Shown here: piece after piece, positions 1 through 64,000 of the stretch | How the letters are laid out: every line of letters starts with the position of its first letter | Numbering within the stretch: the stretch's first letter is position 1 | Source of the DNA: Candidatus Omnitrophota bacterium | GTDB lineage: Bacteria > Omnitrophota > Gorgyraeia > Duberdicusellales > 4484-171 | Direction of reading: 5' to 3' | Length of the DNA stretch: 64,000 nt | NCBI GenBank assembly: GCA_037146775.1 | Contig: JBAWWL010000002.1 | Coordinates: 262,554 to 326,553 of the forward strand | The notes under the pieces: model-generated | What the model saw: only the letters and a program-made list of their open reading frames with translations | What the model was told of the DNA's origin: nothing | The model's database searches: none | Made by a program: the position numbers and the translations under genes

Positions 1-31
1 GATAAGTATTTTTAAGAAACAATAAGAATAT

Positions 32-1216
32 ATGAAGCTAAATATTTGTTTTAATAAATTAGGCGGAGAGCAATGGACAGTTGGTCCAATTTTCCTCAGA
101 AATCTCATTTTTGCCTTGCGGCAATTCTGCAAAGATGAAGTTATACTTACCCTGATGTCGTATGGAAAGAATGGCAATGATAATGAATATGATGATTTTA
201 TAAAACCAGACCAGATTGTTGTCTGCGAGCCTCTTCAACATGGAGGTTTTGGTTGGTTTGTTGGTGCCGTAAATAAAAAATATTTCTCCCGTGATTTGTC
301 TAAAGAGGTAGTATTATTGAAGAATAAGGTTAATATCTTATTTAGTACGTTTAATCAATTCAAAATTAATAATATAGCAACTTTGGCGTATTTACCTGAT
401 TTCCAGCCTTATAGGATGCCAGAGATGTTTAGTGAAGTTGAAAGAAAATGTTTGATCCGTGATTTTGAGATGACCGTAAAGCATTCAACCCGAGTTATTT
501 TGACTGGTTTATCCATAAAGAAAGATTTTGAATCTTTTTTCCCTAAGCAAATTCATAAAGTTAGAATTTTCAAGCCGGTTAGCTATATTCCCGATTATAT
601 TTACGATGATAAAAAGTTAGCTTCATTCCTGAAATTGTATAATCTTCCAGATAAGTTTGTCTATCTTCCTAATCAGTTCTGGAAGCATAAGAATCACAAA
701 GTATTGTTTAATGCTGTTAAGATATTAAAAGAACGAGGTATTGATATTATTGTTGTTTGTACCGGAAATTCTTTTGATTATAGGTGTCCGAGCTATTTTG
801 CCAAACTTTGGCATCAGATTTCCGAATTAAAGATTAGAGATCAGATTATATATTTGGGTTTAATTCCCCACGATTATATTTTTTATCTTATGAGGGCAAG
901 CGTATGTATCGTGAATCCTTCTTTTTTTGAAGGTTGGGCTAACGCGGTAGAAGAGGCCCGTTCCTTAGGCAAGATGCTACTACTTTCAGATATTCCTATC
1001 CATCGAGAACAAATGTTGTCTCGGTCGGACTTTTTCGATCCTTATAGCGCTGAAGATTTAGCAAAAAAAATAGAAAAAATTTGGGTTAATACTAGTTCCG
1101 GTCCAGATTTACCCTTAGAATCAATAGCACGACGAGAACTTTCTGATCGTCAGTCGGAATTCGCCAAATCTTTTTTGTCTATTGCGCAAGAGGCTATTTC
1201 GGAGGTGTGGTCTTGA
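32..1216 (+). CDS. glycosyltransferase, GT-B fold (GT4-like)
   Basis: 394-aa ORF; C-terminal EGWANAVEEARSLGKMLLLSDIPIHRE resembles the E-x7-E donor-binding region of GT4 enzymes. Confidence 0.6.
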   Translation: MKLNICFNKLGGEQWTVGPIFLRNLIFALRQFCKDEVILTLMSYGKNGNDNEYDDFIKPDQIVVCEPLQHGGFGWFVGAVNKKYFSRDLSKEVVLLKNKVNILFSTFNQFKINNIATLAYLPDFQPYRMPEMFSEVERKCLIRDFEMTVKHSTRVILTGLSIKKDFESFFPKQIHKVRIFKPVSYIPDYIYDDKKLASFLKLYNLPDKFVYLPNQFWKHKNHKVLFNAVKILKERGIDIIVVCTGNSFDYRCPSYFAKLWHQISELKIRDQIIYLGLIPHDYIFYLMRASVCIVNPSFFEGWANAVEEARSLGKMLLLSDIPIHREQMLSRSDFFDPYSAEDLAKKIEKIWVNTSSGPDLPLESIARRELSDRQSEFAKSFLSIAQEAISEVWS

Positions 1217-2079
1217 TGATTGATAATCAGAAGCTTGAAGGAGGATTGAGAACGTTAGGTAAATTTGATAGGAAAAGTACAGTAGAGAAACCGCTGGTGA
1301 GTATCGTTACTGTGTGCCGGAATAGCGAAAAATACATTGAGGAAACTATCAAAAGTGTATTAACTCAAAGTTATGATAATATTGAATATATCATTATCGA
1401 TGGGTGTTCGACAGATAAAACCATTGATATTATCAAGAAATACGATAATAAGATTGCTTATTGGCTAAGCGAGTCTGATCGGGGGGCATATGATGCTATG
1501 AATAAGGGGGTTATTTTGGCTAACGGTGAATGGGTGGGCATTATAAACAGCGATGATTGGTATCATACAAGTGCTGTCGAACAGATTGTTTGTGCATCGC
1601 AAGAGCAACCCTACGTTGATATTGTTTACGGTGACTTATTACACGTAAGGATTGATGGTGGTTATGTTCGACGAGAGGATTGTGAGGATGGCAAGTATTT
1701 TCGTCGTACAGGAAGCCATAATAATATGCTTGAAAGATGGGGTTTATTTCATCCAACCTGTTTTGTTAAAAGACGAATATACAAAGAGCATAAATTTAAT
1801 ATTAAATTTAAGTTATCTGCTGATTATGATTTTATGCTTTCGCTTTATTTTGATGACAAGAAATTTTTTTATATATCAAAACCTATAGCATTTTTCCGAC
1901 CCGTAGGCGTTAGTAGTACGATTAATTATAGAAGTATATTTGAATGTTTTCAGATTCGAAAAAAACATAATGTATTCCTTGCGCTGAAAGTATTAATTTT
2001 AGAAACAAAAATGTTTTTAATAGCCTATATTTATGACAGAAAACAAAAATTGAAAAATTTTGCGTTAAATTATCACTAG
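1207..2079 (+). CDS. glycosyltransferase family 2
   Basis: VSIVTVCRNSEKYI...YIIIDGCSTD...YWLSESDRGAYDAMNKG GT-A/DxD-type motifs; clear paralogue of the ORF at 35477..36385. Confidence 0.75.
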   Translation: MVLMIDNQKLEGGLRTLGKFDRKSTVEKPLVSIVTVCRNSEKYIEETIKSVLTQSYDNIEYIIIDGCSTDKTIDIIKKYDNKIAYWLSESDRGAYDAMNKGVILANGEWVGIINSDDWYHTSAVEQIVCASQEQPYVDIVYGDLLHVRIDGGYVRREDCEDGKYFRRTGSHNNMLERWGLFHPTCFVKRRIYKEHKFNIKFKLSADYDFMLSLYFDDKKFFYISKPIAFFRPVGVSSTINYRSIFECFQIRKKHNVFLALKVLILETKMFLIAYIYDRKQKLKNFALNYH

Positions 2080-2107
2080 TTTGGTAAGACAAAAAGGAAG
2101 GTGTTTT

Positions 2108-2407
2108 ATGAAAGAAAAAGTAACCGCAATAGTTTTTGCGGCAGTTGAGATAATAAATCAACAGCTATCTAAAGATGAGCAGATAGATAAAGCTATGAAC
2201 ACGCCTTTGTTCTACTCTTCCGGTGGGTTAGATTCGTTAGGTATAATAAACCTTATTATGACCATAGAACAAAAAATTCAGGAAGATTTAGGGGTGAATA
2301 TAACTTTAGCCAACGAAAAAGCGTTATCTAGTCAGGACAGTCCTTTTAGGACAATAGGAAATTTGATTGATTATATTTCTTTGCTTTTAAATGAGAATAT
2401 AAAATGA
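2108..2407 (+). CDS. acyl carrier protein
   Basis: GGLDSLGIINLI contains the DSL phosphopantetheine-attachment serine motif; ATG at 2108 is preceded by GGAAGG (2095-2100); the ORF-track start at 2081 is probably an over-extension. Confidence 0.65.
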   Translation: MKEKVTAIVFAAVEIINQQLSKDEQIDKAMNTPLFYSSGGLDSLGIINLIMTIEQKIQEDLGVNITLANEKALSSQDSPFRTIGNLIDYISLLLNENIK

Positions 2408-3108
2408 ATAACTCGCAGGTAATGTTGATTACCGGCACTAGTAGGGGTATAGGCAAATTTTTAGCTAAGCACTATGTGCAAAGAGGTTTTTCTGTTATCG
2501 GCTGCAGCCGTCAATCAGTAGATTATAGTCTGAAGAATTATAGGCATTTTTCTCTGGATATTTGTAATGAAGATGACGTAAGAGAGATGTTTGTTGAAGT
2601 TACTAAAAGCTATAAGCATCTTGATGTTTTAATAAATAATGTGGGAATCATATCTATGAATTATGTTTATTTGACTTCGGCTAAGACAGTAAGAGACATC
2701 ATGGATACGAATTTTATCGGTACATTTATCTGCTGCCGGGAGGCAATTAAGATAATGCAACGGAATCGTTCAGGTAAAATTATAAATATTTCTAGCATTG
2801 CCGTTCCTTTGAGCGCGGCAGGGACTTCTGCGTATAGTGCTTCTAAGGCAGCGGTTGAACAGCTTTCAAAAGTTTTAGCAAAAGAGGTGGTATCGTATGG
2901 AATTGCTGTCAACACTTTAGGGTTATCTTTTGTTGAAGGTAGCGGTATGATTAAAGAAGTTGGAGAAAAAGCCGTTAAAAGTGCGCTGGAGAATACGGCC
3001 TCAAAAATCCCTATTACTTTTAACGATGTTGCGGTGGCTATGGATTCCTTAATCTTAGGTCAAAATAGTACAGCTACTGGCAAGATATCTTATTTGGGTG
3101 GCGTATAA
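2404..3108 (+). CDS. SDR-family oxidoreductase (3-oxoacyl-ACP reductase-like)
   Basis: N-terminal TGTSRGIGKFLA Rossmann motif and YSASKAAV catalytic Y-x3-K; overlaps the ACP stop. Confidence 0.75.
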   Translation: MNNSQVMLITGTSRGIGKFLAKHYVQRGFSVIGCSRQSVDYSLKNYRHFSLDICNEDDVREMFVEVTKSYKHLDVLINNVGIISMNYVYLTSAKTVRDIMDTNFIGTFICCREAIKIMQRNRSGKIINISSIAVPLSAAGTSAYSASKAAVEQLSKVLAKEVVSYGIAVNTLGLSFVEGSGMIKEVGEKAVKSALENTASKIPITFNDVAVAMDSLILGQNSTATGKISYLGGV

Positions 3109-4119
3109 ATGAAAGTAATCATAAAAGACATAGCATATTATTTGCCTCAGCGCGTAGTAACCAATGAAGAGCTATATAAAGAAAACCCAGGATGGAAGAC
3201 AGAAACTCTTGAAGAGCGCATAGGGGTAATGAAGCGTCATGTTGCCGGCGATGGTGAAACAGCTTTAGATTTAGCTTATCGGGCTTGCGAAGAAATTATC
3301 TCAAAGAATTCAGAGTTACCTAAGCTAATAGACGGAATTATTTTTTGTACGCAAAGTGGTGATCATGTTATGCCTTCTAATGCTTGTATTTTACACAAAA
3401 TGCTTAAACTGTCAGAAGAAGTGATTGCTTTTGATTTTAATTTAGCCTGTTCCGGATATATATATGGACTTGCGATAGTGCAAGGACTAATACTTAGCGG
3501 TATGGCAAAAAATATCTTGTTGGTGAATGCAGACACTTATTCTAAATATATTGCAAAGAATGATCGTTCGGTAAGAATGCTTTTTGGCGACGGAGCAGCC
3601 GTCTCTTGGATTAGTCTTTCTGGTTCCGGTAGCAGTATTATTGACATAATTTGTGCTACGGCCGGTCAATACTTTGATAAATTTATTATCCCTGCTGGAG
3701 GTTGTAGAATGCCAAAATCTGGCCGAACATCTGAGTTGTTAACCGACGAAAGCGGCAACTCCCGCACGTTAGAGAATATTCATATGGATGGTATGGGCAT
3801 TTTTTCTTTTGTCAATTCCAGAGTCCCCCGCCAGATTAAAAAAATTTTAACGCATAATAGATTGAACGTAACAGATATAAAATTATTTGTTTTTCATCAG
3901 GCAAGCAAAATGGCCTTAGATTCTCTTGGTTGCCTACTAGGTATTAATCCTGAAAAAGTATTCAAGAACCTCGGTGAAATAGGCAACACCGTATCAGCAT
4001 CTATCCCCATTGCCTTAAAAGATGCGTTAAATAGCGGTAAATTATCTAAGGGCGATAAAGTTTTACTTTCAGGGTTTGGTGTAGGTTTATCTTGGGGGGC
4101 GGCAATCATAGAAATATGA
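3109..4119 (+). CDS. 3-oxoacyl-ACP synthase III (FabH-like KAS III)
   Basis: ACSGYIYGL active-site Cys, FVFHQAS His and GNTVSASIPIAL Asn motif; about 335 aa, typical for KAS III. Confidence 0.75.
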   Translation: MKVIIKDIAYYLPQRVVTNEELYKENPGWKTETLEERIGVMKRHVAGDGETALDLAYRACEEIISKNSELPKLIDGIIFCTQSGDHVMPSNACILHKMLKLSEEVIAFDFNLACSGYIYGLAIVQGLILSGMAKNILLVNADTYSKYIAKNDRSVRMLFGDGAAVSWISLSGSGSSIIDIICATAGQYFDKFIIPAGGCRMPKSGRTSELLTDESGNSRTLENIHMDGMGIFSFVNSRVPRQIKKILTHNRLNVTDIKLFVFHQASKMALDSLGCLLGINPEKVFKNLGEIGNTVSASIPIALKDALNSGKLSKGDKVLLSGFGVGLSWGAAIIEI

Positions 4120-4238
4120 AGTTTTACGGATTTACAGCCGTAGTATTTTCTATTTCTTCGGCGGAGCGGAATCTACCGAAGTAAAAACAACGCATTCATC
4201 CATGGGCTTGCATCCGTGGTTTATGCGTAGGCGGATAA

Positions 4239-5192
4239 ATGGATAACAAGATAAAATGGCCTCACGGCAAGAATTTTGCTTTTACTATTTTTGATGATAC
4301 AGATAACTCGACTATAGCTAACACAAGAGACGTGTATGCATTTCTTTATGATTGCGGTTTTCTGACTACTAAATCTGTCTGGGTATTCGATAGCACTGAA
4401 AAATCGCAGGTTGGTAAGGAATGGACTGCTGGAGATACCTGTGACGACAAAGAATATGTACAATGGCTAAAAGATTTACAAAGCCTCGATTTTGAAATTG
4501 GACTTCATAGCGTTAGCACGCATAGATCGCGCAGAGATCGAGTGATCTATGGAATAGAAAGATTCCGTGATATTTTTGGCTATTATCCTCAATCAGCTTC
4601 GCAACATCTGGATTATCGCGAAAATGAATCCATGTATTGGGGTAACCGAAGGGTAAGCGGTTTTAATGAATATTTATATAACACCATTACCTTAAATCGT
4701 TTCAAGGGAAAATCAAAAGGGCATATTGAGAAGAGTGAATATTTTTGGGGTGATATTTGTAAGCAGCGAATTAAATTTATGCGCAATTTTGTTTTTAGCG
4801 ACATAAATACTCTTAAAACTTGTCCAGTTATGCCCTATCATGATGACGAGAGACCCTATGTTAATTATTGGTTTGCTTCTTCCGAGGGTCGAGATCTTAA
4901 GTCATACATTGAATGCATAAAAGAAAAGAATCAAGACAATTTAGAGGCTAGTGGCGGTGCTTGTATTGTGTACACTCATTTTGCAAGCGGTTTTTTTAAC
5001 CATGGTAAATTAGATTGTAATTTTAAGTTTCTTATGGAGAGGCTTAGTAAAAAAAATGGCTGGTTTGTGCCGGTTTCGACATTATTAGATTATCTTCTTA
5101 GAATAAAAGGCCATCAGGTTATTTCCAATACTGAAAAAAACAGGCTTGAGAGGAAATGGTTATGGCACAAAATAAGGCATGGAACTACGTAA
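4239..5192 (+). CDS. hypothetical protein, possibly polysaccharide deacetylase-like (CE4-like)
   Basis: FTIFDDTDNS and GLHSVSTH loosely resemble NodB motifs 1 and 2; weak. Confidence 0.3.
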   Translation: MDNKIKWPHGKNFAFTIFDDTDNSTIANTRDVYAFLYDCGFLTTKSVWVFDSTEKSQVGKEWTAGDTCDDKEYVQWLKDLQSLDFEIGLHSVSTHRSRRDRVIYGIERFRDIFGYYPQSASQHLDYRENESMYWGNRRVSGFNEYLYNTITLNRFKGKSKGHIEKSEYFWGDICKQRIKFMRNFVFSDINTLKTCPVMPYHDDERPYVNYWFASSEGRDLKSYIECIKEKNQDNLEASGGACIVYTHFASGFFNHGKLDCNFKFLMERLSKKNGWFVPVSTLLDYLLRIKGHQVISNTEKNRLERKWLWHKIRHGTT

Positions 5193-5195
5193 TTA

Positions 5196-6323
5196 GTGAT
5201 TCATATGGGAATAGAAATCAAACCCTACAGTGAAAATTTTATAGACAAGGTCAGAAGTTTTAACTTACGCTTAAAAAATGGGGGATTACTATTTAGCTTT
5301 CCTGTATCGAATATTCCTGAGTGGCTGCCGAAGATAGAAAATCGAAAGATTTATCAGGAATATTTTTTGGCCATAGAAAACAATTCGGAAGTAAGAGGGG
5401 CATATATTTTGAAACACCAGGAATTTATACTTAAAGACAAGGCGGTGTCCCTGGCGGATTATCAGCTGCCTATCTCAGAGGGTACGGTTAATAAATCGTA
5501 TAGTCTTATCGGGGTGCAACTATTAACCAATGCATTGAAGCGGCAACCATTGTTATTTGGCTTGGGTATGGGTAGCTATAAAGAACCATTGCCAAAGATG
5601 TTAAAAGCCGCGGGGTGGAGTTTATTTACCGTCCCTTTTTTCTTTAAGGTTTGCCGTCCTTTCAAATTTTTAAAGAATATTAATTTCATAAGAAAGAAAA
5701 AAATTATAAATATCTTTTTAGATTTAATTGCGATAACTGGTATGGGTTGGATTATAATAAAATTATTACAGCTTTTATTTGAAAAGATTAATCTTGTAAA
5801 CAGAAATATTTCCGTAGAAATAATTAATGATTTTTCTATTTGGGCAGATGAAGTTTGGAATGTGTCTAAAGGACAATATCATATGATAGCAGTGCGGGAT
5901 AGCACCGTGCTTAATATATTGTATCCAAAGGAAAATAATTCATTTATTCGTTTGAAAGTATTGCAGAATAATAAGGTTATCGGTTGGGCGATTGTTTTGG
6001 ATACTCCGATGATTAATCATAAACAGTTTGGGAATATGCGGGTTGGCTCTATAGTTGATTGTTTGGCCCTTACAGGCGAGGAATTTGAGGTAATTAAGTC
6101 CGCGGCTGGTTTTTTAGAAAAAAATGGCGTGGATATAATTGTTTCAAACCAGTTCCATTCGTTTTGGCGCAAAGCTCTCATTAGCAATGGTTTTCTCGAG
6201 GGTCCCTCTAATTTTATATTTGCAGCTTCAAGAAAATTAACCGAATTATTATATCCTCTTGGTGCTAACAAGTTTAAATTTCATATCAATAGAGGCGATG
6301 GTGATGGGCCGATACACCTTTGA
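5196..6323 (+). CDS. hypothetical protein
   Basis: 375-aa ORF in the operon frame with no recognisable motif. Confidence 0.3.
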   Translation: MIHMGIEIKPYSENFIDKVRSFNLRLKNGGLLFSFPVSNIPEWLPKIENRKIYQEYFLAIENNSEVRGAYILKHQEFILKDKAVSLADYQLPISEGTVNKSYSLIGVQLLTNALKRQPLLFGLGMGSYKEPLPKMLKAAGWSLFTVPFFFKVCRPFKFLKNINFIRKKKIINIFLDLIAITGMGWIIIKLLQLLFEKINLVNRNISVEIINDFSIWADEVWNVSKGQYHMIAVRDSTVLNILYPKENNSFIRLKVLQNNKVIGWAIVLDTPMINHKQFGNMRVGSIVDCLALTGEEFEVIKSAAGFLEKNGVDIIVSNQFHSFWRKALISNGFLEGPSNFIFAASRKLTELLYPLGANKFKFHINRGDGDGPIHL

Positions 6324-6392
6324 GGCCAAATATCTTGATTTATGGTTAAATATAGCGATAAAAAATTAATTGATATAGGTTAAAAAGTAAAT

Positions 6393-7667
6393 ATGCCATT
6401 TTTTCTCCTTATAATTTATATAATTGCCGTTTTTATTAGACCTCAGGATTCTATCTCATTTATGCAAGGGTTTCCTCTGGTCAATATTATAACCATACTG
6501 AATCTTTTGTTGGTTTTTATGGGGTTTTCGGCCAAGAAATTGAGTATTCCGCGAGCACCAGAAAATACACTTATGTTAGGATTCTTTTTTGCTATATTAA
6601 TGTCTCACGTAGCAAACACATATTTGGGAGGGTTGATTCTTTCGTTTCAGGAGTTCGGTAAAATTTTAATTTTCTATTTTCTGATAATAATTATTTTAGA
6701 TTCGGTAAATAAAATTAAAATTGTAAGCTGGCTTATTGTACTTTCATCAGTTTATATGGCAATTAATGGTATAATCCAGTTTTATGGGGGATCTGGCATA
6801 CCCGGGACAGCTCCTATCAATGATCACGGCGTAATGCGGATAATCGGCTTAGGAATTTTTTCCGACCCCAACGATTTAGCGCTTCTTTTTATTTTTACTT
6901 TCCCGTTAGTTTTAGCGTTTATTTTTGAAGGGAGAGGATTTTTTCATGCCACTATGGCTATTGTCTGCGGAATTTCGATTGTCTGGGCATTGTGGCTAAC
7001 TAACTCAAGAGGAGGATTATTGGCTTTTATCGTAGCCACAATAATGTTTTTTAGGCTTAGATTCAAGGGAATGAAATGGGTTATATTTGCCATGCTAGCT
7101 GTGGTTATTGCTGTTGCGTTTTTACCTTCCCGCCTTACCGCTGGTTTTTTTGATAAGTCATCTTATGAGCGCGTTATCTACTGGGGTTACGGTAATTGGG
7201 CTTTTAAGTCACATCCGATTTTTGGCGTAGGTTATAATATGCTTTGGCAGTATGCTGCGGATAAAGCTGCACATAATTCTTTTATCCAGTGCTACGCGGA
7301 ACTAGGAATTTTTGGATATTTATTTTGGATAGGCCTTATTTACATTATTTTATACGGTTTATGGAAATTGAGTCTTTACTATAAATCAAAGGCTTATTAT
7401 AAAAGTGACCTTTTTTTATTAGGTGAAGCAATATCTGCTGCTTTTTTTGGTTATTTAACTATCAGTTTATTCTTGAGCCGCACATACATTGTACCATTTT
7501 TTGTTTTTATTGCATTAGCGGTAAAGGTAAGGTTTGTGGCTACGCAAGGAAAATTCTTAGGTGGAGACCTTCTTCCTGCCTATCAAAACCGTAGGATCCT
7601 CGCTATCGGCGTATTAAGTATTCTATTTATGTATATCATGACGCGATTCTTGTTAACGAGGTTTTAA
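6393..7667 (+). CDS. O-antigen ligase/polymerase family membrane protein (Wzy/WaaL-like)
   Basis: Polytopic with >=10 hydrophobic segments; WALWLTNSRGGLLAFIVATIMFF resembles the O-antigen ligase-family periplasmic-loop signature. Confidence 0.6.
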   Translation: MPFFLLIIYIIAVFIRPQDSISFMQGFPLVNIITILNLLLVFMGFSAKKLSIPRAPENTLMLGFFFAILMSHVANTYLGGLILSFQEFGKILIFYFLIIIILDSVNKIKIVSWLIVLSSVYMAINGIIQFYGGSGIPGTAPINDHGVMRIIGLGIFSDPNDLALLFIFTFPLVLAFIFEGRGFFHATMAIVCGISIVWALWLTNSRGGLLAFIVATIMFFRLRFKGMKWVIFAMLAVVIAVAFLPSRLTAGFFDKSSYERVIYWGYGNWAFKSHPIFGVGYNMLWQYAADKAAHNSFIQCYAELGIFGYLFWIGLIYIILYGLWKLSLYYKSKAYYKSDLFLLGEAISAAFFGYLTISLFLSRTYIVPFFVFIALAVKVRFVATQGKFLGGDLLPAYQNRRILAIGVLSILFMYIMTRFLLTRF

Positions 7668-8804
7668 GTGGGTGAGCAGAGGAAAACAATCCTTCACATC
7701 GTTAAACTAAATCCGAAGAAGCTAGGCTCATTTGAAGAGTATATTATTGCTTTACATAGAGAGATTCTAAGCAGAGGATTACGTGGCATTATAATATTCG
7801 AAAGCGAAGTCCCGCCATCTTTGAGGGATAGATATAATGGCATTGAAATTAAAACATTATCTCAGAAAGAAGGATTTTTTAGTTTTTATTTTAAGCTTTT
7901 TAGGTTTATTAAAGAATATAAACCCGATATTGTGCATATTGCTTTCCATCCAATATTTAGCGAAATAAGTTTTTTAGTTTATCTGTTCGGCGCACGGAAT
8001 ATTATTTTTTCTGATCGTATTTCAGGGGAAATTAAACGCAAAAAATTTATTAAAAGGAAATTTTCTTTTATTAAGAATAAATTTATTAATCAATTTATAA
8101 GAAAGATTATTTGTGTCTCAGATTATGTGCAAAATCGCGATAGTTTTATTCCAGGCATAGATCGAACAAAGCTAGTTACTATTTTGAATGGGGTTAATCT
8201 TAAAAGATTTGATAGTTCAGGCGTTAGCAGACAAGATATTCGTCAACAGTTCAAGATTGGCGAGAGCGCTTTTTTGGTAACTAATATTTCTCATTTGGTT
8301 AAAGTAAAAGGCATTGATGTGATAGTCAAGGCTGCCAAAGCCATAAATATTAAATATAAAGACATTATTTTTCTAATCGTTGGCGTAGGTAAAGATGAAG
8401 AAAAAATTAAGTCAATGGTAAACGAATTTTCATTGGAAGGAGTTGTTCAGTTCGCTGGGTTAAGGAACGATACAGAAAATATTCTTGCAGCCAGTGATAT
8501 GTTCGTTTATCCATCGGTATGGCAAGAGGCATGCGGATTCGGTATCATAGAGGCGTTGGCGTGTGGCTTACCGGTGATTACTACACAAGTAGGTGGTACG
8601 CCCGAACTTATCATGGATGGGTTTAATGGTTTTTTAATCGAGAGCAACAGTAGTGAGGCCCTTGCGAAAAAAATTGAGTATTTATATCTTAACCGGGATT
8701 TTTTAAAAAAAATGGGCGAGTGCGCCAAAAAAGACGCTCGAAAACGATTAGATTTAAACCGCGTTGTTAGTCAAGTAATGGATGTCTATGCGCGGTATTT
8801 ATAA
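7668..8804 (+). CDS. glycosyltransferase family 4
   Basis: EACGFGIIEALACGLPVITTQVGGTPELIMDGFNGFLIE GT4 C-terminal signature; GTG start. Confidence 0.75.
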   Translation: MGEQRKTILHIVKLNPKKLGSFEEYIIALHREILSRGLRGIIIFESEVPPSLRDRYNGIEIKTLSQKEGFFSFYFKLFRFIKEYKPDIVHIAFHPIFSEISFLVYLFGARNIIFSDRISGEIKRKKFIKRKFSFIKNKFINQFIRKIICVSDYVQNRDSFIPGIDRTKLVTILNGVNLKRFDSSGVSRQDIRQQFKIGESAFLVTNISHLVKVKGIDVIVKAAKAINIKYKDIIFLIVGVGKDEEKIKSMVNEFSLEGVVQFAGLRNDTENILAASDMFVYPSVWQEACGFGIIEALACGLPVITTQVGGTPELIMDGFNGFLIESNSSEALAKKIEYLYLNRDFLKKMGECAKKDARKRLDLNRVVSQVMDVYARYL

Positions 8805-8922
8805 AATAGCTGTGTTTATCTGTAGTATCCATCTGTGCTCATCCCTGCCTGCCGGTAGGCAGGTGTGATTTTCATCTGTGTTAATCTGTGGTGTGCGATG
8901 ATCTGTGTAAACGAGGAATAAA
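8805..8922 (+). promoter_or_regulatory. intergenic leader with a hairpin and five ATCTGTG direct repeats
   Basis: ATCTGTR at 8818, 8831, 8874, 8884 and 8901; hairpin CCTGCC-tgccggta-GGCAGG at 8844-8863. Confidence 0.4.
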
Positions 8923-9615
8923 ATGATAAGAAAGAAGCTACCCGTATCAATTATTGTTCCTTGTAGAAATGAGGCAAAAAATCTAGAAATACTTCTTCCG
9001 CAGCTAGAAAGCATAGGAGAAGAGCTTATTGTTGTTGATGGTCACTCTCAGGATAATACTAAAGAGTTGGCAATGCGCTATTCCACAAAATTTGTTTTGG
9101 ATAACGGTAAAGGTAAGGGGGACGGTATTCGCGTGGGAATTGCTCACGCAACTAAAGATATCTGCGTGTTTTTAGATGCTGATCTTTCGCATGATCCTTT
9201 AGATATTCCTAAGATGGTCGAGCCGATTTTAACCGGCAAGGCGGATATAGTGTTAGGCTCGCGTATGCGCGGCGGCGGTGACGAGTTTATTGCTACCCCT
9301 CTTATGCTTATTCGACTTTTTGGTAATATGGGCTTGACTTGGTTGATAAATCTTAGATGTAATTCGGCATTGTCAGATAGCCAAAATGGATTTAGAGCAA
9401 TTAAAACATCTTTATTGAGGTCCATTAAACTTATTTCTAATAGGCATACGATTGAATTAGAGATGATTATGCGAGCCCTTCGTTTTGGTGCTCGTGTCGT
9501 AGAAGTACCCGCTCATGAATATCCGCGCAGGTTTGGTGATTCATCTCTTTCGTTAATTGAACAAGGATTTCTTTTTTTATTTGTCTATATTCGTGAGTGT
9601 TTTAGGCCGCTTTAA
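8923..9615 (+). CDS. GT2 polyprenyl-phosphate sugar synthase-like (DPM1/GtrB-like), soluble
   Basis: VSIIVPCRNEAKNLEILL...VVDGHSQDNT...FLDADLSHDP GT-A motifs; 230 aa. Confidence 0.65.
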   Translation: MIRKKLPVSIIVPCRNEAKNLEILLPQLESIGEELIVVDGHSQDNTKELAMRYSTKFVLDNGKGKGDGIRVGIAHATKDICVFLDADLSHDPLDIPKMVEPILTGKADIVLGSRMRGGGDEFIATPLMLIRLFGNMGLTWLINLRCNSALSDSQNGFRAIKTSLLRSIKLISNRHTIELEMIMRALRFGARVVEVPAHEYPRRFGDSSLSLIEQGFLFLFVYIRECFRPL

Positions 9616-9652
9616 TAAATATGTGGTTGATATATAACAGGGGGATGGGGCT

Positions 9653-10582
9653 ATGATTACTTTAGTTATACCATGTTTTAATGAACAAGAAAATCTGCCT
9701 TTACTTTATGAAAAAATTATAAAGGCAGCTGAAGAATGGAAGGAGCCGTTTGAGGTGATTATCATTGATGACGGTTCAAATGATTCTACGTGGGAGATAC
9801 TAAAACAATTTCATACCAAGGATGTCCGGTGGAAAGCTTTGCGATTTTCAAGGAATTTTGGCCATCAAAAAGCCATTTCAGCTGGCTTATTCTATGCTGG
9901 TGGCGATTGCGCAGTTATTTTAGATGCGGATTTGCAGGATTCTCCAGGAGAGGTACGTCGTTTTATAGAGAAATGGAAAGAAGGATACGAAGTTATCTAT
10001 GCGATACGCCTGAAGCGCAAAGAGAATTTTTTTAAAAGAGTAAGTTATAAGATTTTTTATAGAATACTGGGATGCCTGTCTGACATTAAAATTCCTTACG
10101 ATTCTGGCGATTTTTGCCTTATTGACCGTAAGGTTATAGATGTATTGAATAGTATCCGCGAGCAAGACCGTTTTGTGCGCGGTTTACGTGCGTGGATAGG
10201 CTTTCGCCAGGTTGGTATAAAATATGAGCGCAATATACGTCATGCCGGGAAACCAAAATTTACCTTGCGTAAGCTAAAGAACCTTGCCTTTTCCGGAATT
10301 TTTTCTTTCTCGATAGTGCCTTTGCAGATTGCTACTTATTTAGGGCTAATTATCTGCGCTACTACTTTTTTATTAGCTATCTTTTATTTTTTTAAGCATT
10401 TTTCAGTACAGCCACATTATATTTTGATAATTGCTTTTTTTCTGGGTGGCGCCCAATTGCTTTGCTTGGGTGTTCTGGGCGAGTATATAGGCCGTATATA
10501 TAACGAAGTAAGAAACCGGCCATTATGGATAATTAGAGATACGCTGGGTATCAATATAAAAAAGCACTTTAACAGCTTATGA
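9653..10582 (+). CDS. GT2 polyprenyl-phosphate glycosyltransferase (GtrB/ArnC-like) with C-terminal TM helices
   Basis: LVIPCFNEQENLP...IIDDGSNDST...ILDADLQDSP plus two C-terminal hydrophobic helices. Confidence 0.7.
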   Translation: MITLVIPCFNEQENLPLLYEKIIKAAEEWKEPFEVIIIDDGSNDSTWEILKQFHTKDVRWKALRFSRNFGHQKAISAGLFYAGGDCAVILDADLQDSPGEVRRFIEKWKEGYEVIYAIRLKRKENFFKRVSYKIFYRILGCLSDIKIPYDSGDFCLIDRKVIDVLNSIREQDRFVRGLRAWIGFRQVGIKYERNIRHAGKPKFTLRKLKNLAFSGIFSFSIVPLQIATYLGLIICATTFLLAIFYFFKHFSVQPHYILIIAFFLGGAQLLCLGVLGEYIGRIYNEVRNRPLWIIRDTLGINIKKHFNSL

Positions 10583-12360
10583 AAATTCGAATAAATAATT
10601 TTATTACGTGGCGTAAGTCATTTTTTGTTTTTGGAATATTTTTGATTTTTACAGCTATATTCCTTCCAGTAGATTATTTAGTAAATAACGCAATTTCTCC
10701 GCAGATTGCCCAAGAGATAAAAAATCAAGGTATTCCCGGCCGTATGTTAGCATTACAGAATCAATTTAGATTGGGGTTATTATTTTTACGTATTGCTTCT
10801 GTTTTGCTTGGTGGATGGTTGTTAGTTTTAGCCCGTTTCTGGAATTATTTAAAAAAATGGTCATTCGAGACGCTGATAAAAAAGCGCAAAGCTGACTATT
10901 TTGATTCTGATAGTATAGACCTAAGGAAAGAAATTATATTTCCAGGTATTTGTTTTATCTTAGTAATAATAATTTCTGTACCCATACTTTATAAAGGATT
11001 TGATCATTGTGAACTTACTAATTATTTAATGTTAGCTAAGAGAGGTCCGTTGGTTAGCATGGCTTGTCAAAATATGGAGTCTCGTGCCGGTCATCCTGGT
11101 TTTACAGTGGTAGAAAGTATTTTTGTAAAAATTTTAGGGGGTTCAGAAGCTACCGCGAGATTACCGGCTCTTATCTTTGGAGCCTTTGTTATGTTTCCGG
11201 TATATTTCATTGCTCGCAAGTATGGCCCGATTTCTTTTGCGAATTTAGTTTGTTTAGGACTAGCGGCAAACGGATTTTACCTTTTTTATAATACTTATGC
11301 CAGGGGCTACGCTTTTGCGTTAGCAGCGTATATGTTTTGTGTTGCTATAGTGCTTTCGATACGTTTACATCCAAACTGGAATAAATGGGTGTGGCTAGGT
11401 GTTTTTACTATTATTGCCTGTTATTCTCACCAAGGATCAGCGCTGTATCTTAGCTGCTTAATTTTTTTCCTTTTAATTGAACGATACAAAATGGGTGGCA
11501 TGAAATTTTTGGTGCAGCCGGCCATTACGTTAGGAACAGTTATTTTGATTCTATTTTTTCTCTATTCCGTAGCAATTCCTAGTGATTTAAAATATTTAAA
11601 AGAATTTTCAGTAACCAACTATTATCAATCTTACCATATTAACCCGCGTTTGCTTAAAGTTATGGTTGAATCTTGGTCCTGGTTGCGAGGCATGGTTTTT
11701 GTAGGGTGGATTCAGTTTAGTTTATCTACGATAGGAATGGTTTGGCTACTCCGCCGTCGCTTTTGGACTACGATATACTTAGTTGGCCCTGCTGTTATTG
11801 GTATTACAATAATCTGGTCACGGGAATTATATGTTTTTACCCGATATTTTTTGCATTTCTTACCGGTATATGTTTTACTCAGTGTTTTTCCTTTATGGCG
11901 AATTCCCACAAATATTTTAAAAATAAATCGTAGGGTAGCAGAAATATCTCTTGGGCTATTGCTGGTAATTTTTATGACAATATCATTATATCGTATATAT
12001 GCAATGGAGCGCTGTGGGGTGCGGGCTGCAGTTAGTGATGCGCGTAAGCTAATGAGTGCGAATGATCGGGTTATGGCAATCCTCGATGGATATATTACGG
12101 TTAGATATTACTATCCGGAAGTAGTTAATGGATATCGTCACACAAATTTTTGGAAGGAAATTAATAGCGAACAGCCCCCAGAATTTATTATCAATGTTCC
12201 TTATGTTGAGTTTGATATTCCTGGCGGGACTACTGCTATTTTAAAAAAGTATAATCTGGTAAAAAAATATCCGAGTTGGCTTGATGTCGATGACGATCAG
12301 GATTCAATATATCTATATAAATTAAAAATGAAAAATGAAAAACAAAGAATTAATAATTAA
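10579..12360 (+). CDS. polytopic membrane protein, putative GT-C-fold glycosyltransferase
   Basis: 593 aa with many hydrophobic segments; lies between a GtrB-like GT2 and a PMT/ArnT-like gene. Confidence 0.4.
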   Translation: MKIRINNFITWRKSFFVFGIFLIFTAIFLPVDYLVNNAISPQIAQEIKNQGIPGRMLALQNQFRLGLLFLRIASVLLGGWLLVLARFWNYLKKWSFETLIKKRKADYFDSDSIDLRKEIIFPGICFILVIIISVPILYKGFDHCELTNYLMLAKRGPLVSMACQNMESRAGHPGFTVVESIFVKILGGSEATARLPALIFGAFVMFPVYFIARKYGPISFANLVCLGLAANGFYLFYNTYARGYAFALAAYMFCVAIVLSIRLHPNWNKWVWLGVFTIIACYSHQGSALYLSCLIFFLLIERYKMGGMKFLVQPAITLGTVILILFFLYSVAIPSDLKYLKEFSVTNYYQSYHINPRLLKVMVESWSWLRGMVFVGWIQFSLSTIGMVWLLRRRFWTTIYLVGPAVIGITIIWSRELYVFTRYFLHFLPVYVLLSVFPLWRIPTNILKINRRVAEISLGLLLVIFMTISLYRIYAMERCGVRAAVSDARKLMSANDRVMAILDGYITVRYYYPEVVNGYRHTNFWKEINSEQPPEFIINVPYVEFDIPGGTTAILKKYNLVKKYPSWLDVDDDQDSIYLYKLKMKNEKQRINN

Positions 12361-14227
12361 GCAAAAAGGCTTTTTAAGCCACGAGCAACTAACTGAATGT
12401 ATCTTATTTAGCTTAGTTGCAATGATTATCCGTTTAATTTATGTTGCAATGATTACTGCAAAATATGGAGCTGGCCAGCATAGCGATTTTTTGTATATGC
12501 ACCAGTTAGCCCAATCGCTTGCGCAAGGCCTGGGTTTTACTATTGATGGAGTATGGATTTTTAACCAATCACCAGGGTATCCTGTCTTTGTGAGTATTTT
12601 TTATAAAATAATAGACGCGAAATTAATGATTGCGTTTGCGCTCAACATAGTCCTTGGAGCGTTGAGCGTGGCATTGCTTTATATCCTGGCAATATATATG
12701 TTTTCAATATTCAAGCCAGCAAAAGATTCGTATTTTGGAATAGAGGAATCAATTGCTCGTTGTTCTTGTGCGCTTGCTATTATTTACCCTGATAGCCTCC
12801 TATATTGCGCCTATTTTGCTGCCGAGAATCTTTTAATTCCGTTAATTATCTTATTCGTTATTTTTGTTATTAGAGATTGGAGAACTGAATGGTTGGCTGG
12901 TATATTTATAGGGGCGGTTGGAGTTATAATGGCTCAAACCAAAGCATATACGCTTGTATTATGCTTATTTGCACCTTTAATATGGAAGATTCGTGGCCAG
13001 CGCGTTATATACCGTAGTTTAATAGCGATAATTACCGCAGTAGTTATTTTAGCGCCCTGGGCATATCTTAATTATAAAGCTTCCGGAGGAAGAATTGTTC
13101 CTTTTGGTGCATCATTTGGAACAACTTTCTTAGACGGCAACAATCTCCGCGCCAGTGGTAAGCCGACAAATCTTTATTGTTTGCCTGAGAAAGTCGAGAT
13201 TGGCCGTGATGAAATTGAGCTTAATCGATTAAGGCTAAATAAAGCTTTATCATATATTAATGCTAATCCCGGATGGTTTGCGAAACTGACGCTTAAGAAA
13301 TTTTTATTATCTTTTTCTCCGGTGCGGGATTATTTATTTCAAAATAATAATGAAGAACGCCTATTTGCCCCGCTAGTAAGCCGTTGGGTTCCCACTATTT
13401 TTAATACAATATTGCTGTTTGGAATAATAGTTGGGATTATATTTACGTACAAAAAAAAAGAAATTTTTATCGTTGGTTTTTGCTTACTATTGTCTGCCCT
13501 TTTAATCCAATTAGTTTTTTTTGCTTATCCGCGCTATAGATTTCCTTTCTTATTCGCCCTAATTCCTTTCTCGGCCCTTGGCTATATTATGCTTGTAAGT
13601 TTACTGCGTAGCAAACCTCTATTTAAAAATAGCAATCATAAAAAAATAGATTTTTCAAAATATTATAATAGTAAATTTTCTAACTTATTATTTCGCTGGA
13701 TAGATTGGCAAAAAATAACTTTGCTTAAAAGGATTATATCAATTTATAAACCTAAGATTATTGTTGAGTTAGGATCAGGTACTGGGCTTATATCTTCTAA
13801 ATTGCCAGCAAAAATTTTCTGTCTTGAACTTAATCCTGAGCTTGCAAAATTATCTAAAAAAAACGGTATTGTTAGCTGTCAGGCTGATTTAGAAGGTAGG
13901 TTGCCGCTGCGCTCTTCTTCTGCAGAAATGGTTTTCCTGGTTGATAGCATCGAGCACGTTCAAAACCGAGATTTGCTATTTGATGAACTTAAGCGGATAC
14001 TTAAGCCGCAAGGACTGCTTATTATATTTACTCCACCGTATGATTCATTACGTTGGATATTTGCTGAAAAGATACACTTTGCACTTTTACGTAACCCAGC
14101 CGGACATGCTTCTCCCTACACGGAAGAATCTTTACGTTATTTTCTCTCAAAAGGGTTTGAGCAGATAGATATTCGCCGTCTGAATTTTAATTTGACTATG
14201 TGCGCTATGGCGCGCAAAACAGTATAA
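12335..14227 (+). CDS. GT-C (PMT/ArnT-like) membrane glycosyltransferase fused to a class I SAM methyltransferase
   Basis: N-terminal IRLIYVAMITAKYGAGQHSDFLYMHQLAQSLAQGLGFT is PMT/ArnT-like; C-terminal VELGSGTGLIS...LKPQGLLIIFTP are methyltransferase motifs I and post-I. Confidence 0.55.
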   Translation: MKNKELIIKQKGFLSHEQLTECILFSLVAMIIRLIYVAMITAKYGAGQHSDFLYMHQLAQSLAQGLGFTIDGVWIFNQSPGYPVFVSIFYKIIDAKLMIAFALNIVLGALSVALLYILAIYMFSIFKPAKDSYFGIEESIARCSCALAIIYPDSLLYCAYFAAENLLIPLIILFVIFVIRDWRTEWLAGIFIGAVGVIMAQTKAYTLVLCLFAPLIWKIRGQRVIYRSLIAIITAVVILAPWAYLNYKASGGRIVPFGASFGTTFLDGNNLRASGKPTNLYCLPEKVEIGRDEIELNRLRLNKALSYINANPGWFAKLTLKKFLLSFSPVRDYLFQNNNEERLFAPLVSRWVPTIFNTILLFGIIVGIIFTYKKKEIFIVGFCLLLSALLIQLVFFAYPRYRFPFLFALIPFSALGYIMLVSLLRSKPLFKNSNHKKIDFSKYYNSKFSNLLFRWIDWQKITLLKRIISIYKPKIIVELGSGTGLISSKLPAKIFCLELNPELAKLSKKNGIVSCQADLEGRLPLRSSSAEMVFLVDSIEHVQNRDLLFDELKRILKPQGLLIIFTPPYDSLRWIFAEKIHFALLRNPAGHASPYTEESLRYFLSKGFEQIDIRRLNFNLTMCAMARKTV

Positions 14228-14236
14228 ACTAAATGC

Positions 14237-15358
14237 TTGAAGGTGGAAAAGATTAACGTCTTACATGTAGTGCAAACGCTTGATGTCGGCGGGCTTGAGC
14301 GAGTCGTCGTTGATTCCTTTAAATATTACGACAGAAACAAGTTTAATTTTACTGTTTGTTGTTTGAGTGAAGAAGGCATATTGGCAGGAGAATTAAAAAG
14401 ATTGCGCATGGAACCGGTTTTTTTAAACAAGCGAAATGGTCTTGATTTTAGCATAAGCTGCAGAATAATGCAGCTAATTAAAAAAAATGACATTAATATT
14501 CTTCACACCCATAATCAACGGCCTTTGTTTTACGGGGCCATTGCTGCAAGGACGAGTGATTTATTGGCCTATGTGCATACTAGACACGGCCGAAATGATC
14601 CGGATAGTTTTAAAAATGTTCTTATAAACAAATTCTTTAGCTCTTTCGCCGACAGGGTTGTGTGTGTTTCTCGGGATATCTATGAAATCGCGCGCAAGAA
14701 AGAGGGTTTGCCATTGAGTAAGATCGAAGTAATAAGAAATGGCATTGATATAAGTAAATTTGCGTCAATAAAGACAAAAGATAAGTTGCTACTTGCGAAA
14801 TTGGGAATTAAAGAAGGTTCGTTTGTAATTGGTACCGTGGGTAGGCTCTCGCGGATCAAGAATCACACCTTGTTGATAGATGCTTTCAAGAATTTATCTG
14901 CAAAATATTCTAGGGCTATTCTTTTGGTGGTAGGAGACGGCCCCGAAGCACCAAGATTAAAAAAAATTGTCCAAGAGTATGGTTTAACCGAAAAAATTTT
15001 ATTTTTGGGAGAACAAACTGATGTGTCTGCGTCGCTCGGTTTATTTGATATTTTTGTTTTACCTTCATTATCCGAAGGTATTTCTTTGGTGTTGATTGAA
15101 GCTATGGCTGCTGGTTTGCCTATAGTTGCTACCAACGTAGGCGGTAATTCAGAAGTTATTAGTGACGGTGAGAACGGTTTCCTTGTTTCTTCAGGTGATA
15201 CAGCGGCTTTAAGTAATGCCATAGCGCGATTACTAGAGGATGAGGGTTTACGACGGCGCCTTTCGGACGCCAACCGTCATAAAGCGACACAAGAGTTTAA
15301 TATCCAGGTAATGTGTAAAAAATACGAAGAGTTATATACTGCATTAGCGGGGAATTAG
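14237..15358 (+). CDS. glycosyltransferase family 4
   Basis: EGISLVLIEAMAAGLPIVATNVGGNSEVISDGENGFLV; TTG start. Confidence 0.75.
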   Translation: MKVEKINVLHVVQTLDVGGLERVVVDSFKYYDRNKFNFTVCCLSEEGILAGELKRLRMEPVFLNKRNGLDFSISCRIMQLIKKNDINILHTHNQRPLFYGAIAARTSDLLAYVHTRHGRNDPDSFKNVLINKFFSSFADRVVCVSRDIYEIARKKEGLPLSKIEVIRNGIDISKFASIKTKDKLLLAKLGIKEGSFVIGTVGRLSRIKNHTLLIDAFKNLSAKYSRAILLVVGDGPEAPRLKKIVQEYGLTEKILFLGEQTDVSASLGLFDIFVLPSLSEGISLVLIEAMAAGLPIVATNVGGNSEVISDGENGFLVSSGDTAALSNAIARLLEDEGLRRRLSDANRHKATQEFNIQVMCKKYEELYTALAGN

Positions 15359-15360
15359 AT

Positions 15361-15385
15361 GAGGGGTCGAATTGATTGACCCCTC
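15361..15385 (+). other. perfect 8-bp stem hairpin (GAGGGGTC-gaattgatt-GACCCCTC) between the GT4 gene and the GIY-YIG gene
   Basis: Read directly; no U-tract follows. Confidence 0.5.
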
Positions 15386-15774
15386 ATCCTGAGCGTAGCG
15401 AAGGATCTCTAACGGTGAGTAAAGATAAACATCAAGCCGGATATGTATACATCCTAACAAATAGAGGGAATTCGGTTTTGTATACTGGGGCCACAACCAA
15501 TTTGCTTAAAAGAGTTTTCCAGCACAGACAGAGATATCTATCTGGATTCACAAAGCGATATAATTTAAGCAAGTTGGCATATTACGAGGTCTTTATTGAT
15601 ATGGTCAGCGCTCGCGTAAGAGAGCGCAAGATAAAAGGCTGGAAGCGAGGGAGGAAGATAAGTTTAATAGAATCGATGAATCCGATGTGGGAAGATCTCT
15701 ATAATGGATTAGTAAGAGATCCTTCGTCCTTGCGGACTCAGGATGACCCCTTGCTTATTGAAAAAACACCCTAA
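15376..15774 (+). CDS. GIY-YIG nuclease family protein
   Basis: GYVYILTNRGNSVLYTGATTNLLKRVFQH is a GIY-YIG motif; the true start may be GTG near 15415, because the 5' end overlaps a hairpin. Confidence 0.65.
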   Translation: MTPHPERSEGSLTVSKDKHQAGYVYILTNRGNSVLYTGATTNLLKRVFQHRQRYLSGFTKRYNLSKLAYYEVFIDMVSARVRERKIKGWKRGRKISLIESMNPMWEDLYNGLVRDPSSLRTQDDPLLIEKTP

Positions 15775-15786
15775 GGGTTCAATTAT

Positions 15787-16950
15787 ATGAGTTTTATTAT
15801 TCTTTTATTAATCTTTTTATTTTTATTTTTTCTCACAACTATAATTCTGAAAAAGAAAATGCAATATTGGTTTTTTTCTTACGCTAAAACATTTTTTATC
15901 AAAAAAAATAGCACCAATAAACAAAAACCTACAGATATAATATTTTGTCTGGTAGATCATTTTGAGCCAAGTTTTAGAACTAAAGAGGTTACAGTGCAAA
16001 AAAGTAGAGTGGACCGATGGTTAGAAGAATTTCCTCTTTTTTCTGTAACACATCGTGATGGCGATGGTTGTATGCCCAAGCACACTTGGTTTTTCTCGCC
16101 GCATGAAGACACCGAAGATCATCTTGAGCGTCTGACTGGTCTTTGTAAACAAGGCTATGGAGAAATAGAATTACATATGCATCACGACCGTATTTTACCT
16201 TTTCCCGATACATCGGAGACTTTCGAGAGAAAAATCAGGGAAGCCACCGATAGGTACGCGTTGTTAGGCTTATTCGGAAAAGATAACCGTGATGATAAGC
16301 GTAAATTTGGTTTTGTCCACGGCGATTGGGCGCTAGATAATTCAAGAGGAGGAAAATTTTGCGGTATCAATAATGAGTTGCAAATTTTAGCAAAATGTGG
16401 ATGCTACGCTGATTTTACCTTTCCTTCTATTTGTGAATCGCAGCCGCAAAAAATTAATTCTATATATTATGCTTTCGACGATCCGCGGAGGCCAAAATCC
16501 TACGATAGGGGTATTTCGGTAAAGGTTGGGAAGAAAAAATGTGGTGATTTAATGATTATTCAAGGTCCTTTGGGTTTGCATTCAAAGCCCTACAGGCGCT
16601 GGCCGTTTATCGCTATAGAGTCTGCTAATATCTCTTTGACTGATTTACCTTATCCATCAAGGGTCGATTTTTGGGCCAAAACCGGGATAGGAGTGGAAGA
16701 TAAACAAGAATGGATATTCATAAAAGTGCATACCCATGGTGCGTATGAGCCTAATGCTGATGTGCTTTTGGGTGAGCATATGCATACAATGCATTCTTAT
16801 TTAGAAAGCAAATATAACGATGGAATAAATTTCAGATTGCATTATGTTACCGCGCGAGAGCTTTATAATATTGTTAAAGCAGCAGAGAGCGGAGAAATAG
16901 GAAATCCTAGCCAGTTTAGAGATTACTATATTGACAAGCCGCCGTTGTAG
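15787..16950 (+). CDS. hypothetical protein with N-terminal TM anchor
   Basis: 387-aa ORF; His/Asp-rich patches (DHFEP, HMHHD) suggest a metal-dependent hydrolase but no family could be assigned. Confidence 0.3.
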   Translation: MSFIILLLIFLFLFFLTTIILKKKMQYWFFSYAKTFFIKKNSTNKQKPTDIIFCLVDHFEPSFRTKEVTVQKSRVDRWLEEFPLFSVTHRDGDGCMPKHTWFFSPHEDTEDHLERLTGLCKQGYGEIELHMHHDRILPFPDTSETFERKIREATDRYALLGLFGKDNRDDKRKFGFVHGDWALDNSRGGKFCGINNELQILAKCGCYADFTFPSICESQPQKINSIYYAFDDPRRPKSYDRGISVKVGKKKCGDLMIIQGPLGLHSKPYRRWPFIAIESANISLTDLPYPSRVDFWAKTGIGVEDKQEWIFIKVHTHGAYEPNADVLLGEHMHTMHSYLESKYNDGINFRLHYVTARELYNIVKAAESGEIGNPSQFRDYYIDKPPL

Positions 16951-17026
16951 TTTTTCAGTGTTTCGATAACGGCTAGGGTTAGGAAGCCCGTATCGGTTAG
17001 CGGTAACGGTTACGTGGGAATATATT

Positions 17027-18181
17027 ATGAGGGTTTTGTTTCTATCCAATCTTTATCCGAATACGCTTGAGCCGACGCGGGCAACGTTTAATAGGCAGAA
17101 GATAGCTGCATTGAGTAAACATTGCGAAATAACCGTGGTGGCGCCCATATTATGGTTTCCTTTTAAATTCCTATTAAATAAAAAAGAAGCCGCAATTCCT
17201 TTTGAAGAAAATATTGATGGCCTAAAGGTGTATCACCCTAAAGTTTTTTATTTCCCAAAATTTTTTCGGTTTCTATATGGTTTTTTTTACTATACAAGTA
17301 TTGTCGGTTTTGTAATGCGTTTACGTAATAATTTTAGCTTTGATATAATCTTTTCTAGCTGGGTGTATCCGGATGGATATTGCGCAATGCGATTGGCTAA
17401 AAAATTTAGAATTCCCTATATGGTTGAAGCGCTTGGTTCAGACATAAATATTTATACAAAAACGACATTACGCAGAATTATTATCAAACAAATTCTGCGT
17501 CGTGCTACAAAAATAATCACTGTTAGTAAAGATCTTAAGCGAAAAATAATGCAATCTAATATTCCAGAGCAGGCAATATCAATCGTATATGCCGGTATAA
17601 ATCACAAAACATTTTATCCCATGGATAAGACATTAGCCAGAAAGCAGGTTAATGTCAGCGCCGGTAAAGTCGTCATATTTGTCGGAAATCTGGTAAAAAT
17701 AAAAGGAATCGAATATTTATTGAAAGCGATACCTCTGTCTAAAAATAAAGACTGGAAACTTTATATCATCGGTGAGGGTGAGTTGAGAGGGCGTTTTCAA
17801 AAAGTCATTGCTGAACTTGGTTTGGAGGAGCGTGTATTTATGCCTGGCATGGTAGCGCACGATAAACTTTGCCTATGGCTTAATGTATCTGATATGCTAT
17901 GCCTTCCTAGTTTTACCGAAGGAGTGCCTAACGTGGTTCTGGAAGCGATGGCGTGCGGCCTTCCGGTGGTCGCCAGCCGCCTACCCGGAATTATTGAAGT
18001 CACGGATGATCTAACCGCTATTTTAAGTGAACCCGGTAATTCTTGTCAACTTGCAAGTAATATTGATGCGGCGTTGGTAAGAACCTGGGATAGAGACTAT
18101 ATTCATAGAAAAAGTTTAGATTTTGACTGGGATGTGACAGCGCAAGAGTTGTTTAAAAATATACAAATATGTGTGGCATAG
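17027..18181 (+). CDS. glycosyltransferase family 4
   Basis: EGVPNVVLEAMACGLPVVASRLPGIIEV. Confidence 0.7.
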   Translation: MRVLFLSNLYPNTLEPTRATFNRQKIAALSKHCEITVVAPILWFPFKFLLNKKEAAIPFEENIDGLKVYHPKVFYFPKFFRFLYGFFYYTSIVGFVMRLRNNFSFDIIFSSWVYPDGYCAMRLAKKFRIPYMVEALGSDINIYTKTTLRRIIIKQILRRATKIITVSKDLKRKIMQSNIPEQAISIVYAGINHKTFYPMDKTLARKQVNVSAGKVVIFVGNLVKIKGIEYLLKAIPLSKNKDWKLYIIGEGELRGRFQKVIAELGLEERVFMPGMVAHDKLCLWLNVSDMLCLPSFTEGVPNVVLEAMACGLPVVASRLPGIIEVTDDLTAILSEPGNSCQLASNIDAALVRTWDRDYIHRKSLDFDWDVTAQELFKNIQICVA

Positions 18182-20073
18182 TAGGGTTTATTAATTCGAA
18201 GAGATTGGCTTCTGTCGAGGCGGTAGGAATACTTCAAAAAATGGCCGATGAGATCAATTATCGCGGTCCTGATGATGATGGTTATTTTGCCGATGCTACT
18301 ATGTGCCTAGGGATGAAGCGGCTATCTATTATTGATTTAAAAAGCGGCCATCAGCCGATGTTTACAGATAGCGGCAGTATTGTCATAGTTTATAATGGCG
18401 AGGTATATAATTTTAAGGAACTACGTGTCGAGCTTGAGGCAAAGGGAACATGTTTTAGAACGACGAGCGATACAGAAGTGGTCTTAAAGATGTATGAGCA
18501 TTACGGAATAGATTCATTTACGAGATTGAACGGTATGTTTGCTCTTGCTGTGTATGATAAACTTAGTCAAAAACTTGTACTTTGCCGTGATCCAATAGGC
18601 ATAAAGCCACTCTATTACTTTTGGGATGGTTATTCTTTTATGTTTGCCTCAGAAATAAAAGCGATACTTAAACATCCCATGGCGGCGTCAAGAAAGGTGA
18701 ATTTATCCGCAGTGTGGGATTACCTTACTTATGAGTATGTGCCTGCTCCAAAGACGATATTTGATAATATCTATAAGCTCTTGCCTGGACATTTCATTGA
18801 AATTAATTTGAAGGATTTAGCGTTTAACGTTGTAAAGTATTGGGATTTTCCGTTAACACACAATGATAATATAAGTGAAGAGGAATGTAATGAGCGTTTC
18901 GGTTCTCTTTTTGTAGATGCAGTAAATCGCCAAATGGTTGCGGATGTTCCGGTGGGTATTTTCTTAAGTGGCGGCTTAGACTCAAGTGCGGTGACGCTTG
19001 TTGCGTCCCAGTTGAGCGCTACACGTATAAAAACTTTTTGCGTGGGATTCGAAGAAGGCACGCTTACCGATGAAGCTGCATACGCTCGGGAGGTGGCAGG
19101 TTTTTTGGGAACGGATCATAAGGAGTTCATTGCTAACTCAAAAGAATTTTTTAAATTCATTCCGGAATTTGTTTACCTGATGGACGAACCAAACGCGGAT
19201 ATGGCGACTATAGGCAAATACTTTGCTTGTAAGCTTGCCTCCGAACACGTTAAGGTGGTTTTGTCTGGTGACGGTGGCGATGAGATGCTTTGCGGTTACC
19301 GGTTCAATGAGGCAATGCAGCGTATGAGAGAACAGGAGTGTTTACAGAAATTACCACGAAAGTTGGTTAAAGATTCCCCTTTATCGCTATTTAAGCTTAT
19401 GGGGAGAGAAGATTTATACAGGCGTTGGGAAAGAATGTTTATTCCTTTAAGACAAAGAGGACAATTTGCTTTACCTAGCATGACAAAGCGGTTTACTGAG
19501 AACGATAAAAAAGAACTTTTTAAAGAAATACCAAGTGGGGTTCGAGATAGTTTAAAAATTCTTTCTGAAGATTTCAAAAAAGCCGAAACCTTAGATCCGC
19601 TTACACAGATTCAGTATGCTTGGAGTAAGCAGTGGTTGGCAGAGCATTTATTAATGGAAGCGGACAGAATGAGCATGGCCGTATCATTAGAATTAAGGGT
19701 TCCTTTTTTAGATGTTGAGCTAGTAAAATTTCTATTTTCTGTTCCCGATAAATTGAAGGTGCGTAAAGTTAAGGGCAGATATCAGACAAAATATTTATTA
19801 CGACAATTTCTTAAGGGGCGTGTGCCTCGTTCAGTGCTTACGCGGCCAAAAAGAGGCTTCCAGGTGCCGAATATTCGGTTTGTCCGAAACGATTTGGCAA
19901 GTCATATTTCGGATGTTCTTCTTGATTCTGATTCCCGAGTTGCCGCGTTAATGAATAGAGACGTGGTTATGCAATGGATAAAACGTTCATATTCTGACGC
20001 GTATGGTATGGCGTATCAAAAGGTATGGATATTATATATTCTTGAGATATGGTTGCGTCAGTGGTGCCAATGA
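18169..20073 (+). CDS. asnB: asparagine synthase (glutamine-hydrolysing)-type amidotransferase
   Basis: MCGIVGF Ntn nucleophile Cys2, SGGLDSS PP-loop; 634 aa. Confidence 0.85.
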   Translation: MCGIVGFINSKRLASVEAVGILQKMADEINYRGPDDDGYFADATMCLGMKRLSIIDLKSGHQPMFTDSGSIVIVYNGEVYNFKELRVELEAKGTCFRTTSDTEVVLKMYEHYGIDSFTRLNGMFALAVYDKLSQKLVLCRDPIGIKPLYYFWDGYSFMFASEIKAILKHPMAASRKVNLSAVWDYLTYEYVPAPKTIFDNIYKLLPGHFIEINLKDLAFNVVKYWDFPLTHNDNISEEECNERFGSLFVDAVNRQMVADVPVGIFLSGGLDSSAVTLVASQLSATRIKTFCVGFEEGTLTDEAAYAREVAGFLGTDHKEFIANSKEFFKFIPEFVYLMDEPNADMATIGKYFACKLASEHVKVVLSGDGGDEMLCGYRFNEAMQRMREQECLQKLPRKLVKDSPLSLFKLMGREDLYRRWERMFIPLRQRGQFALPSMTKRFTENDKKELFKEIPSGVRDSLKILSEDFKKAETLDPLTQIQYAWSKQWLAEHLLMEADRMSMAVSLELRVPFLDVELVKFLFSVPDKLKVRKVKGRYQTKYLLRQFLKGRVPRSVLTRPKRGFQVPNIRFVRNDLASHISDVLLDSDSRVAALMNRDVVMQWIKRSYSDAYGMAYQKVWILYILEIWLRQWCQ

Positions 20074-20074
20074 C

Positions 20075-20824
20075 ATGATGAGTGAGCCAAAGTATACTGA
20101 TAATTTCTATCAAGACCTGATTAATAGTTCTCATAAGTCTGCCGCTAAGATTGTTCCTCTAGTTATGGATTTAGTTGCGCCAAAGTCGGTTGTCGATGTG
20201 GGATGTGGGGTTGGAGTGTGGTTATCTATCTTTCGCAAACATGGCGTGGAAGACTTTTTGGGTATAGATGGCTCATGGGTTAATAAAAAGTACCTCCAGA
20301 TTCCCGCCGACAGGTTTTTAGCTCACGATTTAAGGTTACCTCTCACAGTTAACAGAAGATTTGACCTGGTGGTGTCCCTGGAGGCTGCAGAACACGTACC
20401 GTCAGAATGTGCCGAAATTTTTATTAACAGCCTTGTTAGTTTTGGGCCAGTTGTTCTTTTCTCTGCGGCAATTCCCTCGCAGGGAGGCATAGGTCACATT
20501 AATGAACAATGGCCTGATTATTGGGCGAAATACTTTCGTATAAAGGGGTATGTCGTTGTTGATTATTTACGAGGGGCAATTTGGAATGAGAAGGTTTCGC
20601 CGATATACGCTCAAAATATTTTACTCTTTATTGATGAGAAATATCTTAAGGGTCAGCCGGCTTTAGCGGAAGCGTATAAGAAAACAGATGTTGCAACTTT
20701 GTGCCGTGTGCATCCGGAATTTTATGCATATCGAATTAATCCCGAAAACATGTCGTTACGAGAATTATTGCACGCTTTTCCTGCTGTCTTAAGAGAGTAT
20801 ATAGTGCGTAAACTAAAAAGATGA
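20075..20824 (+). CDS. class I SAM-dependent methyltransferase
   Basis: VVDVGCGVGVW motif I; ATG at 20075 follows the asnB stop; the ORF-track start at 20003 is an over-extension. Confidence 0.6.
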   Translation: MMSEPKYTDNFYQDLINSSHKSAAKIVPLVMDLVAPKSVVDVGCGVGVWLSIFRKHGVEDFLGIDGSWVNKKYLQIPADRFLAHDLRLPLTVNRRFDLVVSLEAAEHVPSECAEIFINSLVSFGPVVLFSAAIPSQGGIGHINEQWPDYWAKYFRIKGYVVVDYLRGAIWNEKVSPIYAQNILLFIDEKYLKGQPALAEAYKKTDVATLCRVHPEFYAYRINPENMSLRELLHAFPAVLREYIVRKLKR

Positions 20825-21695
20825 AATATTCTTCCTTGGTTTCGGCGATACAGTATTACGGCTATCCATTCCCCAATCATTTCGGCAAATGGTGGTTGCA
20901 TGCGCGATTGCGTAAAGTTTTTAAGATTACGATTAACGAGGATATGGTGGTTGAGCGTGGTGGTTTACGTTGGATTCTTAATCCTTCTGATTATGTCCAA
21001 TCCGAACTTTTTTGGTTGGGGTTGAGGGATAGATGGAATAGCTATCATGTAAAAAATATTATTAAACCGGCAAATACTATTTTAGATATTGGTGCTAATT
21101 TTGGTTATTATTCTATCATTTGTGCATCTTCTTTGAAAGGGAACTGCCGAGTTTATGCTTTCGAGCCCAATTCACCTTCGTTTAATCGTCTGAAGAAGAA
21201 CATTGAGCTCAACTCTCTGGAGGGTTCTGTTACGGCCGCATGTGTGTAGGTTTTGCAAATACCAACTCAACAGCATATATATCTGAGCCAGTTGGTAATA
21301 GCGGAGCGGCAATCATTGTTAATAAGAAAGGAGATAGAAGTGTTACGCTTTATAGGCTGGATGATTTTTGTTGCGATAGGAAAATCGATAAGATAGATTT
21401 TTTGAAAATTGATGTTGAAGGTTTTGAGCGATATGTTTTAGAGGGAGGGAAAGAAACATTAAAAAAATCCAGACCGGTGATGTTAATTGAATTAAATCCT
21501 GTCGCATTGGCAAAAAATAGCCAGTCGGTCCTTGAGCTCGTTGAGTTTATAAAACATAATGGATATGTATTATATGAGGTAATGAGGACAAAACTTAAAT
21601 TACTCACGCATCTGCCCGGCGGTGAAGATCATATAGATGCGTTTTGTTTTCCCAGGGAAAAGATAGAGCCATTTAAAAAAGAAGGTGTAATATGA
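20821..21695 (+). pseudogene. FkbM-family methyltransferase, split by a frameshift at a (TG)n run
   Basis: The first ORF, ending at 21249, has ILDIGANFGYYSII; the second, starting at 21240, has IDFLKIDVEGFERYVLEGG; together they make about 290 aa, typical for FkbM. The break lies in tgtgtgt at 21241-21247. Confidence 0.55.
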
Positions 21696-22414
21696 AAAAC
21701 AAAACTTTTGTGCAGAAAGTGAAAAATGGTCAGCCGCCGTTTTATTCTCTTATTAAATCTGCAGTTTTATTTATTTTAAACTTCAGGATTCCTTTGTTCT
21801 GGCCGCTGACATGGTTTTATAGAGCATTGTATTTCTTTCATGTCTTTCTGAGAGAGTCCGTGGTAGTTCTCTTAAAAATAATTTATTTTGAGCCAATGAT
21901 TCGGGCTGTATGTGTCAAGGTTGGTCGAAACTTACGTTTAGAAAAGTTGCCGTATATAGTGGGCAATGGTTCAATTGAACTTGGCGATAATGTACGTATC
22001 TCCGGCCGTATAGACATCGGTTTTAATAATCGTTTTGGGCACACGCCTCAATTTATCGTAGGAAACAATGTTTTTATCGGGTGCCTCTGTGGTTTTGCTG
22101 CAGCAAAGAAAATAGAAATTGGTAATAACTGCTATCTTGCTTCAGGGGTTAAGATTTTTGATAATGACGGGCATCCTTTAGATCCCCAAAAGAGAAGACA
22201 GGGTGAACCCGTATCTATTGAAGACGTACAATCGGTAAAGTTATGCGATAATGTTTGGGTTGGAACAGGAGGGGTTATTCTAAAAGGAGTTACTATAGGA
22301 GAGAATTCAGTTGTAGGTGCCGGTTCCATTATCACTAAAGATGTCCCGGCAAATACTATCGTTGCTGGTAACCCCGCAAGAATCATAAAGGTAATTAACC
22401 AAGATGCTTCGTAA
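21692..22414 (+). CDS. hexapeptide-repeat (LbH) acyl/acetyltransferase
   Basis: NVWVGTGGVILKGVTIGENSVVGAGSIITKDVPANTIVAGNPARIIK are hexapeptide repeats. Confidence 0.7.
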   Translation: MKNKTFVQKVKNGQPPFYSLIKSAVLFILNFRIPLFWPLTWFYRALYFFHVFLRESVVVLLKIIYFEPMIRAVCVKVGRNLRLEKLPYIVGNGSIELGDNVRISGRIDIGFNNRFGHTPQFIVGNNVFIGCLCGFAAAKKIEIGNNCYLASGVKIFDNDGHPLDPQKRRQGEPVSIEDVQSVKLCDNVWVGTGGVILKGVTIGENSVVGAGSIITKDVPANTIVAGNPARIIKVINQDAS

Positions 22415-23600
22415 TAGAAATATAATATACTTTTCAAATGATTGGAATACGGATCACAAGGTAAGCAGCCATCATATTGCTAAAGAACTTCTAAAGAATA
22501 ACAGGCTTATTTATGTAGAGACAGGAGGAATGCGTAAACCGAAGGCTTCTTCAAGAGACTTGAGACGCATATTTTTTCGATTAGTTTCTTGGTTACGAGG
22601 AATTCAAAAAATAGACGATAACCTATACATTTACCCGCTTATTATTTTTCCTTTTCATCAAAAATTGGCTCGCAGCCTAAATATATATTTGAATGTTTTT
22701 ATCTTGCGTAGAGCTATTAAGAAGTATAAATTTAAAGACCCAATTCTTTGGTTTGTAACCCCACATGTTTCTTATCTCGCCAATTACCTTCCTAAAAAAT
22801 TTACGGTATATTATTCAACAGATAATGTTTCTCTGGCGCCAGGGGTTGATCAAAAGGCTATTGAATGCTTGGAAAATGATTTATTGCATAAAGCTGATGT
22901 GGTTTTTGGTACCTCAGAATATTTATGTGATAGGTTAAGAAAAAAGAATATCAATCATCATATTTTTTATTCTCCCCAGGCAGTTAATGTAGAACATTTT
23001 TCCAGCGTTCAAAAAAATAATACTTCTCTTGCCGAGGAGATTAAAAATTTGAAGAAACCCGTAATTGGCTATATCGGGCTGATAGAAGAATGGATTGATT
23101 TAGATTTAATTGGGTATATTGCGAAATCGCGGCCAGAATGGTCAATAGCGCTAATTGGTAGAGTAGCTGTTTCTGTAGAAAATCTTAAGCGATTTGCCAA
23201 TATAAAATTTCTCGGAATTAAACAATACGAAGATTTACCTTCTTATTTAAAAGGATTTGATGTTTGTATTTCGCCGTTTAAGATTAATGAATTCACCAAA
23301 GGGGTCAACCCGATCAAGATAAAAGAATATTTGGCTTCAGGAAAGCCGGTAGTTTCAACACACCTTCCGGAGATGGAGAGGTTTAAAGATTTTATTGAGA
23401 TAGCAGATTCATATGAAGACTTTGTTCAAAAGATTGACCAATTTTTAAGCTATGATGATAGTGGTAAAATTACCAAAAGGATGGAATCGGTAAAAAATGA
23501 TAACTGGCAGAATCGGGCAGAAAAGATTTCAGAAATTATTGAAGAAATAGAGAGACTTACTATAAACAGACAATATTTATCAAAAGATTCCAGTGATTAG
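22404..23600 (+). CDS. glycosyltransferase, GT-B fold (GT1-like)
   Basis: C-terminal GYIGLIEEWIDLDLI...KFLGIKQYEDLPSYLKGFDVCISPF...IKEYLASGKPVVST; weak. Confidence 0.5.
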   Translation: MLRNRNIIYFSNDWNTDHKVSSHHIAKELLKNNRLIYVETGGMRKPKASSRDLRRIFFRLVSWLRGIQKIDDNLYIYPLIIFPFHQKLARSLNIYLNVFILRRAIKKYKFKDPILWFVTPHVSYLANYLPKKFTVYYSTDNVSLAPGVDQKAIECLENDLLHKADVVFGTSEYLCDRLRKKNINHHIFYSPQAVNVEHFSSVQKNNTSLAEEIKNLKKPVIGYIGLIEEWIDLDLIGYIAKSRPEWSIALIGRVAVSVENLKRFANIKFLGIKQYEDLPSYLKGFDVCISPFKINEFTKGVNPIKIKEYLASGKPVVSTHLPEMERFKDFIEIADSYEDFVQKIDQFLSYDDSGKITKRMESVKNDNWQNRAEKISEIIEEIERLTINRQYLSKDSSD

Positions 23601-23674
23601 ATTTAGATTGCAGTGATTAAAAATCACCGTAATCATCCCATAATCGCTGTAATCATTTTATAAGAGGGGGCTAA

Positions 23675-24802
23675 ATGTCAATTAAAGTTATTAACGTCGT
23701 AGGCACAAGGCCAAATTATATGAAAATGGCTCCTTTGATAGAGGAGATGAAGAAATACCCTCGCGATTTTTCCCCCCTTCTGGTTCATACTGGTCAGCAT
23801 TACGATAAAGAAATGTGTCATCTATTTTTCGATGATTTAAAAATGGCCCAGCCGGATATAAATTTAGAAGTTGGTTCAGGTAGCCATGCGCAGCAAACTG
23901 CAGCTATTATGGTGAAATTTGAGAGGGTTCTAATGAGCTACAAGCCGGATTTAGTTATGGTGGTTGGCGATGTGAATTCAGCTTTTGCCTGTGCGCTCGT
24001 AGCAAGGAAAATGCGCATAAAAGTTGCACACGTAGAAGCAGGATTGAGAAGCTTTGACGAACGAATGCCTGAGGAAATAAACCGGCGCATGATTGACGCC
24101 ATGTCTGAATACTTATTTACTACCTCCGATGATGATAATCGAAATCTGCTAAATGAGGCAATTCCCAGAAAAAAAATATATTTTGTCGGAAATATCATGA
24201 TTCAGACTCTTCTTAAATTTAAAGAGTTAGCTCAAAAAAGGAAAATTCTACAAGATTTTAAACTTAAACCCAAAGAATTTGCGTTAGTAACTATGCATAG
24301 GCCGGAAAATGTCGATCAAGAATCAACATTTTTGCCTATACTTAAAGCTTTGCGCAAAATTTCTAAAAAATTGCCTATTATATTTCCGGCGCATCCCCGT
24401 ACAATAGAGAAAATTAAGGTTTTAAAAATAGAAAGATGTTTTCAAGAGATAAAAGAATATAATATTAATAATCCAAGAGGCATTTTTATTTTGCCTCCCT
24501 TGGGATATCTTGATTTTGTCAATTTAATGTCGAATTGCCGGTTTATTTTAACTGATTCCGGCGGGATACAGGAAGAGGCAACGCTGCTTAGGGTTCCTTG
24601 TTTTACGCTTCGAGATAATACTGAAAGGCCCATTACTATTCGATGCGGAGGTAATATACTTGTCGGCACAAAAGAGCAGCGCATTGTCCAGATTGTAAGC
24701 AAGGCTATGGGGAAAGGCTGGCGTAAGGTCAAACTTCCTAAATATTGGGATAACCAGGTGGCAAAGAGAATAGTAAGTATTTTGAGGCAAGAATTAACAT
24801 AA
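23675..24802 (+). CDS. wecB: UDP-N-acetylglucosamine 2-epimerase (non-hydrolysing)
   Basis: MSIKVINVVGTRPNYMKMAPLIEEM, HVEAGLRSFD, PEEINRR are conserved blocks. Confidence 0.85.
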   Translation: MSIKVINVVGTRPNYMKMAPLIEEMKKYPRDFSPLLVHTGQHYDKEMCHLFFDDLKMAQPDINLEVGSGSHAQQTAAIMVKFERVLMSYKPDLVMVVGDVNSAFACALVARKMRIKVAHVEAGLRSFDERMPEEINRRMIDAMSEYLFTTSDDDNRNLLNEAIPRKKIYFVGNIMIQTLLKFKELAQKRKILQDFKLKPKEFALVTMHRPENVDQESTFLPILKALRKISKKLPIIFPAHPRTIEKIKVLKIERCFQEIKEYNINNPRGIFILPPLGYLDFVNLMSNCRFILTDSGGIQEEATLLRVPCFTLRDNTERPITIRCGGNILVGTKEQRIVQIVSKAMGKGWRKVKLPKYWDNQVAKRIVSILRQELT

Positions 24803-24826
24803 GGGTTTTATCGGGGATGAGCTGAA

Positions 24827-25942
24827 ATGGATAGTATATTTAAGAAAAAATTAAAAAAAGTAGCCAAAACTTTGATTGTTCCTTTTGAAAAAGCTTTCGG
24901 CGGGCTTTTGCATGATAAGCGCTTTCTTACGCTTTATATGGACTTAAACAATAAATGTAATTTAAAATGTACGATGTGCCACTTCAACGCCAATTTAGAT
25001 AACGAACCCGTAGTGATTATGAGTTTAGAGTTATTTGAAAAAATCGCTAAAGAAGTTTTCCCTAAAACACGCAGGCTTCATTTATCCTGTTCCGCCGAAC
25101 CCCTGATAATCCCAGATTTTTTTAAGTATCTTAAGATCGTAAGCAAATATTCTATTCCCCATACTAAGATTTCTACTAATGGTTTGCTTCTTACTGAAGG
25201 AATGAGTTTAGCCATTATAGAGGCGAACATTACCCAGGTAGGAGTATCAATAGATGGGGCAACTAAGGAAACCTATGAAAAAGTGAGAAAGGGCAGTAAT
25301 TTTGAGAAAGTAATAGAAAATATTGTTTTGCTGCAGAGCCTTAAAAGAAAGCTAAAAAAGAATAAGCCTTTGCTTACCTTTAGCTTTACTCTTATGCGTT
25401 CAAACATTCATGAATTACTCCAGTTTGTAAGATTGGCTAAAAAATTAGAAGCTGACCTTATTCAGGTAACTCATTTAATTCCTTTTAAAAGTTTAGATAT
25501 TATGAGCGAATCTCTTGTAAATTATAAAAAGGAAACTAATGAAATTTTAAATGAAGCAGAGTCTCTCGCAAAAAGCATCAAAATCGCTCTTGAACTGCCT
25601 TCCAGGTTTAGTTTAAATAAAGCAAAGGATACACAACTTTTATTTAACAAGCCTGATTGTCGAGTGCTTTATAATTCGATGTATATAATTTCCGACGGCC
25701 GAGTTGTCCCTTGCACGTGGTTTTCTTTGAAAGAATATTGCGTGGGTGATTTTAAAAAAGAGAATTTTCAAGAAATATGGAATGGCGAAGTTTATGGGAG
25801 GCTTCGCAGGCAATGGCGCAATAGAACATATCCTGAATACTGTCGGAATTGCCCTGTTTGGGGCAGCGAGAGTATTGATAATTATGTTTTTCAGGAGAAA
25901 GAGAGGAAAGACGTTCTTAATATTTCTTCGGTTGGCGTTTAG
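24827..25942 (+). CDS. radical SAM protein with C-terminal SPASM-like Cys-rich domain
   Basis: CNLKCTMCHF is a Cx3Cx2C motif; the C-terminus has CTWF...CRNCPVWG cysteines. Confidence 0.7.
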   Translation: MDSIFKKKLKKVAKTLIVPFEKAFGGLLHDKRFLTLYMDLNNKCNLKCTMCHFNANLDNEPVVIMSLELFEKIAKEVFPKTRRLHLSCSAEPLIIPDFFKYLKIVSKYSIPHTKISTNGLLLTEGMSLAIIEANITQVGVSIDGATKETYEKVRKGSNFEKVIENIVLLQSLKRKLKKNKPLLTFSFTLMRSNIHELLQFVRLAKKLEADLIQVTHLIPFKSLDIMSESLVNYKKETNEILNEAESLAKSIKIALELPSRFSLNKAKDTQLLFNKPDCRVLYNSMYIISDGRVVPCTWFSLKEYCVGDFKKENFQEIWNGEVYGRLRRQWRNRTYPEYCRNCPVWGSESIDNYVFQEKERKDVLNISSVGV

Positions 25943-26016
25943 TAATGTCGGGTGCAAGATAGGCTAAATTATTAACAACATAAATTCGAAAACGAAAGAA
26001 GAAATAAGTGATTTAA

Positions 26017-26439
26017 ATGGCTAAAGAGATAAAGTCGGAAGGTCTGGAATATATATCTCATAAAGGGAAATTAATTTGCATTATTGTAAGAAATTCTTAC
26101 TGTAATAATAAAGTTATTTTTTTTACCCCCCAGAGTTTTTCGCAGCAACTTGGTTTTTTGCCCCACAAAAAAGGCGATTTCATTAAGCCGCATAAACATA
26201 AGCTTCACAAAAGGGAGATCTTCTACACCCAGGAAGTTTTGTGGGTTAAAAAGGGCAAAGTCAGAGTTGATTTATATAGCGAAGAAGAGAAATTCTTATG
26301 TTCGGAAGTCTTAATAAAAGGGGAAATAATTCTTCTTTGCGGCGGTGGGCATGGTGTCGAAGTTCTTGAGGATTCAGTGATGATTGAAGTAAAGCAGGGG
26401 CCCTACAAAGGGCCGGAAGATAAGCAATTTCTTAGGTAA
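26017..26439 (+). CDS. cupin-fold protein, possibly sugar 3,4-ketoisomerase (WxcM/FdtA-like)
   Basis: 140 aa with a His cluster (PHKKGDFIKPHKHKLHKRE); sits directly upstream of the DegT aminotransferase. Confidence 0.35.
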   Translation: MAKEIKSEGLEYISHKGKLICIIVRNSYCNNKVIFFTPQSFSQQLGFLPHKKGDFIKPHKHKLHKREIFYTQEVLWVKKGKVRVDLYSEEEKFLCSEVLIKGEIILLCGGGHGVEVLEDSVMIEVKQGPYKGPEDKQFLR

Positions 26440-26444
26440 AAATA

Positions 26445-27578
26445 ATGAAAACGATACCGGTAAGCGAACCGCTGATACTGGGGAAAGAGCTTAAGTATGC
26501 GCAACAGGCAATTGAATCAGGCTGGATTTCTTCTGAGGGAGAATTTATAAATAGATTTGAAAAAGATTTTGCGCAATATATTGGGAAAAAATATGCTGTT
26601 GCGGTAAATAATGGCACTAATGCTCTCATCTTGGCCTTACGGGTATTAGACCTTCCTAAGGAAAGCGAAGTAATTATCCCTACCTTTACTATAATTTCAT
26701 GTGCGCTTTCTTGCATATATAATAACTTAATTCCAGTATTTATAGATTGCGATAAAAGAACGCAGACCATGGACGTTTCTAAGATTGAAGAGAGGATAAG
26801 CAAAAAGACCAAAGCAATAATGCCGGTACATATATACGGCCATCCGGCTGATATGAATATGGTTTTAAAGGTTGCTAAAAAACATAACCTTTGTGTAATT
26901 GAGGATTTCGCTGAGGCCATTGGTTCGTTATATAAAGGCAGAAAATGTGGTAGCTTCGGAGACATAAATTGCACAAGTTTTTACGGTAATAAGCTTATCA
27001 CGACAGGCGAAGGCGGAATGTGTTTAACCGATAACAAAATCTTTGCGGAGAAACTGAGGAGATTGCGCAATTTAGGTTTTATCCCCCAAGAGAGGTTCGT
27101 TCACTATGATTTGGGCTTTAATTTTAGGATAACGAATGTCCAGTCCGCCATAGGTTGCGCTCAGTTAGAGAGAATAGAGGAGCATGTTAAAAGGAAAGTA
27201 TGGATAGCCAACACATACAACCGGGCATTAAACAAATTGCAGCAAAAAGGCTTTATAAGCTTACCTGTCGAAGAAACTTGGGCTAAAAATACTTATTGGA
27301 TGTATACGATAGTATTGAATGAAAAATTTGGAGTAAAAGCAAAAGAAGTGATAGGGAAATTGAGGAAGAAAAATATTCAGGCAAGGCCATTCTTTTATCC
27401 TTTACATCTTCAGCCTGCTTTTAAGAAATTGCCTTGGTATAAAAAAGAAAATCTTCCGGTAAGTGAGAAATTATATGAATATGGTTTTTATCTTCCTTCG
27501 GGATTAACCCTCAAAAAAGAAGATATAGGAAGGGTTTCGTTTGCCCTAGAAGAGGTTTTACATGGTTTTTGCAAGTGA
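26445..27578 (+). CDS. DegT/DnrJ/EryC1/StrS-family PLP-dependent sugar aminotransferase
   Basis: GWISSEGEFINRFEKDFAQYIGKKYAVAVNNGTNAL...FYGNKLITTGEGG (the Lys in NK is the PLP-binding lysine). Confidence 0.8.
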   Translation: MKTIPVSEPLILGKELKYAQQAIESGWISSEGEFINRFEKDFAQYIGKKYAVAVNNGTNALILALRVLDLPKESEVIIPTFTIISCALSCIYNNLIPVFIDCDKRTQTMDVSKIEERISKKTKAIMPVHIYGHPADMNMVLKVAKKHNLCVIEDFAEAIGSLYKGRKCGSFGDINCTSFYGNKLITTGEGGMCLTDNKIFAEKLRRLRNLGFIPQERFVHYDLGFNFRITNVQSAIGCAQLERIEEHVKRKVWIANTYNRALNKLQQKGFISLPVEETWAKNTYWMYTIVLNEKFGVKAKEVIGKLRKKNIQARPFFYPLHLQPAFKKLPWYKKENLPVSEKLYEYGFYLPSGLTLKKEDIGRVSFALEEVLHGFCK

Positions 27579-28320
27579 ATACGCTTTGGTTTACGATACC
27601 CTTTATCGCGACAAAGATTACAAAAAAGAAAGTGAGTTTATTGAAAATATTTTTAGAAAGCTTAAGCTTACTCCAAAAACCATCCTTGACCTTGGTTGCG
27701 GAACGGCAAGCCATGCGATTTCTTTAGCCAGAAGAGGTTATGAGGTAGTTGGCGTGGATAAATCCGCGCAAATGCTTAAAATTGCGAAAGAAAAAGCAAA
27801 AAAGGCTAGAGTTTCTATTGAGTTCATTAAAGAAGATATAACAAAATTAAACTTACAGAAAAAATTCGATGCAATAGTCGCTATGTTCGCTGTCGTTGGT
27901 TATCAAGCGACCGATTCCGCATTAAAAAAAACATTCGATACGGCGCATAAACATCTTGTCCCTGGCGGTATATTTATATTTGATTGTTGGTATGGCCCGG
28001 CTGTTTTAACGGATAAACCTCGCGAATGCATTAAGGAAATTGTTACCGCTAACGGAGAAAAGATAGTCAGATTTACTACCCCTGAGTTTGAAATCTTAAG
28101 AAATATCGTAAAAGTTAATTTTAAAGTGCAAAGATTCAAAGGGGCTAAAATTATAGCGGAAACAAAAGAAAGCCATTTAATGCGTTTTCTATTTGCTGAT
28201 GAGATTGTACACTTTTTAAAAAGAGCAGGCTTTAAAAGTGTGCAATTGCACCCCTTTTTAAATCTTGATAAGGCCATATCAGAGGAAGACCGGAATGTAA
28301 CGGTAGTTGCTCGCGCGTAA
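27562..28320 (+). CDS. class I SAM-dependent methyltransferase
   Basis: ILDLGCGTASHA motif I. Confidence 0.65.
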   Translation: MVFASEYALVYDTLYRDKDYKKESEFIENIFRKLKLTPKTILDLGCGTASHAISLARRGYEVVGVDKSAQMLKIAKEKAKKARVSIEFIKEDITKLNLQKKFDAIVAMFAVVGYQATDSALKKTFDTAHKHLVPGGIFIFDCWYGPAVLTDKPRECIKEIVTANGEKIVRFTTPEFEILRNIVKVNFKVQRFKGAKIIAETKESHLMRFLFADEIVHFLKRAGFKSVQLHPFLNLDKAISEEDRNVTVVARA

Positions 28321-28352
28321 CTTTGGAAATTTTTCAAAACCCTGCTTAATTT

Positions 28353-29165
28353 ATGCCGATGATAAAAAGAATAATAAAACGCATATTAAAAATCTTAGGG
28401 TTTACAATACGAAGATTACCCTCGAGCCGATATGGGAGTAAAAAAAGATTATTCACCCCATTGCGGTTTACAATGGAAGAGGCCCTGCAGCATATATCGA
28501 GCTTGGGCTATTCTCCTCCAATCATAATAGATGTTGGCGCTGCAGGCGGCACGCCGGCTTTACTGAATATCTTTCCGGATGCAAAATATATCTGGATTGA
28601 ACCGTTAAAAGAATTTGAGAGCCATCTCAATAAACTGTCGAAGAGATACAATGGGCAAGTTATTATTGCAGCTGCCGGTAAGCTTAGCGGAGTTTCTGTA
28701 ATTACGATTAGTCCGGATTTATATGGCAGTTCTTTATCATATGATAATTCGAATGAGAGCACATTAAGAGAAGTCAATACGATTAGGCTGGATGATTTAA
28801 TTGAAGAGCACAACTTAAAAAACAATATTCTTCTAAAAGTTGATGTTCAAGGGTATGAACTGGAGGTACTTGAGGGGGCTCAACACGTCCTGCAAGTTTG
28901 TGAGGTTGTGATTCTTGAGGTATCACTTTTTAAGTTCCAGCGGGATTATCCGGATTTTTCTGAAGTTGTTGAGTATATGAAAAAGAGAAATTTTGTTGTG
29001 TACGATATTGTAGACGGACATAATCGTCCACTCGACGGCGCATTAGCCCAGAAAGACGTTCTGTTTGTAAAAGAAAACGGCCGATTCAGGCAAAATCACC
29101 AATGGGGGACAGCCGAGCAAATCGAACAATTTAACAAAATATATCGGCACAATAAGAATAACTAA
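28353..29165 (+). CDS. FkbM-family methyltransferase
   Basis: IIDVGAAGGTP and LKVDVQGYELEVLEGA. Confidence 0.65.
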   Translation: MPMIKRIIKRILKILGFTIRRLPSSRYGSKKRLFTPLRFTMEEALQHISSLGYSPPIIIDVGAAGGTPALLNIFPDAKYIWIEPLKEFESHLNKLSKRYNGQVIIAAAGKLSGVSVITISPDLYGSSLSYDNSNESTLREVNTIRLDDLIEEHNLKNNILLKVDVQGYELEVLEGAQHVLQVCEVVILEVSLFKFQRDYPDFSEVVEYMKKRNFVVYDIVDGHNRPLDGALAQKDVLFVKENGRFRQNHQWGTAEQIEQFNKIYRHNKNN

Positions 29166-30475
29166 TGGAAAAAATAATACTTGTTTATCCAGATTATCGG
29201 GGTGGAGATATTTTTAATGGGCAATATTTGCCTGTAGGTTTAGGTTATCTCGCTAGGGCTCTTGAGAATGCACAAATCCAATATAAAACTATTGATTTGA
29301 ATATCGATTCTATAGATAAGCTGTTTGATGAAATAAAATATTTTCTTCCTCATTTTTTAGGCATCAGTATGATGAGCTTTCGCTGTAAGGCGACGTATCA
29401 ATTGATTGCGAATTTAAAATCTAAGTTCCCGAACCTTACTATAATTGTGGGCGGTCCGCACGTGGCCGCTAATAAAGATAAAGTTATGAAAGAGTGCCTT
29501 TTTGTAGATATCGCCGTATCTAGGGAAGGCGAAACCGCCTTGGTAGATATTGTTGGCGGTAGGCCACTGCCAACAATCAAAGGTATATTTTATCGGCAAG
29601 GTGCAAAAATATATTTCTCCGGAGAAAGAGATTTTATACAAAACTTAGACGATATAGATTTTCCAACATACAAAGGGTTTAATTTGAGTAGATATGGAAA
29701 ACGTATGCAGATATCTTCTTCTAGGGGCTGCCCTTACGAATGTATATTTTGTGGAGCCCCTGAGATTCTAGGTAGGTATTGGCGGAAGCGGAGCGCAAAG
29801 AGTATGATTGAAGAATTTGACTATTGGTATGAAAAAGGCTATAGAAATTTTTATTTTAATGATAGTAATTTTGCTGTTGATAAAATACGAATATGGAATT
29901 TTTGTGAGGAAATTAGAAAGCGCAATCCTAATGTGTCTTTTAGGAGCGATGGTTTACGCGCGGATCATCTTGATAAAGAATTACTTGTTCAGATGCGTGA
30001 GGCAAAATTCACTCATCTTTCTTTTGGAGTTGAAAGCGGCAGTGATAAGGTTTTATTAAATTTAAGAAAAGGAGAGACGCGCGCACAAATAGAAATAACT
30101 ATAGCAACAGCCGTTAATTTAGGGTTTTATGTAACACTTTTTTTCCTGCTTGGTTGCCCGGGGGAAGATAAAGAAGATATCAGGCAGTCTTTTCAGCTTG
30201 CCTGTAAATATAGAGTAGAGCGAGTTTATTTTTTTAATTTAACACCCATTCCGGGAACAGAATATTATCGGTGGGCTGTTGCAAAAGGTTATATTGATGA
30301 ATTTGGTGGTAACTATCCCGAGGATAGGTTCGGTTTTCCAGATAAAATGCTTTTTGGAACCGGAAATATGCCAAAAGAAGAGCTCATATCGTGGCGAAGG
30401 AGCGCACGATGGCTGGAACGAAAAATTAGGTGGCAGTTTCGCTTAGAAAGACTTACAAGAAAATTTATTTTGTAA
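29165..30475 (+). CDS. B12-binding-domain radical SAM protein (class B)
   Basis: N-terminal Rossmann-like region then SSRGCPYECIFC, a Cx3Cx2C motif. Confidence 0.7.
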   Translation: MEKIILVYPDYRGGDIFNGQYLPVGLGYLARALENAQIQYKTIDLNIDSIDKLFDEIKYFLPHFLGISMMSFRCKATYQLIANLKSKFPNLTIIVGGPHVAANKDKVMKECLFVDIAVSREGETALVDIVGGRPLPTIKGIFYRQGAKIYFSGERDFIQNLDDIDFPTYKGFNLSRYGKRMQISSSRGCPYECIFCGAPEILGRYWRKRSAKSMIEEFDYWYEKGYRNFYFNDSNFAVDKIRIWNFCEEIRKRNPNVSFRSDGLRADHLDKELLVQMREAKFTHLSFGVESGSDKVLLNLRKGETRAQIEITIATAVNLGFYVTLFFLLGCPGEDKEDIRQSFQLACKYRVERVYFFNLTPIPGTEYYRWAVAKGYIDEFGGNYPEDRFGFPDKMLFGTGNMPKEELISWRRSARWLERKIRWQFRLERLTRKFIL

Positions 30476-30479
30476 TGCA

Positions 30480-31958
30480 ATGCAGGTAGAGCATAATTCT
30501 TTACACACCGTTATTAGGATACAAGCCTTAGAATCTGTAAGGTGGACTTTTTTAGCCGAAGTCATCTCGCGGTTAATACAACCAATAGTTACTTTGATTC
30601 TTGCTCGCATTTTGTTACCAGAAGATTTTGGCCTTATTAGCATAGCAATGATTGTTATTGGGCTTGCTCAGCAATTCCAAGACTTTGGATTCGGGAAAAC
30701 ATTAATTCAGCGAGAAAATGAAATAGAGAAATCTGCTAACATAATTTTTTTATTAAATATTGCGTTTTCATTTATTCTGTATGGAATAATTTTCATTATC
30801 GCCCCTTTGGTCGCAAAGTTTTTTCATAATCAAAACGCAACTATTGTATTACGAATATTAAGCCTGCAAGTTATTTTGATTAGTTTTAGTATTGTTCAAC
30901 AGGCGTTACTTAGAAGAAATTTTAAATTTAAGGAGCTTTTTTTTATTAGAATTATTTCAGCATTATTCCCTGGTTTTGTTTCGATAGCCTTAGCCCTGTC
31001 AGGTTTCGGCGTATGGGCTTTAGTCTTTGGTGCGATAGCTAGTTCGGTTTTGCAAGCCTATCTTTTATGGAAATTAAGTTTATGGAGACCTAGAATATGT
31101 TTTGATTTTTCTTTGGCTTGGGAATTATTCCATTTTAGCAAATGGATAAGCTTAGAGATGTTTTTTGGATGGCTAATACTTTGGGGAGATTCTATAATAC
31201 TTGGTTATTTTCTTGGCGTAAAGGATTTGGGTATTTATCGTGTAGGGATAGCATGTTTGATATTAGTCTTTGATGTTATTTTTAATCCTTTACTGCCAGT
31301 ACTATTTTCCTTTTTTTCAAGATTGCAGCATGATGCAAAACGATTAAGACAGGAGTTTATCGCGATAAATAGGTTGGTGGCTTTAGTGTCATTACCACTA
31401 GGTGCAGGGTTATTATTTTTTGCACCCACTATTTCTCTTATGGTATTCGGACAAAAATGGTTAGGAATCGACATGGTTATTGGTTTGCTTGGTATTATGT
31501 ATGGTGTTGGATGGCTTGTAGGTATTAATCCAGAAATATATCGTGCTATAGGTAGACCAGATATACAGCCAAAATTATTAATGATAAGCGTATTATTTTA
31601 TATTCCGGTTTACATAGTTTTTGCGCGCTATGGGCTTTTCCAATTCTGCCTAGCAAGATTGGCATTGGCCATATTAATGATACCGTTTCATTTATGGATT
31701 TGTAGTAAGGTCATGAACATTGCTATATTCAAACTAGTACAAAATATGCTTCGTCCATCAGCCGGGGTCTTAATTGCATTAGGGTTAGTTTATCTTACTG
31801 ACAAGTTTATATTTTTAGGAACTTTTATTTGGTATCAGAATTTGCTCGCAATTTTATTATACTTGGCATTTTATATATTTCTTATGTGGATATTTGATAG
31901 AAAATTTATCCGAATAATCTATGTGCTGGCTAAAACAGTTATGGTTAATTTATCCTAA
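30480..31958 (+). CDS. oligosaccharide flippase (MOP/Wzx family)
   Basis: 492 aa with about 12-14 TM segments in a polysaccharide locus. Confidence 0.6.
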   Translation: MQVEHNSLHTVIRIQALESVRWTFLAEVISRLIQPIVTLILARILLPEDFGLISIAMIVIGLAQQFQDFGFGKTLIQRENEIEKSANIIFLLNIAFSFILYGIIFIIAPLVAKFFHNQNATIVLRILSLQVILISFSIVQQALLRRNFKFKELFFIRIISALFPGFVSIALALSGFGVWALVFGAIASSVLQAYLLWKLSLWRPRICFDFSLAWELFHFSKWISLEMFFGWLILWGDSIILGYFLGVKDLGIYRVGIACLILVFDVIFNPLLPVLFSFFSRLQHDAKRLRQEFIAINRLVALVSLPLGAGLLFFAPTISLMVFGQKWLGIDMVIGLLGIMYGVGWLVGINPEIYRAIGRPDIQPKLLMISVLFYIPVYIVFARYGLFQFCLARLALAILMIPFHLWICSKVMNIAIFKLVQNMLRPSAGVLIALGLVYLTDKFIFLGTFIWYQNLLAILLYLAFYIFLMWIFDRKFIRIIYVLAKTVMVNLS

Positions 31959-31986
31959 GATATTTTTCAAGATTATATTTATTTTA

Positions 31987-32709
31987 ATGGACAAAAAATT
32001 TGAATGTTATCGTGATTGGGAATACAAAAGATTAGGCGATTATCACAGAAATTTAGACCCTAATTGGTCTTATACGCCTACCTATCTTGTAAAGATGAAA
32101 TATATAAGAAATTATCTTCATTCTTTGCCGAAAAATCTTAGAATTCTTGATGCTGGGTGTGGTGAGGGAGTTTTAGTTGAAGAGTTTCTCACAAAAGGCT
32201 ATCAAATTACGGGTATAGATTTAAATTATGAAAGCGAATATGTGCAGCGCGCAGATATCTTGCATTTGCCTTACCCCGATAATACTTTTGATGTTATTTT
32301 GATGCTTGACATGATTGAACATATAAGCTTTGAGGATCAACCCCGAGCGCTTAGCGAGGCAAAACGTGTATTACGGCCGGACGGCGCGCTTGTAATGAGC
32401 GTTCCTAACCTAGTGCATCTAAATTCTCGGGTGCGCAATCTTTTAACCGGTAAATTCGACCGGACAGATAAAGAAGAAAATCATCCCGGTGAGCGGCCGT
32501 ATAAAGAAAACATAATGCTTTTAACGAACGCCGGTTTTGACATTAAAAAAATTAAAGGTATTACTCTCACTATGCCGTTTATTTATAGAGGAATTATTTG
32601 TCGTAGACCAGCTCGTTTTAGATGGTTGCACGATATTTTAAATATTTTTGCGATTCCCCAATTAGCTATGATTAATATTTTCGTTTGCAAGAGTATAAGT
32701 GGGTATTAA
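31987..32709 (+). CDS. class I SAM-dependent methyltransferase
   Basis: ILDAGCGEGV motif I; ATG at 31987 (MDKKFECY); the ORF-track start at 31921 is an over-extension into the flippase gene. Confidence 0.6.
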   Translation: MDKKFECYRDWEYKRLGDYHRNLDPNWSYTPTYLVKMKYIRNYLHSLPKNLRILDAGCGEGVLVEEFLTKGYQITGIDLNYESEYVQRADILHLPYPDNTFDVILMLDMIEHISFEDQPRALSEAKRVLRPDGALVMSVPNLVHLNSRVRNLLTGKFDRTDKEENHPGERPYKENIMLLTNAGFDIKKIKGITLTMPFIYRGIICRRPARFRWLHDILNIFAIPQLAMINIFVCKSISGY

Positions 32710-33346
32710 AGATCGTGTAGATATAATGTCACTAAAAAGATGGCGTTTTAAAGATTTTCTTATTAATCATGGCCTAATTATTACATATATTAGATTTATT
32801 TTAAGAGGATACAGAAAATACTTTAATATCTTTACTCACTTAAGAAAAAAAGAGCGGTTGCTTCTTTATAAACTCGCCCTTTCTCTTAAAAAGAATTCAA
32901 TCATAGTTGAAATAGGAAGTTATCTTGGCTCAAGCGCTGCATTTTTAGCTTGTGCAGCTAAAGATAGAGGCCACATGGTTTATTGTGTGGACACATGGAA
33001 GAATGAAGGTATGAGCGAGGGGTCGAGGGATACCTTTGCAGAATTTTGTATAAATATAGCATCGATACAGAGTTATATTCGTATTTTACGAGGCAATTCA
33101 GCAGAAATAGCAAGAACTTTTGATAGAGGAATCGATCTTCTTTTTATTGATGGTAACCACTCATATGATGGCGTAAAACAAGACGTAGAATTGTGGCTAC
33201 CAAAATTAAAAGATAATGGCATAATTATATTTCACGACGTAGCTTGGGAGGAAGGCGTGCAAAAAGTAATTAATGAATATATCCAGCCGATAGTGGAAGA
33301 AAGGGCTATATTAGCTAATACATATTGGGCAAAAGTAAAAAAATGA
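32699..33346 (+). CDS. class I SAM-dependent methyltransferase (CmcI/O-MT family 3-like)
   Basis: IVEIGSYLGSSAAFLA...LLFIDGNHSYDGV. Confidence 0.55.
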   Translation: MGIKDRVDIMSLKRWRFKDFLINHGLIITYIRFILRGYRKYFNIFTHLRKKERLLLYKLALSLKKNSIIVEIGSYLGSSAAFLACAAKDRGHMVYCVDTWKNEGMSEGSRDTFAEFCINIASIQSYIRILRGNSAEIARTFDRGIDLLFIDGNHSYDGVKQDVELWLPKLKDNGIIIFHDVAWEEGVQKVINEYIQPIVEERAILANTYWAKVKK

Positions 33347-35505
33347 ATAACATTAAGTTTTCTGTTATCATTCCTACTCATACAAGGACAGCATTGCTTT
33401 TAGGCGCGATAAAAAGTTTAGAAAAACAGACAATGAATAATTATGAAGTCATAATTGTTGATAATGCTTGTTCTGAAGAGGTAAAAACTATTGTTGAGGC
33501 TAACTACAAGAGTTTCGCTGCGAAGGGTTCAGCAATAAAATATATTCCAGAGCCAAAAATCGGCCTGCATAATGTGCGGCATCGAGGAGCAAAAGCGGCG
33601 CGGGGAGATATTTTAGTTTATATTGATGACGATGTTATCTGTGATGAGAATTTATTAGATGAAATTTTAAAACCGTATAGCGATTCAAATGTTGGTTGTG
33701 TAGGAGGTAAAATCTTGCCTAAGTGGGAGGTAATCCCTCCCGAATGGATACATAAGTTTCCCAAATGGTATTTGAGCCTACTGGATGACGACGAAGGCCC
33801 AAAAGAGAAACAATGGTTATACGGATGTAATTTTTCTATCCGTAAGAGCTTACTCTTTGAGCTCGGGGGTTTCAATCCCGATTCTTTTTACGATAAAAAG
33901 ATGTGGTGGGCTAGGGGCGATGGGGAAATAGGGCTTTTGCGAAAAGTGCATATTTTAGGCAAGAAAGTTATTTATAATCCTCGTGCTATTGTTTGGCATT
34001 TTATACCAAAGGAAAGATTGGCTATTGAGTTTTTCCAGTCGCGTGCATTTAAAAGCGGCGTAGAAACTTCTTTTACGAAATATCATTACAGCCCTCGATT
34101 AATTCATTTATTTCGCCTCTTACCGCGGGCTGCCGCTTTTGGGCTTACTTCGATTTTCTGTAGTATAGAAGCAATTTTGCTTAAAACCAATCGTTTTAAG
34201 GATAAGGTAAATTCGGCTTATTATAAAGGCCGCTGTTTTTACGAATGGAGATTAGCTGTAAATAAAGAATTACAGCAGTTTATAAAACAAAAAAATTGGA
34301 TTGATAATTCAACAAACGTACTGAAAAACACTAGCCACAGTATTGCACTTGTTCTAAATGGAGAAAAGCCGTTAAGTACGTATCCTTCAGTATGTAATAC
34401 TGCTCGATTAATGGCTGAGAATGGCTATGATATTACTTTATTCATTAGAGAAGATATGAAAGTCGATTGTACATTCAAAAATATAAAAATTATTAAATTT
34501 AAAAAAACTTTTCCTTCCGTATACGGTTTATTTAAAATATTAACTTGTTATGCAAAAGAATTTGACCTTCTTATCCCTTTTCATCCTGAAGAATTAATCG
34601 CCGTAGGATTAGCGAGTTTCATATGCAGGGTGCCTTTTATTTATTTTTGCTTAGAAATTATTGATTTTGATGAAATAAAAACTTTTAAGGCAAGAATACG
34701 CAAGCATTTTGAAGTACTCTTTAACAAAAATGCTGTCGCCACAATTGTTCAGGATGATGTACGAAAAGAGTTGATTAAAAAAGTTAATAAAATAGATAAC
34801 GCAAATATATTCTGCGTTCCAAATTCTTATATAGGGGTGGTAAAAGATAAAAGTGATTATTTAAGGCGTAAGTATAATATCGAAAAAGAAAAAACAGTTA
34901 TATTGTATGCTGGCGCCCTTGAGCGCTGGGCAATAGACGTTTCGCTCATTGAAGGCATCAGGCAGTGTAATGAAAATTGTGTTTTTGTTTTGCACGGGTG
35001 GAGTTATGACGGTTTCCTTGGAACGTTAAAACCATTAATTTCTACGTGTAATGAATCCAGTAAGAAAATTTATCTTTCATTGGATGTCGTTGGGGAAGAA
35101 GAATACAGCCAGCTTGTTTCATCCGCAGATATAGGTTTAGTTTGGTACAGAAGAGATTTTTCAAATAACGTTTCCAAGGTCGGCTTATCCTCTGGTAAAT
35201 TTGCCTCTTTTTTACGATGCGGTGTCCCGATTATTATCCCGGTATATCTTGAGGAACTCAAAAGTCTTATTAACAAATATAACATAGGTAGTATGGTTGA
35301 GAATGAATTTGGAATTAAAAAAGGTATAGAATCTATATTAATTAATTATAGTTCTTGCCGAGAAAATGCTTTTAAATTTTCTTCCCAACATCTTGATTTT
35401 AGTAAGAATTTCAATTGTATTTTAAAGTGGCTAAATATTTATCTAGGCAGTAAGCACGGTGTAAAAATATATAACAATGAAAATACCACGTTTTCAGAAA
35501 ATTAA
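33325..35505 (+). CDS. GT2 glycosyltransferase fused to a C-terminal GT-B-like domain
   Basis: N-terminal FSVIIPTHTRTALL...VIIVDNA...YIDDD are GT2 motifs; C-terminal VILYAGALERW...VLHGW is GT-B-like; 726 aa. Confidence 0.6.
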   Translation: MGKSKKMNNIKFSVIIPTHTRTALLLGAIKSLEKQTMNNYEVIIVDNACSEEVKTIVEANYKSFAAKGSAIKYIPEPKIGLHNVRHRGAKAARGDILVYIDDDVICDENLLDEILKPYSDSNVGCVGGKILPKWEVIPPEWIHKFPKWYLSLLDDDEGPKEKQWLYGCNFSIRKSLLFELGGFNPDSFYDKKMWWARGDGEIGLLRKVHILGKKVIYNPRAIVWHFIPKERLAIEFFQSRAFKSGVETSFTKYHYSPRLIHLFRLLPRAAAFGLTSIFCSIEAILLKTNRFKDKVNSAYYKGRCFYEWRLAVNKELQQFIKQKNWIDNSTNVLKNTSHSIALVLNGEKPLSTYPSVCNTARLMAENGYDITLFIREDMKVDCTFKNIKIIKFKKTFPSVYGLFKILTCYAKEFDLLIPFHPEELIAVGLASFICRVPFIYFCLEIIDFDEIKTFKARIRKHFEVLFNKNAVATIVQDDVRKELIKKVNKIDNANIFCVPNSYIGVVKDKSDYLRRKYNIEKEKTVILYAGALERWAIDVSLIEGIRQCNENCVFVLHGWSYDGFLGTLKPLISTCNESSKKIYLSLDVVGEEEYSQLVSSADIGLVWYRRDFSNNVSKVGLSSGKFASFLRCGVPIIIPVYLEELKSLINKYNIGSMVENEFGIKKGIESILINYSSCRENAFKFSSQHLDFSKNFNCILKWLNIYLGSKHGVKIYNNENTTFSEN

Positions 35506-36385
35506 GGAAATTAGCTCAAAGCCATGCTTTGACGAAAAAACTATACTTGACAGGGATTCTTCATATCCCAGAATAAGTATAATTACCCCTTCCTTAAACC
35601 AGGTAAAGTTTCTTGAAAGAACCATTCTTTCGGTATTAAACCAGAATTATCCTAACCTCGAGTATATTATTATTGACGGCGGGTCTTCGGACGGTAGCGT
35701 TGATGTAATAAAAAAATATGAAAAATATATTAGTTATTGGGTTAGTGAGTCAGACAGGGGTCAGGCTGACGCCATCAATAAAGGGTTTAAAAAGGCCAGC
35801 GGTGATTTGGTTGCTTGGCAGAATTCAGATGATATATACTTGCCGGGAGCTTTTCAGGAAATTGCTAAAGAATATAAAAAAAGGAGTGGCGAAGCGGTAT
35901 ATTTTGGCGATATTATTTTTATCGACGATACTGACAATATCCTAAGCATATATAAATTGTTACCTTTTGACTTTTTCAGCAATCTTTTTGAAGGTCCTCA
36001 AGCTCCTACTCAATCTACTTTTTTTAAAAAAGAGGTCTTTTCAAAGATCGGATTTTTAAGAGATGATTATGCTTTTTCATTCGACTATGAGTATCTATGC
36101 CGAATAGGATATAATAAGCTTAAGTTTAAGCATTTAGACTGTTTTCTTGGTTGTTTTAGATTGCATAAGAATTCTAAAACTTCTCAGATAAAAGAAATAG
36201 GCAAAAAAGAGCATAATTCTATCCAAGATTATTATATAAAAGTAGCCGGCTCTAAATGCCCTAAGTCGCTGGGGTATTTGTTTTGTAGAGCGAGAAAATG
36301 GTTAATTCTATTTTTCAGAGGAGATTTTAAGTATATAATTTATAAAATATATTCAAAATATGAAAATAAAGCAAGTCTTTATTAA
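35477..36385 (+). CDS. glycosyltransferase family 2
   Basis: ISIITPSLNQVKFLERTILSVLNQNYPNLEYIIIDGGSSDGS...YWVSESDRGQADAINKG; paralogue of the ORF at 1207..2079. Confidence 0.75.
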   Translation: MKIPRFQKIKEISSKPCFDEKTILDRDSSYPRISIITPSLNQVKFLERTILSVLNQNYPNLEYIIIDGGSSDGSVDVIKKYEKYISYWVSESDRGQADAINKGFKKASGDLVAWQNSDDIYLPGAFQEIAKEYKKRSGEAVYFGDIIFIDDTDNILSIYKLLPFDFFSNLFEGPQAPTQSTFFKKEVFSKIGFLRDDYAFSFDYEYLCRIGYNKLKFKHLDCFLGCFRLHKNSKTSQIKEIGKKEHNSIQDYYIKVAGSKCPKSLGYLFCRARKWLILFFRGDFKYIIYKIYSKYENKASLY

Positions 36386-37595
36386 CATAGCACTACTGAT
36401 TTTTAGTTTTATTATCTTTATGCTGATGTTGGAGTTTATTCTTAGGGGAGTTAATCTCTGCTATGGACTAAAATATATGTCAAACCACCATAGCGCTTTT
36501 TGTGAATATGATCGTCTTTTGGGATGGAGGCATAAAACAAATATTGAAAATATATTTTTAACAAGTGAATTCTCAACGCGACTACGTTTTAATTCGAAAG
36601 GTATCCGCGGGCCAGAATATTCTTACGATAAAGACAAAGATGAATTTCGAATACTCATCATGGGGGATTCATTTGCTGAAGGCTACGCAGTTAATTTTAA
36701 TGAGCTATTCTCTGAAGTTATGAAAGATAGATTAGAAAATAGAGGGGTCCGTTGCGAAGTTATAAATGCTGGTGTTGGGGGCTACAGCACAGACCAGGAG
36801 TTGCTTCTTTTTCAAAGCGAAATGAAAAAATATAAGCCCGATTTAACAATATTGATGTTTTGCTCGAATGATATTTGGTATAACAATCAACCGAGATATT
36901 CACGCGGTTATAAACCATATTTTGTGCTTAATGATGGTAAACTTATTTTAAAAAATGTTCCGGTTCCCCCTCCGGATAATATTAAAAATTTAAAGGATGC
37001 AAAAGAGCATAAAATGGAATTATCGCTAATGCTCGGCAAAAAATGGCTTTCCCGTCATTCATATTTATATCATTTTATTATAGAAAGAGTCAAGAATGTG
37101 GGTTGGCTGTATGAGGCGGCGATAAAACTTAATTTAGTAACTTCGCCCGAGGGTAGCGTATTGATTCCAGATGAATTCAAGGTTTTTGAAAAACAGTACG
37201 ATAGCGTAGTTTCTAACGCTTGGAAAGTTACGGAAGCGTTACTTGTTGAGTTCCGTAGAGAAGCAGTTGCCGTTAATAGCAGGTTTATCGTATTTTATAT
37301 TCCTGGTTCAGCGAATATTTATGTAAAAGAATGGGAAGATACAAAGAAAAAATATAATATTTCTAGTGAATTCTGGAGTACTGACCGGGTTGGAATTGAG
37401 CTGGGCATTATTTGTAAAAAGAATAATATTGATCTAGTTGATTCCACGGAACCCATGAAAATTGCGTCAAATGAACTTACGAAGAATAATGAGGGATTAT
37501 ATTATGTCAAAGATGGCCACTGGAACATTAAGGGGAATAAGCTTGTCGGCGAACTCCTGGCTGAGCTTATTTATTCCGGTTACACAAATAGATAA
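36360..37595 (+). CDS. SGNH/GDSL hydrolase-family protein with N-terminal TM anchor
   Basis: ILIMGDSFAEGY is the GDS(L) block I motif; DGHW near the C-terminus is a block V-like motif. Confidence 0.6.
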   Translation: MKIKQVFINIALLIFSFIIFMLMLEFILRGVNLCYGLKYMSNHHSAFCEYDRLLGWRHKTNIENIFLTSEFSTRLRFNSKGIRGPEYSYDKDKDEFRILIMGDSFAEGYAVNFNELFSEVMKDRLENRGVRCEVINAGVGGYSTDQELLLFQSEMKKYKPDLTILMFCSNDIWYNNQPRYSRGYKPYFVLNDGKLILKNVPVPPPDNIKNLKDAKEHKMELSLMLGKKWLSRHSYLYHFIIERVKNVGWLYEAAIKLNLVTSPEGSVLIPDEFKVFEKQYDSVVSNAWKVTEALLVEFRREAVAVNSRFIVFYIPGSANIYVKEWEDTKKKYNISSEFWSTDRVGIELGIICKKNNIDLVDSTEPMKIASNELTKNNEGLYYVKDGHWNIKGNKLVGELLAELIYSGYTNR

Positions 37596-37657
37596 AAGTA
37601 GAGATAGTTCGATTTATTAGCAATTAATTTGTGACATATTAAACAGAAGGTTTCATC

Positions 37658-38797
37658 ATGCTATCTTTTATTTTTTGTTTATCATTGTTTATGTTGTTTT
37701 ATACATTTATCGGCTATGGACTTTTAATTTTTCTACTGTCTCGAATTCTTAATAAAAAAACCGATAAGAAAATATTTCTTCCAAGGATTTCTATTCTAAT
37801 CGCTGCCCATAATGAAGAAAAGGCAATCGAGCAGCGTATAAAAAACATTCTTTCCTTAGATTATCCCAAGGAACAATTGGAGTTAATTATTATTTCAGAT
37901 GGTTCAACTGACCGCACGGTTGAAATAATTAAGCAATTGAAGGTAGAAAATTTAAGGTTCATTCAGCAAGAAGAAAGAATCGGAAAAGTTTCTTGTTTAA
38001 ATAAAGCTGTACCGCTATGTAGCGGAGAAATTGTTGTATTTAGTGATGTGCGGCAGCGTTTTGAACTAAATGCAATCAAGGAATTAACTGCACATTTTGC
38101 TGATACGAAGGTTGGTGTGATGAGTGGAGAATTGTGTTTTGAAGATGAGGGAAAGACTATAACTGGAGAAGGAGTGGATTTTTATTGGAAGTATGAGAAA
38201 TTCCTGCGTAAAGCTGAAAGTAAGTTAGATTCAATGGTTGGCGCGACCGGTGCAATTTACGCTATCAGAAAAAACCTTTTTAAACCGATACCTGCAGACA
38301 TTCTGCTCGATGATGTATTAATTCCTATGAATATTGTTATGCAGGGGTTTAGATGTGTTTTTGAACCAAAAGCCCTTGCTTATGATCATGTAGCCAGAAC
38401 CGGTCATGAGGAAGCAAGGAGAAAAATTAGGACTATTGCCGGAAATTTTCAGCTATTTTTTAGGTTACCGCAATTGCTCAATCCTTTTAAGAATCGAATT
38501 TGGTTTCAGGCCTTTTCGCATAAGTTTCTGCGCCTTATCGCGCCAATTTTTATAGTTTCTCTTTTAATATCCAATATATTTCTTATGAACAAGCCAATAT
38601 TTAAAATATTTTTAACATTGCAGGTACTTTTTTATGTTTTTGTAATCATCGGATATATTTTGCGCAGGGTTAATTTGCGGTGTAGAATATTTTCTATTCC
38701 TTACGCATTTATGTTGCTTAATCTTATTACCGTGAGGGCATTTTGGGAGTATTTATTTTTTAAGCCGGAGAGGATATGGAGAACAGGAGAAAAGTAG
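37658..38797 (+). CDS. membrane glycosyltransferase family 2
   Basis: ISILIAAHNEEKAIEQRI...LELIIISDGSTDRT...FSDVRQ between N- and C-terminal TM helices. Confidence 0.65.
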   Translation: MLSFIFCLSLFMLFYTFIGYGLLIFLLSRILNKKTDKKIFLPRISILIAAHNEEKAIEQRIKNILSLDYPKEQLELIIISDGSTDRTVEIIKQLKVENLRFIQQEERIGKVSCLNKAVPLCSGEIVVFSDVRQRFELNAIKELTAHFADTKVGVMSGELCFEDEGKTITGEGVDFYWKYEKFLRKAESKLDSMVGATGAIYAIRKNLFKPIPADILLDDVLIPMNIVMQGFRCVFEPKALAYDHVARTGHEEARRKIRTIAGNFQLFFRLPQLLNPFKNRIWFQAFSHKFLRLIAPIFIVSLLISNIFLMNKPIFKIFLTLQVLFYVFVIIGYILRRVNLRCRIFSIPYAFMLLNLITVRAFWEYLFFKPERIWRTGEK

Positions 38798-39051
38798 ATA
38801 GTATGTAGTATAGAGTATATAGTTATATAGTGGGGAAATGACAAGCGTGAATGGTCATTCGCCTTGCCACACACTATTTACGATGTACGATATGCTACGT
38901 ATAGGGAAGGGGTCAAACCTCAAAACTAAAGAATAAAGATTAAAGTGCTGATGAGCGGTAACGTTTTAAAATCAAATATTAAATATTAAATAGCAAATAT
39001 TAAAGTTGAGACCAAGATAGGGAAAAGGGAAAATTAAAAAAAGGAGAGGAG
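38798..39051. repeat. intergenic repeat block (AGTAnnn 7-mer array; shared GGGGTCAAACCTCAAAACTAAA segment; A/G-rich tract)
   Basis: Shares the >20-nt GGGGTCAAACCTCAAAACTAAA string with 40052-40075. Confidence 0.7.
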
Positions 39052-40023
39052 ATGGGGAAGCAAAAAGTCAAAAAAGTTTTAGTCTGCGGAGCGGGAGGGT
39101 TTATTGCAAGTCACTTGGTAAAAAGGCTGAAAAAAGAAGGGTTTTGGGTGAGAGGGGTGGATATAAAATACCCGGAATTTTCTAAAACGCACGCTGATGA
39201 ATTCTTACGTTTAGATTTGCGCGAGAAGAAAAATGCTGACAAAGCCTTAAAACTGAAGACAGGAAATTTTGATGATGTTTATCAGTTGGCCGCGGATATG
39301 GGTGGAATGGGATTTATTCATTCGGCAGAATGTGAAATTATGCGTAACAACGCATTTATAAACTTGAATATGATTGATTCTGCGTCTAAGAGTGGAATAA
39401 AACGCTATTTCTTTTCTTCTTCGGTCTGCATTTATCGGGATATGAAGATAGGCGAACCGGAGTTGACCGAAGAGCAAGCTTATCCGGCATTGCCAGATAA
39501 TGAATATGGCTGGGAGAAGCTTTATGCTGAGCGTACGGCGTTAACATATGGCAGGAAGTGTGGTTTTAAGGTGCGTATTGCCCGTTTTCAAAACTGCTAT
39601 GGCCCGGAAGGCACCTGGCAGGGAGGAAGAGAAAAAGCTCCGGCAGCCTTGTGTCGTAAAGTCGCCCAGGCGAAAGATGGCGGAACCGTTGAAGTGTGGG
39701 GTAATGGTACGGCTGTACGCTCTTATACTTATGTTGAGGATATGCTTGAAGGTATTAGGCGGCTAGTTGAGTCAGATTTAGAGGGGCCTACTAACATTGG
39801 TTCGCCAGAATATGTTTCGGTGAAGGAGCTGGTTGATACGGTAGCTAAAGTCTCCGGAAAAAAATTTACTATTAAATGGATAGAAGGGCCGGTTGGCGTG
39901 CAATCTAGGAATTTCAGCAATAAGAAAATCTATTCCACCGGTTGGCGTTCGAAGTTTTCTTTGGAAGAAGGAATTAGGCAAACTTATCTATGGATAGAGA
40001 AACAAGTGAAGGATAGTAGATAG
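39052..40023 (+). CDS. NAD-dependent epimerase/dehydratase family protein
   Basis: KVLVCGAGGFIASHLVKRL Rossmann motif; AGGAGAGGAG RBS upstream. Confidence 0.75.
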   Translation: MGKQKVKKVLVCGAGGFIASHLVKRLKKEGFWVRGVDIKYPEFSKTHADEFLRLDLREKKNADKALKLKTGNFDDVYQLAADMGGMGFIHSAECEIMRNNAFINLNMIDSASKSGIKRYFFSSSVCIYRDMKIGEPELTEEQAYPALPDNEYGWEKLYAERTALTYGRKCGFKVRIARFQNCYGPEGTWQGGREKAPAALCRKVAQAKDGGTVEVWGNGTAVRSYTYVEDMLEGIRRLVESDLEGPTNIGSPEYVSVKELVDTVAKVSGKKFTIKWIEGPVGVQSRNFSNKKIYSTGWRSKFSLEEGIRQTYLWIEKQVKDSR

Positions 40024-40345
40024 TCGTGAGTATGTAGTATTGAGTAGAGAGGGGAGGGGTCAAACCTCAAAACTAAAAACTAAAAATTAAAGTGATACCA
40101 AACGGTGACGGTCGCTCGCCTCGATTCGTTCGGCGAAGCGGGCGACGCTCGTTTCGGATTACGTATAAAGGCAACGTACATAGTATAGCGTATATAGTTA
40201 GGGAGAAAGTATGTAGTACAGAGTACATAGTATATCGTGGTGGCAGAAGAAAAATTTAAATATATTTTGTATACTCCGCTACATGCTATGTATGATATAC
40301 AACATACCATGGACGATATACGACATACAATAAAAACTTAAAAGT
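40024..40345. repeat. intergenic composite repeat (AGTAnnn arrays flanking a GC-rich core)
   Basis: Core CGCTCGCCTCGATTCGTTCGGCGAAGCGGGCGACGCTCGTTTCGGATTACGT at about 40115-40166 is about 90% identical to the cores at 56445-56500 and 57570-57625. Confidence 0.7.
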
Positions 40346-40708
40346 ATGCTAAAACACATCACAATCGGAATATTTATACCTTATTGCATCTTTTTATTCT
40401 TTTATATTAAAAATGGCTTTAGGGTGGATAGCAGAAAGTTGGCCAGATTACCGTTTCTTCTTTTATTGTGCGCCATTTGGAGTTTTATGCCAAGCATCTT
40501 AAGCAAACTGCATTTATGGCCGTTAAGTGCGATCGCTAATAACTTTTATATCAGCAATATTTTTTTCTTCTACGGAATATTACGTAAAATCGGTCATAGT
40601 GGTTCTACTTTCGGGTTGGGCGTGGTTCTATGTATCTTTTTTTCTCTCGCGATTATCTATGCGAGGTATTTACGAGCGCAGGAGCGAGAAATTAGCAATA
40701 GTATATAG
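40346..40708 (+). CDS. small membrane protein, paralogue of the N-terminal domain of the ORF at 41211..42389
   Basis: RKLARLPFLLLLCAIWSFMP...FFFYGIL...AIIYARYLRA aligns with KRLTARLLFVTVIFMMFCALWAVIP...FFFHGFL...AIYAMFFLM in the downstream gene; embedded in a repeat block, so coding status is uncertain. Confidence 0.3.
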   Translation: MLKHITIGIFIPYCIFLFFYIKNGFRVDSRKLARLPFLLLLCAIWSFMPSILSKLHLWPLSAIANNFYISNIFFFYGILRKIGHSGSTFGLGVVLCIFFSLAIIYARYLRAQEREISNSI

Positions 40709-40788
40709 TATGTCGTACATAGTACATAGGGGGCAGTACAGCATATATAGCATGTAGTATATAGTCGGGTAACAAGAAGGAAAAAAGA

Positions 40789-41151
40789 GTGGAAGAGAAG
40801 ATAAAAACTTTTAAGGATCTAAGAATCTGGCAAAAGGCGATGGAGATCGTTAAAGATATTTACCAGGTAACCAACTCTTTTCCAAAAGAAGAGCTTTATG
40901 GTTTAACATCCCAGATGCGAAGATGTGCGGTGTCTCTTGCTTCGAATATTGCCGAGGGTTTTAAGAGATATCACAATAAAGAGTACAAACAATTTCTACA
41001 TATTATGTTAGGATCTGCGGCTGAATTAGAAACGCAGCTACTAATATCAGAAGAACTTAGATACATTAACAAGGAAGAAACGGAAAAAATATGTGAGAAA
41101 TTAGAGCATCTTTCGAGGATGACCACAGTTCTTATCCGTAAGCTTAAGTAA
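40789..41151 (+). CDS. four-helix-bundle protein (23S rRNA intervening-sequence protein family)
   Basis: 120 aa; DLRIWQKAMEIVKDIYQVT...SQMRRCAVSLASNIAEGF is the family signature; GTG start with a GAAGGA RBS. Confidence 0.65.
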   Translation: MEEKIKTFKDLRIWQKAMEIVKDIYQVTNSFPKEELYGLTSQMRRCAVSLASNIAEGFKRYHNKEYKQFLHIMLGSAAELETQLLISEELRYINKEETEKICEKLEHLSRMTTVLIRKLK

Positions 41152-41210
41152 CTTTTCACTATATACGATATACTATTTACAATGTACATTTATAAAAGGA
41201 ATTAAATAAG

Positions 41211-42389
41211 ATGTCTTTACCATCAGCGCATGTAGCAGTGGGTATGGGGGTACCGTTTCTGGCGGGGTTAGCCAGATTTCTGGCGACAAAACGCCTAACA
41301 GCCAGGCTTTTGTTTGTTACGGTAATCTTTATGATGTTTTGTGCGCTCTGGGCGGTTATTCCTGATATACCGCAAATGCTGCCAAAAGAGTTTCAGCATT
41401 GGGAATCAAAAATTATGCATTCAGGTTATGCTGATGTATTTTTCTTCCACGGTTTTTTAGATGAGCACAATAGCGAGGATAGGGGCCTGCTTGAGGGAGC
41501 CATGGCAATATACGCCATGTTTTTTCTTATGCTCTTTGCTTCGGCTAAAACCGTGCGCGATAATCAGAAAAAAATAGATAGAATGAAAGGTAATCCTTCG
41601 TCACCTACGGTCTTGGATTCGCTTGAAAAGATGAGTCATAAAGACATGGTCGATATCCATTGCCATATATTGCCAGGAGTTGATGATGGCCCGGATACAA
41701 TAGAGGATTCGCTTGCGATGTGTAGAAGACTACATGAGTTGGGAGTGGTGCATATTGTGGCTACTCCGCATCTACCCTGGAGAGAAAAATATGAGGTAGA
41801 TAAAATAACTGCCGCGTATAATTTATTAAAAGATGCACTTGTAAAAGAGAATATTGCGATAGAGCTTTCTCTGGGCGCAGATATCAGGATAAGCTGGGAT
41901 TTGATAGAGAGGTTAAAAAATGGATCTCTGCTTACTTTAGCCAAGGGCCGATATTTTCTTTTAGAATTAGATGATTTCACTGTCCCGCCAGGATTAGAGG
42001 ATTTCATCAAACGTTGCAATAAGGAAGGTTTTTATCCGGTGCTTACACATCCGGAGAGAAATGTTTTATTTTGTTCAGATTATGAAAGAATAAGAAAGAT
42101 TGCACAACTCCCAGTATTAATCCAAATTAGTTCTTGCAGCTTGGTCGGTTCTTTAGGTGCTGCAGCGAAAAGAGCGGCTATGGATTGGCTTAAACTTGAT
42201 TTAGTAGATGTGATGGCTTCGGATGCGCATGCGGTGAATATGCGGTTAGAAGAATTTAATAAAGGTTTATTTGCGGCACAAAAGATCACAGACCGTAAGC
42301 GACTTGAGGATTTGGTCATTGCTACGCCTTCAGCTATCGTACAAAATAAGGAGATTGAAGTAATAAAGAGAAATATAAAAAGTACATAG
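41211..42389 (+). CDS. membrane-anchored CpsB/CapC-type PHP-family protein-tyrosine phosphatase
   Basis: C-terminal MVDIHCHILPGVDDGPDTIEDSLAMCRRL...VATPHL is the PHP metal-binding motif of CpsB-like phosphatases; N-terminal about 130 aa with 3-4 TM helices. Confidence 0.65.
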   Translation: MSLPSAHVAVGMGVPFLAGLARFLATKRLTARLLFVTVIFMMFCALWAVIPDIPQMLPKEFQHWESKIMHSGYADVFFFHGFLDEHNSEDRGLLEGAMAIYAMFFLMLFASAKTVRDNQKKIDRMKGNPSSPTVLDSLEKMSHKDMVDIHCHILPGVDDGPDTIEDSLAMCRRLHELGVVHIVATPHLPWREKYEVDKITAAYNLLKDALVKENIAIELSLGADIRISWDLIERLKNGSLLTLAKGRYFLLELDDFTVPPGLEDFIKRCNKEGFYPVLTHPERNVLFCSDYERIRKIAQLPVLIQISSCSLVGSLGAAAKRAAMDWLKLDLVDVMASDAHAVNMRLEEFNKGLFAAQKITDRKRLEDLVIATPSAIVQNKEIEVIKRNIKST

Positions 42390-42519
42390 TATGTCGTACA
42401 TTGTACATAGTACAAATAAACCCTAAACACTAAACTCTAAATCCTAAATAAATTCAAAATCACAAACTAGAAATTTCAAACTTAAAACAAGATTATTGCA
42501 TATTGGAGGTAGTAAATAT
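42390..42519. repeat. intergenic repeat block (AGTAnnn then YYCTAAA 7-mer arrays)
   Basis: tacatagtatgtcgtacattgtacatagtacaaataaaccctaaacactaaactctaaatcctaaataaattcaaaatcacaaac. Confidence 0.65.
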
Positions 42520-43263
42520 ATGAAGAATAAAAGCTGTTATAGCTATGGATGGGTGCCGGATGTGCCGGATCAGAGGGATTTTTTGTATAAGGCGATTAAG
42601 CCAATAGTGCGGATAAAGAAAAAAGTTGATTTAAGGCATTATTGCTCTGCTGTGGAAGTTCAGGGGCAGTTAGGTAGCTGTACAGCGCAGGCTTTGGCAG
42701 GGAGTTTAGAGTTTTTGGATAATAAAGATGGCACGTATGTGGATGTAAGCCGGCTATTTATCTATTATAATGAGCGAGTGTTGATTAACGCGGTTGAATA
42801 TGATTCAGGAGCGTCGTTACGAGACGGAATAAAAACATTAAAGAATGACGGAGCATGTGAAGAGAGGCTTTGGCCATATATCATTAGCAAGTTTGATCAT
42901 AAACCATCGCTTAAGTGTTATAAAGAGGCAAAGGAGCATAGAATTGTTTCATATCACCGCTTAAGAGGTATACCGGAGATGTTAGCGTGTTTAAGTGAAG
43001 GGTATCCGTTTGTGTTCGGCTTTACGGTTTATGAGAGTTTTGAGAGCGAGAAAGTGACCGAGACAGGTGTGGTACAGATGCCTGGTAAAGATGAAGTCGC
43101 GCTTAGCGGGCACGCGGTGATGGCCGTAGGGTATTCGCAGGCGGATAAGCGGTTCCTGGTAAGGAATTCTTGGGGGGCCGGATGGGGTGTGGATGGGTAC
43201 TTTACTATGCCGTTTAAGTATTTAGAGACGTTGGCAGGAGATTTTTGGACAATCAGAAAATAA
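42520..43263 (+). CDS. papain-like (C1 family) cysteine peptidase
   Basis: QGQLGSCTAQALAG (catalytic Cys), GHAVMAVGY (His), NSWGAGWGVDGYF (Asn/Trp); ATG at 42520 with GGAGG at 42505. Confidence 0.7.
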   Translation: MKNKSCYSYGWVPDVPDQRDFLYKAIKPIVRIKKKVDLRHYCSAVEVQGQLGSCTAQALAGSLEFLDNKDGTYVDVSRLFIYYNERVLINAVEYDSGASLRDGIKTLKNDGACEERLWPYIISKFDHKPSLKCYKEAKEHRIVSYHRLRGIPEMLACLSEGYPFVFGFTVYESFESEKVTETGVVQMPGKDEVALSGHAVMAVGYSQADKRFLVRNSWGAGWGVDGYFTMPFKYLETLAGDFWTIRK

Positions 43264-43399
43264 TTAGGTTGATATGTTGATAGGTTAATAGGTTGTCAGG
43301 TTATTATGTTGATAAGTTAATAGGCGACAAGGGATGGGAAGGGAAAAAGCAAAAATCAAAACGAAAAAGGTAAAACGAATTAAAGTAGAAAGTTAAAAA
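43264..43399. repeat. intergenic repeat block (eight ATAGGTTG-type 8-mers then a purine-rich tract)
   Basis: ATAGGTTG ATATGTTG ATAGGTTA ATAGGTTG TCAGGTTA TTATGTTG ATAAGTTA ATAGGCGA. Confidence 0.7.
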
Positions 43400-43431
43400 G
43401 TTTTTTGAATACTCCTGACTCGGCTGAATAT

Positions 43432-43493
43432 GCGGAAAATTCTAATGAGACTTGCCCGATTTTATCGGGCTTAGGCGAATTATAATTTTCCGC
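43432..43493 (+). ncRNA. nested stem-loop; candidate structured RNA within a 945-bp ORF-free gap
   Basis: Outer stem GCGGAAAATT/AATTTTCCGC (43432-43441 and 43484-43493) enclosing GCCCGAT-ttt-ATCGGGC (43454-43470). Confidence 0.3.
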
Positions 43494-43680
43494 AACCTCG
43501 TCGGAGTAATCTTTGGCGCATCAATCTCTCGGTTGTTCCTGGAATGTTCTGCTGGGTTACCCCACAGGGTGCCCTGGTGAGTTGAGGGCCGAGGATCTAT
43601 GCGCGTCGATTAAAATAAATCTGCGAGAAGCTGCTAAATAGGGAACTAATTTCCTACCAGAAGAGTCTAATTTGTATAGT

Positions 43681-43990
43681 ACATAGTCGTGAGTATTATA
43701 TAGGTTAATAGGTTATTATGTTGATATGTTGATAGGCTATTTAATAAGGGGCTATTAGAAAAGTGGTAAAAAAGGGACAGGAAGGGGTGGAAAGGGTTAG
43801 GAAGGGGAGGGAAGATTAACGAATTAAATAATTAAAGAATTAACGGATTAAGATATTAACGAACTAACGAATTAAGAGATTAACGAATGAACTGATTAAG
43901 ATAAAAAAGGAAAAAATTAAATATCAAAAACATTCCGTTAATCGTTGAACGGTGGCGATGCTCGTTTCGGTTGCGTTAATCGTCAATCGG
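43681..43990. repeat. intergenic repeat block (AGTAnnn, ATAGGTTG, GGAAGGG and 12 ATTAAnnn units, then a partial GC core)
   Basis: 8-nt period ATTAA+NNN repeated 12 times at about 43807-43900; GGCGATGCTCGTTTCGGTTGCGTT at about 43954. Confidence 0.7.
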
Positions 43991-44145
43991 CTTTATTTTT
44001 TATGATATTTATGACTCAACCGTTATACGCGGGACGATACGAGCCGCGCCTGCCTCGCCGGCAAGGCGGGTAACCGCTCAACGCATAACGAGGTATTTTT
44101 CATAAACACTTGTCTATCAATCGATTATATAAAATATTACTTAAA

Positions 44146-44165
44146 TAACAACTTTTAAGTTGTTA
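44146..44165 (+). promoter_or_regulatory. perfect palindrome TAACAACTT-tt-AAGTTGTTA, candidate operator
   Basis: 9-bp arms with a 2-bp spacer, 5 bp upstream of the predicted -35 of the AbiEii-like gene. Confidence 0.5.
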
Positions 44166-44170
44166 AATAC

Positions 44171-44199
44171 TTGACAATACAACTTATATAGTGTAAATT
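44171..44199 (+). promoter_or_regulatory. sigma-70-like promoter (TTGACA-17-TAAATT) for the AbiEii-like/HTH pair
   Basis: TTGACA at 44171-44176 and TAAATT at 44194-44199; ATG at 44209. Confidence 0.45.
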
Positions 44200-44208
44200 A
44201 TAAGTGCT

Positions 44209-44931
44209 ATGGAAGGCAAGAGAATGGTGCAATATCAGCAAAGTGTATTAAAAGCCTTATCTAATAAGGTAAACGATTTTTATCTTGTCGGAGGTACGGC
44301 GCTTAGCCTTTTTTATTTTCAACATAGACTATCCGTAGATTTGGATTTTTTTACGCCTAAATTATCGTTTGCGAGAGTAAAAGAGATAGTTGATTACCTG
44401 CAAAAGGCTTTGGAATGTAAAGAAATCAAACTAATAGCGCAGAACCTTGAAAAAGATAAGACAAAAATGCTTATCTATAATATTAATTTTTCTACCGCCG
44501 ATATATTGAAAATTGATTTTGTAGAAGATGTTTTTGAACTAATAACAGAAGTTAAGACTGTTGACGGTATTAGAGTGTTATCATTGGAAGACATCTACAT
44601 CAGAAAGATATATGCGGTTTGCGGTAATATCGAAATAGAGGATGATGTCGGGCGCAAAAATTTTATTGGCGGGAGAGTCGCCGCGAAGGATTTCTACGAT
44701 CTTTATTTTCTTTCTCATGTTTTTATGCCGTTGTCTGGTTTTGCGCAAAAACATTGCGACGCGGCAACAAAAGAGTCTTTAATTCGCTGGTTTAAAATGT
44801 ATGACAGGATGACCATGGTTGACGGAATTTTACAAATCGATACGGAAAAAAATGTAAATGCTAAAAGTATCGAGAAACATTTTGCTAAAGAAGTTGGAAA
44901 GATTATCGAGCAGCAAATAGGTGAAATATGA
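44209..44931 (+). CDS. nucleotidyltransferase, AbiEii/AbiGii toxin-like
   Basis: FYLVGGTALSLFYFQHRLSVDLDFF matches the GGTAL...S.D.DF minimal nucleotidyltransferase signature of the AbiEii family. Confidence 0.55.
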   Translation: MEGKRMVQYQQSVLKALSNKVNDFYLVGGTALSLFYFQHRLSVDLDFFTPKLSFARVKEIVDYLQKALECKEIKLIAQNLEKDKTKMLIYNINFSTADILKIDFVEDVFELITEVKTVDGIRVLSLEDIYIRKIYAVCGNIEIEDDVGRKNFIGGRVAAKDFYDLYFLSHVFMPLSGFAQKHCDAATKESLIRWFKMYDRMTMVDGILQIDTEKNVNAKSIEKHFAKEVGKIIEQQIGEI

Positions 44932-45449
44932 AAAACAATTGGTTGTGGGACATGAAAGTAAACGAAGCAGAAGTAAAGGCAGCACTTAAAGACCCCACAC
45001 ATAAAGATTTTTTACGTTTTGCGGCTTTACTCCTTGCGCGGAATAATGAACCAAAACAGGTATTCAGTGAATATCTTGATCCGCTTGTCTTCTGTAAATA
45101 TTGGCAAGGTATTAAACGCCGGATGCGTGAAGATAAATGGGTTCAGGGAAGGATAATCTTTTGGCAGGCGATATATGACAGTTTAAAGGAGAAGTATCGC
45201 GCTAGAGGAATAATCTTTAAAAAAGAGCCTGTACCTGAAAAAAACCATCTGTGCAAAGAAGTTGGTGACAAGGTCAGCGCTTTACGCCACAGCCAGCATT
45301 TATCACAAAAAGGATTAGCAGAAAAAATGGGTATTTCCCAACAGTTAATTTCACGTATTGAAAAAGGAAGAGAGAACGTTTCTTTATCTACTTTGGATAA
45401 TGTTGCGCGTGCCTTGGGGAAGAAAGTAGAAATTAGCATGAACGTTTAG
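44928..45449 (+). CDS. XRE-family helix-turn-helix protein (putative cognate partner/antitoxin)
   Basis: C-terminal LSQKGLAEKMGISQQLISRIEKGRENVSLSTLDNVARALG is an HTH_3 motif; ATGA start/stop overlap with the upstream gene. Confidence 0.6.
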   Translation: MKNNWLWDMKVNEAEVKAALKDPTHKDFLRFAALLLARNNEPKQVFSEYLDPLVFCKYWQGIKRRMREDKWVQGRIIFWQAIYDSLKEKYRARGIIFKKEPVPEKNHLCKEVGDKVSALRHSQHLSQKGLAEKMGISQQLISRIEKGRENVSLSTLDNVARALGKKVEISMNV

Positions 45450-45620
45450 TAGAGAGTATGTCGTACGTAGTATGTAGTCGTGAGTATTGAGAGAAAGTAT
45501 ATAGTATGTAGTACATGGTATATAGTGGGGGATGGAATCGGTGGACGGTAACGGTTACATTAGAAATATTAAAAATCAAAATGACATAGTCGATAGTATA
45601 TAGTATATCGTATATAGCTG
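45450..45620. repeat. intergenic repeat block (AGTAnnn arrays around GGACGGTAACGGTTAC)
   Basis: The CGGTAACGGTTAC string also occurs at 17008-17020. Confidence 0.6.
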
Positions 45621-45745
45621 TGAATATAAGCCAGCTAATTTAGATTGCGCTTGTCTGGACATATTTTTGGTATTAAAATAGAAAAGAAGTAGTAAAAATT
45701 ATATAAAAGTTAAGAAGTAAGGTTGTTAAGGAAGAAGGGTAAGGA

Positions 45746-47035
45746 TTGAAAAGTTTAAGAGCAAGTATATTATTTTTATTTATTTCTCTTTTTCTTGTAA
45801 ATACAGTTTATTCTGCTGAGACGCTTAGCTGGATTGACTGCGTAAAAGAGGCGGCAAAGAATAATCCTGACCTGATTGCGGCAAGCGAAGAGATTAAACA
45901 ATTCCAGGCTGATAAAACTATTACTGCAAGCGCGCTTTTTCCACAGGTAAGCGGCAGTATGGGCGCCTCAACTACAAAAGTGCCGCTTACGACCGGTAAA
46001 ATGATTACCGGCACCTCGACAAGAGACAGCTATACTTACGGCTTAGATGCTACCCAGCTCATTTTTGACGGATTTAAGACTATTAACGAGATCAGGTCTG
46101 CCTCGGAAAATATAAAAGCCGCCCAATATAACTATCGTTTTACTTCAACCGAAGTACGCCTGAGACTACGCAGCGCCTTTGTCGAGCTTTTGGCGGCGCA
46201 AGAGCAGGTGAGAATTGCCGAGCAGATTTTTGAGCTTAGAAAACGAAATCTGGAGTTGGTCAGGTTACGCTATGAATCAGGGATGGAGCACAGGGGGGCA
46301 TTATTGGTGGCGCGCGCGAATTTAGGCCAGGCAAAATACGAGATCAAACAAGCCAGGAGAAATATCAATATAGCCCGGCAGAAACTAACCAAAGAGATGG
46401 GTAGAGCCGCGTTCAAGTTAGTGCGGGCTCAAGGGACGCTTGAGGTGGGTGATTCGGCAAAAGTGAAACCGGATTTTGAAAAAATAGCGAAAGATAATCC
46501 GTCGTTGCAGCAGTCCATCGCTTTGACACGCGCGGCTAACTATAATCTCAAAGCTACCTATGCGAATTTTTTCCCCACTATCACCGGCGATGCCGGTACG
46601 GGTAAAACCAGCCAGCTGTGGCCGGCCCACGGCGATACTTGGAATGCCGGCCTTACGGTGTCGCTGCCGATATTTGAGGGTGGCTCGCGTATGGCTCAGG
46701 TAGCGCAAGCGAGAGCCCTGTTAAACCAGTTAGAGGCGAATACCAGAAGCACAAAATATTCTGTGGTAGTCGCTCTTGAACAAACCTGGAATATATTACA
46801 GGATATGGTGGATCAAGTAGGAGTGCAGCACCAAATGTTGCTTGCTTCCGACGAACGTTCTAAGATTGCTCAGGCGCAATACTCATTAGGCTACATGACG
46901 TTTGATAACTGGACGATCATTGAAGATAATTTGGTAAAGTCGAAAAAGCTTTTTTTAGACGCGCAGGCAGCCGCCTTGCTGGCGCAGGCAAATTGGGTTC
47001 AGGCGAAAGGAGATACGTTAGAATATGAAGAATAA
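45746..47035 (+). CDS. TolC-family outer-membrane efflux protein
   Basis: Signal peptide, two-repeat coiled-coil/beta architecture, 429 aa; upstream of MacA/MacB homologues; TTG start. Confidence 0.7.
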   Translation: MKSLRASILFLFISLFLVNTVYSAETLSWIDCVKEAAKNNPDLIAASEEIKQFQADKTITASALFPQVSGSMGASTTKVPLTTGKMITGTSTRDSYTYGLDATQLIFDGFKTINEIRSASENIKAAQYNYRFTSTEVRLRLRSAFVELLAAQEQVRIAEQIFELRKRNLELVRLRYESGMEHRGALLVARANLGQAKYEIKQARRNINIARQKLTKEMGRAAFKLVRAQGTLEVGDSAKVKPDFEKIAKDNPSLQQSIALTRAANYNLKATYANFFPTITGDAGTGKTSQLWPAHGDTWNAGLTVSLPIFEGGSRMAQVAQARALLNQLEANTRSTKYSVVVALEQTWNILQDMVDQVGVQHQMLLASDERSKIAQAQYSLGYMTFDNWTIIEDNLVKSKKLFLDAQAAALLAQANWVQAKGDTLEYEE

Positions 47036-48011
47036 AAAAATAATAGTATTTTTAGTAGTGTTGGCCGTGGTAATAAGCGCATTTTTTTTGGTAAAGAAAA
47101 ACAGTAAGACAGGATCAGCTAATGAATTGACCAAAGAAATAAACCCGACTATCGGCACCATACGCGTGATTATTTCAACTACCGGTACGGTTTTACCCAA
47201 GAACCGCTTGGCGATAAAACCGCCGGTAAACGGCCGCGTTGATAGCATTTTGGTACACGAAGGGGATATGGTAACAATTGGACAGACGTTAGCCTGGATG
47301 AGCTCTATCGAGCGCGCTGCTTTGCTTGATGCCGCACGGGCACAGGGTGAGGCGGTAGTACAATATTGGCAACGAGTATATAAAGGAATACCCTTGCTGT
47401 CTCCTATTGGCGGAGAAGTCATTGTCGCCACAGTTCAGCCCGGCCAAACGGTCACCACCAACGATCCGGTTATGGTGATATCGGATCATTTGATCATTCG
47501 CGCGCAGGTGGATGAAACGGATATCGGAAAAATCTCCGTCGGTCAGAAGGCAGTAGTTAGCCTGGACGCGTATCCCAACAATAAAATAGCCGCAATCGTG
47601 GAGCATATGTATTATGAATCAAAAACAGTCAATAATGTAACTATCTATGAAGTTGATCTCGTACCGGAAATAGTACCGCCTTTTTTCCGCTCCGGGATGA
47701 ATGCATCTATAGATTTTGTGATAGACAGTAAAGAAAATATTTTGGTTATCCCTGTTGAGGCGGTGCAGCGAGTAGACAACGAAACTTTTGTGATGCTGCA
47801 CTCAGGGAAGGGCAAGGGGTCGGTTAAGCGCCAGGTAAGCCTGGGTATTTCTGATGATAAGAATATTGAAGTTTTATCCGGATTAAACGAAGATGACGCC
47901 ATCGTAGTAAAAAGTAAAAAATACGCTCTTCCTAAGAGCGATACTGGAACAAATCCTTTTATGCCGGGCCGTAAGAAGCCAACCCAGCCCAGTTCCGGCC
48001 AAAGCCGTTAG
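47025..48011 (+). CDS. efflux periplasmic adaptor subunit (HlyD/MacA family)
   Basis: N-terminal TM anchor then biotinyl-lipoyl-like and beta-barrel segments (VHEGDMVTIGQTLA, VVATVQPGQTV). Confidence 0.7.
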   Translation: MKNKKIIVFLVVLAVVISAFFLVKKNSKTGSANELTKEINPTIGTIRVIISTTGTVLPKNRLAIKPPVNGRVDSILVHEGDMVTIGQTLAWMSSIERAALLDAARAQGEAVVQYWQRVYKGIPLLSPIGGEVIVATVQPGQTVTTNDPVMVISDHLIIRAQVDETDIGKISVGQKAVVSLDAYPNNKIAAIVEHMYYESKTVNNVTIYEVDLVPEIVPPFFRSGMNASIDFVIDSKENILVIPVEAVQRVDNETFVMLHSGKGKGSVKRQVSLGISDDKNIEVLSGLNEDDAIVVKSKKYALPKSDTGTNPFMPGRKKPTQPSSGQSR

Positions 48012-48016
48012 AAATT

Positions 48017-49987
48017 ATGATAGAACTCAAAGGTATCAATAAAACTTATGTAATGGGTAAGGTGGAAGTAAAGGCACTTAATGAGGTGTCTTTAAAAATC
48101 TCAGCCGGTGAATTTGTGGCAATTATGGGCTCTTCCGGATCAGGTAAGTCTACGCTTATGCATATCCTGGGTTTGCTTGATAGGCCCGATTCCGGGTCAT
48201 ATTCTCTGGGTGATAAAGACATCACCAAACTTTCCGATGAAGAGTTAGCTAATTTACGCAACCGGTTCATCGGATTTGTTTTCCAGCAGTTTCATTTACT
48301 GCCCAGAATGACCGCGCTTGAGAACGCGGAGTTACCTTTGATTTATGCCGGCAAAAGGCATTTAAAAGAAAAAGCCAAAGAGGAGCTTAAGGAAGTTGGT
48401 TTAGCGGATAGAATGCTTCATCAGCCAAATGAAATGTCCGGAGGCCAGCAACAGCGGGTGGCGATTGCCCGCTCATTAGTGAATGAGCCGTTAATACTGT
48501 TGGCAGATGAGCCTACCGGTAACCTTGATTCAAAAAGTAAAGAAGAAATAATTAACATATTAAAGAAATTGAACGAAAAAGGCAAAACCGTAGTTATTGT
48601 TACGCATGAAAAAGAGGTGGCAGCACATGCTAAGCGCGTTATTCAGATGCGCGACGGCCAGATCATCTCTGATGAATGCATGGTGCGTGAAAAGCAGATG
48701 TGCGAATCAATCGCGGAACAAACGAATCTGGTAAATGCCGCTTTATCAACGCCGCATAAAGTTTCCGGAGAAACAAAGTTTTTAGATTACTTACGCCAGG
48801 CGGTATTTGCGATGGTCTCGCATAAGATGAGGTCTTTATTGTCTATTCTGGGAATCTTAATCGGGGTAGCTGCAGTTATTGCCATGCTGGCAATAGGTGA
48901 GGGTGCCAAGTCTTCCATTGAAAAACAACTCGCTTCTCTGGGTTCGAATCTTTTATCGATTAGGCCGGGTTCCGCAAAATTACACGGAGTATCTATGGGT
49001 GCAGGCGCGGTAACGCGGTTTACCTTTGCGGATGTAGTAATGATTTCTAAACTGGGTGATGCGATCGCAAGAATATATCCCTCGGTAAATGGCAGGGGGC
49101 AGATTGTTTATGGTAATAAAAACTGGAATACTCAGGTTGAGGGTGTAGGCGTAGAGTATGCCGAAATGCGCGCGTCTGTTCCTATAATCGGAAGATTTTT
49201 TACCGAGCAAGAATTACGCATGAGAGAAAAGGTGGCAGTTTTAGGGGTGACGGTGGTAAAAGAATTATTCGGCGAAGACAACCCTGTTGGCCAAACCATA
49301 AAGATGAATTTGATTAATTTTAAGGTTATCGGAGTTTTACCCGAAAAGGGGGCGAGTTCCTGGCATGATCAGGATGATTATGCAATTATCCCGGTTACTA
49401 CCGCCATGTATAGAGTGTTTGGCAAACAATATATTGACTCGATTTTTGTAGAAGTAAAAAGCCCGGAACTGATTGAATCTACCCAGGAGCTTTTGACAAA
49501 AGCAATCATCAAACAGCATCGTCTGACCAAAGACGAAGAAGACTCTTTCCAAATTCGCAACATGTCCGATATAAAAGCGACTCTGGAAACTACCACTAAG
49601 ACTATGTCGATGTTGTTGGGCGCCATTGCCGCCATATCGCTTCTTGTGGGGGGTATCGGCATTATGAATATTATGTTGGTTTCGGTGACTGAGCGCACCA
49701 GGGAAATTGGTTTACGTAAGGCAATTGGAGCGACCAATAAAGACATTATGGTGCAGTTTCTTATTGAGGCGATACTGATGTCTTTTATCGGCGGTATCGT
49801 GGGTGTACTTCTTGGTGCAGGTATCGCGGTGCTTATTACATTTTTTGCCGGTTGGGCAGTAAAACTTTCCGGGTTTTCAATAGTACTGGCGACAACATTT
49901 TCTTTGGTAATAGGAATATTGTTTGGGATTTGGCCGGCTCAAAAAGCGGCGCAGCTTGATCCTATCGAGGCGCTGCGTTATGAATGA
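48017..49987 (+). CDS. macB: MacB-type ABC transporter (fused ATPase-FtsX permease)
   Basis: GSSGSGKST Walker A, LSGGQQQRVAIARSL signature, LLADEPTGNLD Walker B, then a 4-TM FtsX-like C-terminal domain. Confidence 0.85.
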   Translation: MIELKGINKTYVMGKVEVKALNEVSLKISAGEFVAIMGSSGSGKSTLMHILGLLDRPDSGSYSLGDKDITKLSDEELANLRNRFIGFVFQQFHLLPRMTALENAELPLIYAGKRHLKEKAKEELKEVGLADRMLHQPNEMSGGQQQRVAIARSLVNEPLILLADEPTGNLDSKSKEEIINILKKLNEKGKTVVIVTHEKEVAAHAKRVIQMRDGQIISDECMVREKQMCESIAEQTNLVNAALSTPHKVSGETKFLDYLRQAVFAMVSHKMRSLLSILGILIGVAAVIAMLAIGEGAKSSIEKQLASLGSNLLSIRPGSAKLHGVSMGAGAVTRFTFADVVMISKLGDAIARIYPSVNGRGQIVYGNKNWNTQVEGVGVEYAEMRASVPIIGRFFTEQELRMREKVAVLGVTVVKELFGEDNPVGQTIKMNLINFKVIGVLPEKGASSWHDQDDYAIIPVTTAMYRVFGKQYIDSIFVEVKSPELIESTQELLTKAIIKQHRLTKDEEDSFQIRNMSDIKATLETTTKTMSMLLGAIAAISLLVGGIGIMNIMLVSVTERTREIGLRKAIGATNKDIMVQFLIEAILMSFIGGIVGVLLGAGIAVLITFFAGWAVKLSGFSIVLATTFSLVIGILFGIWPAQKAAQLDPIEALRYE

Positions 49988-49998
49988 TGATAGAAAAA

Positions 49999-50027
49999 TT
50001 GACAGACAGCAGAGGCAGCATTAAAAT
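49999..50027 (+). promoter_or_regulatory. sigma-70-like promoter (TTGACA-17-TAAAAT) upstream of the plsC-like gene
   Basis: TTGACA at 49999-50004 and TAAAAT at 50022-50027. Confidence 0.45.
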
Positions 50028-50130
50028 AGTTACTATTTTTCGCAAAAGCTCACGAGAAATGAATTGAATATTCTCCAAAGTTCGTAAAAGGCAAACCCCG
50101 GAGAGATTTCTTGGTAACAAGGTGTTTTAA

Positions 50131-50850
50131 ATGAAACAAACGATACAGTCCGCGCTTATTTGGGCGATGAGCATCACCCTGACCTTTTTATTGTTTTTGG
50201 CAATGGCATTTTTTTCAATCATTCTTTATCCTTTTGACCGAAAGCGTAAAATCGCGCACGCCCAATGTTATTGGTGGTCTGATTTTCTATCGGCTTTTAA
50301 TCCTTATTGGAAGGTGACAGTGAGCGGCCTTGAAAATATCGATCATCATAAGATATACGTGGTGGTGTCAAACCATCAGAGCCTCGCTGATATTATCTTG
50401 ATGTACCAAACGAAAATGCAGTTTAAGTGGGTAGCCAAGGAGAGTCTTTTTAAAATTCCGATTTTGGGATGGAATATGATGCTGGCCAAACACATTCGGC
50501 TTAGGCGGGGAGATTTTTCCAGCATCAAGAAAACCTACCGGGAAGCCGGACAGTGGTTGCGTGACGGCATATCGGTAGTATTTTTTCCGGAAGGGACCAG
50601 AAGCAATATTGATGAGATGGGAGCTTTCCAGAATGGAGCATTCAAGCTTGCCATAAAAGAGAAAGTACCGATTTTACCTGTGATGATAGAGGGAACCAGA
50701 AACGCTATTCCCAAAGGAAGCTGGCGTTTTACTAACAAAAGTTCCTGCGCCGTAAGAGTGTTGGCCCCGATAGAAACCACTGGTTTTCTTCCCGGGGATT
50801 TTGCCCGCTTAAGGGATTTGACCAGGAATCAACTTGGGGGCATAAAATAG
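50131..50850 (+). CDS. 1-acyl-sn-glycerol-3-phosphate acyltransferase family (PlsC-like LPLAT)
   Basis: VVVSNHQSLADI (HX4D block) and FFPEGTRS. Confidence 0.7.
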   Translation: MKQTIQSALIWAMSITLTFLLFLAMAFFSIILYPFDRKRKIAHAQCYWWSDFLSAFNPYWKVTVSGLENIDHHKIYVVVSNHQSLADIILMYQTKMQFKWVAKESLFKIPILGWNMMLAKHIRLRRGDFSSIKKTYREAGQWLRDGISVVFFPEGTRSNIDEMGAFQNGAFKLAIKEKVPILPVMIEGTRNAIPKGSWRFTNKSSCAVRVLAPIETTGFLPGDFARLRDLTRNQLGGIK

Positions 50851-51120
50851 TACATAGTACAAATAAACTCTAAACTCTAAATCCTAAATAAACTCAAAAC
50901 GAAAAACTCAAAATTATAAATAATACTGTTTTGAGTTTGGAATATTTGGGTTTAGGATTTGTTTAGGGTTTAGGATCTCGGGTTTAGAGTTTGTCATAAA
51001 ACGTTGCCGATAGACGTAACCGTTTTCCGAGCCCCAACTATCTACTATGTACTACATACTCAATACTACATACTTTCTCCATATACTCAATACTCACGGC
51101 TATATACGACATACTATTCC
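50848..51120 (-). repeat. composite palindromic repeat element, reverse orientation (copy C)
   Basis: 50992-51021 is the exact reverse complement of 57613-57642 (30/30); the terminal arm at 51040-51115 is about 95% identical to the reverse complement of 57483-57550. Confidence 0.8.
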
Positions 51121-51121
51121 A

Positions 51122-51150
51122 TTGACAGATTTAAAATAGGGTGTATAATG
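51122..51150 (+). promoter_or_regulatory. near-consensus sigma-70 promoter (TTGACA-17-TATAAT) upstream of the csp gene
   Basis: TTGACA at 51122-51127 and TATAAT at 51145-51150. Confidence 0.6.
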
Positions 51151-51180
51151 ACGCCAATACGTTAAGGGAGTTAACTTAAG

Positions 51181-51219
51181 CCGCAAGGTAAAAGAAGAAC
51201 TTACCGAGCGGTTTTTTCC
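51181..51219 (+). terminator. intrinsic-terminator-like hairpin plus T6 inside the csp leader
   Basis: CCGCaaGGTAA...TTACCgaGCGG followed by TTTTTT (51212-51217); about 60 nt after the predicted TSS and 120 nt before the csp ATG. Confidence 0.5.
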
Positions 51220-51342
51220 TTTTTATGGGCTGTATTGTTAACAAAAGGAGGGTGATAGCCAAGAAAAAAAGAGTTTTGTAGGGTAAAAGTAGTAGTTTAG
51301 TAGTTTGTAGTCGGGCTTAAATGCCCCTAAAGGAGATTTGAC

Positions 51343-51546
51343 ATGCATACAGGAAAAATTAAAAAGTTAGTAAGAGAAAGAGGTTTTGGATTTATTAGCG
51401 ATACAGACGGTAGTGAAGTGTTTTTCCACCAGAGCAGCCTTGCTGATGTACAGTTTGGCTCTTTACAGGAAGACCAACAGGTTACTTTTGAAGTCGAGAA
51501 ATCGCCTAAAGGCCCTCGCGCTATCAATGTAAGTCTCGCGAAATAA
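51343..51546 (+). CDS. cold-shock protein (CspA family)
   Basis: GKIKKLVRERGFGFI (RNP1) and VFFHQS (RNP2); 67 aa. Confidence 0.85.
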   Translation: MHTGKIKKLVRERGFGFISDTDGSEVFFHQSSLADVQFGSLQEDQQVTFEVEKSPKGPRAINVSLAK

Positions 51547-51624
51547 CGTTGCACCCCTTTTGTAGGGAAAGTAAAGGGTGGTACGTAGCTGCAGAAAATC
51601 TTGCCTGTCTAAGACAAAAATACG

Positions 51625-53067
51625 ATGACATATAAACATGCTCTGTTTTTGAACCCGTATTTTGCTAAGTCTGCTACCAGCGCAATGAAGTTTTTTCCAC
51701 CCACCGGCCTTGAGTACGTAGCTACTAGCGCCAAAGAGTATGCGGATAAAGTAACGCTGCTCGATTTGCGCTATGAAAAAGAATTTTCCAAGGCCGACGT
51801 CCTTTTAGATTTTATAAAACATCAGATAGATATCGTCTGTGTTGGCATCGGATGGGATCGCCAGCTGGATGAAATCTGTAGTTTTTTAAACCGTGTACCC
51901 GAGGGTATACCTTTGGTTGTCGGCGGTTATACGGCAACAGAAAAAGTCGAAGAACTTTTTAAGGCTGCTCCGCGCATTAATATCATTGTCCGCGGAGAGG
52001 GCGAAGAGACAATCCGCGACATACTCAAAGGATATCCCCTTAAAGACATTTTAGGCATTTCGTACCGGGCCAACGGCAACATAGTTCATAACAAGAACCG
52101 GCCCCTGCCTGATGTGGATGAGCTTACTTATCCGGATCGTTCTTTGCGTAATAATAAATACCGTATGACCTTAAATGGCGTTAATATCGCTAATTTAAGT
52201 TTTGATACGGTTTTAAGCGCCCGGGGTTGTCCGTATAATTGCAAGTTTTGTACTTTTAGCGTCAATCCCTTAGGCCAGAAAAGGACCTATTCGGCCCGGA
52301 GCGCGGTTTCTGTTGCGGATGAAATCGCCGGAATAGACGCCAATATAATTCTTTTTAGCGACGAGAATTTTGCGGTTGACCCAAAAAGAGCGGAAGAGAT
52401 CTGTGATTTAATTATTGAGCGTAAATTGAAAAAACGTTTCGCGGCGCAGGTGCGCTTGGATATCGCCAAGTACCCGGTGTTACTTGGAAAAATGGTTAAA
52501 GCCGGGTTTAAGGCGCTGCTTATTGGAATAGAGTCTCCGCATGACTGGATACTTACGCAATTGAACAAAGGTTTTGATTCGCAGACAGTGAGAAAATCTT
52601 TCGCGATACTCACAAAGTACCCGATGTTTTATCACGGCTATTTTATCTATGGCAATATAGGAGAAACCGAGCAAGAAATGTTGTATATTCCCGAGTTCGC
52701 AAAAGAGATAGGAGTCGATTCTATTACCTGTTTGAAGTTAAGGATAGAGAAGTTTTCTCCGCTTCGGGAGCTCGCCCTGCGTACTCCCGGTTACCATGTT
52801 ACGGAGAGAGGAGAGCTTTATTCCGACACTTATGGATACCCTGCTTTAAAAAAGATAGGCAGAAAAATAAAATTTTCTTTTTATACTCCGCAGCGTTTTA
52901 TGAAGTTACTTTCCAAAACTGTTACCATACATTTTTTTAGCCTTAAGGAAGTAGCGCTTTTTCTGTGCGGAGTTCCGTTGATACTTAAGAATGTTATTGT
53001 CAGAGATATACAAAGAGGCCGCCTTAAAGATTCTTTAGCCCGCATTTTTGTCAACAGTAAGCGATAG
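51625..53067 (+). CDS. B12-binding-domain radical SAM protein
   Basis: SARGCPYNCKFC is a Cx3Cx2C motif; a Rossmann-like N-terminal domain precedes it. Confidence 0.65.
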   Translation: MTYKHALFLNPYFAKSATSAMKFFPPTGLEYVATSAKEYADKVTLLDLRYEKEFSKADVLLDFIKHQIDIVCVGIGWDRQLDEICSFLNRVPEGIPLVVGGYTATEKVEELFKAAPRINIIVRGEGEETIRDILKGYPLKDILGISYRANGNIVHNKNRPLPDVDELTYPDRSLRNNKYRMTLNGVNIANLSFDTVLSARGCPYNCKFCTFSVNPLGQKRTYSARSAVSVADEIAGIDANIILFSDENFAVDPKRAEEICDLIIERKLKKRFAAQVRLDIAKYPVLLGKMVKAGFKALLIGIESPHDWILTQLNKGFDSQTVRKSFAILTKYPMFYHGYFIYGNIGETEQEMLYIPEFAKEIGVDSITCLKLRIEKFSPLRELALRTPGYHVTERGELYSDTYGYPALKKIGRKIKFSFYTPQRFMKLLSKTVTIHFFSLKEVALFLCGVPLILKNVIVRDIQRGRLKDSLARIFVNSKR

Positions 53068-53145
53068 CTTTTGTTTCTTACCTCGACGAGCTATGAATTG
53101 TTATCTCTGCCGCATTCGTTATAATGAAAATAATTTTATATTAGT

Positions 53146-54141
53146 ATGACTCGAATTGAGATGAAAACATTATTGCTCGATGGCGCGTCTATCAAGAAGT
53201 TTTTTAAGATGAAAGACGCCATACGCGCGGTGGAGTTTGCTTTTAAGGAGTACGGTTACGGCCGTACTCAGATGCCGTCAAAAATTTACCTCCATCTTGA
53301 CAAATACGGGGGTGATTTCCGGGCCATGCCAGGGTATATCGAGCGCTTGAGGGCATGTGTGGTGAAATGGGTGAATGTGCATCCCGCAAATAAACGTAAA
53401 GGCCTTCCTACGGTGATGGCAGTAATGGTGTTAAGCGATCCTTCGTGTGGATTGCCGCTTTGTATTATGGATGGAACCTATGCGACGAGTTTACGTACCG
53501 GCGCTGCCGGGGCAGTGGCGGCTAAATACTTAGCCCGTAAGAACTCTCGAATTCTTGCGTTGGTTGGCTGTGGTATACAGGCAAGAGCCCAACTTTTGGC
53601 GCTACGGGAAATTTTCAAAATACAGGAAGTACGATTGTGGGATAAGGACAAAAATGCCTGCAGCCGTCTTAAGATCGAGTTGCGTCAGAGCAATGAAATA
53701 TATGTGATTATCTCAAGTCCCGAAGAATGCGTGCAGGGTGCGGATATTATTGTGACTACTACCCCTTCGCGTAAGCCTTTTTTAAAATATGCCTGGCTTA
53801 AACAAGGCGCGCACATCAATGCGATTGGTGCTGACGCTAAGGGCAAGGAAGAGCTTCAGCCGCAGATTTTAAAGAAAGCAAAGGTTGTGGTGGATTCTTG
53901 GGAACAAGCCTGTCATAGCGGCGAAATAAACGTACCTTTTAGGCGGGGGGCAATTTCTCGTAAAAACATCTATGCCGATATCGGAGAGATTGTAACCGGA
54001 AAAAAGAAGAGTAGAATAAATCAGAAGGAAATAACCGTTTTTGATTCAACCGGTTTAGCTATCCAGGATGTCGCCATTGCTGATGCGATCTACAAGCGTG
54101 CCCTTGTTGCTCATAAGGGCAGATGGATGAAGTTGATTTAA
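53146..54141 (+). CDS. ornithine cyclodeaminase/mu-crystallin family protein
   Basis: LALVGCGIQARAQL is a Rossmann NAD motif in the family-typical position; 331 aa. Confidence 0.6.
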   Translation: MTRIEMKTLLLDGASIKKFFKMKDAIRAVEFAFKEYGYGRTQMPSKIYLHLDKYGGDFRAMPGYIERLRACVVKWVNVHPANKRKGLPTVMAVMVLSDPSCGLPLCIMDGTYATSLRTGAAGAVAAKYLARKNSRILALVGCGIQARAQLLALREIFKIQEVRLWDKDKNACSRLKIELRQSNEIYVIISSPEECVQGADIIVTTTPSRKPFLKYAWLKQGAHINAIGADAKGKEELQPQILKKAKVVVDSWEQACHSGEINVPFRRGAISRKNIYADIGEIVTGKKKSRINQKEITVFDSTGLAIQDVAIADAIYKRALVAHKGRWMKLI

Positions 54142-54181
54142 TTAAGTTCGTAGGTTATAAGCGAAAGTACAAGGAGAGAAT

Positions 54182-54934
54182 ATGGAAGGAATTAAAGTAT
54201 TACGCAGTACGCAAATCATTATTTTGGGGATTTGTTTTGTTTTTGCTACCATCGTTTCTACAATAATTTTTTCTCAAGGGTTGTTAAAGATAAAGAAGTT
54301 TTCTTCAGAGGTAATCAAGGTGACCGGATCGGCAGAGAAAAATATAAATTCTGATTTGATAGTGTGGGTAGCGTCATTTTCGCAAAGAGCCCCTACGATG
54401 ATTGCTGCCTTTGGCGCTCTCAAGACCGATTTAAAGACCGTCAAAGATTATCTTGCTTCAAGCGGTATTAAGGATGAGGAAATTATTATTTCTCCGGTTT
54501 CAACCACTGTGTTGTATAGGAAGAACGAAAAAGGAAACGATACGAACGAGATTGAAGCGTATCTCCTGACGCAGGATGTGGAGGTCAAGTCGGTGGACGT
54601 AGTCAAGGTTACTGACATTTCCCGCCAATCTACACAACTTATTGAGCAGGGAGTGGGATTTATGTCGGTAGCGCCGCAATATTTTTATACGAAACTTGCC
54701 CAGCTTAAACTTGAGATGCTTAAGGAAGCTACCGAGAACGCAAAGTTGAGAGCGCAGCAGATGGCTCAAGCCACGGGAAACAAAATCGGCACCATGCGTT
54801 CGGCGAAGATGGGGGTGTTCCAGATCACTCCGGTTAATTCCTACGATGTTTCTGACTGGGGGATGAATGATACCACGTCCTTAGAGAAAAAAGTTAATGC
54901 GGTAGTGAACGCGGAGTTTTCGATTGTTGAGTAG
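54182..54934 (+). CDS. SIMPL-domain (DUF541-like) secreted protein
   Basis: N-terminal TM/signal region and a 250-aa size consistent with the BP26/SIMPL family; weak similarity. Confidence 0.35.
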   Translation: MEGIKVLRSTQIIILGICFVFATIVSTIIFSQGLLKIKKFSSEVIKVTGSAEKNINSDLIVWVASFSQRAPTMIAAFGALKTDLKTVKDYLASSGIKDEEIIISPVSTTVLYRKNEKGNDTNEIEAYLLTQDVEVKSVDVVKVTDISRQSTQLIEQGVGFMSVAPQYFYTKLAQLKLEMLKEATENAKLRAQQMAQATGNKIGTMRSAKMGVFQITPVNSYDVSDWGMNDTTSLEKKVNAVVNAEFSIVE

Positions 54935-55120
54935 AGAGTAGTATATAGTATAGAGTACATAGTAGGGGGAAAAATTAACGAATTAAATAATTAAAGAATT
55001 AACGGATTAAAGAAGAAAGGGGCAGGAAGGAAAAAGAAAAGTAAAAAGTTAAAAGGCAAAAGTAAAAAAGTATAAATTAAGATAGGGAAAAATTAAAAGT
55101 AAAAAACAAGGAGGATTATT
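54935..55120. repeat. intergenic repeat block (AGTAnnn, ATTAAnnn, purine-rich AAAAGTn)
   Basis: gagtagagagtagtatatagtatagagtacatagta...attaacgaattaaataattaaagaattaacggattaaag... Confidence 0.65.
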
Positions 55121-56380
55121 ATGGAGAGTAAAAGAGTTTCGCAAACAAGTTTCGATGGCCTTGGGATAGCGCCGAAAATCTTAGAGGTTTTGGATCATCT
55201 TAAGTTTACCGTTCCTACGCCAATCCAGCATAAGGCGATCCCGGCAGCTATCGAAGGTAAGGATATTATCGGCGTTGCTCAGACAGGTACCGGCAAAACG
55301 CTGGCTTTTGCTATTCCTGCTATTCAGCGTCTGATTCAGGGCAAGGGCTGTTGTCTTGTGTTGGTGCCTACGCGAGAGCTCGCTATACAAGTTGATAAAA
55401 CATTTCAAAAATTTTCTTTTCCGTTTAATATTAAGACCGCGGTTATTATCGGTGGAGCTTCTATGTATGCCCAGATACAGGCGATTAGGCGTAACCCCAG
55501 AGTTTTGATTGCGACCCCGGGGCGGTTGATTGATCATATTGGCCAGCGCACAGTGTCTTTGCATGACGTAAGTGTTTTGGTGCTTGATGAAGCGGACCGA
55601 ATGCTGGACATGGGGTTCTTGCCGCAAATTGAGGAAATCTTGCGTTTGGTTCCTAAAAATAGGCAGACTATGCTTTTCTCGGCAACCATACCTAGCGATG
55701 TTATCAAAATAGCTACCGGTCAGATGAGGCTTCCTATCTATGTAGAGATCGCGCCCTCCGGCACTATGGCAGATAATATTACCCAGGAATTGTTTATTGT
55801 TAAAAGAGACGCAAAAAGGCAGTTGCTTGAAAAATTACTGGGCCAATATCACGGCTCGGTTTTGCTTTTTGTTCAAACTAAAATCGGCGCGCGTAAGATT
55901 ACGCAATTCTTGCGTGAAAAAAATCACCATGCCGCAGAAATTCATTCCGATAGGTCACTTTTTCAGCGTCGTGAGGCGTTGGAAGGTTTTAAGTCGGGCA
56001 AGTACCGGATACTGGTAGCTACCGATATTGCCGCGCGTGGAATCGATGTTATCGGCATAGAGATTGTCATGAACTATGATATTCCGCAAGACGCAAATAA
56101 CTACGTGCATCGGATTGGCCGCACCGGAAGAGCCGGGCATGAAGGCCGGGCAATTTCATTTGCGACACCTGACCAGGGGATGGATGTGCGCGATATCGAA
56201 AAACTTGTCAAGACAACCTTGCCTGTCCGTCAGCATCCGGATTTTCCTAGTGAAAGCTTCTCTTCTCATTCGGCACATTCAGGAGACAGGCGTTCCGGTT
56301 CGGGTCGATATGGCCGTAAAGCGTGGCGTTATTCAAACAGCAGCCGTCGTTCGGGCTCATCGTTTCGGGGGAGCCGTTAA
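55121..56380 (+). CDS. DEAD-box ATP-dependent RNA helicase
   Basis: Q-motif, AQTGTGKT, DEAD, SAT, HRIGRTGRAG; R/S/G-rich C-terminal tail. Confidence 0.85.
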   Translation: MESKRVSQTSFDGLGIAPKILEVLDHLKFTVPTPIQHKAIPAAIEGKDIIGVAQTGTGKTLAFAIPAIQRLIQGKGCCLVLVPTRELAIQVDKTFQKFSFPFNIKTAVIIGGASMYAQIQAIRRNPRVLIATPGRLIDHIGQRTVSLHDVSVLVLDEADRMLDMGFLPQIEEILRLVPKNRQTMLFSATIPSDVIKIATGQMRLPIYVEIAPSGTMADNITQELFIVKRDAKRQLLEKLLGQYHGSVLLFVQTKIGARKITQFLREKNHHAAEIHSDRSLFQRREALEGFKSGKYRILVATDIAARGIDVIGIEIVMNYDIPQDANNYVHRIGRTGRAGHEGRAISFATPDQGMDVRDIEKLVKTTLPVRQHPDFPSESFSSHSAHSGDRRSGSGRYGRKAWRYSNSSRRSGSSFRGSR

Positions 56381-56690
56381 GGATAGTACAGAGTACAGCG
56401 TACATAGTACATCGTGGGGCGTGGGGCAAGATTCGTTAAGCGGTTACTCGCCTCAGCTTTTGCTTCAGCGAAGTGGGCGAAACTCGTTTCGGTTACGTCT
56501 AACGGCTTATGATAAACTCTAAATCCGAAACCCTAAACTCTAAACAAATCCTAAACCCAAATATTCCAAACTCAAAACAGTATCGTTTTGAGTTTTGAGT
56601 TTTTCGTTTTGAGTTTATTTAGGGTTTCAAGTTTAGTGTTTAGAGTTTATTTGTATTGTATAAGACATACTGTATATAGCAATGTCACTA
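56381..56690 (+). repeat. composite palindromic repeat element, forward orientation (copy A)
   Basis: Order: AGTAnnn array, GC-rich core, YYCTAAA array, central hairpin CAAAACagtatcGTTTTG, TTTAGRR array, reverse AGTAnnn-type arm; the 31-bp GGGCAAGATTCGTTAAGCGGTTACTCGCCTC is identical to 57549-57579. Confidence 0.8.
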
Positions 56691-56801
56691 TACTTCAAAA
56701 CAAAAATCATTCTTCTAAAATTCTTAAATAGGAAAGTTCTTTCCTTAAAATTTCTGCAAAAAATAACGAATCCTTTAAAATTACATATCCAGGGCTATAC
56801 C

Positions 56802-57485
56802 ATGGAAGATCTGATAAAGAAATACGCGCCCGGAAAATCATTCGTTGATATCGGATCGTTATGGGCCATAAACGGGTATTTTTCTTTTCTTGCAGAAAGT
56901 TGCGGCGCGCGACGTGTGATTGCAGTAGATATCTTAACTGAAACTGAAGAATTCAGGCAGGCAAAACGACAAAAAAATTCCAAGGTTGAATTTATCTGTG
57001 GCGATATCCATCTTCCGGAGACAACTCAAAAAATCGGCACCTGCGATGTGGTGTTTTGCTCCGGCGTCCTTTACCACAGCCCAAACCCGCTACATCTAAT
57101 AATGATGCTACGCTCAATATGTCGAGAAACGCTGATATTAAAAACCCAACTGATTCCCGAAGTGCCGGGAATAAAAAACGCTGCGGTTTTCTATCCTTTT
57201 CTCGATAAAAAACAAAGAAAGCTTTACGATAGGGGGGCAGGTATCCAGAAAGCTATCACCGAAGACTACGATCCTAAAAGCGGATATGGAAATTGGTTTT
57301 GGGGGCCTTCCCCAAGTTGCGTGAAGTCAATGCTTGAGTGTGCGGGCTTTACGATTGAAAAAAGCTATCTCAACCCTTTTCACGGCTGTTTTATTTGCAA
57401 AACCGCTCCTGTTAAGTTTATGCCGGTATCTGGAGAGCTTGCGCCGGACTATAACCAACCAAAGCCTTACAAACACAGTCAATAG
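56802..57485 (+). CDS. hypothetical protein, class I methyltransferase-like
   Basis: FVDIGSLWAINGYF...RRVIAVD...FCSGVLYH resemble methyltransferase motifs I-III; ATG at 56802; the ORF-track start at 56682 lies inside a repeat element. Confidence 0.35.
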   Translation: MEDLIKKYAPGKSFVDIGSLWAINGYFSFLAESCGARRVIAVDILTETEEFRQAKRQKNSKVEFICGDIHLPETTQKIGTCDVVFCSGVLYHSPNPLHLIMMLRSICRETLILKTQLIPEVPGIKNAAVFYPFLDKKQRKLYDRGAGIQKAITEDYDPKSGYGNWFWGPSPSCVKSMLECAGFTIEKSYLNPFHGCFICKTAPVKFMPVSGELAPDYNQPKPYKHSQ

Positions 57486-57815
57486 TATATAGTCGTGAGT
57501 ATTGAGTATATGGAGAAAGTATGTAGTATTGAGTATATAGTACATAGTAGGGCAAGATTCGTTAAGCGGTTACTCGCCTCGATTCGCTCGGCGAAGTGGG
57601 CGAAACTCGTTTCGGTTACGTCTATCGGCAACGTTTTATGACAAACTCTAAACCCGAAATCCTAAACCCTAAACAAACTATAAATCACAATTCTTCAAAC
57701 TCAAAACGGTATAGTTTGTGATTTTGAGCTTTTCGTTTTGAGTTTATTTAGGATTTAGAGTTTAGTGTTTAGGGTTTATTTATACTATATACAATATACG
57801 ACATACCACATACTT
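57483..57815 (+). repeat. composite palindromic repeat element, forward orientation (copy B)
   Basis: Same module order as copy A; starts at the TAG stop of the upstream gene. Confidence 0.8.
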
Positions 57816-57957
57816 TTTTAAGTTTTACTCACATAAAATCCTTGCTATGGAATAATTAAAAAACTATAATACCATAAATAAGCCTAGGGCCACATACGCT
57901 GTCCGGAAAAAAAATCTATAAAAGCTGAAGGTAATATTGAGTTTATTGGGAGGCTAG

Positions 57958-58764
57958 ATGAACTATTTACAAGGGGCGATCGCTGCGGCAAAAAGAGCCG
58001 GGAAGATCCATAAGAAATATTTTCGTAAAGGCGTTGCCGTAAAAACAAAATCTTCTTCTTACGATTTGGTAACGACAGCCGATACAGAGGCCGAAATAGA
58101 GGTTGTTTCTTTCCTGAAGAAACATTGGCCGGATCACAATTTTATCTGCGAGGAACATCTGTACCAGGAAACCCCCTCCGAATACATCTGGATCATTGAC
58201 CCGCTTGATGGGACTAATAATTTTGCCTGCGGTATTGCCCTATTTTCCGTTTCTATTGCGCTTAAATACCGTAATGAGCTTCTTTTGGGCGTTGTCTACG
58301 ACACTATTAATAATGAGCTTTTTTATGCCCAAAAAAACAAAGGAGCATTCTTGAATAACAAGCGTATCCGTGTGAATGATGTATCTCACCTGAAACAGGC
58401 TATGTTGATTACCGGATTCTATTACGATAGAGGAAGAGAGATGATAAAAACTCTTGTGGCGGTCAAGCGGTTTCTTTCTTTGCATGTGCTTGGGATACGC
58501 CGTTTTGGTTCGGCGGCGCTTGATCTCTGTTATGTTGCCTGTGGCCGCGCCGCGGGATTCTGGGAATTCGAGCTTAGTCCGTGGGATTTCGCTGCGGGAA
58601 AGTTATTGGTTGAAGAAGCCGGCGGCAAAGTCACCGACAACAAGGGCAAAGTCGTTCCCTTAACTAAAAAACATTTTATTGTTGCTTCTAACGGTCAGAT
58701 TGACCGGCAGTTGCTTGAAGTTATAGAGCCGAAGCACTCTCGGATAAAAAAATCAGGAATATAA
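57958..58764 (+). CDS. inositol monophosphatase family protein
   Basis: WIIDPLDGTNNF plus upstream EE...D metal-binding motifs. Confidence 0.8.
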   Translation: MNYLQGAIAAAKRAGKIHKKYFRKGVAVKTKSSSYDLVTTADTEAEIEVVSFLKKHWPDHNFICEEHLYQETPSEYIWIIDPLDGTNNFACGIALFSVSIALKYRNELLLGVVYDTINNELFYAQKNKGAFLNNKRIRVNDVSHLKQAMLITGFYYDRGREMIKTLVAVKRFLSLHVLGIRRFGSAALDLCYVACGRAAGFWEFELSPWDFAAGKLLVEEAGGKVTDNKGKVVPLTKKHFIVASNGQIDRQLLEVIEPKHSRIKKSGI

Positions 58765-58785
58765 GACTGTGGAGTTTCGGGAATA

Positions 58786-60165
58786 ATGAGATTATTTTCT
58801 AAAAAAATCACCGCATTGGCGCGCGAAAGCTGGGCGATGAGCTGGCCCATGATTTTGATCATGTTTTTTGAATTTCTGATAGGCTTGGCCGATGTCTACG
58901 TTGCGGGCAAGGTCGGTAAAGAAATACAAGCCGCCTATGGTCTGGCTTTTCAACTTTATTTTGTCGGGCTCATTCCTGCCATGGCTTTAACCGCAGGAAC
59001 GGTTTCGGTGGTGTCAAAATTGTTTACTGCTCCGCAAGCTCTAAAGCCGTCCGAGCATGATGCTGTTATTGGGGAGAACGAGGAATTAAAAGAAACAGTA
59101 TTTTCTTCTCTCGCATCAAGCACTCTTATGGGTGTTATCGTGGGCGCTCTCGTTATTATGCTCAGTTCGGCGATCATAGGGTTATTGCGCGTTCCCGCAA
59201 TTATTAAAAACGATAGCGCCGCACTTGTAAGAATTTATAGCCTGGGATTTATTTTCGATTATTTTTTGATCAACGCAAACGGTATTTTGCGCGCGTGTGG
59301 TAAGGTTAAGATATCGCTGCGTAATTATACAATAATATGTCTTTTAAATATTGTACTTAATTTTGTTCTTGTGTTTGCCACCCCGCTTGGATTTAGCGGT
59401 ATCGCCATTGCTACCGTAATCAGCGTGGCCGTCGGCGCGCTTTTAAATGCCGTGGCGGTTAAGAATCTTTTGGGTGCGTGGCGATTTCGTTTCCGGGCAT
59501 TCAAAGAAATGGTCGCAATCGGCTGGCCGATCGGGCTCTTGCAGATTCTCTGGAATCTTGCGACTGTTGTTATTTTTTCCATTCTAGGGAGTTTACCGTC
59601 GAATAATATAGAATTGATCGCCGCTTTTACTAACGGTTTAAAAGTCGAAGCCGCTATTTTCCTCCCCGCGTTCGCGTTTAACTTAGCGAATGCCGTTGTT
59701 GTCGGGAATCTTCTGGGTAAAGGGAAGAAGGACGATGCTTTCAAGTCCGGACTCGTTACCGCCGGCTTAGGTATGGCAATCATTGTGGTGCTTTCATTGG
59801 TTGTGATATTACAAGCGCGTAATATTATGACTTTTCTTTCCAATAATTCCATAGTCGTTAGTCAGGGGTTTACCTATCTTTATATTACCTTTGCTTTTGA
59901 GCCGTTTATGGCCTGGGGAGTTATTCTTGCCGGAGGATTAGCCGGAGCCGGCCACACTAAAAATATTTTAGCGGTTGTTGCGCTAAGTTTATGGATCATA
60001 AAAATACCGTTTTGTTACCTTGCGGGAGTTGTGTGGGGCATGGGCGCGGTAGGTATGTGGTGGGCGATGAATTTGGCAATTGTCTTTCAGGCTGTCTTGA
60101 TGAGCTGGTACTATTTTAAAAAAATGCGGCCAGTGGCAAAAGTAATACAGGTATGTAGTACATAG
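58786..60165 (+). CDS. MATE/MOP-superfamily membrane transporter
   Basis: 459 aa with about 12 TM helices as two 6-TM halves. Confidence 0.5.
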   Translation: MRLFSKKITALARESWAMSWPMILIMFFEFLIGLADVYVAGKVGKEIQAAYGLAFQLYFVGLIPAMALTAGTVSVVSKLFTAPQALKPSEHDAVIGENEELKETVFSSLASSTLMGVIVGALVIMLSSAIIGLLRVPAIIKNDSAALVRIYSLGFIFDYFLINANGILRACGKVKISLRNYTIICLLNIVLNFVLVFATPLGFSGIAIATVISVAVGALLNAVAVKNLLGAWRFRFRAFKEMVAIGWPIGLLQILWNLATVVIFSILGSLPSNNIELIAAFTNGLKVEAAIFLPAFAFNLANAVVVGNLLGKGKKDDAFKSGLVTAGLGMAIIVVLSLVVILQARNIMTFLSNNSIVVSQGFTYLYITFAFEPFMAWGVILAGGLAGAGHTKNILAVVALSLWIIKIPFCYLAGVVWGMGAVGMWWAMNLAIVFQAVLMSWYYFKKMRPVAKVIQVCST

Positions 60166-60465
60166 TATGTAGTATATAGTGGGGAGTAAGGATTAACGGA
60201 TTAAAGAATTAAATGATTAACTAATTAAGAAATTAACGCATTAAATAATTAACGAGCTAACGGATTAAGAAATTAACTAATTAAAGAATTATTTGGGGAA
60301 AGAATATAGGTTGATAGGTTAGTATGTTGATAGGTTAGTAGGCAGGAAGGGTCAGAAAAATAAAATATTAAAAATTAAAATAAAAATAAGGGGTAGAAAA
60401 GGACAGAAAGGGAAGAGAAGGGAAAAAGTTAAAAGTCAAAAGTAAAAAACTGAAAAATAAACGCT
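60166..60465. repeat. intergenic repeat block (AGTAnnn, ATTAAnnn, GGTTGATAGGTTAGTA, GGA-rich, AAAAGTn)
   Basis: AAAAGTT AAAAGTC AAAAGTA AAAAACT GAAAAAT at 60421-60455. Confidence 0.65.
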
Positions 60466-60975
60466 ATGGGTTTTTTTAATTTTTTTAAAAGTTTTATCGG
60501 GCGAAAGAAAAAGAAAAAACTAAAAAAAAGGAAGAAAATAACGCCCAGAAAGCCGGCTAAAACCAAGAAAAAGCCGCGCCGCCGGGTTCTCCCGCGTATC
60601 AAGAAAACGCACAAATCAAAACCCGCAAAGGTGCGCACAAAAAGTAAAGTAAGGGCTCGTAAGAAGAGGGGAGCGCCCAAGCGAAAAAAGTTTAAAGTTT
60701 CAGCCAAAAAATCCCTGCCGATTTCCAATGAAAAAGCAATTGGTACGATTACTCATTTTTTTGGCCACATATCCGTAGGGATCATTAAACTTTCTTCGCC
60801 GCTGGCGACAGGTGCCACCATACATATTAAAGGCTCCCACGATGATTTTACCCAAGTGGTTTCTTCGATGCAGTACGACCATCGGGATATTACTTATGCC
60901 AAGCGAGGATTGGAGATTGGTATTAAGGTTATTAAGCCGGTTCACGAGAACGATATAGTCTATATGGTTGGTTGA
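60466..60975 (+). CDS. lysine-rich (histone H1-like tail) protein with C-terminal small beta-barrel domain
   Basis: Residues 10-90 are about 55% K/R (KKKKKLKKRKKITPRKPAKTKKKPRRR...); the C-terminal 75 aa GTITHFFGHISVGIIKLSSPLATGATIHIKG...EIGIKV looks like an EF-Tu domain-2-like barrel. Confidence 0.45.
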   Translation: MGFFNFFKSFIGRKKKKKLKKRKKITPRKPAKTKKKPRRRVLPRIKKTHKSKPAKVRTKSKVRARKKRGAPKRKKFKVSAKKSLPISNEKAIGTITHFFGHISVGIIKLSSPLATGATIHIKGSHDDFTQVVSSMQYDHRDITYAKRGLEIGIKVIKPVHENDIVYMVG

Positions 60976-61053
60976 TGACCAATAGTTTTGTGGAAGTCGT
61001 GATATGGGGTGGAAGATTCTTAAACTGTATGTGTTTCGAGCGAGCATGATTCT

Positions 61054-62052
61054 ATGACACGCTATTATCTTGATATCGATAATCGTTTTGTAATCAAAAA
61101 AGATAGACAGAAGCTTTATCCCCGAGGAAAGTTTGTTATCGATACACAAAACAAGTTATCGTATATCATCTTGGAGCCTATTTCTTGGCGCAGAAAAGAA
61201 ACAGTATCTAAAAAAATAACTTTTGAAGGCACGTGGTCTTTAGACGAGAATCATACTGTTGTATTTACTTTACATCACACACGCAAACAGCCAGAAGGCG
61301 GGCAATTTTATTTTACGTCGGAATTGATTGATACACGTTCCGACGCGCTCATTTTCTCGTTAGCCACAAAAGAGCAGCCTGGAGTGTCTACTATTCGGCT
61401 TTTACAATTACAAGGGAGATGGCAGGCCGATCAATATAACCGCTTAAGTTTTCTGGTCAAAAAAACCGGTTTGCAATATGATACGCTCACTTTTGCAGCT
61501 GCCTGGGAATTGGACAGGAACAACACGCTTGTTTATACCTACAAGAAGACGTATCTTAAGACAAAAGAGCGCATAGAGAAAACGTTAGTTTTTAAAGGAT
61601 TCTGGCAGATTGGCGAGAAGGATCGTCTTTGTTACGCCCTTGATATCGAACAAAATTCATATTTTTCTTTTAAGGTTGCCTACGAGACTCCGAGCATACT
61701 GGCGAAAAAAGGTGAGATTAAGTATCGCTTGGGTGTGGGGGTTAGAGGGGAACGTTTATTCCGTGCGAAAGTTATTACTATTTACGGTGTATGGAAGTTA
61801 AGCAGAAAGATAGGATTGTCTTTCGAGGTCGACTACGGTCATGGAGTTCGGGAAATCGTCTTTGGCGCGCAGCTCGAGTTAGTTAAAGGAAACCAGGTTA
61901 CTTTTGAATTGACCAGCCAAGAAGGAAACAGCCTGGGCTTGCGCATTACGTTTAGCAAGTCTTTTCTGCGTAATAACGCTCAATGGTTTTTGCGCTTTAG
62001 CCAGCGGGACAAAGAATCTCGTGTTGAGGGTGGGGTAGATATTGCATGGTAG
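61054..62052 (+). CDS. hypothetical protein with about five internal 45-50-aa beta-rich repeats
   Basis: Recurrent h-x-G-x-W-x-L/I-x4-6-L-x-F/Y blocks: TFEGTWSLDENHTVVFTL, TFAAAWELDRNNTLVYTY, VFKGFWQIGEKDRLCYAL, TIYGVWKLSRKIGLSFEV. Confidence 0.4.
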   Translation: MTRYYLDIDNRFVIKKDRQKLYPRGKFVIDTQNKLSYIILEPISWRRKETVSKKITFEGTWSLDENHTVVFTLHHTRKQPEGGQFYFTSELIDTRSDALIFSLATKEQPGVSTIRLLQLQGRWQADQYNRLSFLVKKTGLQYDTLTFAAAWELDRNNTLVYTYKKTYLKTKERIEKTLVFKGFWQIGEKDRLCYALDIEQNSYFSFKVAYETPSILAKKGEIKYRLGVGVRGERLFRAKVITIYGVWKLSRKIGLSFEVDYGHGVREIVFGAQLELVKGNQVTFELTSQEGNSLGLRITFSKSFLRNNAQWFLRFSQRDKESRVEGGVDIAW

Positions 62053-62186
62053 AAGGGATTAAAGAATTAACGAATTAACTAATTAAAGAATTATTTGGGG
62101 AAAGAATATAGGTTGATAGGTTGGCATGTTGATAGGTTAGTAGGCTAAAGAATTAACTGATTAATGGATTAACCGATTAACGAATT
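62053..62186. repeat. intergenic repeat block (ATTAAnnn, GGTTGATAGGTT modules)
   Basis: attaaagaattaacgaattaactaattaaagaattatttggggaaagaatataggttgataggttggcatgttgataggttagtaggc is nearly identical to 60268-60340. Confidence 0.7.
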
Positions 62187-62795
62187 ATGGCTGATAATAT
62201 TATTTGCGAAAAATTTAAAGAGTGGACGAAGGATCTTGCGCCTAAAGAAGCCAGGATAGCTGTGTTTGAGCGTATACGTGATATTCCGTACGCAATCGTG
62301 CCGAAGCTAAGAGATCATTTTTCCGGCCCGGCTGGTATGTTGGAATTGAATAAAGGTTCGTGCCAACCGAAGCATTACTTATTAGCGCAATTTTTTGAAA
62401 AGTTAGGTATACCTATTCAATTGGCCACTTACGTTTTTAGATGGCAGGATTGCCCCGTAGCCTATCCATCTAAAATTAAACAATTAGTAGAACAGTTGCC
62501 TGTGGGGTATCATCTTGCTTGTAAGGCTTACATAGAGAAAAAGTGGGTCTTAGTTGATGCGACCTGGGATAAACCTCTTAAAGCATATGGTTTTAGTGTG
62601 AATGAGCATTGGGATGGTTTAAGCGCTACCGAGAATGCTGTGGTAGTTTTGGAAGAAATTACGCACAAGGATGCGGCAGATAGATGTAGCTACGAAACAC
62701 AGAAAAGAAGTGGTTATAGTGATAACGAAAAAGCATTGTATACTGAATTTATCGAACAATTTAATCAGTGGCTGGAGCAGATAAGGCGAAGCTAA
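62187..62795 (+). CDS. transglutaminase-like (papain-fold Cys-His-Asp) domain protein
   Basis: GSCQPKHYLLAQ (Cys), YHLACKAY (His), VLVDATWD (Asp), in the canonical order and spacing. Confidence 0.5.
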   Translation: MADNIICEKFKEWTKDLAPKEARIAVFERIRDIPYAIVPKLRDHFSGPAGMLELNKGSCQPKHYLLAQFFEKLGIPIQLATYVFRWQDCPVAYPSKIKQLVEQLPVGYHLACKAYIEKKWVLVDATWDKPLKAYGFSVNEHWDGLSATENAVVVLEEITHKDAADRCSYETQKRSGYSDNEKALYTEFIEQFNQWLEQIRRS

Positions 62796-63214
62796 TGTAT
62801 GTAGTATATAGTCGTGAGTATTGAGTATATGGAGAAAGTAGGTAGTATTGAGTACTGAGTATATAGGTGGGTTAGAAATGGGTAAAAAGGTTGGTATGTT
62901 GATAGGCTAAAGAATTAACGGATTAAAAAATTAAATCATTAAATAATTAACGAATTAACTGATTAATGAATTAACGCATTAAAGAATTAACTAATTATTG
63001 GGGGGAAAGGATATAGGTTGATAGGTTGGCATGTTGATAGGTTAGTAGGCAGGAAGGGATGAGACATTAACGGATTAAAAAATTAAATAATTAACGGATT
63101 ATTTGGGGAAAGGGGAGTAGGGGAAAGAGAAAAGTAAAAAGTTAAAAATAAAAAGGCAAAAATAGAAATCAAAATAGAGAAATATCAAAAATTAAAAAGA
63201 GAAGGAGGCAGATT
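62796..63214. repeat. intergenic repeat block (AGTAnnn, ATTAAnnn x2, GGTTGATAGGTT x2, purine-rich)
   Basis: Third copy of ...GGAAAGgATATAGGTTGATAGGTTGGCATGTTGATAGGTTAGTAGGCAGGAAGGG..., also at 60300-60350 and 62100-62150. Confidence 0.7.
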
Positions 63215-63556
63215 ATGCAGAGATTTTTATTAAAATGGGCAGTTAACTCGGTTGCGATTCTTGTTGTCGTTCATACGATAAAAGGTATTGAGATTTCAAA
63301 CACATCGCTTGTGGTGGTAGTGGCTCTGGTATTGGGGATCATCAACGCATTCCTAAGGCCTATTTTGATCGCGATCACGCTACCGATAAACGTGCTTACC
63401 CTTGGCGTGTTTACTTTTTTTATTAACGGATTTCTTTTCTATCTGGTTTCCAAAATCGTAAAGGGTTTTACCGTTACCGGATTTTGGCCGGCATGTTTTG
63501 GGGCAATTCTCTTTAGTATCGTTAGCTTTCTTTTGAGTTTATTTGTACGCGAGTAG
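63215..63556 (+). CDS. phage-holin-family 4-TM membrane protein (YvlD/DUF360-like)
   Basis: 113 aa with four hydrophobic helices and a LGIINAFLRPIL motif; AGGAGG RBS. Confidence 0.45.
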   Translation: MQRFLLKWAVNSVAILVVVHTIKGIEISNTSLVVVVALVLGIINAFLRPILIAITLPINVLTLGVFTFFINGFLFYLVSKIVKGFTVTGFWPACFGAILFSIVSFLLSLFVRE

Positions 63557-63565
63557 TATCTAAAG

Positions 63566-64000
63566 ATGAAGCTTCAAGATATACGTGCATCGTTACGCTC
63601 ATCCGGCAATAAAGAAAAGGCCAGAGTTTTGCGCAGTTTTTTTAAAACAGGCGCGGGCCAATATGGAGAAGGAGACGTTTTCTTAGGCATCGCGGTCCCG
63701 GAAATAAGAAAGATAGCCAGGCGCTGCCAAGATATCTCCTCATACGATATTATCCAGTTATTGCGCTCAAGAATTCATGAAGAACGGATGCTGGCGCTTG
63801 TGTTACTTTTGTCGCGTTATGGAAAAGCAACCACTAATGAGAAAAAAATAATTTACAGTCTGTATCTGGAGAATATAAAACACATTAACAGTTGGGATCT
63901 GGTTGATGTGAGCGCCCCGCATATTGTGGGCGATTTTTTGTTTAAAGGAAACAGAAGCAAACTTTATTGCTTCGCTCGCTCGAAATCGCTCTGGGAAAGG
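63566..64000 (+). CDS. DNA alkylation repair protein (AlkD-like HEAT-repeat), 3'-truncated by the window end
   Basis: DIRASLRSSGNKEKARVLRSFFKTGAGQYGEGDVFLGIAVPEIRKIARR matches the family N-terminus; no stop before position 64000. Confidence 0.5.
   Translation, partial: MKLQDIRASLRSSGNKEKARVLRSFFKTGAGQYGEGDVFLGIAVPEIRKIARRCQDISSYDIIQLLRSRIHEERMLALVLLLSRYGKATTNEKKIIYSLYLENIKHINSWDLVDVSAPHIVGDFLFKGNRSKLYCFARSKSLWER

Follow-up and report, generated by a model that had tools for sequence, protein, structure and literature searches.

Nested palindromic heptamer repeats in the intergenic spacers of a Candidatus Omnitrophota genome and their possible kinship with S23p cassettes

Introduction

How does a non-coding palindrome of about 300 bp come to lie again and again between the genes of one bacterial contig, and what does it do there? 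We ask this for a stretch of 64 kb from a metagenome-assembled genome (MAG) of Candidatus Omnitrophota (the window). A sequence-only reading of the window had described the palindromes as a MITE or a structured-RNA-bearing mobile module that lands next to stop codons.

The question touches an old problem. To our knowledge, the intervening sequences (IVSs) of 23S rRNA and the very common S23p genes (PF05635, Avd-like) have been known for more than 30 years with no agreed function or mode of movement. We show that the palindromes lie side by side with an S23p gene, with the same termini around the gene and around non-coding cargo, in the spacers of mRNAs and not in rRNA.

Anatomy of the repeats

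The units of about 300 bp are real, multi-copy, non-coding palindromes. Where the sequence-only reading had counted at least three copies, we find at least six within about 66 kb. The copies are mosaic and 81–100% identical to each other, and they occur in both orientations as that reading had it: A and B point one way, C, H and F the other. None of A, B, C, D, F and H contains an S23p open reading frame (ORF; blastx E ≥ 0.5). A blastn search of GenBank phages and PLSDB plasmids gave 0 matches. An Rfam search found no rRNA in the 64-kb window, and all copies lie between protein-coding genes. A tRNA-derived origin was rejected, since an ARAGORN search of the window gave no tRNA or tmRNA gene.

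In each unit, one pair of inverted period-7 arrays is nested within another, and a GC-rich core may be present as well. The left outer arm is (AGTAnnn)n and the right one is the reverse complement of this array (AGTAnnn/nnnTACT), with lengths that range from 2 to about 10 heptamers across copies. The two arms enclose the inner cargo, an inverted-array hairpin of the form (YYCTAAA)n–apex–(TTTAGRR)n of about 140 nt and, optionally, the core of about 90 nt. The modules are degenerate arrays of period 7 and period 8. Three consecutive AGTAnnn heptamers (≤1 mismatch) match 41 times against 0.24 expected, always beyond 38.7 kb of the window.

Two copies on the forward strand are complete and carry the core. 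In copy A (56381–56690; minimum free energy −93.3 kcal/mol; repeat families D12, I2 and I8) the left AGTAnnn arm (about 56383–56417) and a G-run are followed by the core (56424–56512), a CTAAA-type array (56513–56567), an apex hairpin that was scored as terminator-like (56568–56595), GTTTTGA/TTTAG-type arrays (56596–56650) and the inverted arm (56651–56690). In copy B (57483–57815) the left arm (57483–57549) has the layout array-GAGAAAGT-array and takes in the TAG stop of the upstream gene. The core (57550–57641), the CTAAA array (57642–57699), the apex (57700–57735), the TTTAG array (57736–57780) and an inverted arm that includes ATATACGACATAC (57781–57815) follow. The homology claimed for A and B is real: they have 170 nt in common at 81% (family D12), with an exact 31-mer, GGGCAAGATTCGTTAAGCGGTTACTCGCCTC (56424–56454 in A, 57550–57580 in B), and a second exact stretch, the 34-mer GCGAAGTGGGCGAAACTCGTTTCGGTTACGTCTA. 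The apex motif CAAAAC-n6-GTTTTG, in contrast, was given for the unit as a whole and is perfect in A only.

Copy C (50848–51120, reverse strand; families I1, I2 and I4) is inverted relative to A and B, as proposed. It runs from a short AGTA arm (50847–50863) through a CTAAA array (50864–50912), an apex (50913–50945) and a TTTAG array (50946–50993) to the reverse complement of a shortened core (50994–51035) and of a long arm of the B left-arm type (51036–51118). Positions 50847–51022 are 86% complementary to 57613–57788 in B (176 nt). Within this match the 30/30 reverse-complement identity of 50992–51021 to 57613–57642 can be read directly. The distal arm (51042–51107) is 97% complementary to the proximal arm of B (57485–57550) over 66 nt. 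To A, copy C is 89% complementary over 142 nt (50864–51005 and 56501–56642). Copy C is a mosaic, with arms like those of B (97%) and a centre like that of A. Its core had been described as replaced by a shorter segment; the segment is indeed shorter, but it is a shortened version of the core and not an unrelated replacement.

The remaining copies are partial, rearranged or outside the window. The half copy H (42377–42482, reverse strand) consists of an AGTA arm, a CTAAA array and part of the apex. Its 106 nt are 86% complementary to 57713–57818 (family I3), and it ends where the ribosome-binding region of the next gene starts (GGAGG at about 42505, ATG at 42520). Copy D (40012–40335, forward strand) is rearranged and has the core. 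Here an AGTA arm (40012–40050), a G-run with a CTCAAAACTAAAA array (40051–40092) and a full-length core (40095–40178) are followed by a second AGTA array with GAGAAAGT (40176–40238) and an inverted arm that includes ATATACGACATAC (40270–40335). Copy E (about 43935–44005, forward strand) is a diverged core with neither arms nor CTAAA/TTTAG hairpin, which retains GGCGAnnCTCGTTTCGGTTGCGT and CGGCTTTATTTTTTATGA and lacks the inner TCGCC...GGCGA stretch. The sixth copy, F, is inverted and core-bearing and follows a TPR gene about 1.2 kb beyond the end of the window (7696–7978 of locus L125). Copies B and F, which lie 7.7 kb apart in opposite orientations, have about 250 nt of identical sequence, a sign of recent copying. 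The modules recombine independently; arm, core and inner hairpin are each also present singly or in new combinations.

Arms shared with S23p cassettes

The window contains one element with an ORF between the same kind of arms. This cassette (40698–41190, forward strand) holds a gene for an S23p / 23S rRNA intervening-sequence protein (40789–41151; PF05635, E = 3.5e-40), bounded by AGTAnnn arrays (40698–40769) and an inverted array (41156–41190). Repeat families D5, D13 and D19 are common to the S23p flanks and to the arms of A, B and D. Judged by their sequence, the outer arms of the units are homologous to the arms of this S23p gene and of S23p genes in two other genomes.

The match extends to details of layout. 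The units have the left-arm order array-GAGAAAGT-array-GGGG in common with the left arm of an S23p gene in another genome (locus L258). Copies B, C and D have the 12-mer TATACGACATAC in their right arms. A comparison with 265 loci finds it nowhere but in S23p right arms (L256/L257 and L258–260) and in L125, which is copy B itself. A 13-mer (≤1 mismatch) matches 10 times in the window against 0.06 expected.

Inverted period-7 arrays lie on both flanks of the S23p gene in all six independent S23p loci, which were retrieved through protein or synteny and not through the repeats. Such arrays therefore offer a simple sequence hallmark for searches. In eight of the ten cassettes tested the flanks form a duplex with z between −4.1 and −13.3; the two weaker ones are L258 (z −1.9) and the window's own cassette. 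Array-adjacent S23p genes also occur in L006, L035, L083, L102, L106 and L194. A scan of genome contigs for five consecutive AGTAnnn heptamers, which helped to locate S23p genes adjoining arrays, gave more than 120 loci, mostly near-exact heptamer arrays. Those listed come from cyanobacteria, Bacteroidota, Acidobacteriota and others; none among the matches listed is labelled Omnitrophota or has the composite unit. The search for S23p paralogues returned matches from other genomes. Since no S23p gene with CTAAA/TTTAG arms was found, the tie of the inner hairpin to the cassette type is one of architecture only. For the L256 cassette we looked for an empty site, but relatives are at most 62% identical, with a Fic gene at the junction in one and overlapping genes in another, so that no exact cassette boundary can be drawn. 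That the arrays serve to supply stops in all three frames does not hold consistently.

The arm match to the nearby S23p gene suggests that the units are ORF-less relatives of the selfish S23p/IVS cassette. Our best explanation places them, as nested forms without an ORF, in the same cassette type as the IVSs of 23S rRNA, in which two inverted arrays of a 7-nt repeat enclose a cargo. With spread and RNase III processing included, we see the case for it as evenly balanced. The cargo of the units would be not S23p but the inner inverted-array hairpin and the optional core, the latter most likely a passenger module. The units would multiply by copy and paste into short spacers after stop codons, in either orientation, a step that the copies themselves show in part, and would later exchange segments through recombination. 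Once a host gene is transcribed, the arrays may pair into an imperfect duplex of 30–70 bp. By analogy with IVSs, RNase III would cut this duplex, separating the upstream message from the downstream part and leaving a stem at the 3' end of the message. The units are thus probably RNase III substrates, or RNA-processing hairpins in transcripts.

Some observations count against this explanation. Truncation of H and rearrangement of D suggest decay rather than maintained function, and we saw neither an empty site nor a target-site duplication for the units. The outer arms pair weakly in A (z −0.2) and around the window's S23p gene (z −1.0).

Hairpins at gene ends

Folded as RNA, whole units are more stable than shuffled sequence, with z of −6.0 in A, −6.2 in B, −4.9 in C and −3.6 in D. 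The arms taken alone form a duplex with z of −4.3 in B and −6.9 in C, in contrast to −0.2 in A. Strand polarity was looked for and none found: both strands fold about equally well, and hence the transcribed strand bears no mark of selection.

The inner hairpin also occurs in phage L132, in four intergenic spacers between co-directional structural genes, where about 120 nt of it can be aligned with A, B, C and F. A scan of viral contigs for four consecutive TTTAG-type repeats returned mainly telomere-like or simple arrays among the matches listed; only L223 has palindromic heptamer arrays, and L194 has S23p genes.

In the window, arrays follow stop codons at 12 of 23 gene ends, and TAG stops of genes fall within the first arm units. 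The units do adjoin or overlap stops as claimed. The same picture would arise from any insertion in a compact genome, where spacers are very short. In relatives, spacers measure a few to about 120 bp. Tightly coupled gene pairs are free of arrays: OEP and HlyD overlap, HlyD and MacB lie 5 nt apart, and AbiEii and an HTH gene overlap. Promoter-like sequence follows each of A, B and C. The match 2 nt past C is a perfect sigma-70-type consensus (TTGACA-16-TATAAT, 12/12; 51122–51149, forward strand). The one 27 nt past B (TTGCTA-17-TATAAT, 10/12; 57842–57870, forward strand) lies 88 nt before the inositol monophosphatase gene. As a class, such sites are not enriched in the region (52 found, 44.6 expected). 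The nearest relatives are 71–74% identical in the helicase gene and non-syntenic, so that their spacers offer no comparable empty sites.

These features could mean that the host has domesticated the repeats as REP/BIME-like hairpins, 3' stem-loops that terminate transcription or block 3' exonucleases and insulate transcription units, in which case the likeness to S23p arms would be incidental. The long hairpins (z −4.9 to −6.2), the terminator-like apex of A, the TTTTTT after the right arm of B, the promoter-like sequences and the four copies between phage structural genes all fit. Yet U-tracts are inconsistent (none in A, C and D), the next start codon directly follows D and H, some copies are truncated or rearranged, the stems are AT- and GU-rich with many mismatches, and the fold has no strand bias. 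As an account of the units we consider domestication unlikely, although it is compatible with our best explanation.

Mobility

No better placed is the idea of a classical MITE, a non-autonomous transposon with terminal inverted repeats that is moved by a trans-acting transposase encoded elsewhere, its position after stops being merely a tolerated insertion. The units have terminal inverted repeats, small size, no coding capacity and many copies; they are AT-rich and palindromic, lie in both orientations and are in part truncated. The identity of B and F fits such a copy, and so do TAG stops within the first arm units, as if supplied by insertion.

Other features do not fit a MITE. Direct reading of the flanks of A, B and C and of the right-hand flank of F shows no target-site duplication. 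Arms have as few as 2 or as many as about 10 units, and arm, core and inner hairpin occur singly or in other combinations. In keeping with MITE logic, an ORF-bearing element in the window ends in the same outer arms, but the only such element encodes the four-helix-bundle S23p protein and not a transposase. A scan of 20 proteins encoded between 39 and 62 kb found no transposase family. We rate a classical MITE as improbable, and the best reading is that the units are MITE-like in logic, with neither a transposase partner nor a target-site duplication.

The GC-rich core

Could the palindrome instead be the carrier of a functional core, a small structured RNA or a short peptide gene? The further core copies that had been noted exist: the core pattern matches three times against 0 expected, including 40133–40157, and the diverged core of E adds to these. 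It also holds that variation is mainly central, with flanks identical in A, B and F and differences clustered in between, which would suit a functional part. One reading frame is open throughout the core in A and in B/F, and the two indels between A and B, of 3 and 6 nt, preserve it. There is one compensatory pair.

The claim of a structured RNA found no support. Rfam gives 0 matches at gathering thresholds in the 64-kb window and only spurious ones at E ≤ 1. Folded by itself, the core is no more stable than shuffled sequence (z −0.1 to −1.4), and the covariation check found its one compensatory pair in only three distinct sequences. The 3' half CTCGTTTCGG is constant against a 5' partner that varies without compensation (GAAAC, GACGC, GATGC). 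The core occurs in both orientations relative to genes, is shortened in C and is absent from some copies. A peptide gene was rejected because the frame is interrupted in D, where there is a stop and an insertion of 1 nt, and is missing from E; a remnant of S23p was rejected because the core has no similarity to S23p proteins (blastx E ≥ 0.5). We therefore think it very unlikely that the core is the functional part. It gave 0 matches in the genome contigs searched, one chance match in the metagenome contigs, within a GC-rich PAS-domain gene, and one unrelated match in the viral contigs; so far it is private to this lineage.

Least credible of all is a local segmental duplication or an assembly artefact confined to the region. 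In its favour, the known copies are all on one contig within about 26 kb, and the core is in no other genome or metagenome searched. Against it, there is no relation among the genes on the flanks (helicase, methyltransferase, IMPase, acyltransferase, radical SAM, TPR), the copies are mosaic and in both orientations, and other genomes and a phage have homologous arms and inner hairpins. Two independent assemblies also agree at 99.9–100%: the short-read assembly GCA_964613555.1, with 99.9% identity over 6.5 kb, and Logan contigs both confirm the sequence and break inside the repeats.

Wider significance

Tentatively, and with more doubt than for the units themselves, we propose that inverted, lineage-specific heptamer arrays with or without an S23p gene are one widespread, unrecognised class of mobile cassette, of which 23S rRNA IVSs would be the members that landed in rRNA. 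Members would then spread into phage genomes and into the spacers of protein-coding genes. Their cargo would be lost or exchanged, and one member would come to lie within another, as in these units. The pentameric S23p would bind heptamer arrays and act in mobility or in the control of RNase III processing. Part of the unexplained intergenic STRR-like heptamer arrays in many phyla might be accounted for, and some intergenic heptamer repeats in cyanobacteria, Bacteroidota and others would have a possible origin.

Short-read assemblies break at these repeats, which also overlap stop codons; gene calls in such MAGs are affected as a result. The locus also makes RNase III cutting in mRNAs, binding of S23p to heptamers and presence/absence polymorphism testable.

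Comparison with known systems

The closest relatives are IVSs. They are regarded as selfish elements, and ORF-less ones exist in Salmonella and Campylobacter; hence the missing S23p ORF does not exclude kinship of our units. The IVS of Coxiella burnetii has tandem heptameric repeats, variable in number among strains, and is excised by RNase III with a 5' cut at the start of the first repeat; IVSs with an S23p ORF are also found in Leptospira (PMC4990558). The units likewise have a cargo within terminal inverted repeats that form a long stem, and these are tandem heptameric repeats of variable number. An S23p (PF05635) ORF is the cargo of the full-length form, and one such cassette with homologous arms lies in the window. 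In contrast to IVSs, the units lie between protein-coding genes and not in a 23S rRNA helix (which counts against our best explanation), carry a second inverted-array hairpin and a GC-rich core, and are many per 26 kb. RNase III processing has been shown for IVSs, whereas for the units it is predicted.

The Correia/NEMIS MITEs of Neisseria are also short, non-coding palindromic repeats near genes, with many copies in both orientations and termini shared with a larger ORF-bearing element. Their transcripts have been reported as RNase III substrates. The units differ in having no target-site duplication, termini of degenerate 7-mer arrays of variable length instead of fixed inverted repeats, and an ORF-bearing partner without transposase.

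In enterobacteria, REP/BIME elements, and in pneumococcus, BOX elements, are modular intergenic mosaics that can fold into hairpins once transcribed and lie at the ends of transcription units. The units resemble them as hairpin-forming intergenic mosaics with variable number and combination of modules, but their period-7 and period-8 arrays are unrelated in sequence, and there is no RAYT-type partner among the 20 proteins scanned near the units, whereas REPs and REPINs are short GC-rich palindromes that a RAYT transposase recognises.

The RNase III hairpins in the polycistronic mRNA of phage T7 are imperfect hairpins between co-directional genes, a position that the inner hairpin takes in the four spacers of L132. 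The T7 sites, however, are single-copy, not built from tandem heptamers and unrelated in sequence to the units.

Finally, tandem heptamers are known as STRR arrays in cyanobacteria and as TAACTGA direct repeats in Beggiatoaceae, cyanobacteria and Bacteroidetes (MacGregor 2015, PMC4679880). Most such arrays repeat a single exact heptamer in direct orientation and lie immediately upstream of start codons (PMC4679880), whereas the units are degenerate, inverted in pairs, nested, tied to S23p and placed after stops (12 of 23 gene ends). The likeness lies in tandem 7-nt repeats that are only intergenic, near gene ends and of unexplained function, with a patchy phylogenetic spread suggestive of horizontal transfer (PMC4679880). 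AGTA-type heptamer arrays are common in the same phyla, among the matches listed.

A dispersed family of nested palindromes

A full unit consists of two pairs of period-7 arrays, each inverted, one nested inside the other. The outer pair consists of (AGTAnnn)n and its reverse complement, 2 to ~10 units long, and the inner pair of (YYCTAAA)n, an apex and (TTTAGRR)n. A GC-rich core of ~90 nt separates the left arm from the inner hairpin. This core is full-length in copies A (56381-56690), B (57483-57815), D and F, shortened in the inverted copy C (50848-51120), where the sequence-only reading had seen a replacement by a shorter segment, and the only module present in E. Folding of the units gives long imperfect hairpins (z against shuffled sequence -6.0 for A, -6.2 for B, -4.9 for C and -3.6 for D), about equally strong on both strands, with no strand polarity.

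The observations made from sequence alone hold, the kinship of the copies included. A and B have 170 nt in common at 81%, plus an exact 31-mer and an exact 34-mer of the core. C is indeed the same unit inverted: it matches B over 176 nt at 86% and A over 142 nt at 89%, and its arm matches the left arm of B over 66 nt at 97%. In a multiple alignment the copies form a single family. Additional cores had been noted as well, and the core pattern has 3 matches in the window versus 0 expected. The further copies are a truncated half copy, H (42377-42482), a rearranged copy whose core is complete, D (40012-40335), and a diverged core standing alone, E (~43935-44005), earlier recorded as a partial core at 43950-43985.

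F, an inverted, core-bearing copy, lies just beyond the window end (L125:7696-7978) and comes from an independent assembly, GCA_964613555.1. The L125 contig of that assembly matches 57538-64000 of the window at 99.9%, extends for another 1.5 kb and terminates in F, downstream of a TPR gene. Short-read contigs end within these repeats.

A and B point in one direction, and C, H and F in the opposite one. C is a mosaic with B-like arms and an A-like centre, which suggests exchange between copies. The interior of F (~250 nt) is identical to B, and its distal arm differs. B and F are mutually inverted and ~7.7 kb apart; the pair could invert the six intervening genes, and its orientation is the same in both assemblies. 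The repeat family is real and non-trivial; it is repeated, dispersed, invertible and mosaic.

Genomic setting

The genes of the window are all on the + strand. Positions 1-38000 form a tightly packed single-strand gene cluster without repeat arrays. GC content is lower there (33-41%), and the onset of the heptamer arrays at 38.79 kb is abrupt. Past 38.7 kb, degenerate tandem 7- and 8-mers fill most spacers between unrelated genes. The expected location next to stop codons is borne out: at 12 of the 23 gene ends in the 38-64 kb interval, an AGTAnnn array overlaps the stop codon or starts ≤8 nt from it, and at 8 of those 12 the gene's TAG lies inside the array.

A DEAD-box helicase encoded at 55121-56380 has 100% identity to a 'MAG: Candidatus Omnitrophota bacterium' protein at NCBI. 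Its next-best relatives (71-74% identity) also carry Omnitrophota/Omnitrophica names. The loci of these relatives have no arrays, and their spacers measure from a few to ~120 bp.

A second, non-palindromic kind of spacer occupies 54935-55120, 60166-60465, 62053-62186, 62796-63214 and parts of 43264-43905. It is nearly C-free on the sense strand (3-7% C vs 18% in coding DNA) and has a fixed order: AGTAnnn, GGGG, ATTAAnnn 8-mers, GGGG, ATAGGTTG 8-mers, GGAAGGG, AAAAGTn, GGAGG and start codon. The arrays are degenerate, and identity between copies reaches 93% across 86 nt. For the 300-nt spacer at 60166-60465, the MFE is only -25.8 kcal/mol. Within a 945-bp spacer, 43400-43665 folds as RNA with z -3.8 (-92.7 kcal/mol) and matches nothing in Rfam; this stretch may be a structured RNA not yet described.

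At 44209-45449, the genes for an AbiEii-type nucleotidyltransferase toxin and a helix-turn-helix protein overlap, with long repeat-rich spacers on either side; the two are likely a toxin-antitoxin pair. A 169-aa protein encoded at 60466-60975, whose N-terminal half is nearly all Lys and Arg, has no Pfam match and may bind nucleic acids.

The GC-rich core

The sequence-only reading suggested that the unit might carry a structured RNA, which our searches do not support. Rfam yields 0 matches at the gathering score across the whole window, and at E≤1 the only match is a spurious miRNA hairpin; no tRNA or tmRNA gene lies in the window. Folded by itself, the core does not exceed shuffles on either strand. 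Covariation amounts to one compensatory pair among three distinct sequences, and the invariant CTCGTTTCGG of the core stands opposite a partner without compensating changes.

A peptide gene was also considered. One frame is open across the core in A and B/F, which differ by indels of 3 and 6 nt. We rejected this reading: an in-frame stop and a 1-nt insertion break the frame in D, and the frame is missing from E. A remnant of an S23p (23S rRNA intervening-sequence protein) ORF is ruled out by comparison with S23p. No copy of the core occurs in any other genome, metagenome or virus searched. We treat the core as a passenger module.

The inner hairpin in phage

Six IMG/VR contigs match a 21-nt pattern taken from the TTTAG half of the inner hairpin; the sequence around the match is the same in all of them, so they look like one phage. 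One of them, L132 (11 kb; 45-57% GC per kilobase, mostly >50%), has portal and major-head PHROG matches. It carries four palindromes of CTAAA array, apex and TTTAG array (5925-6040, 7385-7520, 8465-8575 and 9040-9185) in consecutive spacers between co-directional structural genes. Two of the four have ~100 identical nt in common, and the palindromes align over ~120 nt with A, B, C and F. The inner hairpin is thus common to the family and a phage of very different base composition, and is therefore a separate module.

Heptamer modules are also present in other viral contigs. L223 has at least three palindromes of (GGCTAAA)n, a conserved loop and (TTTAGCC)n at three sites. At L176:3900-3960 and in L255 (GC 59-60%), a (TTTAGAG)n array extends right up to a start codon.

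Outer arms and S23p cassettes

The window has one S23p gene (40789-41151; four-helix bundle; PF05635, E 3.5e-40). It is preceded by AGTAnnn arrays (40698-40769) and followed by an inverted array (41156-41190), all from repeat families (D5, D13, D19) that also make up the A, B and D arms. Two other assemblies, GCA_964445715.1 (locus L256) and Logan ERR78500xx (L258-260), hold S23p genes 76-78% identical to that of the window, with arms of this same type, (C/A)GTATAT units upstream and the complement downstream. The L256 cassette fits exactly from the stop of a PAS gene to the start of CheR.

The left arms of the units and of the L258 S23p cassette have the same layout, array-GAGAAAGT-array-GGGG. 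B, C and D carry the 12-mer TATACGACATAC in their right arms; of 265 fetched loci, the only ones that contain it are L256/L257 and L258-260, in their S23p right arms, and L125 (copy B itself). The homology between the outer arms of the family and those of S23p cassettes is specific.

S23p loci share inverted heptamer arrays as a general hallmark. All six loci retrieved by protein or synteny, not by repeats, have inverted period-7 arrays on both flanks: the window, L256 (cassette at 5975-6410), L258 (715-1245), L264 (2850-3320) and the viral contigs L261 and L262. The heptamers are CGTTACA/TGTAACG in L261 and CAGTTGC/GCAACTG in L262, both found by protein pattern, and nnTGCGn/CGCAnnn in L264, found by synteny. 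Flank duplexes reach z -4.1 to -13.3 in 8 of 10 cassettes tested, and are weaker in L258 (-1.9) and the window's own cassette (-1.0). Conversely, some loci fished by heptamer pattern (L006, L035, L083, L102, L106 and viral L194) have an S23p homologue directly adjoining the arrays. S23p loci span several phyla and viral contigs, and the heptamer differs by lineage.

Our limited literature search, which does not prove novelty, found no paper linking S23p genes generally to inverted heptamer arrays. In Coxiella, the 23S rRNA intervening sequence (IVS) is a selfish element of 428 nt that carries an S23p ORF and tandem heptameric repeats whose number varies between strains; RNase III excises it, cutting on the 5' side where the first repeat begins (Warrier et al. 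2016, PMC4990558). Older proposals cited there regard IVSs as transposition remnants or mobile elements.

Origin of the units and comparison with known systems

We propose that the units derive from IVS-type cassettes, as nested forms without an ORF. Their arrays would pair in transcripts and be cut by RNase III, and such a cut would mark a boundary between messages. The context of the units is compatible with this proposal. Tightly coupled gene pairs have no arrays (OEP and HlyD overlap, HlyD and MacB are 5 nt apart, AbiEii and HTH overlap), and promoter-like sequence lies downstream of A, B and C, with a perfect TTGACA-16-TATAAT 2 nt after C. Against the proposal stand the weak arms in A and around the window's S23p gene, the about equal folding of both strands without polarity, and the decayed copies H and D. 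The region after C (51122-51625) runs from the TTGACA-16-TATAAT match through a ~475-nt leader to the gene of a B12-binding radical SAM protein; searches of this leader detected no riboswitch, and folding of its first 180 nt is not unusual (z -0.4).

The MITE-like behaviour first suggested survives in part: the termini are the same with the ORF replaced, but no transposase appears among the 20 proteins scanned from 39 to 62 kb, and no target-site duplications were seen at the flanks of A, B and C or the right end of F.

The family is of value mainly because it connects S23p/IVS cassettes with heptamer arrays in spacers and with the intergenic hairpins of phage. By analogy, the units would work like IVS elements, including cutting by RNase III, and would be related to them; they differ in lying outside 23S rRNA and in that A, B and other copies have no ORF. 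With REP/BIME and BOX elements they have a mosaic build in common. STRR/TAACTGA arrays (PMC4679880) resemble them in period and intergenic location, whereas here the units are degenerate and the arrays inverted and nested.
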